This document shows positions 1 to 64,000 of a stretch of 64,000 bases of DNA, piece after piece. The translations under genes were made by a program, and so were the position numbers. Location of the stretch: the NCBI RefSeq assembly GCF_044704955.1, contig NC_091999.1, forward strand, positions 9,920,001-9,984,000, in the 5' to 3' direction. The number at the start of each line of letters is the position of its first letter. Position 1 is the first letter of the stretch. The notes beneath the pieces were generated by a model. That model did no database searches. It had not been told where the DNA came from and saw nothing but the letters and a program-made list of their open reading frames with translations. This DNA is from Pristiophorus japonicus (taxonomy: Eukaryota).

Positions 1-690
1 ACATGCTGTTTGGAAGAGTGGTGGATGCAGAAACCCTCACCTCTTTTAGGAGATCGTTGGATGGGCACTTAAAGTGCAGTAACCTGCATCGTTACAGACA
101 TAGACCTGATAATTGGGACTAGACTGAATGACCTTTTGTTGAACGGTGCAGATATAATGGTAAGTACTGCAGGGAATAGAATACAGCCAGGGTTAGCTCC
201 TGGACTAGTTTCGATCGTCTGGATGGGTTGAAGACGAATTTTCGAGATTTCCTCTCCAAAAATTGGCCTGGGTTTTTACCTGGTTTTTGCCTCTCCCAGG
301 AGATCACATGGCTCCGGTTGGGTGGTGTACAGAATGCTTCAGGTTATGGGGTGTCACAGTTGTGTGAGGCAGTGCGGTTCGGCTGGCTGCTCCTTGCCTT
401 TCCATCGTTGATCATAGGTTTAAATGTAGCCTTTAGGGCTGCTGTCCAAGGGCTGTGCAGCTGTTTGTCGGCCAGCGCGGACATGATGGGCCGAAATGGC
501 CTCCTTCTGCGCTGTAAATTTCCATGTTTCTATGATTCTTTATGGGTTAAATGGGGTAAAGGTTTATGGGGACAGTGCGGGGAAGTGGAACTGACTCCAT
601 CATCAGATCAGCCATGATGTTATTGAATGGCGGCACAGGTCCGAGGGGCCGTATGGCCTACTCCTGATCCTATTTCTTAAGTTGTTATGT
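1..690 (+). mobile_element. 3' ends of CR1-type LINE / related SINE tails
   Basis: Degenerate ORF2 C-terminus followed by the shark CR1 tail motif GGGCCGAAATGGCCT...TTCTATGATTC; a second tail lies at about 540-690. Confidence 0.65.
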
Positions 691-903
691 TAAAATCGCA
701 CTGCCTTTGCTACAGGAGTCCAGGTGGCCTGTAAACAATTCCCACTACAGACTTAATCGTTTTCTATTTGTTAAATCTATCCATAACGTCTTCACTGCCT
801 GCTTACCTCTCGTTACATCCTCTCATCATTGAAGTGATTTCATCCTTACCTCCCCATCTACCATTTGCCATAATCTGAAGTTTTCCTCCTTCAATGTACT
901 GAG

Positions 904-935
904 TGACGTTCTGAATGTTGCCATCAGATGACGTA
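904..935 (+). promoter_or_regulatory. CRE-like (TGACGT) motifs in a TCR V promoter
   Basis: TGACGT at 904-909 and TGACGTA at 929-935, about 230-260 bp upstream of the V leader ATG. CRE sites are typical of TCR V promoters. Confidence 0.4.
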
Positions 936-1163
936 GGTGGAATTAGAGAAACTATAACTGAAGAGTCACTAATCCTGTTGAAATGTAGTCACCCAATGAA
1001 TGCATTAGGTCGTTTTACCAGAAACAAAAATGCACGATATATTTCTGTACCTTCAGTTATACCTTTCAGTCGAAAACTTGCTCACATTATTCAGTGTAAC
1101 AGATTGCAACCAGAAATAGAACTGCTATTTCAAGGGATTGTTGGTGAAGAAAGAGCAGACCCC

Positions 1164-1601
1164 ATGTCGTACCATCAGCTCATTGTCGTATGGCTGATGT
1201 TCGGTAAGTGTGGCCATGTCTTCTATCTGTTTGCACTAATGTGAAATTATTAGACTTTCGAACTCAGTATTGTACTCAAAGATAACTTTTATTTCAGTGG
1301 GGATTCGAGCAAATTCGGTGTCACAACCTCAGACCGAGCTGTATGTGACTGAAGGAGATGGTGTGAAAATAAAATGTAGCTACACAACAAGCTACAGTAA
1401 CCCCGATCTGTACTGGTATCGACAGCACGTGAACCAGGCTCCGCAATTTATTTTGTACCGGGATAACAGCAGAAAAGCAGAAGCAGATTTTGCCAAGGGA
1501 AGATTCGATGCCGGCCAGGCAAACGCAGAAAAGATGTTTGATTTAACCGTGACTCGAGCAGAATTCCAGGACACCGCCCGATATTTCTGCGGGCTGAGCT
1601 A
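1164..1601 (+). CDS. TCR alpha/delta V gene segment, apparently functional (leader 1164-1203, V exon 1298-1601)
   Basis: Leader MSYHQLIVVWLMF ends at a GTAAG donor; TTTCAG acceptor. The V exon is open: VSQPQ...KIKCSY...LYWYRQ...DTARYFCGLS, with Cys23, Trp41 and Cys104. Confidence 0.93.
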
Positions 1602-1640
1602 CACAGTGTTTTAAAAGTCATCTGCCGCTTTACAAAAACT
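1602..1640 (+). other. 23-bp RSS
   Basis: CACAGTG + 23 nt + ACAAAAACT. Confidence 0.95.
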
Positions 1641-1759
1641 TCTGTGAAATAAAACTGCTGGAGACTGCGCCTCAACCCTCTGACTCAGAGACGAGCGTGA
1701 GACCAACTAAGCCAGGGCTGACAATTACAGTCAGTTCAAGGGAACGCACCCGTGTCTGT

Positions 1760-2145
1760 AAGTGTCAGGCGTGGCCCTGTCGCTTTTTGGTCAGATCATT
1801 TTCGGTTCATGTCCCACTCCAGAGACTCAGGTGCCATAATCGAGGGCCGACACTCCTGATGCCAGTACTGCGGGAGCGTTGCATTTTCGCACGTTCCGTC
1901 AATCAGATGGGATGTCCAGTCTGCCCTCGCAAGTGGATGTTACGATACCACGGCACTATTTCGAAAAAAAACAGCCGAGTTTACCCAGATGTCGTGGGCA
2001 ATATTTATCCCAACTTTATTAAAACAGATCATCACATTGCTCTTAGTGGGATTTTGCTTTGCACATATTGGCTATCGCGTTTCCTACATGAGACAGTGAG
2101 CATATTTCTAATTTCGTTCTGTGACACTTTGGGATGTGTGAGACT
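1760..2145 (+). mobile_element. Deu-domain SINE (SacSINE1-like), degenerate
   Basis: tRNA-like head followed by the Deu core GGATGT...CACGGCACTATTTCGAA...AATATTTATCCC...CACATTGCT. Confidence 0.65.
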
Positions 2146-3483
2146 GTCTGGCTGGACCAGAGTAGATTTTACTATCTGTCACTGTTCTTATACATATCAT
2201 AATAAATATTGCATCTCCTGGGGCGGTCTCACTTCCAGGCTGGCCCAGATGATGTTAATTATTTCAGTAGCCCTCGCGCCAGTCCGATTGGGGAACTATG
2301 TGTTTCTACAGAGTGCATCGGAGGTTCTTTGTACCAATACACGTAAAATAATTTAGCCCAGATCCTTAAGGGCTCTCTGCTTCTGAGCGTGCAACATAGG
2401 CTGAACCCAGAGCCACTCTGTTTAAGGTTTAGTAAGCATCAGTAACAGGTTATATCTCTCTGTTCCACGCACTCTTTACCCACATCCTGCAAAGTGGCTT
2501 TTGATGGCCTAATTTTATGTGGAAAAAAAACAGAAAACCGCAAAATGTCAGTTGCATTGTTAAAATAAATAAATTCCATGGTGAAATATCTTGTGGCTGG
2601 TAACCCTAAGCAAAACTTTCCATTTCGTGCTTATTAAGGCAAGTGGAATATGGTAGCATAATCTTCGATTGTAGCAGTTATTTTAATTTTTCTGTAACAT
2701 TTTTGCTGTTCGGTATGTCTGAGGGAGAAGGGTTGTTGTAAAGCCATTACAGCAATAGAAAATAAACAGAGAGGACAGCAATCCTGGAAATTCTACAGTC
2801 AAAAATCGATTGAAATGTAACACAGGACGGTAAACATGTGATAGCTCAATACTTTACCGGGAAATGTCGATGGCCAAGAGCTTTTAAGATTCGCTAATGG
2901 ACCCTGGACACTATCATCAGGTTCACTCGAGGGGAAATCTCTGATGTAAATCAAATAATTTTCAATAATTTTAAGTCAATTCCACCGTTCATTTTCAAAG
3001 TGATTTATTTTATTCGGGGTGCTGTTTTTCCAATGCATTCGTATATTCTCTGATAAATTTAGCACGTTTGCTTTCCGCTTAATGCAGTGTTTAGCAGCGG
3101 GGTGCCCTTAAATCAAATCCGCTGACACTTTCAGTGTAGTATCAATAAACGTTGTCACATTGTCCTGGTTCGAAAATTATCCCAGTTGTACCGGATGTTT
3201 TAACTAAACTGGTTAGTGCAGATTGTGGTCAATTTTGCACCGTGAACACAGCAGGTTAATGTGAACCAGCTATTGTTACAGTTACTGGGAGCGGGCTTTA
3301 TTAACCTGCATGGGCATGACATGTGGGAAGGTGAGAAGTTAGACAGAGAGAGGAAGACAAAATACTTAATTTGTTGAATTCCACAAAATACATGCAAATT
3401 GAGGAGATATCCTTCTGACCAAAATAAGGTGAGAACTCATAATTTAATGGATTCGTTAGAACAAAAGATCACCTTAATTTCGA

Positions 3484-4475
3484 ATACAAAATAAAATACT
3501 GTGGATTGCGGAATCTGAAATAAAAACAGAAAATGCTGGAAATCTCAGCAGGTCAGGCAGCACCTGGGGACAGAAAAACAGAGTTAACGTTTCAGATCGA
3601 TGACACTTCGTCAGAACTGGAGAGTGATCGAAAAGAACAGATTGTATGGAGCACCGAAAGGGGGTAGGAAAGAAAGAACAAAAGGGAAGGCAGGAGAGAT
3701 TAGAGAGGCAAAAGTAATGATGGGCCGAATTGAAATGTTCAGGACAGAAGTTAGAAAAAGCTTAGTCTAGATAGGTTGTGAATGGAGGGATAATGACCAT
3801 TTACCATTGGAGACAAAGTGAAAAAAAACATAAGTCTGGGGCGGGGCGGGAGGGAGCCACAAATGAGCAGTTTATGTTCTGAAATTGTTGAATTAAATGT
3901 TGAGTCCACAGGCTGTAAAATGCGTAAACGAAAGATGAGGTACTGTTCCTCAAGCTTGCATTGAGCTTCAATGGCACAGCATAGGAGGCCGAGGATGGAG
4001 ATGTCGGAGTGGGATTGAAGCGGTGAATTAAAGTGACAGCCGACCGGAAGCTTAGGGTCATGCTTACGGACTGAAAGGAGGTGCTCTGCAAGCGATCACC
4101 CAATCTGCCTTTGTTCTGCCCAATTTAGAGGAGACCACGTCGTGAGAAGCGAATACAGTGCACGAAATTAAAAGAAGTACAAGTAAATCGCTGTTTCAGC
4201 TGGACGTACTCTTTGGGGCTCTGAATAGTGGTGAAAGAGGAGGAAAAAGTGCAGGTGTTGCTCCGCCTGTGCTTGCATGGACAGGTGCTGTAGGAAGGGG
4301 AGGGTGCGCTGGGGGTGACTGCGGATTGCACCAGGGTGTTGTGGAGGGAACGGTCGGCCCGGAATGCTGAGAGAGGAGGGGAGGAGAAGATGTGATTGTT
4401 GGTGGGTATCACGCTGGAGGTGGCGGAAATGTCAGAGGATGATCCATTGAACGTGGAGGCTGGTGCATTGAAAAG
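3484..4475 (-). mobile_element. Penelope-like retroelement fragment (GIY-YIG region and terminal repeat)
   Basis: The minus-strand ORF PPLSAFRADRSL...CPCKHRRSNTC...KQRFTCTSFNFVHCIRF...GLL..IG...RLGDRL matches the Penelope linker and GIY-YIG region. Confidence 0.8.
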
Positions 4476-4760
4476 TGAAACAATTTCTAAACTGTTTTTT
4501 TACTTTCCAAGCTATCTGATACCATGTTTTCACTTTCTTTTCAATCTAATGAATTTCGATATAACCAAAGTGAAGCAGATGAATGTTTGTAGTGCTGCAG
4601 TCCATGCACAAACATGAGCAGAACTCTCTGCCGTTCACGACCAAATTCATTGTTGTCTCTCAAATACCGCAATGCGGGTAAAAACAAGGGTTTCTTTTGA
4701 AAGTAACGCAGGAAAACTCAGCACTTTTCATCTGCTATTGAAACGATTCTTTCCGACAAT

Positions 4761-5530
4761 GGCCTAGAAATGCCGGCCTCCCCGGTTCAGTGCAGAGTTT
4801 CTACGGACCCGGGAAGGCATTGCAAAAGCCGTATTTTAGCACACAGTGCACATGTGCTGAAAACCAGCTTTTCTGATCTGTCAAGCTCTGGCTTGACAGA
4901 TCCAGGGCATCTCGGCAGTCAAGACATTCTCATGGGCAAGATTGTAATAATTACCCATATCTTGCCCAGCAGATGTCCTGAAAGCTCGCACCTGGTAAAA
5001 GCAGGCGCATAACCTAACTTAACGGGCATAAGAGTTTTAAAGCACACTAAATCATAGTTAAATAAAATTTAAAGAACATATTTTAACGTTAAAAATCCTG
5101 CCCACTATAAGTTTATTTTAAGCCATAATTTAACCATTTTACAAAATCGGAAAAATATGTATTTTTTTATAAGACATTTATTAACTTTAATTTAAATTAA
5201 TCTGAAATAAGTGGTGTATTTTTTATATTTTGTAGTTTTGTTTCGGTGTTTGGAGGCCTGTTTCTCAATCATAATAATGGGAAAATCCTACTTACAGAGT
5301 TCACATTATTATGAAAGAAAAAGTACTGTACATGGATTTCCTGCCCAGTGCCATGTGACTCCAGCTCCAACACACAGACGTCCCGACGGACATAAGCTCC
5401 AATGCGCAGGAAGATGAGGCCTCAGGACCGGGACCACCGATGGGCGCAGCAGGATAAGGTAGGTGCACATCTTTTTTCAACTTTTTCTGTCGAGCGCTCG
5501 CGAGACCCAGAGGGCCGGGATTTCTAGGCC
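4761..5530. mobile_element. Non-autonomous DNA transposon (PIF/Harbinger-like MITE)
   Basis: TIRs GGCCTAGAAATGCCGGCC and GGCCGGGATTTCTAGGCC; 3-bp AAT on both flanks; AT-rich core. Confidence 0.75.
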
Positions 5531-5589
5531 AATGCTTTCTGCCTGTTGTACCAGCCTGAGATTTCTCTTTCTGACAAAGGTTGAACCAC

Positions 5590-6660
5590 AATGTGGCTAA
5601 AATTCCGGCCTCACCGGGCCCATACGAAATGCACACGGACCTGGCTAGGCCTTGCAAAATCCGGTTTTCAGGGCGCGACAAGCAGCGAAAATCTAATCCT
5701 CCACATCGCCTTGAGAAGGACATTCACCCAACTCATTCCCAACGAATGTGCTTCAAACTTTTACACCTGTTGAAAGCAGGCGCATAGCCTACTTTTACCA
5801 GTGTAAGAGCTTTAAAACAGTCAAAAATTAAATGTAAACACACATTTGTATAATAAAGTTCCTGTCCATTAATGTAAGTTCATTTCTAACCCTATTAAAA
5901 CACAATTGGGGCTACAATTCCAACCTCACGAGGGCCGTATGAAGTGCGCATGGACCCAGCAAGGCCTCGCAAATGCCAGTTTTTGGGGTGCGATGTCCAT
6001 GCGCTGAAAACTGGCTTTTCCGATCTGCAAGCTTTGTCTTGACAGACTGAATGTATCCACAATGGAAGGAAATTCGCACGGCCGAGATTGGGCTATTTGC
6101 CCAACTCATACGCAGTGAATGCCCTTCAGGATGTTGCGTCTGGTGAAAGCAGGTGCATAGTTTACTTTTACCAGCGCAAGAGTTTTAAAACATTAAACAA
6201 ATTACATTTAAAAACACAATTGATGTTAAAAAACCTGCCCATTAAGTTAAGTTTATTTTAAACTATGTTAAAACACATGAAATAACATTCCAAAACATTT
6301 TTTTCCCAAAACTTTTATTTAACTTTCATTTCAATATGTGAGGCATTTTATTTATTTATTATGCTGTGCTTGGGTGTTTTAGGTGGTTTTCTCATTGACA
6401 GCAATGAGTAATCGGCAAACAGAGTTCCCATTATTAGCGATGGGAATACTGCATTGTGACTGGCCATCCAGGCCCATCTGACTCCAAATTGAACTTACAT
6501 ACCTCGAAGACAGGTCCCGATGTGCTGCGCAGCGATTGTAGGCCTTCGACCAGGATCTTACGTTTCTCTAAGACGAACAGGTAGATTTGTAGATTTATTT
6601 TCAGGCATGAGGCATTCGTACGAAGGAAGCCTCCGACCTCGATGTCAAGCACAATATGCT
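5590..6660. mobile_element. Nested or tandem related MITE copies
   Basis: Repeated AAAGCAGG(C/T)GCATAG...TTTTACC and related blocks shared with 4761-5530 and 43050-44480. Confidence 0.6.
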
Positions 6661-6925
6661 TACTGCCGGTTGTACCACCCTGAGAGACATGTTTCTGAAA
6701 GTTCGTCCATGTCGTTCTGGAGAAAGATCAAATAAAATCCGAGTAAGTGGAATATCAACATATTTGGAGTGTTAATAACGATTTTTTGGGGGGCGGGGTT
6801 CGAGGTGAACATTCAATGTACCAATTCTCTCTCTCTCTCTGTCTCTGCCTCTTTCTCCATCTCACTCTTTCTTTCCCTCTGTTTCTGTCTGTCTTCTCTC
6901 ACTGTCCCTTTCTGTGTGCGTATCT

Positions 6926-7315
6926 CATAGAAACATAAAAACATAGAAACGTAGAAAATAGGTTCAGGAGTAGGCCATTAGACCCTTCGAGCCTGCACCA
7001 CCATTCAATAAGATCATGGCTGATCATTCCCTCAGTACCCCTTTCCTGCTTTCTCTCCATACCCCTTGATCCCTTTAGCCATAAGCGCCATATCTAACTC
7101 CCTCTTAAATATATCCAATGAACTGGCATCAACAACAGGCAGGGAATTCCACAGGTTAACAACTCTCTGAGTGAAGAAGTTTCTCCTGTTCTAAGTCCTA
7201 AATGGGCTAGCCCTTATCCTAAGCTGGTGCCCCCTGGTTCTGGATTTCCCCAACATCGGGAACAATCGACCCGCATCTAACCTGTCCCGTCCCGTCAGAA
7301 TCTTGTATGTTTCGA
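6926..7315 (-). mobile_element. CR1 LINE 3' end
   Basis: (CATAGAAA)n tail plus the ORF2 C-terminus on the minus strand. Confidence 0.85.
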
Positions 7316-7449
7316 TGTGAATGTTTATTTTTTTCTACCTTTCGATGTTATGTTTTATCTCCAGCGATTATACGTCAGTTTTCATTTTCTAAAGTGAAGT
7401 ATAATGCGCTGTTTACAGTGCACCACAAATCATTTAAAGTTCCCAAACA

Positions 7450-7895
7450 ACACCGGTCAGATGCAGAGTAAAATGGCCTTCATGCTGCCGCATGAAAATC
7501 TCTGACATCAGATATAGCGTGCATTAAATAAAATGTAAATTTATTTTTACTGCATTCCAGTAGACACTCAAACATTGAGCTCAGAATGTGTAAATCTTCC
7601 ACTACATTGTTGCAAAAAAACACTCATCACTAAGTATAGCACGTTAGATACGTGTAAATTTCCGTCTACACTGTCCCATCAAACAGTACTAGCGCAGGTG
7701 CTGTACATGTTTAAACAGGGTAAAGTTCCCTCTACACTGTCCCATCAGACACTCACAGTACAGGTACAGCATAGGTTAGGTAGAGAGCAAAGCTCCCTCT
7801 GCATGTCCCCATCAAACACTCACAGAGCAGAAAAATATCGGTTTCGATACAGAGTGAAGCTTCATCAACACATTCACATGAAACATTCCCAGAGT
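7450..7895. repeat. Degenerate ~60-bp tandem repeat (AGAGTAAAGCTCCCTCTACACTGTCCCATCAAACACTC)
   Basis: Same unit as the array at 56170-56700. Confidence 0.65.
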
Positions 7896-7899
7896 AATA

Positions 7900-8860
7900 T
7901 TGGAGGTTCACCAGTGGTGGAGGGAGATAATGTTGAATGTTGTGGATGAGATGCCAATGAAGCGGGCTGCTTTGTCCTGGATGGTGCAGAGCCTCTTGAG
8001 TGTTGTTGGAGCTGCATTCATCATAACATGTGGAGAGTATTCCAGCACAATCCTGACTTGTGCCTTGTAGATGGTGGAAAGGCTTTGGGCAATCAGGAGG
8101 TGAGACACTCAGCTTCTGACCAGCTCTTATTGCCACATTAGTTATGTGGCTGGTTCCGTTAATTTTCTGGTAAATGCTGACCCCCAGGATTATGATGGTG
8201 GGGGATTCGGCTATGGTAATGTCGTTCAATGTCAAGAGGCGGTGGTTATACTCTCGCTTGTTGGAGATAGTCATTGCCTGGCACTTGTGTGGCGCGAATT
8301 TTACTTGCCAGTATCAGCCCAAGCCTGAATGTCGTACAGGCCTTACTGCATGTGGGCATGATTTGCTTCATTATCTGAGACTTGCAAATGTCACTGAACA
8401 CTGTGCACTCAACAGTAAACATCAATACTTCGGACCTTATGATGAAAAGAAGGACGTTCACAAAGCAACTGCAGATGGTTGGGCCCAGAAAATTGTCCTG
8501 GGGAAATCCTGCAACAATGTCCTGTGGCTGTCATTATTGCCCTCCAACCATCACAACAATCTTCCTTTGTACCAGGTATGCCTTCAGCCAGAGGAGAGTT
8601 CCCCCCACCCTACCCCATTGATTTCCATTGACTAGTTTTACTATGGCTCCTTGAAGTCACATTTGTTCAAATGCTGCCTTGATGTGCAGGGCAGTCACTC
8701 TCATCTCACCTCTGGAATTCTGCTCTTTGGTATCTGTTTGGATCAAGGCTGTAATGAGGACTGGAGCCGAGTGGTCCTGGCAGAACCCAAACTTAGCATC
8801 GGTGATCAGATGATTGGTGAGTAAGTGCCGTTTGATAGCACTTTCGACGACACCTTTGTT
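7900..8860 (-). mobile_element. CR1/L2-group LINE RT fragment
   Basis: KAQVRIVLEYSP...TTLKRLCTIQDKAAR; homologous to 15780-16640 and 47010-49020. Confidence 0.75.
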
Positions 8861-8879
8861 ACACTACACTCTGTCCCCT

Positions 8880-11800
8880 CTTCCAGGTCATCTATGTATA
8901 TTGTAAACAGTTGTGGTCCTAGCACTGATCCCTGTGGCACATCACTAACCACCGATTTCCAACCCGAAAAGGATCCATTTATCCCGATCTCTGCTTTCTG
9001 TTAGCCACCCAATTCTCTATCCATGCTAATACATTTCCTCTGACTCCGCGTAACTTTATCTTCTGCAGTAACCTTTTGTGTGGCACCTTATCGAATGCCT
9101 TTTGGAAATCTAAATACACCACATCCATCGGTACACCTCTATCCACCATGCTCGTTATATCCTCAAAGAATTCCAGTAAATGAGTTAAACATGATTTCCA
9201 CTTCTTAATCCATGTTGCGTCTGCTTGATTGCACTATTCCTATCTAAATGTCACGCTATTTCTTCCTTAATGATAGCTTCAAGCATTTTCCCCACTACAG
9301 ATGTTAAACTAACCGGCCTATAGTTACGTGCCTTTTGTCTGCCCCCTTTTTTAAACAGAGACGTTACATTAGCTGTTTTCCAATCCGCTGATACCTCCCC
9401 AGAGTCCAGAGAATTTTGGTAGATTATAACGAATGCATCTGCTATAACTTCTGCCATCTCTTTTAACACCCTGGGATGCATTTCATCCGGACCAGTGGAC
9501 TTGTCTACCTTGAGTCCCATTAGCCTATCCAGCACTACCCCCCTAGTGACAGTGATTATCTGAAAGAGCTGAGGTCCCAGCACTGAGTCTGCGGCACTCC
9601 ACTCGTCACTGCCTCCCATTCCGAAAAGGAACCGTTTATCCCGACTCTCTGCTTCCTGTCTGCCAACCAGTTCTCTATCCACGCCAGTACATTACCTCCA
9701 ATACCATGTGCTTTGATTTTGTACACCAATCTCTTATGTGGGACCTTGTCAAAGGCCTTTTGAAAGTCCAATCACACCACATCCACTGGTTCTCCCTTGT
9801 ACACTCTACTAGTTACATCCTCAAAAAATTCCAGAAGATTTGTCAAGCATGATTTCCCTTTCATAAATCCATGCTAACTTGGGCCACTGCTGTCATTGCT
9901 CTGCAAGTGCCCTGATATTTCATCCTTAATAATTGATTCCAACATTTTCCCCACTACTGATGTCAGGCTAACAGGTCTATAATTAACCGTTTTCTCTCTC
10001 CCTCCGTTTTTAAAAAGTGGTGTTACATTAGCTACCCTCCAGTCGATAGGAACTGCTCCAGAGTCGATAGACTGTTGGAAAATGTTCACCAATGCATCCA
10101 CTATTTCTCGGGCCACTTCCCTAAGTACTCTGGGATGCAGACAATCAGGCCCAGGGGATTTATCAGCCTTCAATCCCATCAATTTCCCCAAGACACAATT
10201 TCCCGCCTAATAAGGATTTCCTTCAGTTCCTCCTTCTCACTAGACCCTCTGTCCCCTAGTATTTTCGAAAGGTTATTTGTGTCTTCCTCTTGAAGACAGA
10301 ACCAAAGTATTTGTTCAATTGGTCTGCCATTTCTTTGTTCCCCATTATAATTTCACCTGAGTCCGACTGCAAAGGACCTACGTTTGTCTTCACTAATCTT
10401 TTTCTCTTCACATATCGATAGAAGCTTTTGCAGTCGGTTTTTATGTTCCTGGCAAGCGTCCTCTCGTACTGTATTTTTCCCCTCCTAATTAAACCCTTTG
10501 TCCTCCTGTGCTGAATTATACATTTCTCACAGTCCTCAGGTTTGCTGCTTTTTCTGGTCAATTTATATGCCTCTTCCTTGGATCTAACATTATCCTTAAT
10601 TTTTCTTGTTAGCCACGGTTGAGCCACCTTCCCTGTTTTGTTTTTACTCCACTTGTACACTTGTTGAAGTTCATCCATGTGATCTATAAATGTTTGCCAT
10701 TGCCTATCCACGGTCAACCCTTTAAGTATCCTTTGCCAGTCTATTTTAGCCAATTCACGCCCCATGCCGTCGAAGTTAGCTTTCCTTAAGTTCAGGACCT
10801 TAGTTTCTGAATTAACTGTGTCACTCTCCATCTTAATGAAGAATTCTACCATATTATGATCACTCTTCCCCAAGGGGCCTCGGACAACAAGATTGCTAAT
10901 TAGTCCCTTCTCATTACACATCACCCAGTCTAGGATGGCCAGCTCTCTGGTTGGTTGCTCGACATATTGTTCAAGAAAACCATCCCTAATACACTTGAGA
11001 AAATCCTCCTCCAATGCATTGCTTCCAGTTTGGTTCGCCCAATCTATATGTAAATTAAAGTCGCCCATGATAACTGCTGTAACTTTATTGCACACATTCA
11101 TTATTTCTCGTTTGATGCTGTCCCCAACCTCGCTACTACTGTTTGGTGGTCTGTACGCAACTCCCACCAGCGTTTTCTGTCCTTTGGTATTCCGCAGCTC
11201 CACCCATACTGATTCCACATCATCCAAGCCAATGTCCTTCCTTACTAATGCATTAATTTACTCTTTAACCAGCAATGCCACCCCGCCTCCTTTTCCTTTC
11301 TGTCTATCTTTCCTACATTCTGAATACCCCTGGATATTGAGTTCCCAGCCTTGGTCACCCTGGAACCATGTCTCTGTGATGCCAATTACATTATATCCAT
11401 TAACTGCTATCTGCACAGTTAATTTGTCCACCTTATTCCGAATCCATGATGCTCACATCCTGTGTGAGAGCACTGTATCTGACTTGTTTAACAATCAGCC
11501 ACATGGTATTGGAGGTAATGTGCTGGCGTGGATAGAGAACTGGTTGGCAGACAGGAAGCAGAGAGTCGGGATAAACGGGTCTTTTTCGGAATGGGAGGCA
11601 ATGACTAGTGGAGTGCCGCAGGAATCTGGGTCCCCAGCTCTTTACAATATATATAAATGATTTGGATGAAGGAATTGAGTGTAATATTTCCAAGTTTGCA
11701 GATGACACTAAACTGGGTGGCGGTGTGAACTGCGAGGATGATGCGAAGAGGCTGAAGGGTGATTTGGACAGGTTAAGTTAATGGGCAAATGCATGGCAGA

Positions 11801-14800
11801 TGCAGTATAATGTGGACAAATGTGAGGTTATCCACTTTGGCGGCAAAAACACAAAGGCAGAATATTATCTGAATGGCGACAGATTAGGAAAAGGGGAGGT
11901 GCAACGAGATCTGGGTGTCATGGTACATCAGTCATTGAAAGTTGGGATGCAGATACAGCAGGCGGTGAAGAAGGCAAATGGTATGTTGGCCTTCATAGCT
12001 AGGGGATTTGAGTGTAGGAGTAGGGTGGTCTTACTGCAATTGTACAGAGCCTTGGTGAGGCCTCACTTGGAATATTGTGTTCAGTTTTGGCCTCCTAATC
12101 TGAGAAGGACGTTCTTGCTATAGAGGGAGTGCAGCGAAGGTTCACCAGACTGATTCCAGGGATGGCTGGACTGACATATGAGGAGAGACTGCATCAACTG
12201 GGCCTTTATACACTGGAGTTTAGAAGGATGAGAGGGGACCTCATAGAAACGTATAAGATTCTTATGGGACGGGACAGGTTAGATGCGGGAAGAATGTTCC
12301 CGATGTTGGTGAAGTCCAGAACCAGGGGACACAGTCTTAGGATAAAGGGTAGGCCATTTAGGACTGAGATGAGGAGACACTTCTTCAAGGAGAGAGTTGT
12401 TAACCTGTGGAATTCCCTGCCGCAGAGAGTTGTTCATGCCAGTTCAATGGACATATTCAAGTGGGAGTTAGATATGGCTCTTACGGCTAAAGGGATCAAG
12501 GGGTATGGAGAGAAAGCAGGAAAGGGGTACTGAGGCGAATGATCAGCCATGATGTTATTGAATGGCGGTGCAGACTCGAAGAGCCGAATGGCCTACTCCT
12601 GCCCCTATTTTCTATGTTTCTATGTCCTCCCTTCCCACATTCCCGTGACCAGCAACTTTTGGCATGGTTTTTGTGTCTTCCACTGTGAAGACCGAAGCAA
12701 AATAATTGTTTAAGGTCTCACCCATTTCCACATTTCCCATTATCAAATTCCCCTTCTCAAGTTCTAAGGGACCAACATTTACTTTAGTCACTCTTTTCCG
12801 TTTTATATATCGGTAAAAGCTTTTACTATCCGTTTTTATGTTTTGCGCAAGTTTACTTTTGTAATCAATCTTTTCGTTCTTTATTGCTTTCTTAGTCATT
12901 CTTTGCTGTCGTTTAAAATTTTCCCAATCTTCTAGTTTCACACGAACCTTGGCCACCTTATACGCATTGGTTTTTAATTCGATACTCTCCCTATTTCCTT
13001 GGTTATCCACGGCTGGATATCCCTTCTCTTACCACCTTTTTAACTGGGATATATTTTTGTTGAGCACTATGAAAGAGCTCCTTAAAAGTCCTCCACTGTT
13101 CCTCAATTGTGCCACAGTTTAGTCCTTGTTTCCAGTCTACTTTAGCCAACTCTGCCCTCATCGCACTGTAGTCCCCTTTGTTTACGCATAGTACGCTCGT
13201 TTGAGACACTACTTCCTCACCCTAAATCTGTATTACCAATTCAACTATACTGTGATCACTCAATCCGAGAGGATGTTTTACGAGGAGATCGTTTATTATT
13301 CCTGTCTCATTACACAGGACCAGATCTAAGATAGCTTGCTCCCTTGTAGGTTCTGTAACATACTGTTCTAAGAAACAATCCCGTATGCATTCTATGAATT
13401 ACTCCTCCAGGCTACCCCGTGCGATTTGATTTGACCAATCGATATGTAGGTTAAAATCCCCCATGATTACTGCTGTTCATTTTTCACAAGCCTCCATTAT
13501 TCCCTTGATTATTGCCCTCCTCACCGTGAAGTTATTATTTGGGGGCCGATAAACTACGCCGACCAGTGACTTTTTCCCCTTACTATCTCTAATCTCCACC
13601 CACAATGATTCAACACTTTGTTGATTAGAGCCAATATCGATTCTCACAACTGCCCTGATATCATCCTTTATTAACAGAGCTACCCCACCTCCTTTCCCTT
13701 CTTGTCTCTCTTTCAGAATTGTCAGATACCCCTGTATGTTTAATTTCCAGTCTTGGCTCCCCTGCAACCACGTTTCTGTAATGGCCACCAAATCATACCC
13801 ATTTGTAATGATTTGTGCAGTCAACTCATTTACTTTATTTCGAATGCTGCGTGCGTTTAGGTAGAGTGTTTTAATACTAGTTTTTAAACCATGATTTATA
13901 GTTTTGACCCCTCATGCAGCCCCTTTATATTCTTACATATTGTCCCTTCCTGTCACCTTGTGGTTTACACTTGCCCCAGTGCTACTCTGCTCTGTTGCCT
14001 CCTGCCTTTTGCATTCTTTCTTGGGGTCCTGTTCATCTGAGTTCTCACCCACTCTAACTAGCTCAGAGCCCTCTCCTGGGTTCTGAATACTCCTTGCATT
14101 GAGGCACCGAGCTTTCATGCTTGCCTTTTTATTACACTTTGACCTTTTAGAATTTTGTTGTACAGTGGCCCTTTCTGTTTTTTGCCTTGGGTTTCTCTGC
14201 TCTCCACTTTTATTTAACTCCTTTCGGTCTTTTGCTTTTGTCTCCATTTTGTTTCCCTCTGTCTCCCTGCATTGGTTCCCATCCCCCTGCCATATTAGTT
14301 TAACTCCTCCCGAACAGCACTAGCAAACACTCCCCCTAGGACATTGGTTCCGGTCCTGCCCAGGTGCAGACCGTCCGGTTTGTACTGGTCCCACCTTCCC
14401 CAGAACCGGTTTCAATGTTCCAGGAATTTGAATCCCTCCCTGTTGCACCACTGCTCAAGCCACGTATTCATCTGAGCTATTCTGCGATTCCTACTCTGTC
14501 TAGCTCGTGGCACTGGTAGCAATCCTGAGATTACTACTTTTGAGGTCCTACGTTTTAATTTAGCTCCTAGCTCCTTAAATGCGTCTCGTAGGGCCTCTTC
14601 CCTTTTTTTTTTACCTCTATCGTTGGTACCAATGTGCAACACGACAACTGGTTGTTCACCCTCCCTTTTCAGAATGTCCGGCACCCGCTCTGAGACATAC
14701 TTGATCCTTGCACCAGGGAGGCAACATACCATCCTGGAGTCTCGGTTGCGGCCGCAGAAACGCCTATCCATTCCCCTTACGATTGAACCCCCTATTACTA

Positions 14801-15480
14801 TCGCTCTCCCACTCTTTTTCCTGTCCTCCTGTGCAGCAGAGCCAGGTGCCATGAACTTGGCTGCTGCTGCCCTCCCCGGATGAGTCATCCCCCCTCAACA
14901 GTACTCAAAGCGGTGTATCTGTTTTGCAGGGCGATGACCGCAGGGGACCCCTGCACTACCTTCCTTGCACTGCTCTTCCTGCTGGTCTTCCATTTCCTAG
15001 CTGGCTGTGGATCCTTCAGCTGCGGTAAGACCAACTTGCTACACGTGCTACTCACGTCATTCTCAGCATCGTGGATGCTCCAGAGTGAATCTACCCTCAG
15101 GACCGTCAGGAGCTGGAGGCAGAAACACTTCCCGCAGATGTAGTCGTCGGGGACATCGGAAGTCCCTGAGTTCCCACATGGTACAGGAGGAGCATATCAC
15201 GTGACCGAGCTGTCCTGCCATGACTTAACCCTTAGATACACTTAAATTGGCAACAACAATGCTAATGTTTACTCGCTGTTATAGAAAAAAAAAAGAAAAA
15301 GTACTCACCAATCACCAGCCAAGCACTTACCCCATTGGCTGTGACGTCAACTTTCTATTTCTTTCTACTTCTTTTTTGCCTTCTCCCTGTAGCAGCAGAA
15401 GCCACACCTCTCCACGCACCTCCTCGACGCTGGGCCCCGGACTCCCTGCTGTGCCTTTTATAGGCCTCTCACCGAAGTCC
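8880..15480 (-). mobile_element. Host CR1 LINE (ORF1 esterase, APE endonuclease and RT), interrupted at 9560-12621
   Basis: ORF1 SGNH motif (IGGSIVR...HIGTND) at 14412-14888; EN motif VAITETW; ORF2 reads ...GREDIET / ITVTRGVVLDRLMG across the insertion. Confidence 0.85.
9560..12621. mobile_element. Nested CR1 with an inverted 5' part (minus, 9560-11443) and a direct 3' part with tail (plus, 11478-12621)
   Basis: EN and N-terminal RT on the minus strand; FADDTKL, C-terminus and (TTCTATGT) tail on the plus strand. Confidence 0.85.
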
Positions 15481-15596
15481 CGACTGCCTCTCCAAGCATC
15501 TCCTCGCCATGTGTCTGTAATCCGACCATGTTCCGTTTTTTGTCTCGTTCTCTCTGTGCTCTGTATCACTGCCTAGGGAAAACCCGACCATGATCA

Positions 15597-15635
15597 GGTT
15601 TTTGTACGGCTCTCTCTGTGCTTTATATCATTGTG
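15597..15635 (-). other. 23-bp RSS
   Basis: Minus strand: CACAATG + 23 nt + ACAAAAACC. Confidence 0.9.
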
Positions 15636-15780
15636 GTGTGAGCCGCCTCAGTGCACAGTAATACATAGCGAAGTCACTCAGTTGCAGTTTTGCAATGGTT
15701 AACCAGCTGATCTTCTTGGCAGGATCAATAGAAGCAGAAATTCGGCAACCGGCGACGTTTTCTTCATTCCCCTCTCCTGT
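15636..15780 (-). pseudogene. 3' half of a NAR-TCR supporting-type V-delta, truncated by a LINE
   Basis: GEGNEENVAGCRISASIDPAKKISWLTIAKLQLSDFAMYYCALRRLT, a close paralogue of 50166-50460. The 5' half is replaced by a LINE. Confidence 0.85.
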
Positions 15781-16640
15781 CAGGATGGTGTGTGACTTGT
15801 AGGGGTTCTTGGAGGTGGTGGTGTTGCCATGCGACTGTGTCCTTTTCCTAATAGGTGCTCGAAGTGTGGGGTTGTGAGGTGCTGCCGAAGACGCTTCGTT
15901 GGGTTGCTGCAGTGCAACATGTAGATGGTAGACACTGCAGCCACGGTGCACCATTGGTGGATGGAGTGAATTTTGAAGGTGGTGGATGGGTTGGCAATCA
16001 TGCGGGCTGTTATGTACAGTATGTTGTCGAGCTTCTTGAGTGTTGCTGGAGAGGCATTCTTCCAAACAAGTGGAGAGTATTCCATCACACTCCTGACTTG
16101 TGCCTTATAGTTGATGGAGAGGCTTTGTGGAGTCAAGAGGTGAAACACGCGTCGCAGAATAGCCAGCTTCTGACCTGCTCTTGTTGCTACAGTGTTTCTG
16201 GGGCTAGTCTATTTAAATTTCTGGTCAATGTTGACGCCGAGGACTTTGCTGGTGGAAGCTCAGCGATAGTAATACCTTTGAATATCAAGTGGAATTGGTT
16301 AGATTCCTGCTTGTTAGAGATAGCATTGCCTAACAATCGTGTCGTTTGAATGTTACTTGCCGTATGACAGCCCAAGCCTGAATATCTTGCAGGTATTGTT
16401 GCATGTGGCATGGACTGCTCCTTTATCTGTGGAGTTGGGATAGCACTGAACACTGTGCAGTCATCAGCGACCATCCCACTTCAGACCTTATGATGGAGGG
16501 AAGATCATTGATGAAGCAGCTGAAGATGATTGGGCCTAGGACATTGCCCTGAGGAACACTTGCAGTGATGTACTGGAGCTGTGATGATTGATCTTAAACC
16601 ACCACAGCCAATTTCCTTTGTTCTATGTCTATCTCCAGTC
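15780..16640 (-). mobile_element. CR1/L2-group LINE RT fragment
   Basis: ADDCTVF (YADD-like) and KAQVRSVMEYSPL. Confidence 0.8.
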
Positions 16641-16995
16641 CGAATCGGTCACACTGAGTCATTGTTGATTCTCTGCCGGCAAGTGACGGCTCAGCGAGAG
16701 CATTAACTTCATTCTCGTTGTATCTTTCATGTTTAAACTCAGCTAGCTGCTGCATGCAATAGTTTTACTCTGGTCGCTATTTCTAAGGAAAGAGTGGACG
16801 CATTCTAAAATAATAAGCTAGCGATTTCGTTAAAACAGCTTTCAGCTGAGATTTCCACTGACAGATCAGAGGAAAGTTTCCCCTTGTGTGCCCCAGCTGA
16901 AGGTTAATCAAACTCATCACGTGTCAACCATTTCAGTCTGATTAGTGAATGTGAGTGAGATAAATTGAACATCTTTATCTTCTTGATGGCCATTG

Positions 16996-19900
16996 AAACA
17001 TAGAAACATAGAAAATAGGTGCAGGAGCAGGCCATTCAGCCCTTCTCGCCTGCACCGCCATTCAATGAGTTCATGGCTAAACATGCAACTTCAGTACCCC
17101 CTTCCTACTTTCACGCCATACCCCTTGATCCCCCGAGTAGTAAGAACTTCATCTAACTCCCTTTTGAATATATTTAGTGAATTGGCCTCAACTACTTTCT
17201 GTGGTAGAGAATTCCACAGGTTCACCACTCTCTGGGTGAAGAAGTTTCTCCTTATCTCGGTCCTAAATGGCTTACCCCTTATCCTTAGATTGTGACCTCT
17301 GGTTCTGGACTTCCCCAACATTGGGAACATTCTTCCTGCATCCAACTTGTCCAAACCCGTCAGAATTTTAAACGTTTCTATGAGGTCCCCTCTCACTCTT
17401 CTGAACTCTAGTGAATACAAGCCCAGTTGATCCAGTCTTTCTTGATAGGTCAGTCACACCATCCCGGGAGTCAGTCTGGTGAATCCTCGCTGCACTCCCT
17501 CAATAGCAAGAATGTTCTTCCTCAAGTTAGGAGACCATAACTGTACCCAATACTCCAGGTGTGGCCTCACCAAGGCCCTGTACAACTGTAGCAACACCTC
17601 CCTGCCCCTGTATTCAAATCCCCTCGCTATGAAGGCCAACATGCCATTTGCTTTCTTAACCGCCTGCTGTACCTGCATGCCAACCTTCAATGACTGATGT
17701 ACCATGACACCCAGGTCTCGTTGCACCTTCCCTTTTCCTAATCTGTCACCATTCAGATAATAGTCTGTCTCTCTGTTTTTACCACCAAAGTGGATAACCT
17801 CACATTTATCCACATTATACTTCATCTGCCACGCATTTGCCCACTCACCTTACCTATCCAAGTCACTCTGCAGCCTCATAGCATCCTCCTCGCAGCTCAC
17901 ACTGCCACCCAACTTAGTGTCATCCGCAAATTTGGAGATACTACATTTAATCCCCTCGTCTAAATCATTAATGTACAATGTAAACAACTGGGGCCCCAGC
18001 ACAGAACCCTGCGGTACCCCACTAGTCACTGCCTGCCATTCCGAAAAGTCCCCATTTACTCCTACTCTTTGCTTCCTGTCTGACAACCAGTTCTCAATCC
18101 ACGTCAGCACACTACCCCCAATCCCATGTGCTTTAACTTTGCACATTAATCTCCTGTGTGGGACCTTGTCGAAAGCCTTCTGTAAGTCCAAATATACCAC
18201 ATCAACTGGTACTCCTTTGTCCACTTTATTGGAAACATCCTCAAAAAATTCCAGAAGATTTGTCAAGCATGATCTCCCTTCCACAAATCCATGCTGACTT
18301 GGACCTATCATGTCACCATTTTCCAAATGCGCTGCTATGACATCCTTAATAATTGATTCCATCATTTTACCCACTACTGATGTCAGGCTGACCGGTCTAT
18401 AATTCCCTGCTTTCTCTCTCCCTCCTCTTTTAAAAAGTGAGGTTACATTGGCTACCCTCCACTCGATAGGAACTGATCCAGAGTCAATGGAATGTTGGAA
18501 AATGAATGTCAATGCATCCGCTATTTCCAAGGCCACCTCCTTAAGTACTCTGGGATGCAGTCCATTAGGCCCTGGGGATTTATCGGCCTTCAATCCCATC
18601 AATTTCCCCAACACAATTTCCCGACTAATAAAGATTTCCCTCAGTTCCTCCTCATTACTAGACCCTCTGACCACTTTTATATCCGAAAGTTTGTTTGTGT
18701 CCTCCTTAGTGAATACTGAACCAAAGTACTTGTTCAATTGGTCTGCCATTTCTTTGTTCCCCGTTATGACTTCCCCTGATTCTGACTGCAGGGGACCTAC
18801 GTTTGTCTTTACTAACCTTTTTCTCTTTACATACGTATAGAAACTTTTGCAATCCGCCTTAATGTTCCCTGCAAGCTTCTTCTCGTACTCCATTTTCCCT
18901 GCCCGAATCAAACGCTTTGTCCTCCTCTGCTGAGTTCTAAATTTCTCCCAGTCCCCAGGTTCGCTGCTATTTCTGGCCAATTTGTATGCCATTTCCTTGG
19001 CTTTAATACTATCCCTGATTTCCCTAGATGGCCACGGTTGAGCCACCTTCCCTTTTTTATTTTTACGCCAGACAGGAATGTACAATTGTTGTAATTCATC
19101 CATGCGGTCTCTAAATGTCTGCCATTGCCCATCCACAGTCAACCCCTTAAGTATCATTAGCCAATCTATCTTAGCCAATTCATGCCTCATACCTTCAAAG
19201 TTACCCTTCTTTAAGTTCTGGACCATGGTCTCTGAATTAACTGTTTCATTCTCCATCCTAATGCAGAATTCCACCATATTATGGTCACTCTTCCCCAAGG
19301 GGCCTCGCACAATGAGATTGCTAATTAATCCTCTCTCATTACACAACACCCAGTCTAAGATGGCCTCCACTCTAGTTGGTTCCTCGACATATTGGTCTAG
19401 AAAACCATCCCTTATGCACTCCAGGAAATCCTCCTCCATCGTATTGCTTCCAGTTTGGCTGGCCCAATCTATGTGCATATTAAAGTCACCCATTATAACT
19501 GCTGAACCTTTATTGCATGCACTCCTAATTTCCTGTTTGATGCCCTCCCCAACATCACTACTACTGTTTGGAGAACTGTACACAACTCCCACTAACGATT
19601 TTTGACCTTTAGTGTTCTGCAGCTCTACCCATATAGATTCCACATCATCCAAGCTAATGTCTTTCCTAACTATTGCATTAATCTCCTCTTTAACCAGCAA
19701 TGCTACCCCACCTCCTTTTCCTTTTATTCTACCCTTCCTGAATGTTGAATACCCCTGGATGTTGAGTTCCCAGCCCTGATCATCCTGGAGCCACGTCTCT
19801 GTAATCCCAATCACATCATATTTGTTAACATCTATTTGCACTGTTAATTCATCCACCTTATTGCGGATACTCATTGCATTAAGACACAAAACCTTCAGGC

Positions 19901-20045
19901 TTGCTTTTTTAACACCCTTTGTCCTTTTAGAATTTTGCTGTACAGTGGCCCTTTTTGTTCTTTGCCTTGGGTTTCTCTGCCCTCCACTTTTCCTCATCTC
20001 CTTTCTGTCTTTTGCTTTTGCCTCATTTTTGTCTCCCTCTGTCTC
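16996..20045 (-). mobile_element. Young CR1 LINE with a near-intact ORF2 (755-aa EN and RT ORF)
   Basis: [34 protein letters not shown] and FADDTKL motifs; (CATAGAAA) tail at 16996. Confidence 0.95.
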
Positions 20046-20229
20046 CGTGTTGGTGTGCGCCCTTCTGCTCACCATCCTTCCATAAATGGCGTTCCGTATG
20101 ATGATGTCCAGATTCATCAGCTGCGAGATGCTGGTAGGAGCAAATCAGCAGGTCGTTTCCTTGTCTAGGTCTGACCCGAAGCCATGCGACTTCATTATGT
20201 TTACGCACAGCGTTGCGGACTCCCAGGGA

Positions 20230-20545
20230 CTCTATCGTTCTCTATCTTGAATATACTCAACGATGGATCGTCAAAAACGCTCTGGGCTAGGGAATTGAAA
20301 AGATTTACCACCCTCTGAATGAAGAAATTTCACTTCCTCTCAGTCCTGAATGGCCGATCCCTTATCCTCAGACTGTGATTCCTGATTCTAGGCTCCCCAG
20401 ACAGGGGAAATATTCTCCATCCATCTACCCTGTCCAGCCCTGCAAGAATTATGTATGTTTCATTGAGATCTCCTGACATTTTTCTAAACTCTAAAGAATA
20501 TTGGCCTATTCTAATCAATGTCTTTTCAGGGGACAATCCCCCCAT
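20230..20545 (-). mobile_element. CR1 3' fragment
   Basis: YSLEFRKMSGDLNETY...HSLRIRDRPFRTE. Confidence 0.75.
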
Positions 20546-20934
20546 CACAGCAATATGTATGGAGAACTTCCGTAGTATTTTCTCTGTGGCAAGCCCTCCA
20601 ATCTCCCGCTGTCCTCCGATCTCTCGCTGCCCTTCGATCTCCCACTGTTTTCTGACCTCTCGTTCTTCTCCGACCGCTTGCAGTCCTCCAACCTCCTGCT
20701 GTCCTCTGATCGCCGCTGTCCTCCGACCGCTTCTGGGCTTGGACCCCGCCGCTGGGCTCGATTTCGCACCAAGATTCACCAAACAACCCGCCACCTGGAA
20801 TGCGGTGACATCCTGTTCATCGCTCGCTTTGCCTTAGTCGCACAGTCAAGCTGTCTCGAGCTGCTCCCTGTGGTGATCAGCTCCTGCTGACGCTGTGTTG
20901 GGTCCTGGGGCTGTCCTCTGACAAATGGAAACGT

Positions 20935-22450
20935 CACCTCAAGAATCCTCCTGAATAGCCTTCTTTCTGTGGCTCAAGAACTCCTCCCAGTGTCGCAATG
21001 CAGATTCTGCCAACTAGGGGGGCAAAATGGACAATATCTTTGCACGGCAAATACAAGAGAAATGCAGGGAACAGCAACAACCACTGTACATGGCCTTCTT
21101 CGACCTCACAAAAACCTTCGACACTACCATCCATGAGGGATTATGGAGTGTCCACCTTAGATTTGGCTGCCCTCAAAAGATTGTCACCATTCTCCTCCTG
21201 CTGCATGATGACATGCAAGCCTTGATCCTGACCAATGGATCCACCACAGACCCATTCCACGTTCCGAACGGGGTCAAGCAAGGCTGTGTCATCACACCAA
21301 CGCTCTTCTTTATCTTCTTGCTGCAATGCTCCATCTCACCGTCGGAAAGCTCCCCGCTGGAGTGGACATAAATTACAGGACAAACGGGAATCTGTTCAGT
21401 CTTCGCTGCCTCAAGGTCAGATCCAAGGTCGTCCCATCCTCCATCATTGAATTAAAGTAGCAGACATGCTTGCATCTGTGCAAATTCGGAGGCCAAACAC
21501 CAAGCCGTCATCAACACCTTCATTGAGGCATTCAAGTGCATGGGCCTTTCACTAAACATCCGTAGGACAAAGGTCCTCTCGCATCCTGCCCCCGCCACAC
21601 AGCACTGCCCCCCCGCCCCCGCCCCCCGGTTATCAAAATCCATGATGAGGCCTTGGACAACGTGAACCATTTTCCATACTCGGAAGCCTAATGTCAACAA
21701 GGGCAGACATCGACGACGAGGTACAACACCGCCTTCAGTGTACCAGTACAGCTTTCGCTCGCCTGAGGAAGAGAGTGTTTGAAGACCAGGACATCAAACC
21801 CAGCAGCACATTCATGGTCTACAGAGAATTGGTGATAATCGCCGTCCTATATGGTTCAAGGACATGGGCTATGTACAGCAGGCACCTCAAAACACTGGAG
21901 AACTACCACCAATACTGCCTCCGCAAGATCCTGTAAATCCATTGGCAGGATAGGCACACCGATGTCAGTGTCCTCGCTCAGGCCACTATCCACAACACGC
22001 TCGATCAGCTCCGCTGGACAGGCCACATTGCCCGCATGCCTGTCACGAGACTGCCAAAGCAAGCGCTCTACTCAGAGCGCCGACACCAAGTGAGCCCAAG
22101 GTCGGCAGAGGAAACACTTCAAGAACAGCCTCAAGGCCTTATTGAAAAATGTAATCCCCATTGACACCTGGGAATCCCTGGCCTGAGTCCACCGAAAGTG
22201 GAGGAAAAGGATCCGGGAAGAGGCAGAACTTCTCGAGTCTCTTCACCAAGCAAACTGAAACCAAGCATCGACAACAGATGGAGCGCATGGCAACCCAGGC
22301 ACGTCACCCACCTGTTCCTTCACCCACCGTTTGCCAAACCTATGTCAGAGACTGTAGATCCAGAATTGGACTCTTCAATCACCTGAGGCCTAATTTCTCG
22401 TGTGGAAGCAAGTCCCTCTCATCTCCGAAAGACTGCCTATGATGCTGATG
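20935..22450 (+). mobile_element. RTE-clade LINE (5' truncated)
   Basis: RQIQEKCREQQQPLYMAFFDLTKTFD, GVKQGCV, DDEVQHRL; short GAT-type tail. Confidence 0.85.
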
Positions 22451-22454
22451 GCAA

Positions 22455-23025
22455 GTATACCCATCCTTACGTAAGGATACAAAAACTGTTCACAATTCTC
22501 CAGATGTGGTCTCACCAGGCCATATATAACTGCATTAAGACATCCTTTACTCTTATACTCCAATCCTGTATAATAAAGGCCAACATACAATGGTCTTTCT
22601 TAATCGTTTGCTGCACCTGCATGTTAACTTTCAATGATTCCTGCACAGGGACACGAAGGTCACGGTTAACACCAACATGACTCCATGATCGGATCAGCCA
22701 TGATCGTATTAAATGGTGGAGCAGGCTAGGTGGCCAGTATGGCTTATGCCTGCTCCTATTTCTTATTTATTATTTCCCAATCTCTCACCATTTAGAAGTA
22801 CTCTGCTTTCATATTTCCTCCCAAAGTGGATAACTTCACACTTCTCGAAATTACATTCAATTTGCTTAGATCTTGCTCGCACACTTAACCTATCGGTATC
22901 GACTTCAAGACTCTTTGCATCCTCCTCATAACGTACATTCCTATCTAGCTTTGTATCATCAACAAACTTGGATACATCACATTTGGTAACCTCATTCAAA
23001 TCATTGATATAGATTGTGAATAGAT
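22455..23025 (-). mobile_element. CR1 RT fragment
   Basis: SKFVDDTKL...KCEVIHFG; LVRPHLE. Confidence 0.75.
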
Positions 23026-23319
23026 GCAGACATGGGGTATGTTAACTGATAGGCATGGTTCTGTGATTTTGTTTATGCGAGGCTTCGAATTCCTCCCAAG
23101 AGTTTCATGTAAAGTGTCGGTGTTTAAAGGATATTTGTGTGATTCGGGAATATTTTATGCAGTTTCCTTTGATTCCTTTGTGTTAACCCTTTTCTCCTTT
23201 CACTTTTCTTCCCCACTATAAATCACCATGACATGTCTACCTGGGTAGAAACCAGTTGTTGATGTTCTTGTTCTAGTAACTGCAATAAAATATACCCTGG
23301 TAATTAAATAGCTGGATTG

Positions 23320-23540
23320 AGGAGCAGGCAGTGTAATCTAAGTGGCCCTGGGAGTGAAATTCGTGGAATATGGAGGGAGATGTGTCATCTAGGTGGCACT
23401 GACAGTGAAATTCCTAGACTTTGTGGGGAGCAGTGTAATCTAGGCGGCCCTATGACTGAGATACCTGGACTGAGGTGGCCGCAGTGTAACCACGGCGGCC
23501 CTGGGAATGAAATTCTGGACTGAGGCTGGAGCAGCGTCAT
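23320..23540. repeat. ~44-bp minisatellite, about 5 copies
   Basis: Repeated GCAGTGTAATCTAGGCGGCCCTGGGAGTGAAATTCCTGGACTGAG-like unit. Confidence 0.75.
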
Positions 23541-24074
23541 CATAAAATCTTAGAGTAATACAACCTAGAATTAGGCCATTCAGCTCATCTTGTCTATGCC
23601 GGCTCTTTCGAAAAGCAGTGCGGTTAGCTCCATGCTCTGCTCTTTCCCGACATCCCTCTGATTATTTTCCTTTAATTATTGATCCAGTATCCCTTCGAAG
23701 GCTGTTATACAATCTGTTTCCACCACTCTATCAGGCAGTGTATTCCAAATCCTAACCACTCGTTGCACTAAAACGTTTTTCCTCATGTCGCCTCTGGTTC
23801 TGATCCCAATCCCCTTAAATACGTGTTGTCTGGTTATTGACTATTCCGCTATTCATAGTAGTACATCATTATATACTCTATATAAACCCTAAATGATATC
23901 AAAAACATATATCAAATTTCCTCTTGGCCTTTTCTGCCCCGAGGAGAACAAATCCAGATCTCCAGGCTATCCACGTGATTTAGCCATGTTCTGTGTGATA
24001 TGTTACAAATTATACCACCGCTGGCATGTGCGTATTGTGGCGGTTTTTAAAATTTTCATTATTATTATTGAACC

Positions 24075-24505
24075 AATTGGCTCAGTGGCAGCACTCGCAC
24101 TGCTGATTCAGAATTTTGTGGGTTCAAGTCCGATTCCAGGAGACTGCAACTCAAAATCTAGGCCTCCATAACTGAGGGGGAGCAGCACTGTCGGATTTCC
24201 GATAACACGCAAAACCGAGGCCCCTTCTGCTCTCTCAGATGGAGGTAAAAGGTCCCACGGCATTATCTGGATGACGGGCAGATGTGTTCTTCCTGGCATC
24301 CTGTACAATATTTATCCCTCACCCAACATTATTGAAAAACAGATAATCTCGTCATTATCACATTGCTCTTTGTGGGACCTTGCTGTACCCAAAGTGGTTG
24401 CAGTGCTTTCTAAATTACAAAAGTGACTACTGTTAATTTGATGTAAGGATCCTTGGGATGTCCTGAGGTCTCGAAAAGCGCTATAGAAATGCTGGTCTTT
24501 CTTTT
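24075..24505 (+). mobile_element. Deu-domain SINE (SacSINE1-like)
   Basis: A box TGGCTCAGTGG, B box GGTTCAAGTCC, Deu core, and a 3' end ...GCGCTATAGAAATGC...TCTTTCTTT. Confidence 0.8.
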
Positions 24506-25329
24506 CGTTTTACAATTATTAATAATATTATTATTATCCATCTCAGGATGTTCTACTTCGCTGTTGCATTACAGACTTGTTCCCTTTCCCCGACTCTCTT
24601 ACTGACAGCCGTTGGACGGTTGGTGGAATCTCTCTCCTGTTTCCGGTTGCAGTATTTTCGAGAAATGAGTCTGTCTCCAGTGCAGAAAAGCACTGAGCAC
24701 ATCTCTGGTGGGGAATTTCACATCGCCGTGACCATGGCACCAGGAGCTGTGTTGTCTCAGCTGTACAACAACAATGACCTTAGAATTACCATATTGAGAG
24801 CCTTGAATAACGAAGCTTATAACTACTTTCTCTGCTGTCTCGGCGAAGGAGTGAGATCGCTTCCTTTAATTGGCTTATCACGTCGGTACATTTAAAAGAG
24901 CCCTCTGAAGCTAATGCAGTAAGTAACTCATAAAATAGAATCCCATCATGCAGTTTCTGCACCCTGACTTATAACTGAGGTATTTGCCTCAGTGTGCAGG
25001 GCAATTTCCTCAACTGCGCCTTTTGGTCATTTCACTTCCTGTTTAATTCAGAACAGCATATGCAGTGACCACTCCTTTTCCATGAAGGAGCGATAGTTGC
25101 CGATACGATCCGATGGACGGACCCACCACACATATACTACTTTTCAAACAGCGGATTATTTAGTGGAGTGTCAACAGTTCGCTTTCATTTCACCTTTTAG
25201 AGAAGTTCAAAGTCGGGGACAGAATCTGATTCTGAGGGAACAAACTGCCAAAATATCAAAGGATTTCAGGGCTTTGATTGTGATTCTTGTTGTGAGGCTT
25301 ACTGAAACGTTTCGCTGGCATTAAAATAC

Positions 25330-26328
25330 ATGTTTGGGAAATAAATATTTGTCTTATGGAATGAGGTATGGATTTAAGTAGAGAGGATTTCTGCCATGTA
25401 GGAAATTATCGATTGTCAAATGGTTGGGTAGAAAGCGGGAGAGAGGCAAGGACGGACGGATAAACAGATGGATTGGATTGGATTAATCATTCGCTTGGAC
25501 TGGAGGGAGGTAAGCAGTAGTGGTTCCCACTGGTCGATATTAGGACCCGTGCTTTTTTGGATATAATGTTATGATCTTGACATTGTTAAATTTCAAAGTT
25601 TGCAGGCGACACAACATTTTGAAATTCAGTACAAAACTAAGGAGGATAGAAACGGTCTTTAAGAGGACATAGATAGAAAGGTGAAAGGGGCAGACACATC
25701 ACAGATTAAATTTAACATAGAGAGTTGTCTTTTGGTCGGAAGAATGATCAGAGGAAATGGACAGTAAATGATACAATTTTTATGGAGCTCAGGAATAGAG
25801 TGTGACCTGAGGATGTATGTAGACAAATCTTTGAAGGTGCACAAGTTGAGATGCATTTTAAAAAGCATATGCGATATTGGGGTTCATTAATAGAGGCACA
25901 GAGTGCTAACACAAAAAAATATAAACTTACACTGCTTAGGCTTCATCTGGTATATTGTGTTCAATTAAGAACAACACACTTTGGGAATGGTGTGAAGGCC
26001 TTGGAGAGTGTACTGATGAGATGTAATAGAATGGGACCAGGGATGGGGAATTGAGTTATGTGCAGGGACTGGGGAAACTGGGATTCGGCTCTTTAGAGCT
26101 GAGAACGTTAAGGGAGTTTTGATCGAGGTGTTCAAAATTCTGGACGTTTTGATTGAGAAACTAAGGAGAAACTGTTTCCAATGGCAGAAGGGTTTGTAAT
26201 CAATGATGAAAAATTTAAGATGGTTGGAAAAAGAACCTGAGGCGACCTGAGGAAACATTTTTTTGCACAGCGTGTTGTTGTGATCTGAAAAGCACTGCCT
26301 GAACGGATAGTGGAAACAGACGTAATCT
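25330..26328 (+). mobile_element. Old CR1 3' fragment
   Basis: Degenerate RT and C-terminal motifs (RLHLVYCVQ...KALESV). Confidence 0.6.
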
Positions 26329-26329
26329 T

Positions 26330-26981
26330 GGGCTAGATGTTCATATGAACCCCTCAACGCCCGATTGCCCGCTGAGAAGAAACGCTAATGTTTGATGAGA
26401 AATGCTGGCGAGAATTTCCACTTTTATGTTTAAACTAATTAAAACTAATCACCCATCGAGAAAATAGGCGGTGCACCTTCAGTGGCAGCTGTTTTCTCCG
26501 TGGTTAAGTGGAAACTTCGTCAAATGGGCGGTACTTTACGGAATGGATGCTAAGTATTTAAAATTTATTCCGAGGCTGCTGTTGGGCCTAGGTAGGGGGG
26601 AAAACGTTTTTAAAAAGCCAATAAAAATGAAGAAAAAACGTATAAAGCATTCCCAAGACACTTTTATACATTATCGGCGTTTTAAATGTTTAAAAATGAA
26701 TAAAAAATCTTTAACTTACCTTTCTTTGCAGAATGCTAACCTACCACCCGGTTTAAGCAGCTTTTACAGGGCGGTTCTCTCGGCGATCTGGAGGTCAGCG
26801 ATTGAGGCCAAACATAGGCCCTGGCGGTTTTTCTCGGTGTTGCACGTCAGTGGTTTGGTTCTGGCGTGCGTGTTCAGATGTGGCCGAAACCATGAAAAAA
26901 CTTAGGGGGAAACATTCGCCGGGTGGAAAAACAGCTGTACCTCTGAGAAAATCGCCGAGAAATGAAAGAAAAATCTAACCC
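26330..26981. mobile_element. MITE (Harbinger-like)
   Basis: Imperfect inverted termini GGGCTAGATGTT and AAAATCTAACCC. Confidence 0.55.
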
Positions 26982-27217
26982 GTTAACTTTTACAGATATT
27001 TGACAGTAAAACATTTACAAGGCTATGGGGAAATATTAGGGGAGAAATTGGTTTGGTTCATCAAAGTGCCTTCACAGCTATGACCGCCCAAGTGGCCAAA
27101 TAATGTGCTGTATCATTCATGATTCACTGATTCTAGGATGAAGGGAGGGAGTGAGTGGATATTGGTGTCACCGCTATTTAAGCCCTTGTTTTCTTTCTGT
27201 CCATTTACTATTTGCAG

Positions 27218-27561
27218 GACTGTTATTCGGATACAATTAAGCAACCGTCAGAATCAGTACCATGTGTGGAGAAAGAACGCATGGTGTTGCCCTGTTCATA
27301 CTCCTCCGACAGCAGCCCATATGATCTGCTCTGGGATTGGCAAAGAACAGGGGAGGCGCCGGTGCTTTTAGTCAGAATGAATTCTGAGGGAAAACGCCAA
27401 AACACAGAGCGTGTGCCAGGCCGATCCTCTTCTACCCTCTGAGCACCAGACCGTTTCTTCGCTTTAATCCTGGCAGGTTTACAGCTGGATGACAGTGTGA
27501 TGTATTATTGTGTGCTGAAAACCATCGTGCTTTAAACTGATACAGGCCCCGTACGGAAACT
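27218..27561 (+). pseudogene. TCR alpha/delta V pseudogene with a degenerate 23-RSS
   Basis: DTIKQP...VLPCSYSSDSSPYDLLWDWQRTGEAPVLL...GRSSSTL*...LQLDDSVMYYCVLK with an in-frame TGA. RSS: CATCGTG (27523) + 23 + ACGGAAACT. Confidence 0.88.
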
Positions 27562-27789
27562 ATGGCTGGCTTGTAATATACCCTGCGGTCTGGGTGTACA
27601 AATTGTGTACAGAGGAACTTCATCACTGACAGAACCAGAATCAGATACCAACAGTTTCCGGCTGTGGGTTTCTAACCGCAAAAAAGATTGACTGAAATAA
27701 AATGATATTTGCGAATGTTTTGGAATATGAACGAAACAAATGTGGAAATGCATCTCATGACCTTCAGAAAATGATGATAGACCGCGTCA

Positions 27790-27793
27790 GAGG

Positions 27794-27830
<37 letters not shown>

Positions 27831-28039
27831 TATTAATGAAAAGTAGATAGAAAGTGAGATATAAAGAAAGAAAGACAGAAAAAAGGATAGAAAGGGTGAA
27901 AGCGAGATAGAGAGAGAGGCAGAGGCCGTGGTAAAAGGCTGTTAAATAAAGAAGGAGACAGGACGGGGGAACAACGATTGAGGCGGCGAGAGGAGAGAGA
28001 GAGAGCGATAGATAGATAGATCGATCGATAGAGAGAGAG

Positions 28040-28075
<36 letters not shown>

Positions 28076-29035
28076 GCATATATAGAGGCAGGGGTAGAGA
28101 GAGTGTGAGAGAGATACAGATAGCGAGAAAGACAGAGATAGAGAGAGAGAGAGAGAGAGGGGGGGGCAAAAGACCGTTACAAATACAGAAAGAGACAGGG
28201 CAAGGGTCACGATTGATGCGGCGAGAGGAGAGAGAGAGAGAGAGACAGAGAGAAAGAGACATAGAGAGGCAGAGGAACAGAGTGAGAAAGAGAGAGAGAA
28301 ACACACAGATGGCAAGAAAGACAGAAATAGACAGACAAAGAGACAGAGAGAGAGACGGTGACAGAAAGATAGAGCCTGAAAGACAGAGACGGGAGACTGA
28401 CAGACACAGGGAGCACGTCTCTCAGACATTGAGGTTAGAAGGTGGAAAATGCGAGATTCTTGAAAGTGGGCAGTCTCAGGCAATCCGAGTCACCTCCCAT
28501 TTACTGATCTGTTACAACTGTTAAACAGTAAGAAGATAGGAATGCGTCACAGAAATCGGAGCAATTCATTCACTCGCCCAATGTACGCCATTATACTGTT
28601 AAGCACGACAGGCTGTAATATTTTTAATCCAAATTCTCTTCAATGCATCAATACCCGACTTTCAATGTGCCCCTTTTAAACTCCTCAACTGATCTACCAT
28701 TGTGGCCGTCTGTGCTGTACCTGTCTTTTCACACTAGGCAATTGATCACCATTTCCATGTCTGCCAATCACTCTCTCTCTCTCTCTCTGTGGAACGCTCT
28801 GTCTGTCTGTCTCTCTCTCTCTCTGTGTTTGTGTGTATCTCTCTCTCTGCCTCTCTTTCTTTTTACATGTAAATGTTGGTCTGTCTCTCTCTCTGTCTGT
28901 CACTGTTTGTGTGTACCTCTCTGTCTGTCTCTCTCTCTCTCTCTGTATGTGTCTATCTCGCTCTCTATTTGTATGCATCTCTCTTTCTGTCTGTCTCGCT
29001 ACCTCTTTCTCATTCTGTTCCTCACTCTTTTTCTA
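27790..29035. repeat. GA-rich (27790-28410) and CT-rich (28770-29035) microsatellite tracts
   Basis: Direct inspection. Confidence 0.9.
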
Positions 29036-29209
29036 TATTTGTAAGACAACTTCTTCGACATGAACAAGAGGACGCCATTTATCATCTCGAGCCAGCGCCA
29101 TTCAATGAGATCATTGCGGATTTGTCCATCGGTTTTATTTCGTCACCTTGGCTACATATTCCTTGATGCCGTTACCCAACCAAAATGCAACAAACACTGT
29201 AAAGCAGCT

Positions 29210-29283
29210 TACCAGGAGTGGGACTCGAACGTTCGTTCGATTGGTTTCTGAGTCCAAAGCCTGAACCGCTCGGCCAGCCTAAT
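29210..29283 (-). pseudogene. tRNA-Leu-derived pseudogene
   Basis: AGGCTGGCCGAGCGGTTCAGGCTTTGGACTCAGAAACCAAT...GTTCGAGTCCCACTCCTGGTA resembles a vertebrate tRNA-Leu body, with a shortened variable arm and stem mismatches. Confidence 0.65.
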
Positions 29284-30545
29284 ATGTTTGGCATATTATG
29301 GATATAAATGAATTTCACTGTGATCCGATGGAAAACGTGCCTGTAGTTGCCATATGTCTGCTTTCGTGAAAAAGTCATTTTTTCGCGATTTTCAGTGATA
29401 TCATGAACATAATCTCCTGCTTGAAATGATATTCATTGTTATTTTTGATAGTGTAGTGTTGGTTGTGGTAGCGGTTTGCCGATGGTGACGGTGGCTATGA
29501 TGATGATGATTGTGATAATTATGATCATGACGATGGTGCTGATGATCATGGTAATGATCATCATGATAGTGCGAATGATGGGGATGCTGCTGCTGATGAG
29601 CACTATTTCTATATTTTATGCTACAATAGCTAAGACTTAATGGAAGGGCCTTTTCCGGAAATGCTGGTTCAATGCTGGTTCAAGAAGAACATAATGTCAG
29701 ATTAACCTGCGCCTTCGAAACATAAAATCGTAGTCATGGTATGTACTGGCACCAGCACCCCAGGCAGCCAACACATGTTGTGTTTTATTTTATTACAAGG
29801 ACAGTAAACTGAAACCCCGATTTCAATCACCGATTCCCTTCCACTATGAACAAAACTACCAGGATTTATGAGCTAACAATCGGCAAGAACAGGTGAGGTC
29901 GACTTGCGGAATTCTATTAGTTTGTGCCTTCAACTCGCATTCCCTATGAAACCGAACTTCACAAATCCACCTGGGGCTCTCAATTCTCCTGTTGTTTTTT
30001 GATGCTCTTTTGGTGCATACCTCCAATATTGTGCAGCCCTTTACATATCTCCCCTAACCATCTCCCGGGCCCTTTGGTCGTGGCCTGTACAACGAGTTTA
30101 TTTGATTAGAGAACGTTGCTGGGTCAGGTGCTGTTTATACACAATGAGTAGATTTCACAAGGTAGTGACTGTCCCATTTAAAACAAGCCTCAAACACAAA
30201 GTTCCCCTTATTGACCATTGTCTTCAGAATGTCTCTTTAATATTGGGATGTTTGCTGTCACCATGAACTGCCCCTCGGCTTCCGGTTTATAATAACCAAA
30301 CAAGTGCTTTACTCCCAGCTCCGATCTCTAAAAGTGGAACCATTCAACTATAAGCATAGTGACTGTAACACAGCTCGTGGTGTTTCCATTCACTGGCAGC
30401 CAGCTCACCACCTGGCGGTCTCACAGCACCACTGGTGACAAAAGGACATGAGCTGAGAGCATGCTGATATCTACAGCTGATTATTGAGGTGGGGATTTGA
30501 ACGGGTATCTTCAAATATCGACCCTTTACAGAGCGGACAGCGACA

Positions 30546-31042
30546 ATGCAAACACTCAGCATTTGGGTTTTGTGGGGGATATTTATGTCAGGTAACTGTG
30601 GAGCAAACACTTTTAACCGTTTCTCTCATTTCCTAAACATGCATTGGATCTGAATTTTAAACACCCGCCGGTCTAATCTTTCCCTAATTGAACATATATT
30701 TCAGATCTAATTCAAGGAGATCCTGTCACTCAGCCGCTGTCCTCGGGAGCTAAGACAGAAGTGACTTTAAACTGTACCTATGATAGCACGCGCAGCATAA
30801 ATTATTTTATACTGGTACTGCCACCATCCAGGCAGACAGCCCGAGTTTATTCTGATGAAATACACCAATGGTTATGAAGATAAAGCTGATTTTGCTGCAA
30901 TCCGTTTCTCTCCAGAGCTCCAAATTGATAATACATTCACCAGTTCAACCATCACGGGACTTCGGCAGACGGACACTGCAGTTTATTACTGTGCTCTGAG
31001 ACGCACGGTGATGGAGACCAGTTAAAACCTCGTACAGAAACT
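30546..31042 (+). pseudogene. TCR alpha/delta V pseudogene (leader 30546-30591, V 30705-31003, 23-RSS 31004-31042)
   Basis: Leader MQTLSIWVLWGIFMS with GT donor. DPVTQP...VTLNCTYDS, a frameshift in CDR1, then LYWYCHHPGRQPEFIL...DTAVYYCALR. RSS: CACGGTG + 23 + ACAGAAACT. Confidence 0.92.
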
Positions 31043-31329
31043 CCCGTCGGATTTGGATCTTGCCTCTGCCTGATGAAACCCGAAATAACGGCGATCAGAT
31101 GCTGACTCGCTGTCGAGCGCTGCTCTCCTGAGCTGGCTTAGACTGGGATGAACACGGGGGAAAGCCCCTTTTGTGAAAGTCTCACACAAAACTGATTTTG
31201 CGAGACTGGGGGATATATCCTGCAGAGCGAATGAGCAATGATCATATTGAATGGCGGTGCGGACTCGAAGGGCCGAATGGCCCTCCTACTGCTCCAATTT
31301 ACTATGTTTCGATGTTTCCATGAATCAAT

Positions 31330-31847
31330 CGGCCAGGTTGAATTTCTCTGTCAGTTACACGACGCACAAGCCGGGTGGTCTCAGAAAAATCAGCTCCAGA
31401 TTAGCTGTGAGGAACAGAGCGAACACATTCGCTGGTATTGCCTCGGATCTAGAATCATGGAATGTTACAGCACAGAAACATATAGCTCGGCACATCTTTC
31501 AGAGAGCGATCCTATTAGTCCCACACTCTCCCCATAGCCCTGCAATTCTCTCACTTTCAAGTATGAAATATTACAATCAGGAATGAAGGACATGCTCAAA
31601 GAGAGAGGAGACTAACACGGGTTAAGAGATTCTCCCGTGTAAGTAATCACAATTTCCGTTCCCATGTGATCAATTTCAATGTCTTGGGATACACGGGAAC
31701 TGAAAGTAGAAAGCTTCAGAATTTGTTCCTCTCCCGAACTCAAGACCTCGATTAATGTCACAAGTGGAACCATCTTCGGTTGCCATGCATTACTGCGCCC
31801 TGAGAATCAAAATGATGGAGCGCAGTCTCACCCCCCGTACATAAACT
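31330..31847 (+). pseudogene. Highly decayed V relic
   Basis: LQISC...IRWY at about 31390-31440 and VAMHYCALR ending at 31805, followed by CAAAATG + 24 + ACATAAACT. Confidence 0.5.
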
Positions 31848-32482
31848 GCCATTGGACTGTAGGTCACACCACCTGTCTGTTGGGGTTGTGTGGAATCGTG
31901 GGCAGATGCAACCGCAATGAGCAGCGCGCTGTCAGGCGCTCAAACACGTACCAAGAGGAAACCAAATTAAGCTCGGATCAAACTGTCGCACAGCTGCTTC
32001 CAAGGAGCATCTGAGAAAACAAACTGCAGATTCCAATCATCCCGGAAGATCGATCGCAGAATGAACCGACGGGTTAAACAGTGCTTCCTACTTCTGATCA
32101 GATGCTTTCCCTTAAAGTGACGGATTGATGTGCAGATCCGTTCCGAGAATGGGGTTGTTGACTGCGCCGGAAACTTTCTACCGTTCGCTGAGTTTTAGGG
32201 CATGATCTCGTTCCCATATGTTACATGTGTGTGTGATTTTATTTCTACATGTTACTTTAATGCGCGGATATTTAAGGTTGCGATGCCATTAAGGAAAACA
32301 TTTCCATCAAAGCCGAACCAGTTAATATCGGGAGCTTTTCGACGGTGTGCCAGGGCAGGTCCTGGGAGTGGCAGATTCATATGTTCCCCCAATTTGGGGG
32401 GCGGAGTGGTATAGCAGTTAAATCCGCCCTTTCGAGCAGTGAATCTGTAAATATCCAAAAAAATTTCTCTGTTCGTACTTGC

Positions 32483-32513
<31 letters not shown>

Positions 32514-33499
32514 CAAACCACCTTTCGAAGTGTTTGTTGAGAATTCACCTTTTATTTTTTAGCTCCCATTAGTGTCACACATGGAAATTCTTTCCTTGAG
32601 GAGCGCCTGGTCTCAGTTTTGAAAATGAAACCCAGCTGAAGGATGAGGAGTTCTCAGTGGGCGAGTGCCACATCCGACCACCACCCTGGGACTCATTTTA
32701 TCACCCGCTACAGCTGGCAGATAGGAACAGGAGGAGGCCAGTCGTCCCAATGTTACACCATTGAATTAGCTCATAGTTATTCTCCACCTCAACTCCATCC
32801 ATTCGCTTTGCTTCAGATTCATCCATACCCTTCAATAGGAATGAATATGAGTTAGCAACTCAGCCCCTTGAGCCTCTACCTCAGCCCCATTTACCCGCCT
32901 TTGCTCCATAACTCTCTATATCATTACCCAACAAAAATCTATCTATCTGTCTTGAAAATTCCAATTGACCCTCAATATCCACAGCATTTTAGGGTCAAAT
33001 TTCCAGATTTCTGTTTACACTTTGTGTTAGAAAAATGTGAGGTTTTCAACAAGACTGATGACACAAGAAAACAAACAGTTACCAATGGTTAACTTCGCTT
33101 CAGTATTTTTGTTAACGGGTGTGGTCGGTGAGCTGCTGCTGTAGTCAATGGAAGATCAATTTCTTTTTATGTTCTCTTTAACACAACAAGAAGGAAGACG
33201 ATTTCCTTGAGCCTGGGTATCTGTTGGCACAGATTTGCCGCTGTTCTATCTCTACCTCCATGTAGACAAAGTGGCAAACTGCAGGTACGTTGACATTTTG
33301 CAGCGGAAACCCAATGTTTCCGTTTTAAGTCCTACCTGTCAGCCACCTTCCCCGGAGCTCATAATTTATTTTGCCTATTCTCCAAAATCTCCAGCTGCGC
33401 TTGCTGAGTTGCCTTCCAGGTAGAATTTGCATACAACTGTACACCCGCCACCTAGCGATCTACTCTGACTATTTCATTTGCAAATCTGTGAAATTGACG

Positions 33500-34105
33500 A
33501 GATTGTTGAAAAAAAACAGATGGCATTCTGGTCTTTATAAATAGAGGCTCAGCGTACAATATCCACGAAGTTATACTAGAGCTTTCTAAGTTACCACTAA
33601 GACATTAGCAGGAGTATTGCGTCCAATGATGTGCACCACACTTCAGGAAGGATGATAAGGCAGTCGAGAGGATGCACAGGAGATTTGCTCGAAAGGTGCC
33701 AGGGATAAAATACTTCAGTTACCTGGCTGGCTGGATTAGTGAAACTGGGTTTATTCTCAGTAGAGCAGAGAACGTTGAGAGGAGATTTAATTGAAATGTT
33801 CAAAAATTGTGAGGATTGTTGATAGAGTAGAAAGGTAGCAAATATTTCTACTGACAGGAGGATCGATTAACCGGAGATTTAGGATAATTGGCAAAAAAAT
33901 CAGAGCAGAGAGAAAGATAAATTTGCTTGAAAGGATGGTGGAAGCAGATTCAATAATAACTTTCAATACTAAATTCGATATACAGCTGAAATGTAAAAAT
34001 TTCAGGGCTATGAGCAAAAAAATGGAAATTGAAGTAATTGGAGAGCTCTTTCAAATAGCTTGCAAATGGACCATGGTCGAATGGCACGTACCATGCTGTA
34101 TAATT
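33500..34105 (+). mobile_element. Old CR1 3' fragment
   Basis: Degenerate C-terminal ORF2 motifs and tail. Confidence 0.6.
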
Positions 34106-34193
34106 CAATTATTCATCTCACGTGAATTGTATTCTGTGCTGCAGCTCAATGTGACCGCACTAAACTCATCCTCCGTCAAAACAGACCACAGGC

Positions 34194-34410
34194 AGCTTTT
34201 GTACAAGAGGAGAACTAGGTCATATCACTGTGCCGGAGCGGTAGGGCAGAATCACACATGTACAGTCACGTGGCACTCAGGTGGAGATCAGTGATGGTTA
34301 AATTAGTCAACTTTGAGGAAGTAATTAATTCAGAAGTGAAGCGATTCCAAATATGTGTTGGCTTTTCCCCGACTCTCACTCAAAGTATTGTTTGAAAGTT
34401 AATTGTCGGC
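34194..34410 (-). pseudogene. V pseudogene 3' fragment with an intact 23-RSS
   Basis: NRFTSELITSSKLTNLTITDLHLSAT*LYMC..., then CACAGTG (34232-34226) + 23 + ACAAAAGCT. Confidence 0.75.
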
Positions 34411-35331
34411 ATAATATGAAACGTTGTATAACGTAGTTTTGTACTATATCATCCTTGAAATATGTAACAAATCATAAGCAGGTGAGGATAGACAAAAGGG
34501 TGAATTTGAAATTTCCACTCTGACAATCTCAGCCAATGCGGGCCTCCACGTGTCGAGCTGATTTCCAAAACTCACGCCTTTGCTGCGAGGCTGATCCTGT
34601 TTTTGCATTGAGCAGCTGAAGGGAATATTCTTCAATGACAAATCCCATCATTGATTAAGCCAATGGGGACCGCTAAGAGGCCTTGAGATGATTGGACATA
34701 TGAGAGAGAGACCGAGTGTGGTTGGATGAGCAGAAGTGGCATGTTACTTTATTCGCAGGCTACAGGTGGCGCTGGCGAGTATTGCCAGTCCCCGGTTGTC
34801 CGGAGATGGTGAATCCAGTCCCACACGAATGTGACTGACCCTTAACTGCTTTTTGAAGTGGCACTGCAAGGAAGAGAGTTGTAAAAGGGCAACTTGAGAT
34901 GAGAAATAAATGCCAAAATCGCCAGCGACGGCCCCATCCAGAGAATGATTAATAAAAGGTAGAGCAACTGACTGACATCACCTCGTACTGATCATTGTAT
35001 CTGCTCTCCTTCCGACACCGTCAGTTGCTGTTCAATAATGTTATATCAAATTATCTGTACAATCATTTGCTTTCTAAATAACTATTATGCCAATTTGGTG
35101 AATTGATGGGTCTTCTGTGATCTAGATCTTCCCAACAGAAGTTTAACTTCCACAATACTTCCTTTCCATTGCAGGAATTTCCAGCAGCCTACTGGTTCAC
35201 CATATTCAGTTCAATGATTTGCTGCAACAAACAAAGGTGCTGCCCTAATGAAGTACTGGGACTTTACTGAAGGGAAAGGGTGGTGTCCTGCCGCCCCCTG
35301 GTGAGGGACCCAAAAACAGCACGTGGTGTTT

Positions 35332-38300
35332 CATAGAAACATAGAAACACAGAAAATAGGTACAGGAATAGGCCATATGGCCCTTCGAGCATGCACCACC
35401 ATTCAATGAGATCATGGCTGATCATTCGTCTCAGTACCCCTTTCCTGCTTTCTCTCCATACCCCTTGATGCATTTAGCCATAAAGGCCACATCTTACTCC
35501 CTCTTCATTATATCCAACGATCTGGCATCAACAACTCTCTGCGGTAGGGAATTCCACAGGTTAACAACTCTCTGACTGAAGAACTTTCTCCTCATCTCAG
35601 TTATAAATGGCTTACCCCTTATCCGCAGACTTTGTCCTCTGGTTCTGGACTTCCCCAACATCGGGAACATTCTTCCTGCATCTAACCTGTCCAGTCCCAT
35701 CAGAATTGTATATATTCCTATGAGAGACCCTCTCATCCTTCTAAACTCCAGTGAATAAAGGCCCAGTCGATCCAGTCGCTCCTCAGATGTCAGTCCTGCC
35801 ATCCCCCGAATCAGTCTGGTGAACCTTCGCTGCCGACCTTCAATAGTCAGAACGTCCTTCCTCAGATTCGGAGACCAAACTGAACACAATATTCCAGGTG
35901 AGGCCTCACCAAGGCCCTGTACAACTGCAGTAAGAACTCCCTGCTCCTATACTCAAAACACCAACTATGAAGACCAACATACGATTTGCATTCTTCACCT
36001 CCTGCTGTTCCTACATGCCATCTTTCAATGACTGACGTACCATGACACCCAGGTCTCGTTGCACCTCCCATTTGCCTAATCTGGCACCATTCAGATAATA
36101 TTCTGCCTTCATGTTTTTTCCCCCAAAGTGGATAACCTCACATTTATCCACATTATACCGCATCTACCATGCATTTGCCCACTCACCGAACCTGTGCAAG
36201 TCACCCTGCAGCCGCTTAGCTTACTCCTCACAGCTCACAGTGCCACGCAGTTTAGTGTCATCTGCAAACTTGGAGATATTACACTCAATTCCTTCATCGA
36301 AACCATTAATGTATGTTGTAAATAGCTTGGGTCCCAGCACTGAGCCTTGCGGCACCTCACTAGTCATTGCCTGCCATTCTGAAAAGGACCCATTTATCCC
36401 GACTCTCTGCTTCCTGTCTGCCAACCAGTTCTTTATCCACGACAATACATTACCCCCAATATCATGTGCTTTAATTTTTCAAAACAATCTCTTGTGTGGG
36501 ACCTTGTCAAAAGCCTTTTGAAAGTCCAAATACACCACATCCACTGGTTCTCCCTTGTTCACTCTACGAGTTACATCCTCAAAAAAATCCAGAAAACTTG
36601 TCAAGCATGTTTTCCCTTTAATAAATCCATGCTGATTGGACCGAACCTGTAATTGCTTTCGAAATGCGCCGTTATTTCATCATTAATTATTGATTCCAAC
36701 ATTTTCCACACTATTGATGTCAGGCTAACCAGTCGATAATTACCCATTTTCTCTCACCCTCCTTTTTAAAAAAGTGGTGTTACATTAGCTACCCTGCAGT
36801 CCATAGGAACTGATCCAGAATCGATAGATGTTGGAAAATGATCACCAGTGCATCCACTATTTCTGGGGCCATTTCCTTAAGTACTTTGAGATGCAGACTA
36901 TCGGGCCCCGGGGATTCATTGGCCTTCAATCCCATCAATTTCCCAAACAAAATTTCCCGCCTAATATGGATATCCTTCTGTTCCTCCTTCGCTCTAGACC
37001 CTCAGTGCCCTAGTACTTCCGGAAGGTTATTTCTGTCTTCCTTCGTGAAGACAGAACCAAAGTATTTGTTCAACTGGTCTGCCATTTCTTTGTGCCCCAT
37101 TATAAATTCACTTGAATCTGAATTCCAGGGACCTACGTTTGTCTTAATTAATCTTTTTCTCTTCACATATCTATAGAAGCTTTTGGAGTCAGTTATTATG
37201 TTCCCGGCACGTTTCCTCTCATACTCTATTTTCCCACTCCTAATCAAACCCTTTGTACCCTTCTGCTAAATTCTAAATTTCTCCCTGTCCTCAGATTTGC
37301 TGCTTTTTCTGGCCAATTTATGTGCCACTTCCTTGGATTTAGCACTAACCTTCATTTCCCTTGTTAGCCACGGTTGAGCCACCTTCCCCGTTTTAGTTTT
37401 ACTCCAGACAGTGATGTACAATTGTTGAAGTTCATTCATGTGACCTTTAAATGTTTACCATTGTCTATCCACCGTCAACACTCTAAGTGTCATTTGCCAG
37501 TCTATTCTAGCCAATTCACGTCTCATACCATTGAAATTATCTTTCCTTAAGTTCAGGACCCGAGTCTCTGAATTAACGGTGTCTCTCTCCATCTTAATAA
37601 GGAATTCTACCATATTATTGTCACTCTTCCCCAAGGGGCCTCGCAGAACAAGATTGCTAATTACTCCTTTCTCATTACGCATCACCCAGTCTAGGATGGC
37701 CAGCCATCTAGTTCGTTCCTCAACATATTGTTCCAGAAAACAATGCCTAATACACTCAAGGGAATGCTCCTCCATCGTACTGTTACCAGTTTTGTTAGCC
37801 AAATCTATTTGTAGATTAAAGTCGGGTATGATAACGGCAGTACCTTTATTGCACGCATCCCTAATTTCTTGTTTGATGCTGTCCCCAACCTCACTACTAC
37901 TATTTGATGGTCTGTACACAACTCCCACTAGCGTTTTCTGCCCTTTGTTATTCCGCAGCTCTGCGCATGCAGATTCCATATCATCCAAGCTGATGTCCTT
38001 CCTTACTATTGCGTTAATTTCCTCTTTAACCAGCAACGCTACCCCAAATCCTTTTCCTTTCTGTCTATCCTTCCTGATTGCTGGATACCCCTGAATGTTG
38101 ATTTCCCAGCCTTGGTCACCCTGGAGCCATGCCTCCATGATGCAAGTGATATCATATACATTAATTGCTGCCTGTGCAGTAAATTCGTCCACCATTTTAT
38201 GAATATTCCTCGCATTGAGGCACAGAGCCTTCAGGCTTGTCTTTTTAAAACACTTTGCCCTTTTAGAATTTTGCTGCAATGTGGCCACTTTTGATTTTTG

Positions 38301-38725
38301 CCTTGCGTTTCTCTGCCCTCCACTTTTACTTTTCGTCCGTCTGTCTTTTTCTTCTCCCCCTATTTTACTTAGCTCTGCCTCCCTGCATAGGTTCCCATCC
38401 CCCTGCCATATTAGTTTAACATCTCCCCAACAGCGCTAGCAAACACTCCCCCGAGGACTTTGGTTCCACTCCTGCCCAGGTGCAGACCGTCCGGTTTGTA
38501 CTGGTTCCACCTTCCCCAGAACTGGTACCGATGTCCCAGGAATTTGAATCCCTCCCTTCTGCACCACTCCTCAAGCCCCGTATTCATCTATCCTGCGATT
38601 CCTACTCTGACTAGCACGTGGCACTGGTAGCAATCCTTTGAGGTCCTACTTTTTAATTTTACTCCTAGCTCCCTAAATTCAGCTTGTACGACCTCATCCC
38701 GTTTTTTACCTATATTGTTGGTACC
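35332..38725 (-). mobile_element. CR1 LINE (end of ORF1, ORF2 and tail), degenerate
   Basis: EN and RT motifs across several ORFs; (CATAGAAA) tail at 35332. Confidence 0.92.
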
Positions 38726-39308
38726 GGACCGTTTTTGCGCAAGACAACGCCATATAAATACAAGAAAGGTGAATTTCGCCGTATCCTCGTCATTAGTACG
38801 TAAAGAAGAAATAAACAGTGCTTCATATAAACGGAGATGCAAGTAACACAAATAAAACAAGTTTCAAAATGTAATTGAATCCAAATAACCACAATAGATG
38901 ATTTTTTCACATACAAATCAGTGCAACTCAACGTTTACTTGACACACCAGAAGCGCTTTGGGAAATCTGAACTGGATAAAGCTTTATGCAAATGCTAAGA
39001 TTTTCATCATATTTCCTTCACCCAATCAGCGCATTCCGTCGGCGTGATAGTGCTTCTTCTGGATTTTCTGCAATATCTATAATTTATGTACTGGTATAAA
39101 TTCTCCAACCACCTCTTTTAAATTTGTTCCTGATGTGTTCAATCTAGAAGGACAAGAATATATCTCCCCCAATGCTGCATCTGTTGCTCTTGTCTTGCTG
39201 TCTATTTTGAATGTATTGTAAATCAACATCTTCTGGTGGCAAGTTTAGAAAATCCCCGTAAGTCCCCACTTTGACTGCTATCCCATTGAACTTGACACGT
39301 ACAGGCAG

Positions 39309-39347
39309 TGTTTTTGTACGAGGCAACCTTTGGTTCTTGTCACTGTG
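39309..39347 (-). other. 23-bp RSS
   Basis: CACAGTG + 23 + ACAAAAACA. Confidence 0.95.
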
Positions 39348-39870
39348 TCTCTCAGCCCACAGTAATAAACCGCGCTGTCAGACAACTGCAGGCCGCTGAT
39401 GTTGAAATTTCCCTCACTTTTAGCAGCATCGAGAGATGCAGAAAATCGAACCCCCACGCCCTCTGCTCTGAAAACATCCCCAGCAGATGGGATGACGATT
39501 AAGATTGTGGGGCCTTTCTCCCGGTCCTGACGGTACAGTTGTAAGGAATAGTAAGTAGAAGTGGTCGAATAGCTGTAATTAATTGTCACCGAGTCTCCTT
39601 CAAACTGAATCGCATTATTTGGCCCCTGTGAGATCGAGTCTGCACCACTAACACCTGCAGAAATTTAGAAATACAGAAGTTTATCCTATTATAATCATTT
39701 CATTATAACAATATCATAACGGTGAAAGAATACATTACAAATAGAAAAACAGTTGAAATGAACAGTCTCTACTTTCGTGACACCTGCACGATGAAGCGTG
39801 TGTAACTTGTAAACTTACCAGTTAAGAGAGCTGCAGCTGTGACAAATGAATAAAATGAAACAAAAGACAT
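39348..39870 (-). CDS. TCR alpha/delta V segment, open frame but Cys23->Tyr and Trp41->Leu (leader 39870-39819, V 39654-39348)
   Basis: Leader MSFVSFYSFVTAAALLT with GTAAGT donor; CTGCAG acceptor. DSISQGP...VTINYSYST...LQLYRQD...LSDSAVYYCGLR. Confidence 0.9.
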
Positions 39871-40415
39871 GTTTGCTGAGAGTTGATACCGAATGCAAAC
39901 AGAACGGGTCGAACTTGTAATTGTTTTAGTCAAGTGTTGGTAAGATATCGAGTAATATCCGATCTCTCTGCCGATTGGTTCATTCCTGTCAGAGTCAACA
40001 GGTGACATCCAATCAGTTCATACTTCCTTTGTTCTTCAATTCTTCCAATCAGCTCACAGGTCCATTGTTCTCTAGTTCATGACTGCAGGGCAGGGAAAGG
40101 GGAACAAAGTGAAATTGTTCTCCTCAAAACAAAGAATTGGACGGGTGTTAAATGCAATGTTGGCAATTTAGTAATCAGTCTCTGAGGTGAGGGCTGTGAA
40201 TAGACATAGTTCAGTGCGGGAGCGTCTAATTACCAGAGCATGAGAGCTACCTTCAGCCAATATAAAAGGTGATATTAGGTAGAATGACATAGAGGTGCAG
40301 CACAGAAAAGGCCATTCGGGCCAACTGGTCTTTATAGTTTGGTTCCCATTTTACTATTAGATCAAAATCCAGGTCCCAGATCTGATTCATTGAGAGGGGT
40401 TCAGAGTCCTTTACT

Positions 40416-40760
40416 GATTTTTGCACGGATTGACTACGTCCCTGTAACAGTGTGGGGTGTAGCACACAGTGATACACGGCAGAGTCAGACATAAGAGCCC
40501 CGGCCACACTTAAAGAAACCTTCTTCTTGCCTTGTTTCAAATCAGTGGAGAACTGGTCAGGGAAACCTGGAGACCGATACCCCTGCCCCTTGCCGTATCT
40601 CTTCAGTACATATCACGGACCTTGCCCACGATACTTAATGTACTAGAAGAGGTAGGGAGAATTATCGGATGTGGAGGATCGACAGTTGAGTATTATGGTC
40701 TGTCCTTCCTAAACTATTAATTCAGACAGATCCTGAGACACTGAACTTTTGACACTCGAT
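40416..40760 (-). pseudogene. TCR alpha/delta V pseudogene with 23-RSS
   Basis: SVSQD...*EGQTIILNC...YLF*YIK...GP*YVL...MSDSAVYHCVL with three stops. RSS: CACACTG + 23 + GCAAAAATC. Confidence 0.88.
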
Positions 40761-41925
40761 TTGAAACACAATACAAAATGTGTCTAGGAGTAAATATAAC
40801 CCCTGGAACATATACTGACCTGGACGCATGACCATTATTATCAATGCAGAACATGGCGGGGGCGGGGGTGAGGTGGCGGGGGGGGGGGGAGCACATGGTG
40901 TCTGGTTTAAATTTCGAAAGAAAATAGAAGACATTGGGACAACATTATGTCAGATTTTCATTTGTATCAAATTGAGTTTTTCTTCTGCACAAGGAAACCA
41001 TTCAACCAATTCCACGTTAACATTGAACTATAAAGAGACAAATTGCAATCCTATTAAAGAATAATCCTAACCGAAGGTTTTTTCGCTCTTTCTGACCAGG
41101 ATGTGTCCATGAAATTGTGAGTGAGACCGATAATAGTCAGACAGCATCCTCACCAATTCCCAGGGTCGGATATTCAGATGATGCAGAACAGCACATGGAG
41201 CCTGTGTGCTGGGGCGGCGGGCAGTGACGATGAACGCAGGCAGCGGAAATGATCACTAGCAGCTCATTGAAACCAGGCTCTTGGTTTGATTCAGGAAATG
41301 ACGCGGTCTCCGTGTGCTGAAAGAAACATTTCAAATATTCCCCTTCAGTCGGAAAGCTGCAGCTGAGAGGAGGCACCGGGTGAAGTGTGGTGTCCCAATG
41401 TCCGGAGACTGCGGCCATTATGGAGCTCAGGTGTTTCGTTACTGCGGGCCTAACACGTTGTTATTTGGTTTGTTTATTTAATTCATTTAATTATACATCT
41501 GTGTCTGTCTGTCCACTCCACTATTAACACAACTACGTTCTATTAATCGATCTCTAGATCTATCAACCTCTCTGTCTCGTTCTTTGTTGTCTGTCTGTTT
41601 CTCTCTGACTCTCTGTTTCTCTATAGTTCTCTGTATCTATCTGCCTGTTTCTCTCTGTCTCTCTGTGTGTCACTCTCTGTCTTTTTCTCTCTCTCCAACT
41701 CTCTCGCTCTGTCTGTTTATCTCACTTTCTCTCTGTCTCCCTATTTCTATTGATCCACCTCTCAATCTATCACGATAAATCCATTAATTTGAGGGTTTTT
41801 CTCTCTCCTTCCCTTTCTCCCCCTGTCTATGAACAGAGAAATAGACGATATATTCTTAAAGAAAGAGAAATGCCTGATATATTCTTCTCTCTGTTTCCAT
41901 GGGTAATCAGCATTGCTTTCTGCAG

Positions 41926-42220
41926 GACTGATTTCTGGAGATTTCGTCAAACAATGGTCAACAGAAGTCGAATATCCGGAAGGAAACTCGATGACCATTA
42001 ATTGTAACTATTCAACCTCAGAATTGAACTATTACCTGCAGCTTTATCGTCAGAGCTATAACACGGCACCAACTTTTGTAATTCAGGCACATCCTTTTGG
42101 AAAGGGCGAAGTTAAAGGCCGTTTCTCTGTTGTTCTGGAAAAGTCGAAAACTATCAGTGCTTTCCACCTGACTGAGCTGCAGCTGGCAGACAGCGCCATG
42201 TACTACTGTGCACTGAGGCC
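41926..42220 (+). CDS. TCR alpha/delta V exon, open frame (Trp41->Leu); leader not confidently found
   Basis: TGCAG acceptor. GDFVKQW...MTINCNYS...LQLYRQ...GRFSV...LQLADSAMYYCALR. Confidence 0.88.
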
Positions 42221-42259
42221 CACAGTGAGAAGTGCCTCGGAAAACCTTGTACAGAGACC
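42221..42259 (+). other. 23-bp RSS
   Basis: CACAGTG + 23 + ACAGAGACC. Confidence 0.92.
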
Positions 42260-42298
42260 TTGTTCTTCAAGATCAGCTCAAAGAGGACACGTTAAAAC

Positions 42299-42317
42299 CG
42301 GCCACCAGATGGCGCTG
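42299..42317 (+). promoter_or_regulatory. CTCF-binding motif next to the RSS
   Basis: CGGCCACCAGATGGCGCTG matches the CCASYAGRKGGCRS consensus. Confidence 0.65.
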
Positions 42318-42719
42318 ACAGAGCGCAGATACCCACCGCTGGTCCCCTTACATCAACCAATCGTGACTGACACTTTCTGAATATAAGTTAGCGTGAAGTT
42401 GTTTCTTCACATATTTATGATTACTAATCCAATCGCTTACAGTTTAATAATTTCACAGGTTTGATAAGTGTAATTGAGCTTTGTACCCGCAGAACATTCG
42501 GATTGGTTGTTGTTTTGATCTATTTGCCACCGCTATTTGCAGTCGCTGGTTTCAACACACGTCACTGATGAAAATTACGATAACTATTGATTAATATAAC
42601 AATTCTGCAATTCCTATGATCTTCAAGACTTGGCCAACTCGGCCAACCGTTGCGCTATCGATGTGTCTTGTTTCTTCTTCCAAGTGGTGTTCAATATGAA
42701 GTTGTACTGATTCATCACT

Positions 42720-44480
42720 GAGAAAATACTGTACCTGGATTGGCTGCCATGTGCCATGTGACTCCAGCTGCAGCCGACGGATGTACCGACGTACACACGC
42801 TCCGATGCACTGAGCGAGGAGGCCTCAGAACCTAGATCGCCGGGGGGCACAGCAGGAAAAGGTAGGTGCTCATTATTTTACCTTTTTCTGTCGAGCACCT
42901 GCGGGAACCAAGGGCCAGGATTTATGGGCCAAAGCCTTCTGTTTGTTGTAAGAGCCTGAGACTCGTCTTTATGACAAAGATTAAAATGCAATGTGCTTTC
43001 TACTGGTTGTACCAGCCTGAGGTTTGTCTTTGTGACAAAGGTTGAAACACAAGGCCCAAATTCTGGCCTCACCAGGCCGATACAAAATGCGCACTGACCT
43101 GGCATGGCCTTGAAAAAGCCAGTTTTCCGGGTTGTCCTCCACATTGCCGGGAGAAGGACATGCATGTGGGAGAGATTGGGCTATTTGCCCAACTGATGCC
43201 CAGAGAATGTGCTGGAAATTTTTACTCCTGTTGAAAGCAGGTGCATAGCCTACTTTTACCAATGTAAGAGTTTTAAAACAGCTAAAACTTAAATTTAAAT
43301 ATACGTTCCTGTAGTAAAATCTCTGTCCATTAAGGTAAGTTTAATTTTCACCCTATTCAAACAAAATTGGGGCTAAAATTCAAGCCTCACTCGGTCCATA
43401 TGAAGTGTGCATGGACCCAGCGAGGCCGAGTAAATGCCAGTTTTAGGGGTGCGATGTGCATGCGCCGAAAACCGGCTTTTCCAATCTGCAAGATTTGTCT
43501 TGACAGACTGAATACATCCAAACAGGAAGTACATTCGCGTAGCCGAGATTGGGCTATTTACCCACCTCACGCCCAGCGAATGGCCTTCAGAATTTTATGC
43601 CTGGTGAAAGCAGGTGCATAGCCTACTTTTCCCTGTGTGATAGTTCCAAAACATACAAAAATTACATTTAAAAACACAATTGATGTTAAAAATCCTGCCC
43701 ATAAAGGTAAGTTTATTTTAAACTGTATTAAAACACAAAATACATTTCCAAAAAATACTTTTTTTCCTAAAACATTTATGTAACTTTAATTTCAATTAAT
43801 TTCAAATATGTGAGGTTTTTTACTTATTTATTATGTTGTGTTTGTGTGTTTTAGGTTTTTTTCTCATTGAGAGTTTTGGGAACGCGCACAGAATTCCCAC
43901 TATTATCAATGAGATTACTGCATCGTTATTGGTTGTCCAGGCCCACGTGACTTCAGCGATGCACAGCGACTCTGGCCCTCCGAACGCAATCCTACGTTTC
44001 TCCGGGACCATCAGGTAGTTTCGTAGATTTTGTTCGGGTCGCAGGCGTTCGTATGTAGGGTACCTCTGACCTCAATTTTAGAACCAGTAAAATAATTCCC
44101 CAAAATATTTTATTTTTTCGAAAATATTTAATTACATTTAACTTCAATTCGTTTTAAATATTTAAGGTGTTTCATTTATGTCTCATGCGGTGTTTGGGTG
44201 TTTAGGGGTTTTCTCATTGAGAGTAATGGGAACTCGGAGAAACGGAGTTCCCATTATTATCGATGAGAATACTGCATTGTGATTTGCTCTCCAGGCCCAT
44301 GTGACACCAACTTGAATTTACATACCTCGAAGACAGGTCCCGATGCGCTGTGCAGCGAATCGATGCCTCTGAGCAGGATCTAACATTTCTCCAAGATCAA
44401 AAGGTGAATGCTAAGATTTTTGGGGCGTTGGATGTGTTCGTACAAAGAAAGCCTCCGACCTCAATTTCCAAAAAATGTGC
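42720..44480. mobile_element. MITE cluster, paralogous to 5320-6660
   Basis: Collinear sequence similarity with the 5 kb MITEs. Confidence 0.65.
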
Positions 44481-44914
44481 TTTCTAGCGGTTGTACCACC
44501 CTGAGAGACATGTTTCTGAAAGTCCATCCAGCCAATCAGGAGAAGTGTCAAACGAAATCGAAGGAAGTGGAAAATCAAAATGTTTGGAGCGTTAATAACA
44601 ATTTTGCGGGAGCAGCGAGGGGCGGGGGTGGTTATTGGTGAATATTCAACGTATCTATTCTCTCTCTCTGTCTCTCTGTCTCTTTCTTTGTCTCACACTT
44701 TCTTTCCCTCTGTTTCTGTCTGTCCGCTCTCAATGTCTCTCTGTCTATATTCATGTCTCCCTCTCTCTCTCTCTCTCTCTCTCTTTGTGAATGTGTCTTT
44801 TTCTCTCTCTTTTGATCTTCTTCTTTTTGTCCAGCGATTATTTGTCAGTTATCACTTTCTAAAGGGAAGTGTAAAGCATTGTGTGTACTGCCCCACAAGC
44901 CATGCAAAGTTCCA

Positions 44915-46702
44915 AAACAACGTCCCAGAAATTCTAGGGAACCAATGGTCTAATGAGCAAGAGGAATTAAAGGAAATTATTATTAGTAAAAAAATAGTGC
45001 TGGGGAAACTAATAGGACAGAAAGCCGATAAATCCGCAGGGTCTGATGATCTGTCACCCAGAGTACTAAAAGTGGTAACCATGGAAATAGTAGATGCATT
45101 GGTGGTCATCTTCTAAAATTCTGTAGATTATGGAACAGTTCCCGCAGATTCGAGGGTGGCAAATGTAACCCAGGTATTTAAAAAAGGAGGGAGGGAGAAA
45201 ACTGGGAACTACAGTCCGGGTAGCCTAACATCAATAGCAGGAATGGGGTACTGAAATTGCATGTTCAGCCATGAACTGATTGAATGGCGGTGCAGGCTAG
45301 AAGGGCCGAATGGCCTACTCCTGCACTTATTTTCTATGTTTCTATGTTTTCTATGTTTCTAATAGTAGGGAATATGCTAGAGTCTATTATAAAGAATGTG
45401 ATAATGGCACACTTAGAAAATATCAACGGGATTAAACAAATTCAACATGGATTTATGAAAGGAAAATCATGTTTGACAAAGCTACTGGAATGTTTTGAGT
45501 ATGTAACTGATCGAATAGATAAGGGAGAACCAGTATTTGGCTGTATTTGGATTTTCAGAAGGCCTTTGATAAATTTCCACGTAAGAGATTAGTGTGCAAA
45601 ATTAAAGCACATAGGATTGAGGTAATGTATTGACATGGATTGTTGATTTGTTAACTGACAGCAAACGGAGAGTAGGAATAAATGGGTCTTTTTCGGGGTG
45701 GCGCGCAGTGACTAGTGGGACATCACAGGGATCAGTGCTTGCGCCCCAACTATTCACAATATATATAAATGATTTGGATGCGGGAGCCAAAGGTAACAGT
45801 TCCACGTTTGCTGACAACAGAAAACTAGGTGGGATTGGGTGTTGCAAGGAAGATTCAAAGATACTGCGAGGCGATGTAAATAGGTTGAGTGAGTGGGAAA
45901 ACACATGGCTGGTACAATATAACGTGTAGAAATATGAACTGATCCACTTTGTTAGGAAAAACATAAGGACAAAGTATTATTTAAATGGTAATGGCTGGGA
46001 CGTGTTGATGTACAGAGGGACCTGATGTCCTTGTACACCAGTCAGTGAAAGCAAGCATTCAGGTGCAGCAAGCAGTTAGGAAGAAACACCGTATGTTGGC
46101 CTTCATTGCAAGAGGATTTGAGTACAGGAGCAAGGATGTCTTACTACAATTAGGCAGGGCCTTGGTGAGACAACACCTGGAGTACTGTGTGCAGTTTGGG
46201 TCTCTTTACCTAAGAAAGGATATACTTGCCATAGAGAGAGTGCAGCGAAGGTTCACCAGTCTGATGCCTGGAATAGCAGGACTGTCGTCTGAGGAGAGAT
46301 TGAGTAGACTAGCTTGTATTCACTAGAGATTAGAAGAATGAGAGGGGATCTAATTGAAACGTATAAAATTCTGATTGGATTGGATAGACTGGATGCGGGG
46401 GTGGGCGGGGGGACGCTTCCCCTGGCTGGGAAGTCTTAAACAAGGGGTCACAGTCTCAGAATACGGTGACGAAAATTTAAGACCGAAATGAGGAGAAATT
46501 GTTTCGCTCAGAGTGTGGTGAACCTGTGGAATTCTCTACAACAGAAGGCTGTCTAGAAACAAAAGAAATCAAGGAGTATGGGGAAAAAGCAGGAATATGG
46601 TGTTCAGATAGAGGTTCAGACACGATCATATTGAATGGCAGTGCAGACTCCAAAGGCTGAATGGCTTACTACTGCTCCTATTTGCTATGTTTCTATGTTT
46701 CT
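44915..46702 (+). mobile_element. CR1 LINE, 5' truncated (extra tail inserted at about 45235-45360)
   Basis: QHGFMKGKSCLT, FADNRKL, (TTTCTATG) tail. Confidence 0.88.
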
Positions 46703-47009
46703 AACGCCGGTCAGATGCAGAGCAAAGCACCTTTCATGCTGCCCCGCAAAAAGTTTTGACGTCAGATACAGCATAGGTTAAATGAAATGTAAATTCAGAT
46801 TTACTGTGTTCCAGTAGACACTCAAGCATTGAGTTCAGAATGTGTAAATCTTCTATACTGTCGCCAAAATGACTCATCGGTAAGTATAGCGCCAGTTAGA
46901 TACAGAGTAAATTTCTGTCTATACATTCCCAACAAACAATCCCAGAGCAGATACAGCACGGGTTAGATGCAGAGTAAAGCTCTCTCTACACATTCCCATG
47001 AAACACTCC

Positions 47010-49950
47010 CAGAGTGTTGTTGGAGGTTTGTTAGTGGTGGAGGGAAATCATGTTCAACGTGGTGGATAGTGTGTCAATGAAGCGGGTTGCTTTGTCCTGG
47101 ATGGTGTCGAGCTTCTTGAGTGTTGTTGGAGCTGCACTCATCCAGGCAAGTGGAGAGTACTCCATCGCACTCCTGACTTGTGCCTTTTAGATGGTGCGAA
47201 GGCCTTGGGTTATGAAGAGGTGAGGCACTCGCCGCAGAATACGAAACCTCTCACCAGCTCTTATTGCCAAATTATTTATGTGACAGGTCCAAATAAGTTT
47301 CTGGTCAATAATGATCCCCAGGATTATGATGCTGGGTGATTCGGCGATGGTAATGCCATTCAATTTCAAGGGGTGGTGGTTATACTCTCGCGTGTTGGAG
47401 ATATCATTACCTGGCACTTTTGTGGCCCGAATATTAAATGCCATTTAACAGCCCAAGCCTGAATGTTGTCCAGGGCATTTCATTATCTGAGGAGTTTCGA
47501 ATGGCATTGAATACCGTGCAGTCAACATTAAACATCGACACTTGGTAACTTACGATGGAGGGAAAGTATTTCATGAAATAGCTGCAGATGGTTGGGCCTA
47601 GCACATCATCATGAAGAAATCCTGCAACGATGTCCTGGAGCTATGATGATTGCCTTCCAACTCCCACAACAATATTCCTTTGAACGAGGTATGCCTTCAG
47701 CGAGTGGAGCGCCCACCCCCTACCACCCCCCTGCTGATTTCCATTGACTTCAGTTTTACTATGGCTCCTTGAAGTCATGCTTGTTCAAATACTGTCTTGA
47801 TTTCAAGGGCAGTCAATCTCATCTCACCTCTGGAATTCAGCTCTTTTGTCCATGTTTGGTTCAAGGCTGTAATGAGGTCTGGAATGGAGTGTTCCTGGCA
47901 GAACCCAAACTGAGCATCGGTGAGCAGGTTATTGGAGAGTGTCGCTTGATAGCACTGATGACGACACTTTCCATCACTTAGCTGATGATTGAGAGTAGAC
48001 TGGTGGGGCGTTAATTGGCCGTATTGTATTCGTCCTGCTTTTTGTGGACATGACTAGGCAGTTTTCCACATTATTGGTAGATGCTCGGAACAGCATGGCT
48101 AGAGGCGTGGTTCGTTCTGGAACAGGTCTTCAGTATGACAGCCAGATTGTTATCGGGGCCCATAGCATTTGTTGTATCCAGTGTGCTCAGCCTTTTCTTG
48201 ATATCACATGAAGTGAAGTGAATTGGCTGACGATTGGCTTATGCGACAGTGGGGGCCTCAGCAGGATGCCGATATGGATCATCCACTCGGCACTTCTGGC
48301 TGAAGATAGTTGCAAACGCTTCAGCCTTTTCAGTTGCACTCACGTGCTGGACTCTGTCATCATTGAGGATTGGGATATTCACGGAGCCTCCTGCTCCAGT
48401 TACTTGTTTAATGTTCCACAACTATTCACTACTGGATGTGGCAGGACTGCAGAGCTTTGATCTGATCCGTTGATTGTTGGATCGCTTAGCTCTGGTATGG
48501 TATGCTGTTTCTGCTTTTTAGCAGGAATGCAGTCCCGTGTTGCAGTTTCCACAGGTGAAAACCTTAATTTTAGCTAAGCCCGGTGCTGCTCTTAACATTC
48601 TCTTTAATTCTCATCATTGAACCAAGGTTGGTCACCTGACTTGATGATATTGACAGTGTGAGAGATATGCCGGGCCATGAGGTGAAAGGATCTGCTGCTG
48701 ATGATATCCATAGCGCCTCATGGATGAACAGTTTTGAGCTGCAAGATCTGTACTGAATCTGTGCCATTTAGCGTAGTTTCTCCACAATCGAGGTATGATG
48801 GTCAATGCTACCAATGCTGTCATGCGCAGATGCAATTGCGACAAATAGATTGGTGAGGACGTGGTAAAGTAGATTTTTTCGTAGAGTTGGTTCTCTCACC
48901 ACCTGATGCAGGACCAATCTGGCAGCTATGCGTTTCAGGACTTCATCAGCTCTGTCAGTAGTGGTGTTCCCGAGGCACTCTCAGTGGTTTATATTGAAAT
49001 ACCCCACACAGAGTATATCTGATCAAGAAAGTTCTCTTAAAAATATTTTGAAATTCTTCCTCCTCTCTGCCGTTTAATATTACTATGCCAATCTAAACTA
49101 GAATAACTCAAGGCCCCCATTATGACTTCTCTATAGTTGTTGCACATCTCTTTAATTTCCCTAAAAAATGCCCCTCTCTATATGCTTCCCATTAATTAGC
49201 GCCGAGTGAATGCATCTCACAATGTAATGGCACGGCTATTAGTTCTTAACTCGAAACCAACATATTCTATCCTTGACCCATCCAGGAGATCCTCTCTCTT
49301 CATCACTGTAACATTCTCCTGAACCAATACTGCCAGCGCAATACCTTTCTTTCCATCACTATCTTCCTGAACAATTTATATCCAGGAATTTTTAATAACC
49401 AATCCTGTTCTTTTGTCAGCCAGGTCTCCTTTACCCCATGATATCATATTCCCACGTGGCTATTTGCACCTGCAGCTCACCAACCTCATTTACCATGCGT
49501 CGTGCGTTGACACACAAGCACTGTGAATCTCCATCAGACATTCTTATATTTTCTCTTCATCTGCCCCCACCAAATACCTTACCATTTCTTATTCTAGTGC
49601 TATCTGTCTTCTGTATTCTAATGGTACATCCTGTTGCCCACCCCTCTGCGGAATTAGTTTAAATCTTCCCGCCAACAGCAGGAGCAAATCCTCCCCCCTC
49701 CGCCCCCCCACCTCCCCCCGATCACGAGATCCAGCCTGTACAGGTCGAAATTATCCTAAAAGCCATCCCAATGTTCCAAGAATCTAAAGTCTCCCTCCTG
49801 CACCATTTCTGCATTCACGCATTAATCTGCTCTCTGCTACTATTGCTATCGTCACAAGATTGTGGCACCGGGAGTAATCCTGAAATTATTACCTTTGAAG
49901 TCCTGCTTTTAAATCTCTTTCTTTGTTGCGAATATCTGCTTACAGGAACT
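47010..49950 (-). mobile_element. CR1/L2-group LINE (47010-49020) plus old CR1 EN/ORF1 fragments
   Basis: KAEAFATIFSQKCRVDD; homologous to 7900-8860. Confidence 0.7.
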
Positions 49951-50008
49951 CATCAATTTTTCTACCATGATCAGGTTTTTTAACGGCTCTCTTCGTGCTC
50001 TGTATCAT

Positions 50009-50155
50009 AGACATAGAAACATAGAAAATAGGTGCAGGAGTAGGCCATTCGGCCCTTCTAGACTGCACCGCCATTCAATGAGTTCATGGCTGAACATGCA
50101 ACCTCAGTACCCCATTCCTGCTTTCGACCATACCCCTTGATCCCCCTAGTAGTAA
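50009..50155 (-). mobile_element. CR1 3' tail inserted into an RSS, flanked by a TATCAT duplication
   Basis: TATCAT at 50003-50008 and 50156-50161 flank a (CATAGAAA)n tail fragment. Confidence 0.85.
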
Positions 50156-50165
50156 TATCATTGTG

Positions 50166-50460
50166 GTGTGAGCCGACTCAGTGCATAGTAACACTTAGCG
50201 GAGTCCTTCAGTTGCAGTTTTGCGATGATTAACTGGCTGATTTTCTTTGCAGGATCAATAGAAGCAGAAATTCGGCCACCAGCAGCGTTTTTTTTATTCG
50301 CCTCTCCTGAAGTATGTCTCTGAAACAACTATTTCGGAGCCTGACCTGGGGACTGATTGTACCAGTGTAGTCTGTACTGACATATCCCTTAATATTCGCA
50401 GCTTAAAGTTACGGTTTCACCTGCAGCAGAGATTTGTAGAGGACACCGAGAAACTGGAAT
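50166..50460 (-). pseudogene. NAR-TCR supporting V-delta (leaderless, CDR1 Cys), pseudogene
   Basis: The acceptor CTGCAG|AT lies directly at the mature N-terminus. VTLSCEY*GICQYRLHWYNQSPGQAPK*...ISASIDPAKK...LQLKDSAKCYYALSR, with two stops and a frameshift. Heptamer CACAATG at 50165-50159. Confidence 0.85.
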
Positions 50461-53004
50461 CTGCAGATTTAAAGCGGGAGATTGTTACTTATTTGGCTGC
50501 TGTGTACCTGGGGACACTTATCAATCAGAAGACTGGCCCAGCCACTCGCGGCTATGTGCTTCTTCATTTGAAGCCTGTTCGAACAATATTCACTGTAATG
50601 AGCAAACGGTGGGAGGGCGCGCTGAGTAGAAATTTATTTACGCAGTCAGCCGTTATGACCTGGAAATACACAGCCTGAAAGGATGGTGGGAGCAGATACA
50701 ATCATAACTTTTAACAGGAAATGTTATAAATACTGGAAAAGGAACATTTGGCAGGCTATGGGGAAAGTTCGGGACGAGTGGGAATAATTGAATTGTTCCC
50801 TCAAAAAGCCAGCACAGACAAGATGGGCCGAATGGCCTCCTTCTCTGTGGTATGATTCCATGATTTCTATTAAAGTTGTGTTTCTATTATTCTTGGTCAA
50901 AGACAAACCCGAACAAAATAACAGTCCGTTCTCCTCACTGAGATAACAACATTCCAATGATGTTTGACCGAGAGTAACCCAGCTGTGTTATATCTCTGCA
51001 CACAGCAAGATGCAGCAGAAAACAATGAGATTCATCAGCTCCAATTCATCCGAGCTGACTCTGTAAACGTTCGGGTCAAAGGTCAGACTTTTACTGCAGT
51101 TTAACATTCATGGGAGCTCCTGTCGGCCGCTCGCTCTATTTGTCTCTATTCTTCCATCATGGGGACCCCCTTTGCTCGAATTCACTTTAATTTGAATTAT
51201 TTACTGTCTGTTTCATTTTATATCTTCATCTAGGTCACTCACTTTGTGCTATTTGTGGTATTTCTTCAGGCTGAGAACCTGTCGCACAGTCTCTCAGTTG
51301 TCGGTTGGGTTCAGTCTGTGCAGTTTCCACAGTGATTTTACTGTTACTCGCTGGCAACTGGCTGTTCCGGCTCTCTGGCAATTTCAATTCCGTCAGCCCA
51401 TTGACTGATTCTCTCCAATTTACTCCAGGGGGAGTTTTCTCTCAATTTTACATCATACAGAACCTGCAGAAAAGGTTCAGTCTAATTGATCTGAGCCGAT
51501 GTTCATATTCTACAATAGCATCCTCCGACTCCAATTACCTCGTCCCACACAGAAACCTGTGCCCTTCCATTCCTTTCTCCCTCGTATATTTTTCAAGACT
51601 CAATTTAAACGCATCAACGCTAGCTGCTCCAACCACTCCATGGGGCAGCGCATTGCCCATTCTGACGTATCTCTGTGTAAATAAATGCTTCCTAATGTCT
51701 TTATTTGTTCTGTTAGTGACTATTGTATATTTGTGACCCCTTGTCCTGGACTCATCCACGATGGAAATAGTTTCTCCACGTGGTTCTAAATGGACTTTTC
51801 TCCGGTCTGTACTTGTTACCTCCGGAGTTCCCGTTCTCTTCTCCTCTGTAAGAAGAATAGAACTTCGCTCTCACTCGCTCACTGCCCAGTGTTATTTCCA
51901 TTAATAGTAGCCAGGCATACAGGTAAATCGCTGCAATCCAATCTCTCAAATATGAATATTAAATATTACATAGAATTAAATAGCACATGCAGAGTAAAAA
52001 CAGGCCATTTGCCCCCACCAGTCCATGCCGACGTTTATGACCCTCACGAGCCTGCTCCCATACTAATTTACCTCACCCTATTAGAGTATCCTTCTATACC
52101 TTTCTCCCAAATGTGCTTATCGCGCTTCCCATTAAAGTAATTAATACTGTCCAAACTCTCCCTGTGGTAGCGAGATCCACATTCTCACGACTCTCTAAGT
52201 AGCTAAGTTTCTGCTGAATTCCCTATTAGATTGTTTATAAATAGGAAACAATTACAGCGTCTGCAGTTAGAAACTATTACATTCCCACTTAAACGGGAAA
52301 GGAGGAGGGATAATGATTGTTTACATAAAAGCAATTGGAATAAATGTGAGATACAATACAACTAATTTCAGTCACTGAGTGTCCAAATATGAAATGCATT
52401 CTAGACCTACAATCGGATCTCTTGTATCCCCGCCATGCTGTGCTCCAGTTTGTTTGCTCAATGGAGATATCGGTTGGACCACTGCAGGTATCTGATAGGC
52501 CACTGTAGTGTTGCGATGAATCTCCCGGTTCCTCGTTCACACTGCGTGGAATCACCTGCCCAGGAAGGAACTCAACGATCCCTTCGCCTCCTCAAATGGA
52601 CACGCAGAGCTCCCTCAGTCACAGTTAAACGCAAGAGCGGAGGCCGCAGTGTCGTTAATCTGCGCTCATTTAAACCAGTTGTGGTTCAGAGTGAGAGGCC
52701 GGGATGTTCGATGGGATCGCCAGAGCAGCCCGTAAACCAATGATGGTCCAGATGGGGCCAACTCCCACCCCACGCCAGACTGCCTGTTTCGTGGGATTTC
52801 ACATCTCCTCTCTCCGGACTTACATCTGGACATGGCCTGGTTCATATGCTGCAGGCGAATCTACAACTGTAATGAACCACCCCTTTAGAAAACCGCTCTG
52901 TTTTACTTTGAAGGGGATTGACATGATAACGATCACAATACTAAACTGATGGTGAACATTAACTGGGACAGTGTGTAACACCGGCAGGATTTGGAGGCAC
53001 TTAC

Positions 53005-53107
53005 CAGCTGTGACAGTTACCATCGTCGCGGATCCTTCCACAGAACCAAAAACCCACCCACCATCCACCACAGTGAAAGTGCTCCCAATCACTCCTGTAC
53101 AAGAACC
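53005..53107 (-). other. NAR-TCR-type J segment (53068-53005) with 5' 23-RSS (53107-53069)
   Basis: GGTTCTTGT + 23 + CACTGTG, then VDGGWVFGSVEGSATMVTVTA and a phase-1 G|GTAAGT donor. Confidence 0.88.
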
Positions 53108-53415
53108 ACTGACATCTCACTTTGCCGGCGCCACATCAGCAGTCATTCGCCGCTGCCCAATTATTCTAGGGATCAATAAACAATAACCCATAATTCAAAG
53201 TCCCCGTCGGATCAAAATGTTCTTCATGAGAGCTCTGAATAAAATGACCCAGGTACACGGGCCAGTGATGGGTGCTCATATAAACAGAGAAAATATCAAA
53301 GAAAGATAATGAATAGCGGGGAATTACAATACAAATAAATCAGATTATAATGATAATAAGATCAAACCGACAATTCAGGTTTCGGCCCGGAGCATTTATG
53401 TTTTAATTGCACACA

Positions 53416-53443
53416 GGTATTTGCTCAGATTTCTTCCACTGTG
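53416..53443 (-). other. 12-bp RSS 3' of the NAR V
   Basis: CACAGTG + GAAGAAATCTGA (12 nt) + GCAAATACC; there is no nonamer at the 23-nt position. Confidence 0.85.
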
Positions 53444-53915
53444 AGGTCCTGGTAGTCAGCTTTACAGTAATAGGTGGCACTGTCTTCAACTCGCAGATCC
53501 CCAATGTTCAGCCAAAATGTATTTTCTACGTTATTCGTCCTCACATGAAGTCGTCCTCTGCTCGAGATCCGCCCCCGCTCTGTCCTGATCTGGGTTTGTC
53601 TGAAGACATGGCCATATTTAAATAATCCAATGAATCACCACAGTAAATGCAGATGATGGTGAGTAACTGGCAATCCTTCCTGGTCATCGCTGGCGGGGAC
53701 TGCGTCACTGAACGACTGAAAGAGGGTGGAAATTAAATAGATAGAGTTTAATGGGCTATCTGAGCCGAACCGCATAACGGGGCTAAAAGGCAGACAGTGT
53801 GCACAATTCGGATGGAGACGGGCAGTTTTATATTAAATACACATAATATGGATTTGTTTGAAAAGTACTCATAGGGTAAACAGACACACTGGCTGAAAAT
53901 AAGGCGTATTCCCAT
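53444..53915 (-). pseudogene. IgNAR-like (NAR-TCR) V pseudogene (leader 53915-53873, V about 53725-53444)
   Basis: SVTQSPPAMTRKDCQLLTIICIYCGD, frameshift, then YGHVFRQTQ...RISSRGRLHVRTNNVENTFWLNIGDLRVEDSATYYCKA. It has the short VNAR FR2-CDR2 deletion and an FR1 Cys. Leader MGIRLIFSQCVCLP has its donor mutated to AT; TATA-like motif at about 53941-53947. Confidence 0.87.
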
Positions 53916-55899
53916 CGTTCTGCTACCTGGAGCTGATGGCTTATATGACAGGGAACTGGAGACTGAAGTCCCAGACTGCTCTGGGAGGCTGTATCTCAGC
54001 GCTGGACTGAGATACTTTGGATGATCGAGTTAATTAGCACAGTGCAGTGCCCCGGAGATCATTGATCCTTCGCAAGCTCCGCGAATCTCTGGCTGTGTGT
54101 TGCGTGAATAACCCACAGGTTTAAAGATTAACCTGCGTTACATTGGGTCTCTGAGCCCGAGTTAAAGGCCCCTCCCACATTAGTTTAATGTATAGGGGGG
54201 AGTTATTCTGTCATCAGAGGACGCTGTCTGCCTTTGTCCAAGAGTTAATGAGCTGAGAGGCCAGTTCATGTGTTTTATTGGGTGGTGTTTGTTGAGGGTG
54301 GAATGTGGTCGCAGAACACCGGGAGAGGCCTCACTCTTAATGCAATATTGCCGGGGATTTTTTAACCTACTCTGAACGGGCTGGCGGGACCTTGGTTAAA
54401 TGTTTGATCGAAGGACTGTGCATAAAACCCTGCACCAATCCCTCAGTCCAACGACTGGATGTCAGTTTCGAACATGAGACATCCCAGTGACATTTTCAAC
54501 ATACAGGGAGATACATACAATACATACAAGTAATAAACTCTCCCTAAACAAATACTTCCTGAATCATCCCCTTCTGTGTTTTGCATTTAAAATTGTATTT
54601 CAATTAAGTATTGATTTGTTTTAGATCTGTAATATTCTGAGTTGCGAGTTGCAGTGACAGAGAATGAAGCGACACTCGGAAGGTCAATGGACATTGGGAC
54701 AACTCTGTGCGTGTGGGTTGTTTTAAAGAGCACCATCACTACTTCATGAAATCTGTTCATTGTCTGTGAACTCTCTCTGACCCAGCTCTGATCAAATAAA
54801 CCCTGTGTACAGGCCGCGATCAAAGGGTCCGGGAGACTGATAAGGAATTTGTGTGAATGGCTGCACAATATTGCAGGCACGGAAAGGGCATAAAAGAACA
54901 ACAGGGCCACAGATGGATTGTACTTCAGAAAAACATGACGAAAAAATTGTCACATAAACATGGCCGACAGTACATAGCACAGAGATAGCAGACAAAACGT
55001 CACATAATAATGGCCGACTGTACATCACACGAGCATTGCCGACTGTGCATAATACAAATATGGCCGACAGCAAGTCCCATAAAGAGAGATGACTAATTGT
55101 CACATAAACATGGCCGACTGTAATTAAGACAATCATGGCGGTGGTTTGACCTGCAGTGGATGATGCCACAAAGCTTTCCGCACGTCACGCTAGTTACTCA
55201 CAGATTTTTAATGTTAAGGGTTGTTTTTCTCGCAGTATTTTCTATTTAACTTTCGAGTCACCCACTGATGGTGTTAGACAGAGGCTGGAATCCCGCAACG
55301 CCGGTTGTGCTGCAGCAGGGTCAGAATGTCCATCAGGTTCTCGAACTCGCATCCACTTAAGAGTAACATCTGAAAAGAACACACACAAAGTATTTGCTTC
55401 ATATGTGTGTGTGTGTGCGTGTGTGTATGTGTATGCGTGTGTGTCGGGGGGGGGCGGTGCGCATCAAACACAACATTCTTAATGTGTGCAAATGCATTCT
55501 ACAAAGATAAATTATGATTGTCACCAATTATGTTTCAGCATTTCATGTTTTTGCTCAACATCTGATGCAGATCTTTTAATATCTTTAACATTTATTGATG
55601 ACACCGTTTTCTTGAATGCTCTTGGTGACAAAGAGACGTCACGCTGACCATTCCTTTACTAAGGCAAGCCTGTCTGTCCAAAGTATTCAGTTCGAAAGGG
55701 GATTAAATCAAACAGAAGGTAGTGAGCAGCTACGCAGCAGTCTCTGCGTCTCATTGTCATATGATCACCTCAGCATCACACAGAAGTTTCTGATATACAC
55801 TGCAAGTGCATCATGCTTTGTGAAACTTAAGGTAAAAAAAGAAAATGTAGGTATACATGACATGCTTCTAAAATGTCCACATTGCAATATATGTGCGCA

Positions 55900-56147
55900 T
55901 TCGGTCTGTGCAGCAGAGCAGGTCTCCAGTCGTCCTGGTTAACCCTTGCCACTGGATAAAGACCTAGCTCTTTCAAGCCTATGTGGTGGCTGATGTATAA
56001 CGGTCACCGCACGTTAAAAAAATTCACGCACAGGCATCTTCAACCCCCTCAATTGGAGTTCAGGACTGGAATATCGGGTCTTTCATTGGAACACCTGTGA
56101 ACACATGTGGAAGCAAGTCAGCCTCTCGAGGGACCGCCTATGATGAA
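55900..56147 (+). mobile_element. Short RTE-related element
   Basis: Ends GTGGAAGCAAGTC...GAGGGACCGCCTATGATG, like the RTE 3' end at about 22400-22450. Confidence 0.6.
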
Positions 56148-56169
56148 AATGTCTCATCAACCTCTCCCA

Positions 56170-56700
56170 GACAAGTTACCGTATGGTTGAGATATAGAGT
56201 AAAGCTCCCTCTAAAATTTCCCGTCAATCACTCCCAGACCAGGTACAGCACGGGGTTAGATACAGAGTAATGCTCCCGCTGCACTGTCTCATCAAATCCT
56301 ACAGTGCAGGTACAGCACAGTTTAAATAGAGAGTACAGCCCCATGTACACTGTCCCATCAAACACTCCCAGGGAAAGTACAGCACGGGTTATATACAGAG
56401 TAAAGCTCCCTGTACACTGTCCCATCAAACACTCCCAGGGCAGGTAAAGCACGGGTGACCACAGAGTAAAGCTTCCTCTACACTGTCCCATCAAACGCTC
56501 CCAGGGCAGGTATAGCACAGTTTAGACACCGAGTAATGCTCTCTCTACACTATCCTATCAAACACTCCCAGGGCAGGTACAGCACTGGGTTAGATACAGA
56601 ATAAAGCTCCCTCTACACTGTCCCATCAAACACTCCCAGGGCAGGTACAGCATGGGTTAGATACAGAGTAAAGCTTCCTCTGCACGGTTCCATCAAGTTT
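56170..56700. repeat. ~62-bp tandem repeat array, about 8 copies
   Basis: Unit CACTCCCAGGGCAGGTACAGCACGGGTTAGATACAGAGTAAAGCTCCCTCTACACTGTCCCATCAAA. Confidence 0.9.
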
Positions 56701-57163
56701 CCATTGGCACGGGCCAATTCGCGATATTAACTGTTTTAATAGACTACTCTCCTAATTCTATTGGTAATTGCACTGACTAAACCCTTTGGTTCCCGAGGTG
56801 ATGTACTTAATGGCAAGCTAGATGATTCCAGGTGGGAAAAGGAATGGAAGGATATGTAATTAGGGTCGGATGAGATAAGTTGGATGAGGCTCCTGTGGAC
56901 CATAAACACCAGCATTGGCCAATTGGGCCGAATGGTCTATTTCTTTGATGTAAATTCTAAATGATTGTGCAATCGAACTCTTCAAGCGGCCAGACAGAAG
57001 GACTGCACCCCCTCTGCTCCAGGCTGGATAACCGGACAGGTCACAAATGGGAAAAGGGAATCCTTTAAAATTGAGCGCAAAGACATTTCTCTCACTTCTA
57101 ACCGCTGGTTTCATTGTCTCTGGAATTTCCAGTTAATTGAACTTTATTGTAACCGTTCTTCAG

Positions 57164-57560
57164 CGAAACACCCGCAGGAACGGTCTGTCTCTGTCCTCCT
57201 TTCCTCGGCAGAAGAATTCTCTGCTCAGAGGAACGTCACCCTCACCTGTTTAATGAAAGATTTCTCCGCCCCCCCACCCCCGAGAGATCTTCATCAAATG
57301 GAGCGTCAATCACAAGCCGGTGGATTCCGTCAACTACAAGAACACCGAGGTGATGGTGGAGAACGGCAGCAGCTCCTTCTTCATGTACAACCTGTGATCC
57401 ATTGCAGCGGACGAGTGGGCCAGCGGCGCTTCTTACTCCTGTGTGGACATGAAGCGATGGCCTTGAAGATGATCAACAAACGGTTAATAAATCCAGCTCA
57501 AAACCGAGATTAGTAAACATTATCTTGTTCTGATGGACACCCTCAATTATTAACAATTAG
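57164..57560 (+). pseudogene. IGHM: IgM heavy-chain C-mu4 plus secretory tail, pseudo-exon
   Basis: [33 protein letters not shown]...[11 protein letters not shown]...SIAADEWASGASYSCV..HEAM.LKMIN...NKSS.KP..VNI.LVLMDT matches shark C-mu4. It carries frameshifts and a stop; AATAAA at 57600-57605. Confidence 0.92.
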
Positions 57561-59373
57561 AATCCCTCGATTGCAATTTCAGTTTAGTAAATATAAACCA
57601 ATAAAGCCCGTTTCTTCCATCCATGAGTTAAGCACACAGCTGCTAAATTAATTTTGTTTCCCAGTTTGATAAGTCAGACAGTTTGTCTGTTTATCTGAAG
57701 CAGGACACTTGCCTTTCTTGTGTCCAAGGTTTGTACAGTAAGAGCTCCCAGTTCAAATACACCACGGGTTAGGGAGACTGTGAAAATCATTCCTGACAGG
57801 ATTCTACAAAGTAATTTCAGAAACTTTCCTCCCGATGCCGGAATCTGAAAAGTTCCCATTTCTGACAAACAAACACAGCATAGTTAAATCTCAGTGTCCC
57901 TTTTCTCGTGTTGTTCACCCATCATAATTCGAGCATTTATTATTTTGCAGCATCGCATATTCTGGGAACTGAAATGAGGGCCACACACGAATACGAACTG
58001 TACCTCCCACACCTCCACTAGAAGAGGGGAAATGGCAATTGTGAACCCACTGTACCACCCACTCCTCCATTAGAGAGAGAGAGAGAGTAATGGGTAACTG
58101 TTAACCCTCTGTACTTCACACTCGCTCACCAGAGAGAGGGGTATTGAACCACCTCTATTAAATGGTATTTTTTGCTATCACTCAAAAGTCAACTTCTAAC
58201 TCACTGTCCAAAAACATTAAACTTGCCGCATGCGAATCATACCGTAAAAAATATTTACTTAATATATTATTGTTAACTAGTTTTGGGGTTGAATATGCCC
58301 CTATTGTTCATAAACTAACCGATTGAATTTTAATAGTCCAATTATGAATTGGTGATTACATTCTCTGCGGGTTCTTGCCGCTTCTGTCCCTGATGTTCCT
58401 GACGCCCAAAGATTGATTTTTTTCTATTCCAATGGTTGGCGTCACTTTGCTTCTCACACAGAACACCTTTGCACAAGTGGGCGAGACTGCGTGTAAAATT
58501 CAGTGGGTGCGTGTTTAAATACATATAATTTCATGTAAACAAAAAGACACTTAAACAATCGACACAAAGACTTACACATAAATATATCCAAACTTACCGA
58601 AATAAATGTGCAGATACACATAAATTCAGTTATTTCGAATTGCATATAAACACATACTTTTACTCATCAACACATACATCGAAATACAAACACAGACTAA
58701 ACCACAACAAGAGATCATCACACACAGATATGAAAACACTAAATCACACAAAAGACACCAAGCTATTGAAGATTGTAGAATTAAAATGCGCTTTTGTTCA
58801 GGACACATTCTCTAACGGTTGTTCCGATTAAATAATTCCTGATACCATAACCTCTAACATGTTTCTATTGCGACCTACACCGGCACTGAATCAATCTTTT
58901 TGTTTGAAACTAATATACGTTAATCATGTTCAGAGCTTTGTCTATTAGAATTAAATAAACAAGATTATAACTCACATCTTGTCTTTTACCGAGTCCACTT
59001 GAAAATCTCCAAATAAGTATTTATCTAAACCTATCGTTAAAATAATTATCAGTTAGTGAAGCTCCCTCGATATTTCATCATATTATTCCCGAATGATAGA
59101 TCGTAAGAAATTGATTCAAAATCAACTGGCTTGTGATATTGAAGCAAAACTCATATTTTCCAACATACGAGGATCATAAAGATAGAGCGACTGTGGAGTT
59201 AGGAACACCGATAGCTTGCTGAGAGTGATTAACTTAACACAGGACATACATTGAAAATTAAATTAGAGAACAAACTAATACCTTAAGGAAAGGAAAATTG
59301 AATATATAATAATAACATGATATCTTGGATTAATAAAGAATCAGAATATATTTCCACCTCTACATCCCCGTAG

Positions 59374-59510
59374 ATTCCTCAGACCACATCTTGATTGAAG
59401 ACTGTGAGGAAGGGAGCGGCAACATCTGAACAAGTGCTTCCATATTAATTATCCTTTTCTTCCTGAGCATTTCCGACAACGCTGCCGTCAATCTGGTAAA
59501 GGTTAAATGA
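59374..59510 (+). pseudogene. IGHM: IgM transmembrane exon, pseudo
   Basis: CCCCGTAG acceptor; DSSDHILIEDCEEGSGNI*TSASILIILFFLSISDNAAVNLVKVK* (W->stop); AATAAA at 59708-59713. Confidence 0.9.
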
Positions 59511-60409
59511 TTCAATCCAGTCACAATTCGATCTGACTGAAGCGGTTGAAAAAACTCGATAAGTTTCATTGATAAAAACCGAGATAAATGCCCCAAACCA
59601 CTAAATTTCTGCTTCATTCTTTTACTCCTTTTACAGGGCAAGGGAAAATTGAATTTCTGCCGCAGTGGATTTTCCTCCTCTGTTTAGCAACATCTTTGTG
59701 TCATGAAAATAAAATATTTCTTCTTGGTGATTCTCAGAGTCAAATGTCTTCAGTTAATAGATTCTAATCTGTGGCTGAGAAAATCATAACTGGAATTTCC
59801 GTATTTCTGTTTGAAATGTGTGAGATAATCATGCCTATAATGTAAATGTATCTTCGAGTTTCACAGTTGTTTGAATATTTCATGTGTAATAATCACTTTT
59901 CTCGATCTTGATTCACATTTGTTTCCTTCCCTTTTTGTTGAGCACCTGCTTTCAATCCCTGGTGTGTGCTACAGTTGTAGAGGCAGCTGGGAGCTCAGAC
60001 CACCTGTGTTCTGATCTCAACGTGACACTCAGTTGTTGTATTCAATTTGTGTTAATTTTTTAAAAACGTCTCTGAAAAATGTAGTCTGTTACATTGTTAA
60101 TAAATCTGGAATGACAAATGGACTAACGTAGACTATGCTGAATTCCCTTCTCCTACACTTAACCACACCACTCCATTTTCCCTGTAGTAATCTGGAGTTG
60201 ACATTATTAAAAACGCGCCCTCTATTGGCGACACTCGCTAAGGCATGTTCTGCAGTTACGATAGCATCCATCATCTCTGGCAGTATTTGACTAAATCCAA
60301 AAGTTTCTTCAGCTAACACAGTTGTATATGGTGTATTTTGGAAGTTATAACAAATTGGCGACAAGGATGGGATCCTGATAAACAGTGAAAACATCCACCA
60401 GTTGTCCAG

Positions 60410-60925
60410 CATGAATACTTTCAGGAACATCGGGGAATTTAGATCCGAAAAGGAACCGTGGCCTTTTTATGTGGAATGATTGAAACAGTTTTTGAGGGAA
60501 ACGATGTGCAGACAGCACGTAAGCAGAGAGTTATTCTGTTAAGTGACACATAGAGTCTAATATAGAGCCTTGTACAGCAGCTAAGCTAGGGAATAAGATT
60601 TTTGTCGAACTTATCAAGCTCGCTAAGGATCAGTTCAACCCACGGCCATCAATTATCTTACAGAGATACAAGTCTAATTCTCGAATTCGGCAACATGGAG
60701 AGTCAACCGCAGATGTTATTGCTGTATAACGCCGCATAGCACAACACTGTGACTATGGGGACATATTGAATGATATGTTGCGAGATCACTTAGTATGTGA
60801 CATTACTGATGACCATGTACTATTGTTAGAGTCATCACTGGATTTCAGGAAAGCGTGGGAAATCGCTCAGGCTACGGAGATGGCCGAGAAAAATGCCATG
60901 GACATAAAAAGGAACTCTGAAGCAG
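60410..60925 (+). mobile_element. Gypsy LTR retrotransposon gag fragment
   Basis: FNPRPSIILQRYK...RQHGES...CDYGDILNDMLRDHLVC. Confidence 0.75.
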
Positions 60926-61058
60926 TGGGTCCTACAGTGGTTTCTTTGTGTCTGTTTTGTTAGGAACAGAGGAGGCTAATTGAAGTGTGCACCATTCTGA
61001 GGGGCCTGGATAGAGTCGCTAGGATGGAACTGTTTCCTTGGCAGAGGAGTCAACCTTT

Positions 61059-61485
61059 ATGTCCCGAATAAAGTCATGTGATTGAGTACTGTAGATGTGA
61101 GTAAGTGTGAGCTTAGTCTCTTTATTGTAACTCCAGAGTGCTGCTACAGCATGGGAGGTCTGTTTATATACAGTGCTCCGAAGGGATGTTGGGACCCCTT
61201 GGGACTCCAAAAGATACGCCCTCTGGTGGCGGTAGACTGCTAGTTACATAGGGTTGCATACATAATATCACTCCCTCCCAAAGTCAATAGTACATTTATT
61301 TACAGAGTGAGACGATCTTGGGCTTTTCGCTCCCTAGTCAATCGTCTCAGTACAAGTGCAGGTGCAGGTGAGTTGGTTGGTTCTTCACTGGGCTGCTCCG
61401 TGGCTGGCCTTGTTAGGCTGCGGGGCTGATGAGTTCAGCTTCGCGGTCAACCGTGATGTCAGTTGCCACTTGTGTGTGTGTCGGA
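61059..61485 (-). mobile_element. Probable Gypsy LTR plus adjacent internal 3' end
   Basis: A TG...CA-bounded unit of about 210 bp, adjoined by CTCCCTCCC (a polypurine tract on the minus strand). Confidence 0.5.
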
Positions 61486-61489
61486 GGAA

Positions 61490-63045
61490 CGAAGAGGTGG
61501 CCTTGGAATTAGCGGATGCATTGACAATAATTTTCCAACATTCCATAGGCTCTGGATCAGTTCCTATCGAGTGGAGGGTAGCCAATGTAACCCCACTTTT
61601 TAAAAAAGGAGTTAGAGAGAAAACAGGGAATTATAGATCGGTCAGCCTGACCTCAGTAGTGGGTAAAATGATGGAATCAATTATTAAGGATGTCATAGCA
61701 GCGCATTTGGAAAGAGGTGACATGATAGGTCCAAGTCAGCATGGATTTGTGAAAGGGAAATCATGCTTGACAAATCTTTTGGAATTTTTTGAGGATGTTT
61801 CCAGTAGAGTGGACAAGGGAGAACCAGTTGAGGTGGTGTATTTGGACTTTCAGAAGGCTTTCGACAAGGCCCCACACAAGAGATTAATGTGCAAAGTTAA
61901 AGCACCATGGGATTAGGGGTAGTGTGCTGACATGGATTGAGAACTGGTTGTCAGACAGGAAGCAAAGAGTAGGAGTAAAGGGGTACTTGTCAGAATGGCA
62001 GGCAGTGAATAGTGGGGTATCGCAAGGTTCTGTGCTGGGGCCCCAGCTGTTTACAATGTACATTAATGATTTAGACGAAGGGATTAAATTTAGTATCTCC
62101 AAATTTGCGGATGACACTAAGTTGGGTGGCAGTGTGAGCTGCGAGGAGGATACTATGAGGCTGCAGAGTGACTTGGATAGGTTAGGTGAGTGGGCAAATG
62201 CATGGCAGATGAAAAATATAATGTGGATAAATGTGAGGTTATCCACTTTGGTGGCAAAATCAGAGAGACAGACTATTATCTGAATGGTGACAGATTAGGA
62301 AAAGGGGAGGTGCAACGAGACCTGGGTGTCATGGTACATCAGTCATTGAAGGTTGGCATGCAGGTACAGCAGGCGGTTAAGAAAGCAAATGGCATGTTGG
62401 CCTTCATACCGAGGGGATTTGAGTACAGGGGCAGGGAGGTGTTGCTACAGTTGTACAGGGCCTTGATGAGGCCACATCTGGAGTATTGTGTACAGTTTTG
62501 GTCTCCTAACTTGAGGAAGGACATTCTTGCTATTGAGGGAGTGCAGCGAAGGTTCACCGGATTGATTCCCGGGATGGCGGGACTGACCTATCAAGAAAGA
62601 ATGGATCAACTGGGCTTATATTCACTGGAGTTCAGAAGAATGAGAGGGGATCTCATAGAAACGTTTGAAATTCTGATGGGTTCAGACAGGTTAGATGCAG
62701 GAAGAATGTTCCCAATGTTGGGGAAGTCCAAAACCAGGGGTAACAGTCTAAGGATAAGGGGTAAGCTATTTAGGACTGAGATGAGAAGAAGCCTCTTCAC
62801 CCAGAGAGTGGTGAACCTGTGGAATTCTTACCACAGAAAGTTGTATAGGCCAATTCACTAAATATATTCAAAAAGGAGTTAGATGAAGTCCTTACTACTA
62901 GCGGGTTCAAGGTGTATGGCGAGAAAGCAGGAATGGGGTACTGAAGTTGCATGTTCAGCCATGAACTCATTGAATGGCGGAGCAGGCTAGAAGGGCCCAA
63001 TGGCCTACTCCTGCACCTATATTCTATGTTTCTATGTTTCTATGA
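61490..63045 (+). mobile_element. CR1 LINE 3' half
   Basis: RT motifs including FADDTKL; (TTCTATGT)n tail. Confidence 0.92.
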
Positions 63046-64000
63046 TTTCCCTTTCATAAATCCATACTGACTTGGACCGATCCTGCACTGCTTTCCAAAT
63101 GCGCTGCTATTTCATCTTTAATAATTGATGGCAACATTTTCCCCACTACTGATGTCAGGCTAACGTTCTATAATTCCCCGTTTTCTCTCTCGCTCCTTTC
63201 TTAAAAAGTGGTGTTACATTAGCTACCCTCCAGTCCATAGGAACTGATCCATAGTCGATATACTGCTGGAAAATCATCACCAATGCATCCACCATTTCTA
63301 GGGCCACTTCCTTAAGTACTCTGGAATGCAGACTATCAGGCCCTGGGAATTTATCGGTCTTCAATCCCATCAGTTACCCGAACACAATTTCCTGACTTAT
63401 AAGGATTTCCTTCTGTATCTCATTCTCACTAGACCCTCGGTCCCCTAGTATTTCTGGAAGGTTATTTTTGTCTTCTTTCATGAAGACAGAACCAAAGTAT
63501 TTTTTGAACTGGTCTGCCATTTCTTTGTTCCCCATTATAAATTCACCTGATTCTGACTGCAAGGGACCTACGTTTGTCTTCACTAATCTTTTTCGCTTCA
63601 CATATCTATCGAAGCGTTTGCAGTCAGTTTTTATATTCCCAGCAAGCTTCCTCTCAAACTCTATTTTCCCCCTCCGAATGAAACCATTCGTTCTCCTCTG
63701 CTGAATTCTAAATTTCTCCCAGTCCTCAGGTTTCCTGCTTTTTTTGGCCAATTTATATGCCTCTTCCTTGGATTTAACACTATCCCTAATTTCCCTCTAT
63801 GAGCCGAAGTTGAGCGACCTTCCCTGTTTTATTTTTACTCCAGACCGGGATGTACAATTGTTGAAGTTCATCCATGTGACCGTTAAATGTTTTCCATTGC
63901 CTATCCACCGTCACCACTTTCAGTATCGTTCACCAGTTTATTCTAGCCAATTCACGTCTCATAGCATCGAAGTTACCTTTCCCTAATTCAAGGCCCTACT
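63045..64000 (-). mobile_element. CR1 ORF2 fragment
   Basis: [17 protein letters not shown]; KFPGPDSLHSRVLKE. Confidence 0.9.

What the first reader, a model, noticed from the sequence alone, without database searches (positions are those of the whole stretch)
50159..53950. Complete NAR-TCR (double-V TCR delta) cassette, fossilised
Seen in order on the minus strand: TATA and leader, VNAR-type V, J with a phase-1 donor, and a V-delta whose acceptor sits right at D-S-V with no leader remnant. The NAR V has an extra FR1 Cys (RKDCQ) and the supporting V has a CDR1 Cys (GICQY). Known: shark NAR-TCR chains splice NAR V(D)J onto a leaderless V-delta, and this Cys pair is proposed to form an interdomain disulfide. 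The NAR V also has a CDR1 Cys (CIYC) and lacks Trp41. The J ends TMVTVTA, as in shark IgM JH, with EGSAT replacing WGxGT. Both V domains and both leader splice sites have decayed, while the J and its RSS look intact.
Basis: partly seen in the sequence, partly recalled or inferred. Interest (0 to 1): 0.78.

Follow-up and report, generated by a model that had tools for sequence, protein, structure and literature searches.

The report
Dead D-less shark NAR-TCR cassette
This is a broken, non-functional copy of the two-variable-domain "NAR-TCR" gene unit that sharks and their relatives build into their T-cell receptor delta locus; it belongs to a known family, and its one unusual trait is that it has no D segment between V and J.

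Summary
On the minus strand, in order, lie:
- a leader-like exon;
- a short Ig-type V exon with a heptamer-12-nonamer signal;
- a J with a nonamer-23-heptamer signal and a phase-1 GT donor;
- a 2.5 kb repeat-laden intron;
- a TCR V exon that starts too close to its first cysteine to hold a leader part.

The upstream V has the published NAR-TcR V marks. It has a Cys in the a-b loop, no Trp at the WYRK position, and a Cys-Cys span of 61-62 residues. Neighbouring TCR Vs span 68-72 and a VH spans 74. The downstream V has the CDR1 Cys of "supporting" V-deltas.

The cassette is dead:
- The leader donor reads AT.
- The NAR V has a frameshift.
- The V-delta has two stops, a lost canonical Cys, and a recombination signal cut off by a repeat three to four bases after the heptamer.

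- The acceptor reads D-S-S-F-S-V and is out of frame with the V body.
- The J lacks an (F/W)GxG motif.
- No D exists. The V carries five extra codons and a 12-spacer signal, which fits a germline VD join.

No phylogeny or RNA test was possible. This scan has already noted other NAR-TCR cassettes elsewhere in this genome.

The parts
53941..53947 (-). TATA-like motif about 30 nt upstream of the leader ATG
   Evidence: Read directly. No test of promoter function was made.
53873..53915 (-). Leader-like exon: an ATG, 14 codons with a short hydrophobic core, plus 1 nt (phase 1). The donor position 53872-53871 reads AT where GT is expected, followed by GAGT.
   Evidence: It has the same layout as the leader exons of three conventional Vs in the window, which have 13-17 codons plus 1 nt and a GT donor. 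The scan found no usable GT donor for this exon.
53444..53715 (-). NAR-type V exon, a pseudogene. Landmarks: AG acceptor at 53717-53716; a-b loop Cys at 53672-53670; first framework Cys at 53651-53649; extra CDR1 Cys at 53642-53640; Met at the Trp position at 53609-53607; frameshift near 53565-53557; second framework Cys at 53466-53464; then K-A plus five further codons.
   Evidence: Translations. Pfam V-set E 2.1e-5 for the FR3 piece. hhalign against the window's TCR Vs gives 93% for FR3 and E 0.013, in register, for FR1. The Cys-to-Cys distance is 185 nt, or 61-62 codons. The exon start lies only 65 nt (counting the carried-over nt) before the first Cys and is out of phase with the leader (my count).
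53416..53443 (-). V-side recombination signal: heptamer 53443-53437, 12-nt spacer, nonamer 53424-53416
   Evidence: Scores 14 of 16. All six TCR Vs of the window carry 23-spacer signals instead.
53069..53107 (-). J-side recombination signal: nonamer 53107-53099, 23-nt spacer, heptamer 53075-53069
   Evidence: Scores 15 of 16. Between the V and J signals no further heptamer/nonamer pair reaches 11 of 16.
53005..53068 (-). J segment: 21 open codons ending TMVTVTA plus one G, then the donor GTAAGT (53004 onward), phase 1. The (F/W)GxG motif is not intact.
   Evidence: A PDB search of the 21 residues found no antibody or TCR J (2 hits, both unrelated proteins).
50461..53004 (-). Intron between J and V-delta, 2,544 nt, carrying interspersed repeats (about 51976-52243, 51440-51707, 50636-50903)
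   Evidence: Depth is hundreds to tens of thousands of times the baseline in those bins in all four runs. None of the 6 minus-strand ORFs tested has an Ig-domain hit.
50166..50460 (-). Leaderless supporting-type V-delta exon, a pseudogene. Landmarks: acceptor AG at 50462-50461; first Cys at 50400-50398; stop at 50391-50389; CDR1 Cys at 50382-50380; stop at 50331-50329; Tyr in place of the second Cys at 50187-50185, with a new Cys two codons earlier.
   Evidence: Translations. The paralogue at 15.6 kb keeps YYC. The exon start is 20 1/3 codons (18 for the alternative AG) before the first Cys. All 3 open conventional V exons have 26. None of the 4 conventional Vs has a CDR1 Cys.
50159..50165 (-). 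Heptamer CACAATG of the V-delta. The spacer and nonamer are gone.
   Evidence: Alignment with the 15.6 kb paralogue, which has heptamer-23-nonamer at 15 of 16, ends 3-4 nt after the heptamer. From about 50156 downward the sequence is an interspersed repeat with 10 further copies in the window and very high depth.

Best explanation
This is a decayed copy of a NAR-TCR double-V cassette lying in the V array of a cartilaginous-fish TCR alpha/delta locus.

How a working cassette operates (partly from paper passages, partly recalled):
- A promoter and leader drive a short, antibody-like NAR V that is assembled by its own V(D)J recombination.
- The J has a phase-1 splice donor. It is spliced to a V-delta exon that has no leader of its own.
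- That V-delta exon separately rearranges to the delta D, J and C segments.
- One delta chain therefore carries two V domains. A Cys in the a-b loop of the NAR V and a Cys in CDR1 of the supporting V are proposed to link the two domains.

Why this copy cannot do that (shown in the sequence):
- The leader donor reads AT.
- The V exon start is out of phase with the leader.
- The NAR V has a frameshift.
- The J lacks the (F/W)GxG motif.
- The V-delta is shifted by one base behind its acceptor.
- The V-delta has two stop codons and has lost its second framework Cys.
- A repeat has replaced the V-delta recombination signal three to four bases after the heptamer.

The missing D (inferred): the cassette has no D segment. 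Its V ends with five extra codons and a 12-spacer signal that faces the 23-spacer signal of the J. The likeliest cause is that V and D were joined in the germline by RAG, as is known for shark Ig clusters. The D's 3' signal was then left on the fused VD.
For: Order and strand of the parts.

Signals:
- The V signal scores 14 of 16 and the J signal 15 of 16.
- The window has 7 signals at 14 of 16 or better, against 0 in each of 20 shuffles.

The upstream V is a V domain:
- FR3 matches Pfam V-set at E 2.1e-5.
- FR3 matches a profile of local TCR Vs at 93%.

The upstream V is of NAR type:
- Its Cys-to-Cys distance is 61-62 codons. Local TCR Vs have 71, 68, 72 and 72. A llama VH-type nanobody has 74 (residue numbers).
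- The missing residues lie between the first Cys and the G-R motif of FR3. That is the FR2-CDR2 deletion described for vNAR (PMC4622739 passages).
- It has the a-b loop Cys and no Trp of WYRK, as published for NAR-TcR V of nurse shark and elephant shark (PMC1845163 passages).
- It carries a 12-spacer signal, whereas all six TCR Vs in the window carry 23-spacer signals.

The downstream V is of supporting type:
- It has a CDR1 Cys. None of the 4 conventional Vs has one.
- Its exon starts 18 or 20 1/3 codons before the first Cys. All 3 conventional exons start 26 codons before theirs.
- No usable leader exists. The candidate at 50705 lies in repeated DNA. The candidate at 50567 is not hydrophobic and has no phase-1 donor at leader length.

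Not an Ig cluster: no C-domain remnant lies between the J and the V-delta. None of the 6 ORFs tested has an Ig-domain hit.

Lesions. They are reproduced in DNA contigs with no differences.

Germline VD-J joins in cartilaginous-fish Ig clusters are described in passages of PMC4279169 and PMC5192425.
Against: - No named NAR-TcR, IgNAR or supporting V-delta sequence could be retrieved. Three word-index searches and one full HMMER search were all blank. The grouping therefore rests on diagnostic features, not on a tree.
- The FR1-to-HV2 piece is not recognised as an Ig domain by Pfam. Its 9 PDB matches are weak (E 0.61-4.6): 7 are TCR alpha chains and 2 are antibodies.
- The FR3 piece scores best against VH domains in the PDB. 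That listing is swamped by multi-domain antibody constructs and cannot rank single IgNAR domains.
- In a pseudogene, the absence of the Trp and the extra Cys residues could be decay rather than family marks.
- The V exon start lies almost at the mature N-terminus and out of phase, so the leader-to-V splice cannot be reconstructed.
- No RNA evidence exists. Runs X5-X7 cover only repeats, and their kind is not on record.
- The VD-join idea has no direct support, because no intact paralogue could be aligned.
- The papers that define the cassette (Criscitiello 2006, Deiss 2019, Ott 2021) are not held.
Confidence: 0.85

Rival explanations
1. The V and J are the stump of an Ig heavy-chain minicluster (IgM, IgW or IgNAR type) that lost its constant exons. 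The V-delta downstream is an unrelated TCR V pseudogene that merely lies next to it.
For: - The signals follow heavy-chain logic, with a J-side 23-spacer.
- FR3 scores best against VH domains in the PDB.
- A last-C-domain-like Ig heavy-chain relic lies 3.5 kb away at 56965-57513.
Against: - The Ig C relic is on the opposite strand and upstream of the V.
- None of the 6 ORFs in the 2.5 kb after the J shows an Ig domain.
- The next Ig domain on the same strand is a V that has exactly the two published marks of a supporting V-delta, namely no leader part and a CDR1 Cys.
- The V is 12-13 residues too short for a VH and lacks its Trp.
Confidence: 0.07
2. The D segment was lost by an ordinary deletion, or this lineage of cassettes never had one (a V-J type). 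Under this reading, the 12-spacer signal on the V is original and not inherited from a D.
For: - No D-type signal lies between V and J.
- The 12/23 pairing would allow direct V-to-J joining.
- Nothing in the window shows a junction scar.
Against: - The V runs seven codons past its Cys. Five conventional Vs here run three codons past theirs, which leaves room for D-derived sequence.
- An unchecked first-reader note on another window of this genome (s1-874874) describes an intact NAR cassette with V22, 12-D-12 and 23-J. Under that layout, only a V-D fusion puts a 12-spacer signal on the V.
- Germline VD-J joins are known in shark Ig clusters.
Confidence: 0.3
3. The upstream V is a conventional TCR alpha/delta V pseudogene, or an IgH-like TCR-delta-associated V (TAILV/VH-delta type), with an internal deletion. 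The J-like stretch is a chance signal.
For: - The weak PDB matches of the FR1 piece are mostly TCR alpha chains (7 of 9).
- The locus is full of TCR Vs on both strands.
Against: - It has a 12-spacer signal, whereas all six TCR Vs here have 23-spacer signals.
- It ends YYCKA, not the CAL/CGL/CVL endings of the local TCR Vs.
- A 15-of-16 signal, an open frame and a consensus phase-1 donor sit 370 nt downstream. Such signals are absent from shuffles.
- The V is single-copy in the window and has no DNA likeness to the other Vs.
Confidence: 0.04

Closest known systems
NAR-TcR (NARTCR) doubly rearranging TCR delta genes of cartilaginous fish (Criscitiello, Saltis and Flajnik 2006). The paper was not held; I saw only other papers' passages.
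   Same: - A NAR-type V with a leader, an a-b loop Cys and no Trp of WYRK.
- Its own J.
- A downstream V-delta without a leader and with a CDR1 Cys.
- A location among TCR alpha/delta V genes.
   Different: - There is no D between V and J, whereas the literature describes VDJ rearrangement of both V domains.
- The V carries a 12-spacer signal and five extra codons.
- Every coding part except the J frame is broken.
- The V-delta signal is truncated by a repeat.
IgNAR V clusters (V-D1-D2-D3-J-C) and the vNAR domain
   Same: - A short V domain with the FR2-CDR2 region deleted (passages of PMC4622739).
- An extra Cys in CDR1.
- Heavy-chain-type signal logic on the J side.
   Different: - A V-delta exon follows it, not constant exons.
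- It has an a-b loop Cys and lacks the conserved Trp.
- There are no D segments.
Germline-joined (VD-J, VDJ) Ig clusters of cartilaginous fish
   Same: A V with extra codons carries the signal expected of a D's 3' side and faces an unrearranged J. Passages of PMC4279169 and PMC5192425 describe VD-J joins attributed to RAG activity in germ cells.
   Different: - Here the unit sits in a TCR locus cassette, not an Ig cluster.
- The join is inferred, not shown.
- Papers found by my four searches of the held library were read only as passages, and none of those passages mentions a germline-joined NAR-TcR V. The key papers and all supplements were not seen.
TCR mu of marsupials and monotremes
   Same: A TCR chain with two V domains: an antibody-like N-terminal V on a supporting V. 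In marsupials the supporting V is germline-joined (passages of PMC3457774).
   Different: It arose independently, uses VH-related V genes, and sits in a separate locus in clusters.
TAILV / VH-delta (IgH-like V segments in TCR delta loci)
   Same: An antibody-like V embedded among TCR alpha/delta V genes (PMC12227049 passage).
   Different: As I recall it, those Vs join directly to TCR delta D and J segments. This V has its own J with a splice donor and a 12-spacer signal.

Membership tests
NAR-TcR cassette | The N-terminal V is of NAR type: a short V domain with the FR2-CDR2 region deleted. | tested here: met
   The Cys-to-Cys distance is 185 nt, or 61-62 codons. Local TCR Vs have 68-72, and a VH-type nanobody has 74 (residue numbers). 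The shortfall lies between the first Cys and the FR3 G-R motif. The feature is described in PMC4622739 passages.
NAR-TcR cassette | Cys in the a-b loop of the NAR V | tested here: met
   A Cys sits seven residues before the first framework Cys. The feature is stated in PMC1845163 passages.
NAR-TcR cassette | The NAR V lacks the canonical Trp of the WYRK motif. | tested here: met
   Met stands at the position 14 residues after the first Cys, and no Trp occurs in any part of the FR2 stretch. In a pseudogene this could also be decay.
NAR-TcR cassette | The NAR V has a typical leader. | tested here: inconclusive
   There is an ATG plus 14 codons plus 1 nt, as in local leader exons. However, the donor reads AT, the hydrophobic core is short, and the V exon start is out of phase.
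NAR-TcR cassette | The NAR V is assembled by V-D-J recombination, with D segment(s) between V and J. | tested here: not met
   No heptamer/nonamer pair reaches 11 of 16 between the V signal and the J signal. V(12) faces J(23) directly.
NAR-TcR cassette | The cassette has its own J with a splice donor in phase with the next V exon. | tested here: met
   It has a 15-of-16 signal, 21 open codons, and G|GTAAGT in phase 1. The (F/W)GxG motif is not intact, and no PDB J matched.
NAR-TcR cassette | A supporting V-delta lies downstream on the same strand and lacks a leader. | tested here: met
   Its exon starts 18 or 20 1/3 codons before the first Cys. All 3 conventional exons start 26 codons before theirs. 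Both upstream leader candidates were rejected.
NAR-TcR cassette | Conserved Cys in CDR1 of the supporting V-delta | tested here: met
   A Cys sits six residues after the first framework Cys. None of the 4 conventional Vs of the window has one. The feature is stated in PMC1845163 passages.
NAR-TcR cassette | The supporting V-delta keeps a working signal to rearrange to the delta D and J. | tested here: not met
   Only the heptamer remains. A repeat replaces the spacer and nonamer. The 15.6 kb paralogue keeps a 15-of-16 23-spacer signal.
NAR-TcR cassette | The V groups with NAR-TcR V in a phylogeny. | not testable with these tools
   No reference sequence could be fetched, and sequences from memory or from papers may not be typed.
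NAR-TcR cassette | Transcripts join J to the V-delta. | tested here: inconclusive
   No RNA run holds the stretch. Runs X5-X7 cover only repeats, in 7 of 30 bins.
IgNAR cluster | Constant-domain exons follow the J. | tested here: not met
   None of the 6 minus-strand ORFs in the 2.5 kb after the J has an Ig-domain hit. The next Ig domain is a TCR-type V.
TAILV / VH-delta | An IgH-like V of full VH length with a V-type 23-spacer signal and no J of its own (feature list recalled) | tested here: not met
   It has a 12-spacer signal, its own J 370 nt downstream, and a Cys-to-Cys distance of 61-62.

The most novel reading that the evidence does not exclude
The cassette records a germline V-to-D join by RAG inside a TCR locus. 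The NAR V would have fused to its D segment(s) in a germ cell and kept the D's 3' 12-spacer signal, so that it could then join its J in a single step. If so, the germline joining known from shark Ig clusters also acted on the NAR units of the TCR delta locus. Such a copy may once have encoded a restricted, semi-invariant NAR-TCR before it decayed.
Probability: 0.4. Interest if true: 0.45.

Novelty: new member of a known kind. Interest (0 to 1): 0.3.

Why it matters
The finding adds one annotated, dead copy to a receptor family known since 2006. This scan has already noted that family several times in this genome, both intact and decayed, so its value is mainly for annotating the locus.

Two points go a little beyond that:
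- It shows how these cassettes die. The damage includes point lesions in both V exons, a lost leader donor, and a repeat landing inside the V-delta recombination signal.
- Its D-less V(12)-J(23) layout, if it comes from a germline VD join, would extend a shark Ig peculiarity to the TCR delta locus. It would also bear on how NAR V units moved between TCR and Ig loci.

Tried and rejected
Searches that gave nothing:
- Word-index protein searches were blank for the FR1-HV2 piece, the FR3 piece and the FR3 of the 15.6 kb V-delta paralogue.
- The full HMMER search of 1.84 billion representatives with the FR1-HV2 piece found 0 proteins at E 0.001 or better.
- The protein atlas gave only a V-set lead for the FR3 piece (score 0.93-0.95) and nothing for FR1.

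PDB searches:
- The searches of the FR3 piece list only multi-domain antibody constructs, whose domain scores add up. They could not rank IgNAR against VH and were dropped as a classifier.
- The search of the J found no Ig or TCR J.

Ideas rejected:
- A second cassette near the 15.6 kb V-delta fragment. The J-like tblastn hits at 21.1-21.5 kb lie in a transposon-like stretch, and the V fragment has no upstream V sequence.
- A leader for the 50.3 kb V.
- C exons after the J.

Reads: no RNA holder exists. One laying of 4,001 letters showed only DNA contigs and repeats.

Papers: Criscitiello 2006, Ott 2021 and Deiss 2019 are not held. The details of the germline cassette are therefore taken from other papers' passages or recalled. 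Supplements are closed. Table S1 of PMC12227049, which holds the coordinates of NARTCR V genes, may bear on this locus.

Not done: I searched no spliced or read-through model. The leader and V, the two V pieces, and the J and V-delta were never joined in any tool.

Full report
**Setting.**
- The window is eukaryotic DNA with no N.
- It holds TCR alpha/delta-type V exons with heptamer-23-nonamer signals on both strands. The heptamers start at + 1602, + 31004, + 42221 and at - 40454, - 39347, - 15635.
- These came from a scan that listed 10 signals scoring 13 of 16 or better. Seven of them have a V-like Y-x-C tail just upstream.
- Two open V exons reach Pfam V-set at E 1.4e-14 and 1.7e-09.
- LINE reverse-transcriptase ORFs and interspersed repeats are frequent.
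- The locus reads as the V array of a cartilaginous-fish TCR alpha/delta locus. The species is coded in the read tools, and I did not identify it.

**The observation: upstream V.**
- On the minus strand a TATAA lies at 53945-53941.
- An ATG at 53915 opens 14 codons plus one base. This is the layout of the leader exons of three conventional Vs here, which have 13-17 codons plus 1 nt followed by GT.
- At the expected donor this copy reads AT followed by GAGT.
- After a pyrimidine run and an AG (53717-53716) comes a V exon.
- Its first 57 codons, up to a stop, are read in one frame. They hold a V-T-Q-S-P start, a Cys seven residues before the first framework Cys (RKDCQ), the framework Cys, a further Cys three residues on (CIYC), and Met where V domains have their Trp.
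- The FR3 lies in the neighbouring frame and ends YYCKA plus five more codons. There is therefore one frameshift near 53565-53557.
- The V exon starts only 65 nt, counting the carried-over base, before the first Cys, and it is out of phase with the leader. An AG eight bases further on is in phase. The leader-to-V splice cannot be reconstructed.

**The observation: signals and J.**
- The V signal is heptamer, 12 spacer, nonamer, scoring 14 of 16.
- 370 nt further on, a nonamer, 23 spacer and heptamer (15 of 16) precede 21 open codons that end TMVTVTA. A G and GTAAGT follow, giving a phase-1 donor.
- Signals scoring 14 of 16 or better number 7 in the window. None occurred in any of 20 mononucleotide shuffles.

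**The observation: downstream V.**
- The next Ig-type exon on this strand starts 2,544 nt after the J donor, behind an AG at 50462-50461.
- Read from that AG with the J's G, it begins D-S-S-F-S-V and hits a stop after 14 codons.
- The V body is in the frame, one base off. That frame holds the G-E-T-V-T-L-S-C of FR1, a stop, the CDR1 with GICQY, W-Y, a second stop, and an FR3 ending C-Y-Y-A-L where the paralogue at 15.6 kb has Y-Y-C-A-L.
- The heptamer CACAATG is at 50165-50159.
- Homology to the paralogue, which carries a 15-of-16 23-spacer signal, ends three to four bases after the heptamer.
- From there on the DNA is an interspersed repeat with 10 further copies in the window and very high depth in all four runs.

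**Is the upstream V a NAR-type V?**
- The FR3 piece is clearly a V-domain piece. It matches Pfam V-set at E 2.1e-5, 0.9 bit under the cut-off for a whole domain. It matches a profile of three local TCR Vs at 93% by hhalign.
- The FR1 piece aligns in register with that profile, but weakly (E 0.013, probability 3%).
- The FR1 piece gets no Pfam Ig hit. In the PDB it gets 9 weak hits (E 0.61-4.6), of which 7 are TCR alpha chains and 2 are antibodies.
- The decisive measurement is length. The two framework Cys codons are 185 nt apart, or 61-62 codons. The local TCR Vs have 71, 68, 72 and 72. A VH-type nanobody has 74 (Cys 22 and Cys 96, from the residue numbers).
- The alignments place the shortfall between the first Cys and the G-R motif that opens FR3. 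A review describes the vNAR fold as having 8 instead of 10 strands because of a deletion in the framework 2-CDR2 region (PMC4622739, passages).
[quoted passage not shown] All of these marks are present here.
- The V differs from every TCR V in the window in carrying a 12-spacer signal and in its C-K-A ending.

**Is the downstream V leaderless?**
- In all 3 open conventional V exons tested, an in-phase AG lies exactly 26 codons before the first Cys position. That leaves a short second leader part ahead of the mature start. A fourth V gave no candidate because a stop intervenes.
The next AG, which is in frame with the V body, lies 18 codons before it. Either way there is no room for a leader part.
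- A scan for ATG-started exons with phase-1 donors found two candidates upstream.
- The candidate at 50705 lies in repeated DNA. Depth there is about 6,000 against a baseline of 6-9, and a second copy lies at 33925.
- The candidate at 50567 is poorly hydrophobic and reaches a donor only after 26 codons.
- None of the 4 conventional Vs has a Cys in CDR1.

**What is missing or broken?**
- No D exists. Between the two signals, no other heptamer/nonamer pair reaches 11 of 16.
- The J is open, with a good signal and donor. But it reads E-G-S-A (or, four residues earlier, F-G-S-V) where a J has (F/W)-G-x-G, and its 21 residues match no antibody or TCR in the PDB. I cannot call it intact.
- Counting lesions:
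  - Upstream unit: the leader donor, the phase at the V exon start, and one frameshift.
  - V-delta: a one-base shift behind the acceptor, two stops, loss of the second Cys, and loss of the signal's spacer and nonamer.
- DNA contigs of run X1 tile 50128-54100 in six long pieces with no differences. The lesions are not consensus errors of the assembly, although X1 may be the source sample.
- Extra summed depth over both FR3 regions (bins 53450-53583 and 50234-50367) and two short contigs with six differences point to paralogues elsewhere in the genome.

**The D-less layout.**
- The J-side 23-spacer signal follows heavy-chain logic, not TCR logic. This fits the Ig-like origin of the unit.
- The V runs seven codons past its Cys. 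Five conventional Vs here run three codons past theirs.
- Cartilaginous-fish Ig clusters are often partly (VD-J) or fully joined in the germline. This is attributed to RAG expression in germ cells (PMC4279169 and PMC5192425, passages).
- A V-to-D coding join would remove the V signal and the D's 5' signal. It would leave the D's 3' 12-spacer signal on the fused VD, facing the J's 23-spacer signal. That is what is seen.
- An unchecked first-reader note on another window of this genome reports V22, 12-D-12 and 23-J for an intact NAR unit (s1-874874). This is a lead, not support.
- I put the VD join at about 0.4. An ordinary deletion or an originally D-less lineage is at about 0.3. The rest is undecided.
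- Another note on my own window had already stated this layout (s1-877985). I reached the same layout independently.

**Rivals.**
- An Ig minicluster stump next to an unrelated V-delta is made unlikely by three things. The 2.5 kb after the J holds no Ig domain (none of the 6 ORFs tested). The Ig C-like relic at 56965-57513 lies on the opposite strand. The next V has both supporting-V marks.
- A deleted TCR V or a VH-like V fails on signal type, length, ending and the adjacent J.

**What could not be done.**
- I could build no tree, because no reference sequence could be fetched.
- I found no RNA evidence.
- The defining papers were not held.
- Supplements were closed.

**Verdict.** This is a real but dead NAR-TCR double-V cassette. 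It belongs to a receptor kind known since 2006, which this scan has already met several times in this genome. The missing D is its only unusual trait.

Noticed in passing
window 56965-57513, + strand: A 182-aa ORF looks like the last constant domain of an Ig heavy chain. Pfam C1-set gives only E 0.082, and the best PDB hit is an Ig alpha heavy chain at E 0.013. It lies upstream of the NAR cassette on the opposite strand.
   Followed up: partly
window 34195-34290, + strand: An orphan nonamer-23-heptamer (14 of 16) is followed by a short open J-like stretch and a CAG|GT. No V-like ORF lies next to it. A 23-spacer J-side signal follows heavy-chain logic, so this may be a second Ig or NAR-type J relic.
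   Followed up: partly
window 15629-15779, - strand: A 3' fragment (FR3 plus a 15-of-16 23-spacer signal) of the same V-delta family as the 50.3 kb V. It is 87% identical over 151 nt and keeps YYC. Everything upstream of it is unrelated sequence.
   Followed up: yes
window 50000-50156 and ten other places (e.g. 62892-63046, 16998-17143, 45236-47347 region): An interspersed repeat family has 11 copies in the window. One copy abuts the V-delta heptamer and replaces its spacer and nonamer.
   Followed up: partly
window 39350-39643, - strand: An open TCR V exon with a perfect-looking 23-spacer signal and a leader has Tyr (TAC) in place of its first framework Cys.
   Followed up: no
window 56185-56696: A tandem array of a 67-bp unit, 7.6 copies at 81% matches, lies between the NAR cassette and the Ig C-like relic.
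   Followed up: no
window 61356-62861, + strand: LINE-type reverse-transcriptase ORFs. A similar tail fragment lies inside the intron between J and V-delta (51535-51759, minus strand).
   Followed up: no

What the first reader, a model, noticed from the sequence alone, without database searches (positions are those of the whole stretch)
57164..59713. Headless IgM remnant (C-mu4, secretory tail, TM) inside the TCR alpha/delta V array, back-to-back with the NAR cassette
Seen: C-mu4 with its tailpiece and polyA site, and a TM exon with its polyA site, in native order. I could not find VH, D, JH or C-mu1-3 in the 3.2 kb before the divergently oriented NAR leader. The cryptic TM donor (S-G|GT-K) is mutated to TCA. 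Known: IgH V segments and Ig remnants occur in the shark TCR delta locus and feed Ig-TCR chimeric rearrangements. Inference: this is the footprint of a whole IgM cluster inserted into the locus and then broken by inversion or deletion. Its VH may survive elsewhere as a TCR-associated VH, and its proximity may record how NAR-TCR arose from an IgH cluster.
Basis: partly seen in the sequence, partly recalled or inferred. Interest (0 to 1): 0.7.

Follow-up and report, generated by a model that had tools for sequence, protein, structure and literature searches.

The report
Dead antibody tail in T-cell locus
The broken back half of a shark IgM antibody gene lies among T-cell-receptor gene segments and is one of six such scraps on this chromosome, likely copied from one old insertion; it looks like ordinary debris of the known mixed antibody/T-cell region, and it is likely too young to record how the NAR-type T-cell receptor next to it arose.

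Summary
Window 56,707-60,185 is collinear with intact IgM clusters on the same chromosome: intron 3-4 tail, C-mu4 with secretory tail, TM1, TM2 and both polyA sites, all disabled. No C-mu1-3 or IgM V-D-J block occurs in 1.544 Mb scanned; the break lies about 55 nt after the C-mu3 donor. A second copy 1.48 Mb away has the same break and flank, which argues strongly against an assembly chimera. Four TM-only copies exist too. Both C-mu4 copies decay neutrally. The left flank holds a flipped piece of the IgM 5' spacer, which favours inversion plus deletion. The NAR-TCR link is not supported: only 2 of 8 fully scanned cassettes have a relic within 20 kb (chance P 0.34), and the relic carries elasmobranch residues while NAR-TCR predates the chimaera split. 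Headless IgM C regions among NAR-TCR and TCR V genes are already tabulated for great white shark and stingray (PMC12227049, table S1), and this scan noted similar relics in other genomes. By-catch: the neighbouring NAR-TCR cassette is a pseudogene with a germline V-D join.

The parts
55194..55864 (+). Piece 'X' of the IgM-cluster 5' spacer, flipped relative to the relic
   Evidence: 38 other main hits; 31 lie 26-92 kb upstream of a listed IgM C region on the opposite strand; low copy in the scanned TCR region
56185..56696 (+). 67-bp tandem array abutting the break; common shark repeat (17 arrays in 1.544 Mb)
   Evidence: a shorter array sits at the same place in the 11.46 Mb copy
56707..57163 (+). 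Tail of IgM intron C-mu3/C-mu4; 5' break about 55 nt after the C-mu3 donor
   Evidence: full-length alignments to other clusters nearly all start at window 56,705-56,708
57164..57559 (+). C-mu4 plus secretory tail, pseudo-exon: +10 nt (about 57,268), TGA 57,395, -4 nt (57,444), two -1 nt, donor GGT to TCA (57,498), tail Cys codon to TAA (57,551)
57600..57605 (+). Secretory polyA signal
59374..59501 (+). IgM TM1 exon, dead: Trp to TGA at 59,427, Tyr to Asp and Thr to Asn in the membrane span
59637..59713 (+). TM2 exon (stop lost, GGC AAG GGA) with 3' UTR and polyA signal at 59,708
59714..60185 (+). IgM 3' flank homology
53005..53915 (-). Neighbouring NAR-TCR L-V(D)-J cassette, pseudogene: leader donor GT to AT, 4-nt deletion in V, germline V-D join (V RSS, spacer and D 5' RSS gone; 8 nt then D 3' 12-RSS at 53,443)
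   Evidence: join spanned by contigs of both alleles in one sample
50176..50433 (-). NAR-TCR supporting V-delta, pseudogene with stops

Best explanation
This is the dead 3' half of an IgM heavy-chain cluster, likely left when a cluster lodged in the TCR alpha/delta V array was broken by an inversion plus deletion and then likely copied along with the surrounding V blocks, giving six scraps. Shown: collinearity with intact IgM clusters, position of the break, a second copy with the same break and flank, four TM-only copies, disabling lesions, and substitutions spread evenly over codon positions. Inferred: (1) a single insertion from the IgM array on the same chromosome; (2) an inversion with one end just after C-mu3 and the other at a 67-bp array in the 5' spacer, followed by loss of the flipped VH to C-mu3 head; a deletion between two head-to-head clusters would give the same junction; (3) spread by segmental and inverted duplication, with some gene conversion; (4) no function; (5) the position next to the NAR-TCR cassette is incidental and later than the origin of NAR-TCR.
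For: Collinearity with 4 of 4 clusters fetched. Copy at C23 11,456,001-11,464,558 (-) starts at the same intron point and shares flank 54,633-55,878 and the array. TM-only copies at 10.136, 10.154, 10.558 and 11.118 Mb (95% to 10.558). In a tree of the TM region, the 5 relics included split from 25 distinct intact-cluster sequences (bootstrap 86; window plus 11.46 copy 96). Private substitutions by codon position: 8/10/6 in the window copy, 11/11/13 in the 11.46 copy, against 51/59/141 among 29 array paralogs. Both copies share loss of the donor T and of the tail Cys codon. X is upstream and inverted at 31 of 38 other hits. V block window 25.9-49.5 kb recurs inverted at 11.470-11.494 Mb at 90-96%. 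Nearest NAR distances 4.6, 18.5, 35.5 and 65 kb; P(at least 1 of 4 within 5 kb) 0.27, P(at least 2 of 4 within 20 kb) 0.34. Homology with 7 of 7 other scanned NAR cassettes stops at 54,207-54,213.
Against: The TM tree has no outgroup, and shared lesions conflict with it (TGA in window and 10.154; TTGATT in window, 10.154 and 11.456 but not 10.136), so conversion or more than one donor is possible. X also occurs as a 1.3-kb piece on C2 with no IgM found in the 10 kb fetched, at the same 73% identity, so it may be a low-copy mobile element. 67-bp arrays are common. An AU test rejected none of five placements of the relic C-mu4 within or beside elasmobranchs (p 0.38-0.51), so the date is loose. 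11.014-11.444 Mb and beyond 11.494 Mb were not fetched. No short-read contig bridges the array.
Confidence: 0.8

Rival explanations
1. The relic is the discarded tail of the cluster whose flipped head supplied IgH V segments to TCR-delta (TAILV or IgHV-TCR-delta chimeras), for example the VH-like gene at C23 9.7465 Mb.
For: The inversion reading puts the head on the minus strand, the same strand as D-delta and J-delta. The 9.7465 Mb VH is on the minus strand and 65-69% identical in DNA to IgM VH, which pseudogene decay plus fast V evolution could reach.
Against: It is 230 kb away with about 40 V-type hits between. Its homology to an IgM cluster covers only leader to RSS, with no V-D intron, D or promoter, while the relic's introns align at 66-80%. 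It is as far from Triakis VH (57%) as from this genome's VH (56%). Catshark has TAILV plus an IgW V at the same C-delta-proximal place (PMC12227049 table S1), which suggests an older pair.
Confidence: 0.08
2. The relic and the NAR-TCR cassette came together from one IgH cluster, so the arrangement records the birth of NAR-TCR.
For: The NAR L-V-D-J lies on the minus strand 1.3 kb left of X, where a flipped IgH head is predicted; a second cassette (10.119 Mb) has a TM relic 18 kb upstream; the AU test does not reject a stem-elasmobranch position.
Against: NAR V is only 55-58% identical in DNA to IgM VH. 6 of 8 scanned cassettes have no relic within 20 kb and the other 7 lack X. At 20 sites where sharks and skate agree against the chimaera majority, the window copy has the elasmobranch residue at 16 and the chimaera residue at 1; the 11.46 copy 13 and 0 (counted from the table). 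NAR-TCR is in the elephant shark (PMC1845163), and the published view is transfer of NAR V from TCR to an IgW cluster (PMC12227049).
Confidence: 0.04
3. The junction is an assembly chimera across the 56.2-56.7 kb array.
For: No Logan contig of the source-like sample bridges the array.
Against: The same flank-array-intron order is assembled independently at 11.46 Mb with 16-25% divergence; no N gaps in 1.544 Mb; contigs match both sides at single-copy-like depth.
Confidence: 0.02
4. The exons are kept for a use, such as a sterile or antisense transcript from the NAR promoter or a local enhancer.
For: Splice acceptors and both polyA signals survive; six copies persist.
Against: Flat codon-position decay and different frameshifts in each C-mu4 copy; four copies have lost C-mu4; the neighbouring NAR cassette is itself dead.
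Confidence: 0.06

Closest known systems
Elasmobranch antigen-receptor complex (AgRC), Flajnik et al. 2025, PMC12227049 (read parts 1-2 of 8, passages, and supplementary table S1 in full)
   Same: IgH clusters and TCR alpha/delta on one chromosome. Table S1 lists 'IgM (missing V)', 'IgM pseudo?' and IgM among NARTCR and TCR V models in great white shark (one IgM 42 kb from a divergent NARTCR) and 'IgM C only' and 'IgM pseudo' next to NARTCRV in stingray.
   Different: Those are gene-model listings without breakpoints. Here the relic lacks C-mu1-3 as well, has a mapped break and a flipped spacer piece, and occurs in six copies.
Shark IgM heavy-chain cluster (V-D-D-J-C-mu1-4-TM1-TM2)
   Same: Exon order, introns, tail and TM sequence; 81-83% DNA identity at C-mu4.
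   Different: No head; every remaining exon disabled.
TAILV and IgHV-TCR-delta chimeras (Criscitiello 2010, Deiss 2019; papers not held, seen only as cited in PMC12227049 and PMC5931798)
   Same: IgH material inside the TCR-delta locus.
   Different: Those are V segments used in rearrangement; this is constant-region debris with no RSS.
Germline-joined shark Ig genes (Lee et al. 2000, PMC2193156, abstract seen)
   Same: The neighbouring NAR cassette has a V-D join with both signals removed and short trimming.
   Different: It is in a TCR-locus cassette and is a pseudogene; table S1 of PMC12227049 labels one great white model 'NARTCR V(gj)', which I read as germline-joined.

Membership tests
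IgM constant region (pseudogene fragment) | Last C domain most like named shark IgM C-mu4 with secretory tail | tested here: met
   Paralog 81-87% to named Triakis and nurse IgM; relic 72-77% to this genome's IgM, 63-75% to galeomorph IgM
IgM constant region (pseudogene fragment) | Collinear with four-C-domain clusters, introns included | tested here: met
IgM constant region (pseudogene fragment) | Closer to IgM than to IgW or IgNAR last domain and TM | tested here: inconclusive
   No protein named IgW or IgNAR was returned, so no direct comparison; intron collinearity with IgM clusters stands in for it
Functional IgM cluster | VH, D, JH and C-mu1-3 upstream | tested here: not met
Functional IgM cluster | Open C-mu4, intact cryptic donor, tail Cys, open TM1, TM2 stop | tested here: not met
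TAILV / TCR-associated IgH V | IgH-like V with RSS | tested here: not met
   No V or RSS in the relic
Part of the NAR-TCR repeating unit | Recurs at a fixed place beside NAR cassettes | tested here: not met
   2 of 8 scanned cassettes within 20 kb, in opposite relative orientations; P 0.34
Germline-joined V-D (neighbouring NAR cassette) | Both RSS and spacer lost with ends near the coding borders; present on both alleles | tested here: met
   1 of 8 cassettes lacks the V 22-RSS; contigs of two alleles span it, one sample only
Germline-joined V-D (neighbouring NAR cassette) | Made by RAG in germ cells | not testable with these tools
   Inferred from junction anatomy only

The most novel reading that the evidence does not exclude
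The flipped 5'-spacer piece marks an inversion that turned a whole IgM V-D-J head into the reading direction of D-delta and J-delta inside the TCR V array, so the six tails are the fossil of the route by which IgH V segments are delivered to shark TCR-delta, and the lost head or its copies survive as TCR-used VH.
Probability: 0.1. Interest if true: 0.55.

Novelty: new member of a known kind. Interest (0 to 1): 0.22.

Why it matters
Little as biology: it is neutral debris of a described Ig/TCR complex. It gives a mapped example of DNA traffic from the IgM array into the TCR alpha/delta V array, and six copies that help order the duplications of that array. It would matter more only if its lost head proved to be a source of TCR-used VH.

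Tried and rejected
A shared 410-bp intron deletion as a mark of common descent: rejected, because other IgM subfamilies have the short intron too; my notebook entry 2 is wrong on this. Collinearity of X with a 67-bp array in cluster K53: the 2 kb between them does not align, so it is weak support only. The lead from earlier notes that a TCR V 3.3 kb behind IgM TM2 links these relics to the IgM array: the V behind the 10.136 relic had no hit in the IgM array among 40 scored of 9,793 candidates. Dating by protein tree: bootstrap 56-63 at the relic nodes and AU test uninformative (four unnamed or chimeric proteins and 15 of 24 own paralog rows were dropped for the AU test). DNA search with the 9.7465 Mb VH region was swamped by a repeat. 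Comparison of the window NAR V with other species was out of frame and is discarded. Expression: no RNA holder listed; run X5 showed only paralog-type C-mu4 contigs; neither counts as evidence. Deiss 2019, Ott 2021, Criscitiello 2006 and Matz 2021 were not held, so a description of C-exon relics in the nurse shark TCR-delta BACs cannot be excluded. Seven paper searches listed no paper on such relics in this lineage; bioRxiv supplements were closed.

Full report
Setting. The window is G000:C23:9,920,001-9,984,000 of a 5.9-Gb shark genome. The closest named proteins to an intact NAR-TCR V of this genome are from Pristiophorus japonicus (90-92%), so it is likely a sawshark. On C23, C-alpha lies at 9.579 Mb, 99 J-alpha candidates at 9.585-9.683, C-delta at 9.72, four J-delta and one D-delta at 9.728-9.737, all on the minus strand. 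The V array runs from 9.75 to at least 11.49 Mb (279 V-type loci in the 1.544 Mb fetched), with 11 NAR-TCR cassettes at 9.97-11.34 Mb. IgM clusters fill 13.9-66 Mb of the same chromosome.

The observation. Window 56,707-60,185 aligns in order to 4 of 4 IgM clusters fetched (66-80% by segment). It holds the tail of intron C-mu3/4, C-mu4 with the secretory tail (from 57,164), polyA at 57,600, TM1 (59,374-59,501), TM2 (from 59,637), polyA at 59,708 and 3' flank. C-mu4 has a 10-nt insertion, a TGA, deletions of 4, 1 and 1 nt, the donor GGT changed to TCA, and the tail Cys codon changed to a stop. TM1 has a Trp-to-stop change and TM2 has lost its stop. The paralog exon is 87% identical to Triakis IgM and 81-82% to nurse shark IgM. 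No protein named IgW or IgNAR came up for direct comparison.

The missing head. Protein and DNA searches with VH, JH and C-mu1-3 of an intact cluster over 9.520-11.014 and 11.444-11.494 Mb found no C-mu1-3 and no V-D-J block, while finding the decayed C-mu4 and TM copies. The only VH-like genes are two frameshifted ones at 9.7465 and 9.7494 Mb, next to D-delta. The first is 65-69% identical in DNA to IgM VH, against 88% between two IgM VH, and aligns only from leader to RSS. Catshark has TAILV and an IgW V about 2 kb apart at the same place (PMC12227049 table S1). I infer these are older residents, but cannot exclude kinship with the relic.

The break. IgM homology begins at window 56,705-56,707, about 55 nt after the C-mu3 donor, directly after the 67-bp array. 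A second copy at C23 11,456,001-11,464,558 (minus) begins at the same point and shares the array and the flank 54,633-55,878 at 75-84% identity; its C-mu4 is split by a 3.5-kb insertion, mostly LINE, and no NAR cassette lies beside it. A junction assembled twice with this divergence is very unlikely to be a chimera, although no short-read contig bridges the array. Within the flank, 55,194-55,864 (X) is low copy in the TCR region, yet 31 of its 38 other main hits lie 26-92 kb upstream of a listed IgM constant region on the opposite strand; one search adds an IgM hit 86 kb from the C645 copy. I infer that X came with the cluster and was flipped: an inversion from the 5' spacer to just after C-mu3, then loss of the head. 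A deletion between two head-to-head clusters gives the same junction. Against this, X also stands on C2 at equal identity with no IgM found in 10 kb. I put the inversion or head-to-head step at about 0.6.

Copies and decay. TM-only relics lie at 10.136, 10.154, 10.558 and 11.118 Mb, all on the minus strand. The five in the tree are 73-84% identical to each other and 73-80% to intact clusters, and they split from 25 intact sequences with bootstrap 86. The tree is unrooted and some shared lesions conflict with it, so conversion is likely. The two C-mu4 copies share loss of the donor T and of the tail Cys but have different frameshifts. Their private changes fall 8/10/6 and 11/11/13 on codon positions 1/2/3, against 51/59/141 among array paralogs: neutral decay since duplication. 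The V block at window 25.9-49.5 kb recurs inverted at 11.470-11.494 Mb at 90-96%, which shows continued block copying.

The NAR link. Relics lie 4.6, 18.5, 35.5 and 65 kb from the nearest cassette in the scanned array; random placement gives P 0.27 for one within 5 kb and 0.34 for two within 20 kb. The 11.118 and 11.46 copies are about 70 and 118 kb from listed cassettes. Homology among cassettes ends at 54,207-54,213 in 7 of 7. NAR V is 55-58% identical to VH in DNA. NAR-TCR exists in the elephant shark (PMC1845163, passages), about 420 Myr from elasmobranchs (PMC3964593, passages). At 20 C-mu4 sites where sharks and skate agree against the majority of three chimaera sequences, the window copy has the elasmobranch residue at 16 and the chimaera residue at 1; both relic copies share two residues otherwise seen only in this genome's IgM majority, but keep older residues at four other sites in one or both copies (table). 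The AU test rejected no placement among five. So the relic likely postdates NAR-TCR, with a loose date.

By-catch. The adjacent cassette lacks the V 22-RSS, about 390 bp of spacer and the D 5' RSS; V is cut about 10 nt short and followed by 8 nt and the D 3' 12-RSS. The other 7 scanned cassettes keep the V RSS. Contigs of two alleles span the join (one sample). It also has a 4-nt deletion and a dead leader donor. This fits germline RAG joining as described for shark Ig (PMC2193156, abstract); table S1 of PMC12227049 labels the first great white NARTCR model after TCR-alpha C as 'V(gj)'.

Comparison and verdict. Table S1 of PMC12227049 already lists V-less and C-only IgM among NARTCR and TCR V genes in great white shark and stingray. 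Earlier notes of this scan report like relics in other genomes (unchecked). The key nurse shark papers were not held. The feature is real and ordinary: a new member of a known kind, interest 0.22.

Noticed in passing
window 53,005-53,915 (-): NAR-TCR cassette with a germline V-D join, a 4-nt frameshift and a dead leader donor; the most C-proximal and most diverged of 11 cassettes (73-78% to the others).
   Followed up: partly
G000:C23:11,470,000-11,494,000: Inverted copy of window 25.9-49.5 kb at 90-96% identity, ending just before the supporting V-delta; the relic beside it is only 75-84% identical, so the block is a mosaic of two ages.
   Followed up: partly
G000:C23:9,746,507-9,746,980 and 9,749,370-9,749,720 (-): Two frameshifted IgH-like V genes just upstream of D-delta, at the place of catshark TAILV plus IgW V; both appear dead in this genome.
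   Followed up: partly
G000:C23:5,530,115-5,530,519 (+): IgM intron and C-mu4 hit on the other side of the TCR locus.
   Followed up: no
L002, L010, L015: An IgM subfamily whose secretory tail ends NINSYQ, without the penultimate Cys.
   Followed up: no
window 55,194-55,864 and L031:2291-2895: X begins at an acceptor-like polypyrimidine-CAG and ends near an AATAAA in the cluster copy; it may be a terminal exon or a low-copy mobile element carried in the IgM cluster unit.
   Followed up: partly
L034:4636-4645 region (cluster K53 TM2): TM2 of this IgM subfamily begins CTC AAG TGA (Leu-Lys), whereas two relics keep GTC AAG TGA (Val-Lys); locus coordinates approximate.
   Followed up: no
window 17,094-20,144 (-) and 61,494-63,043: Young LINE-type retroelement copies with long open frames, about 93% identical to copies elsewhere on C23.
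   Followed up: no
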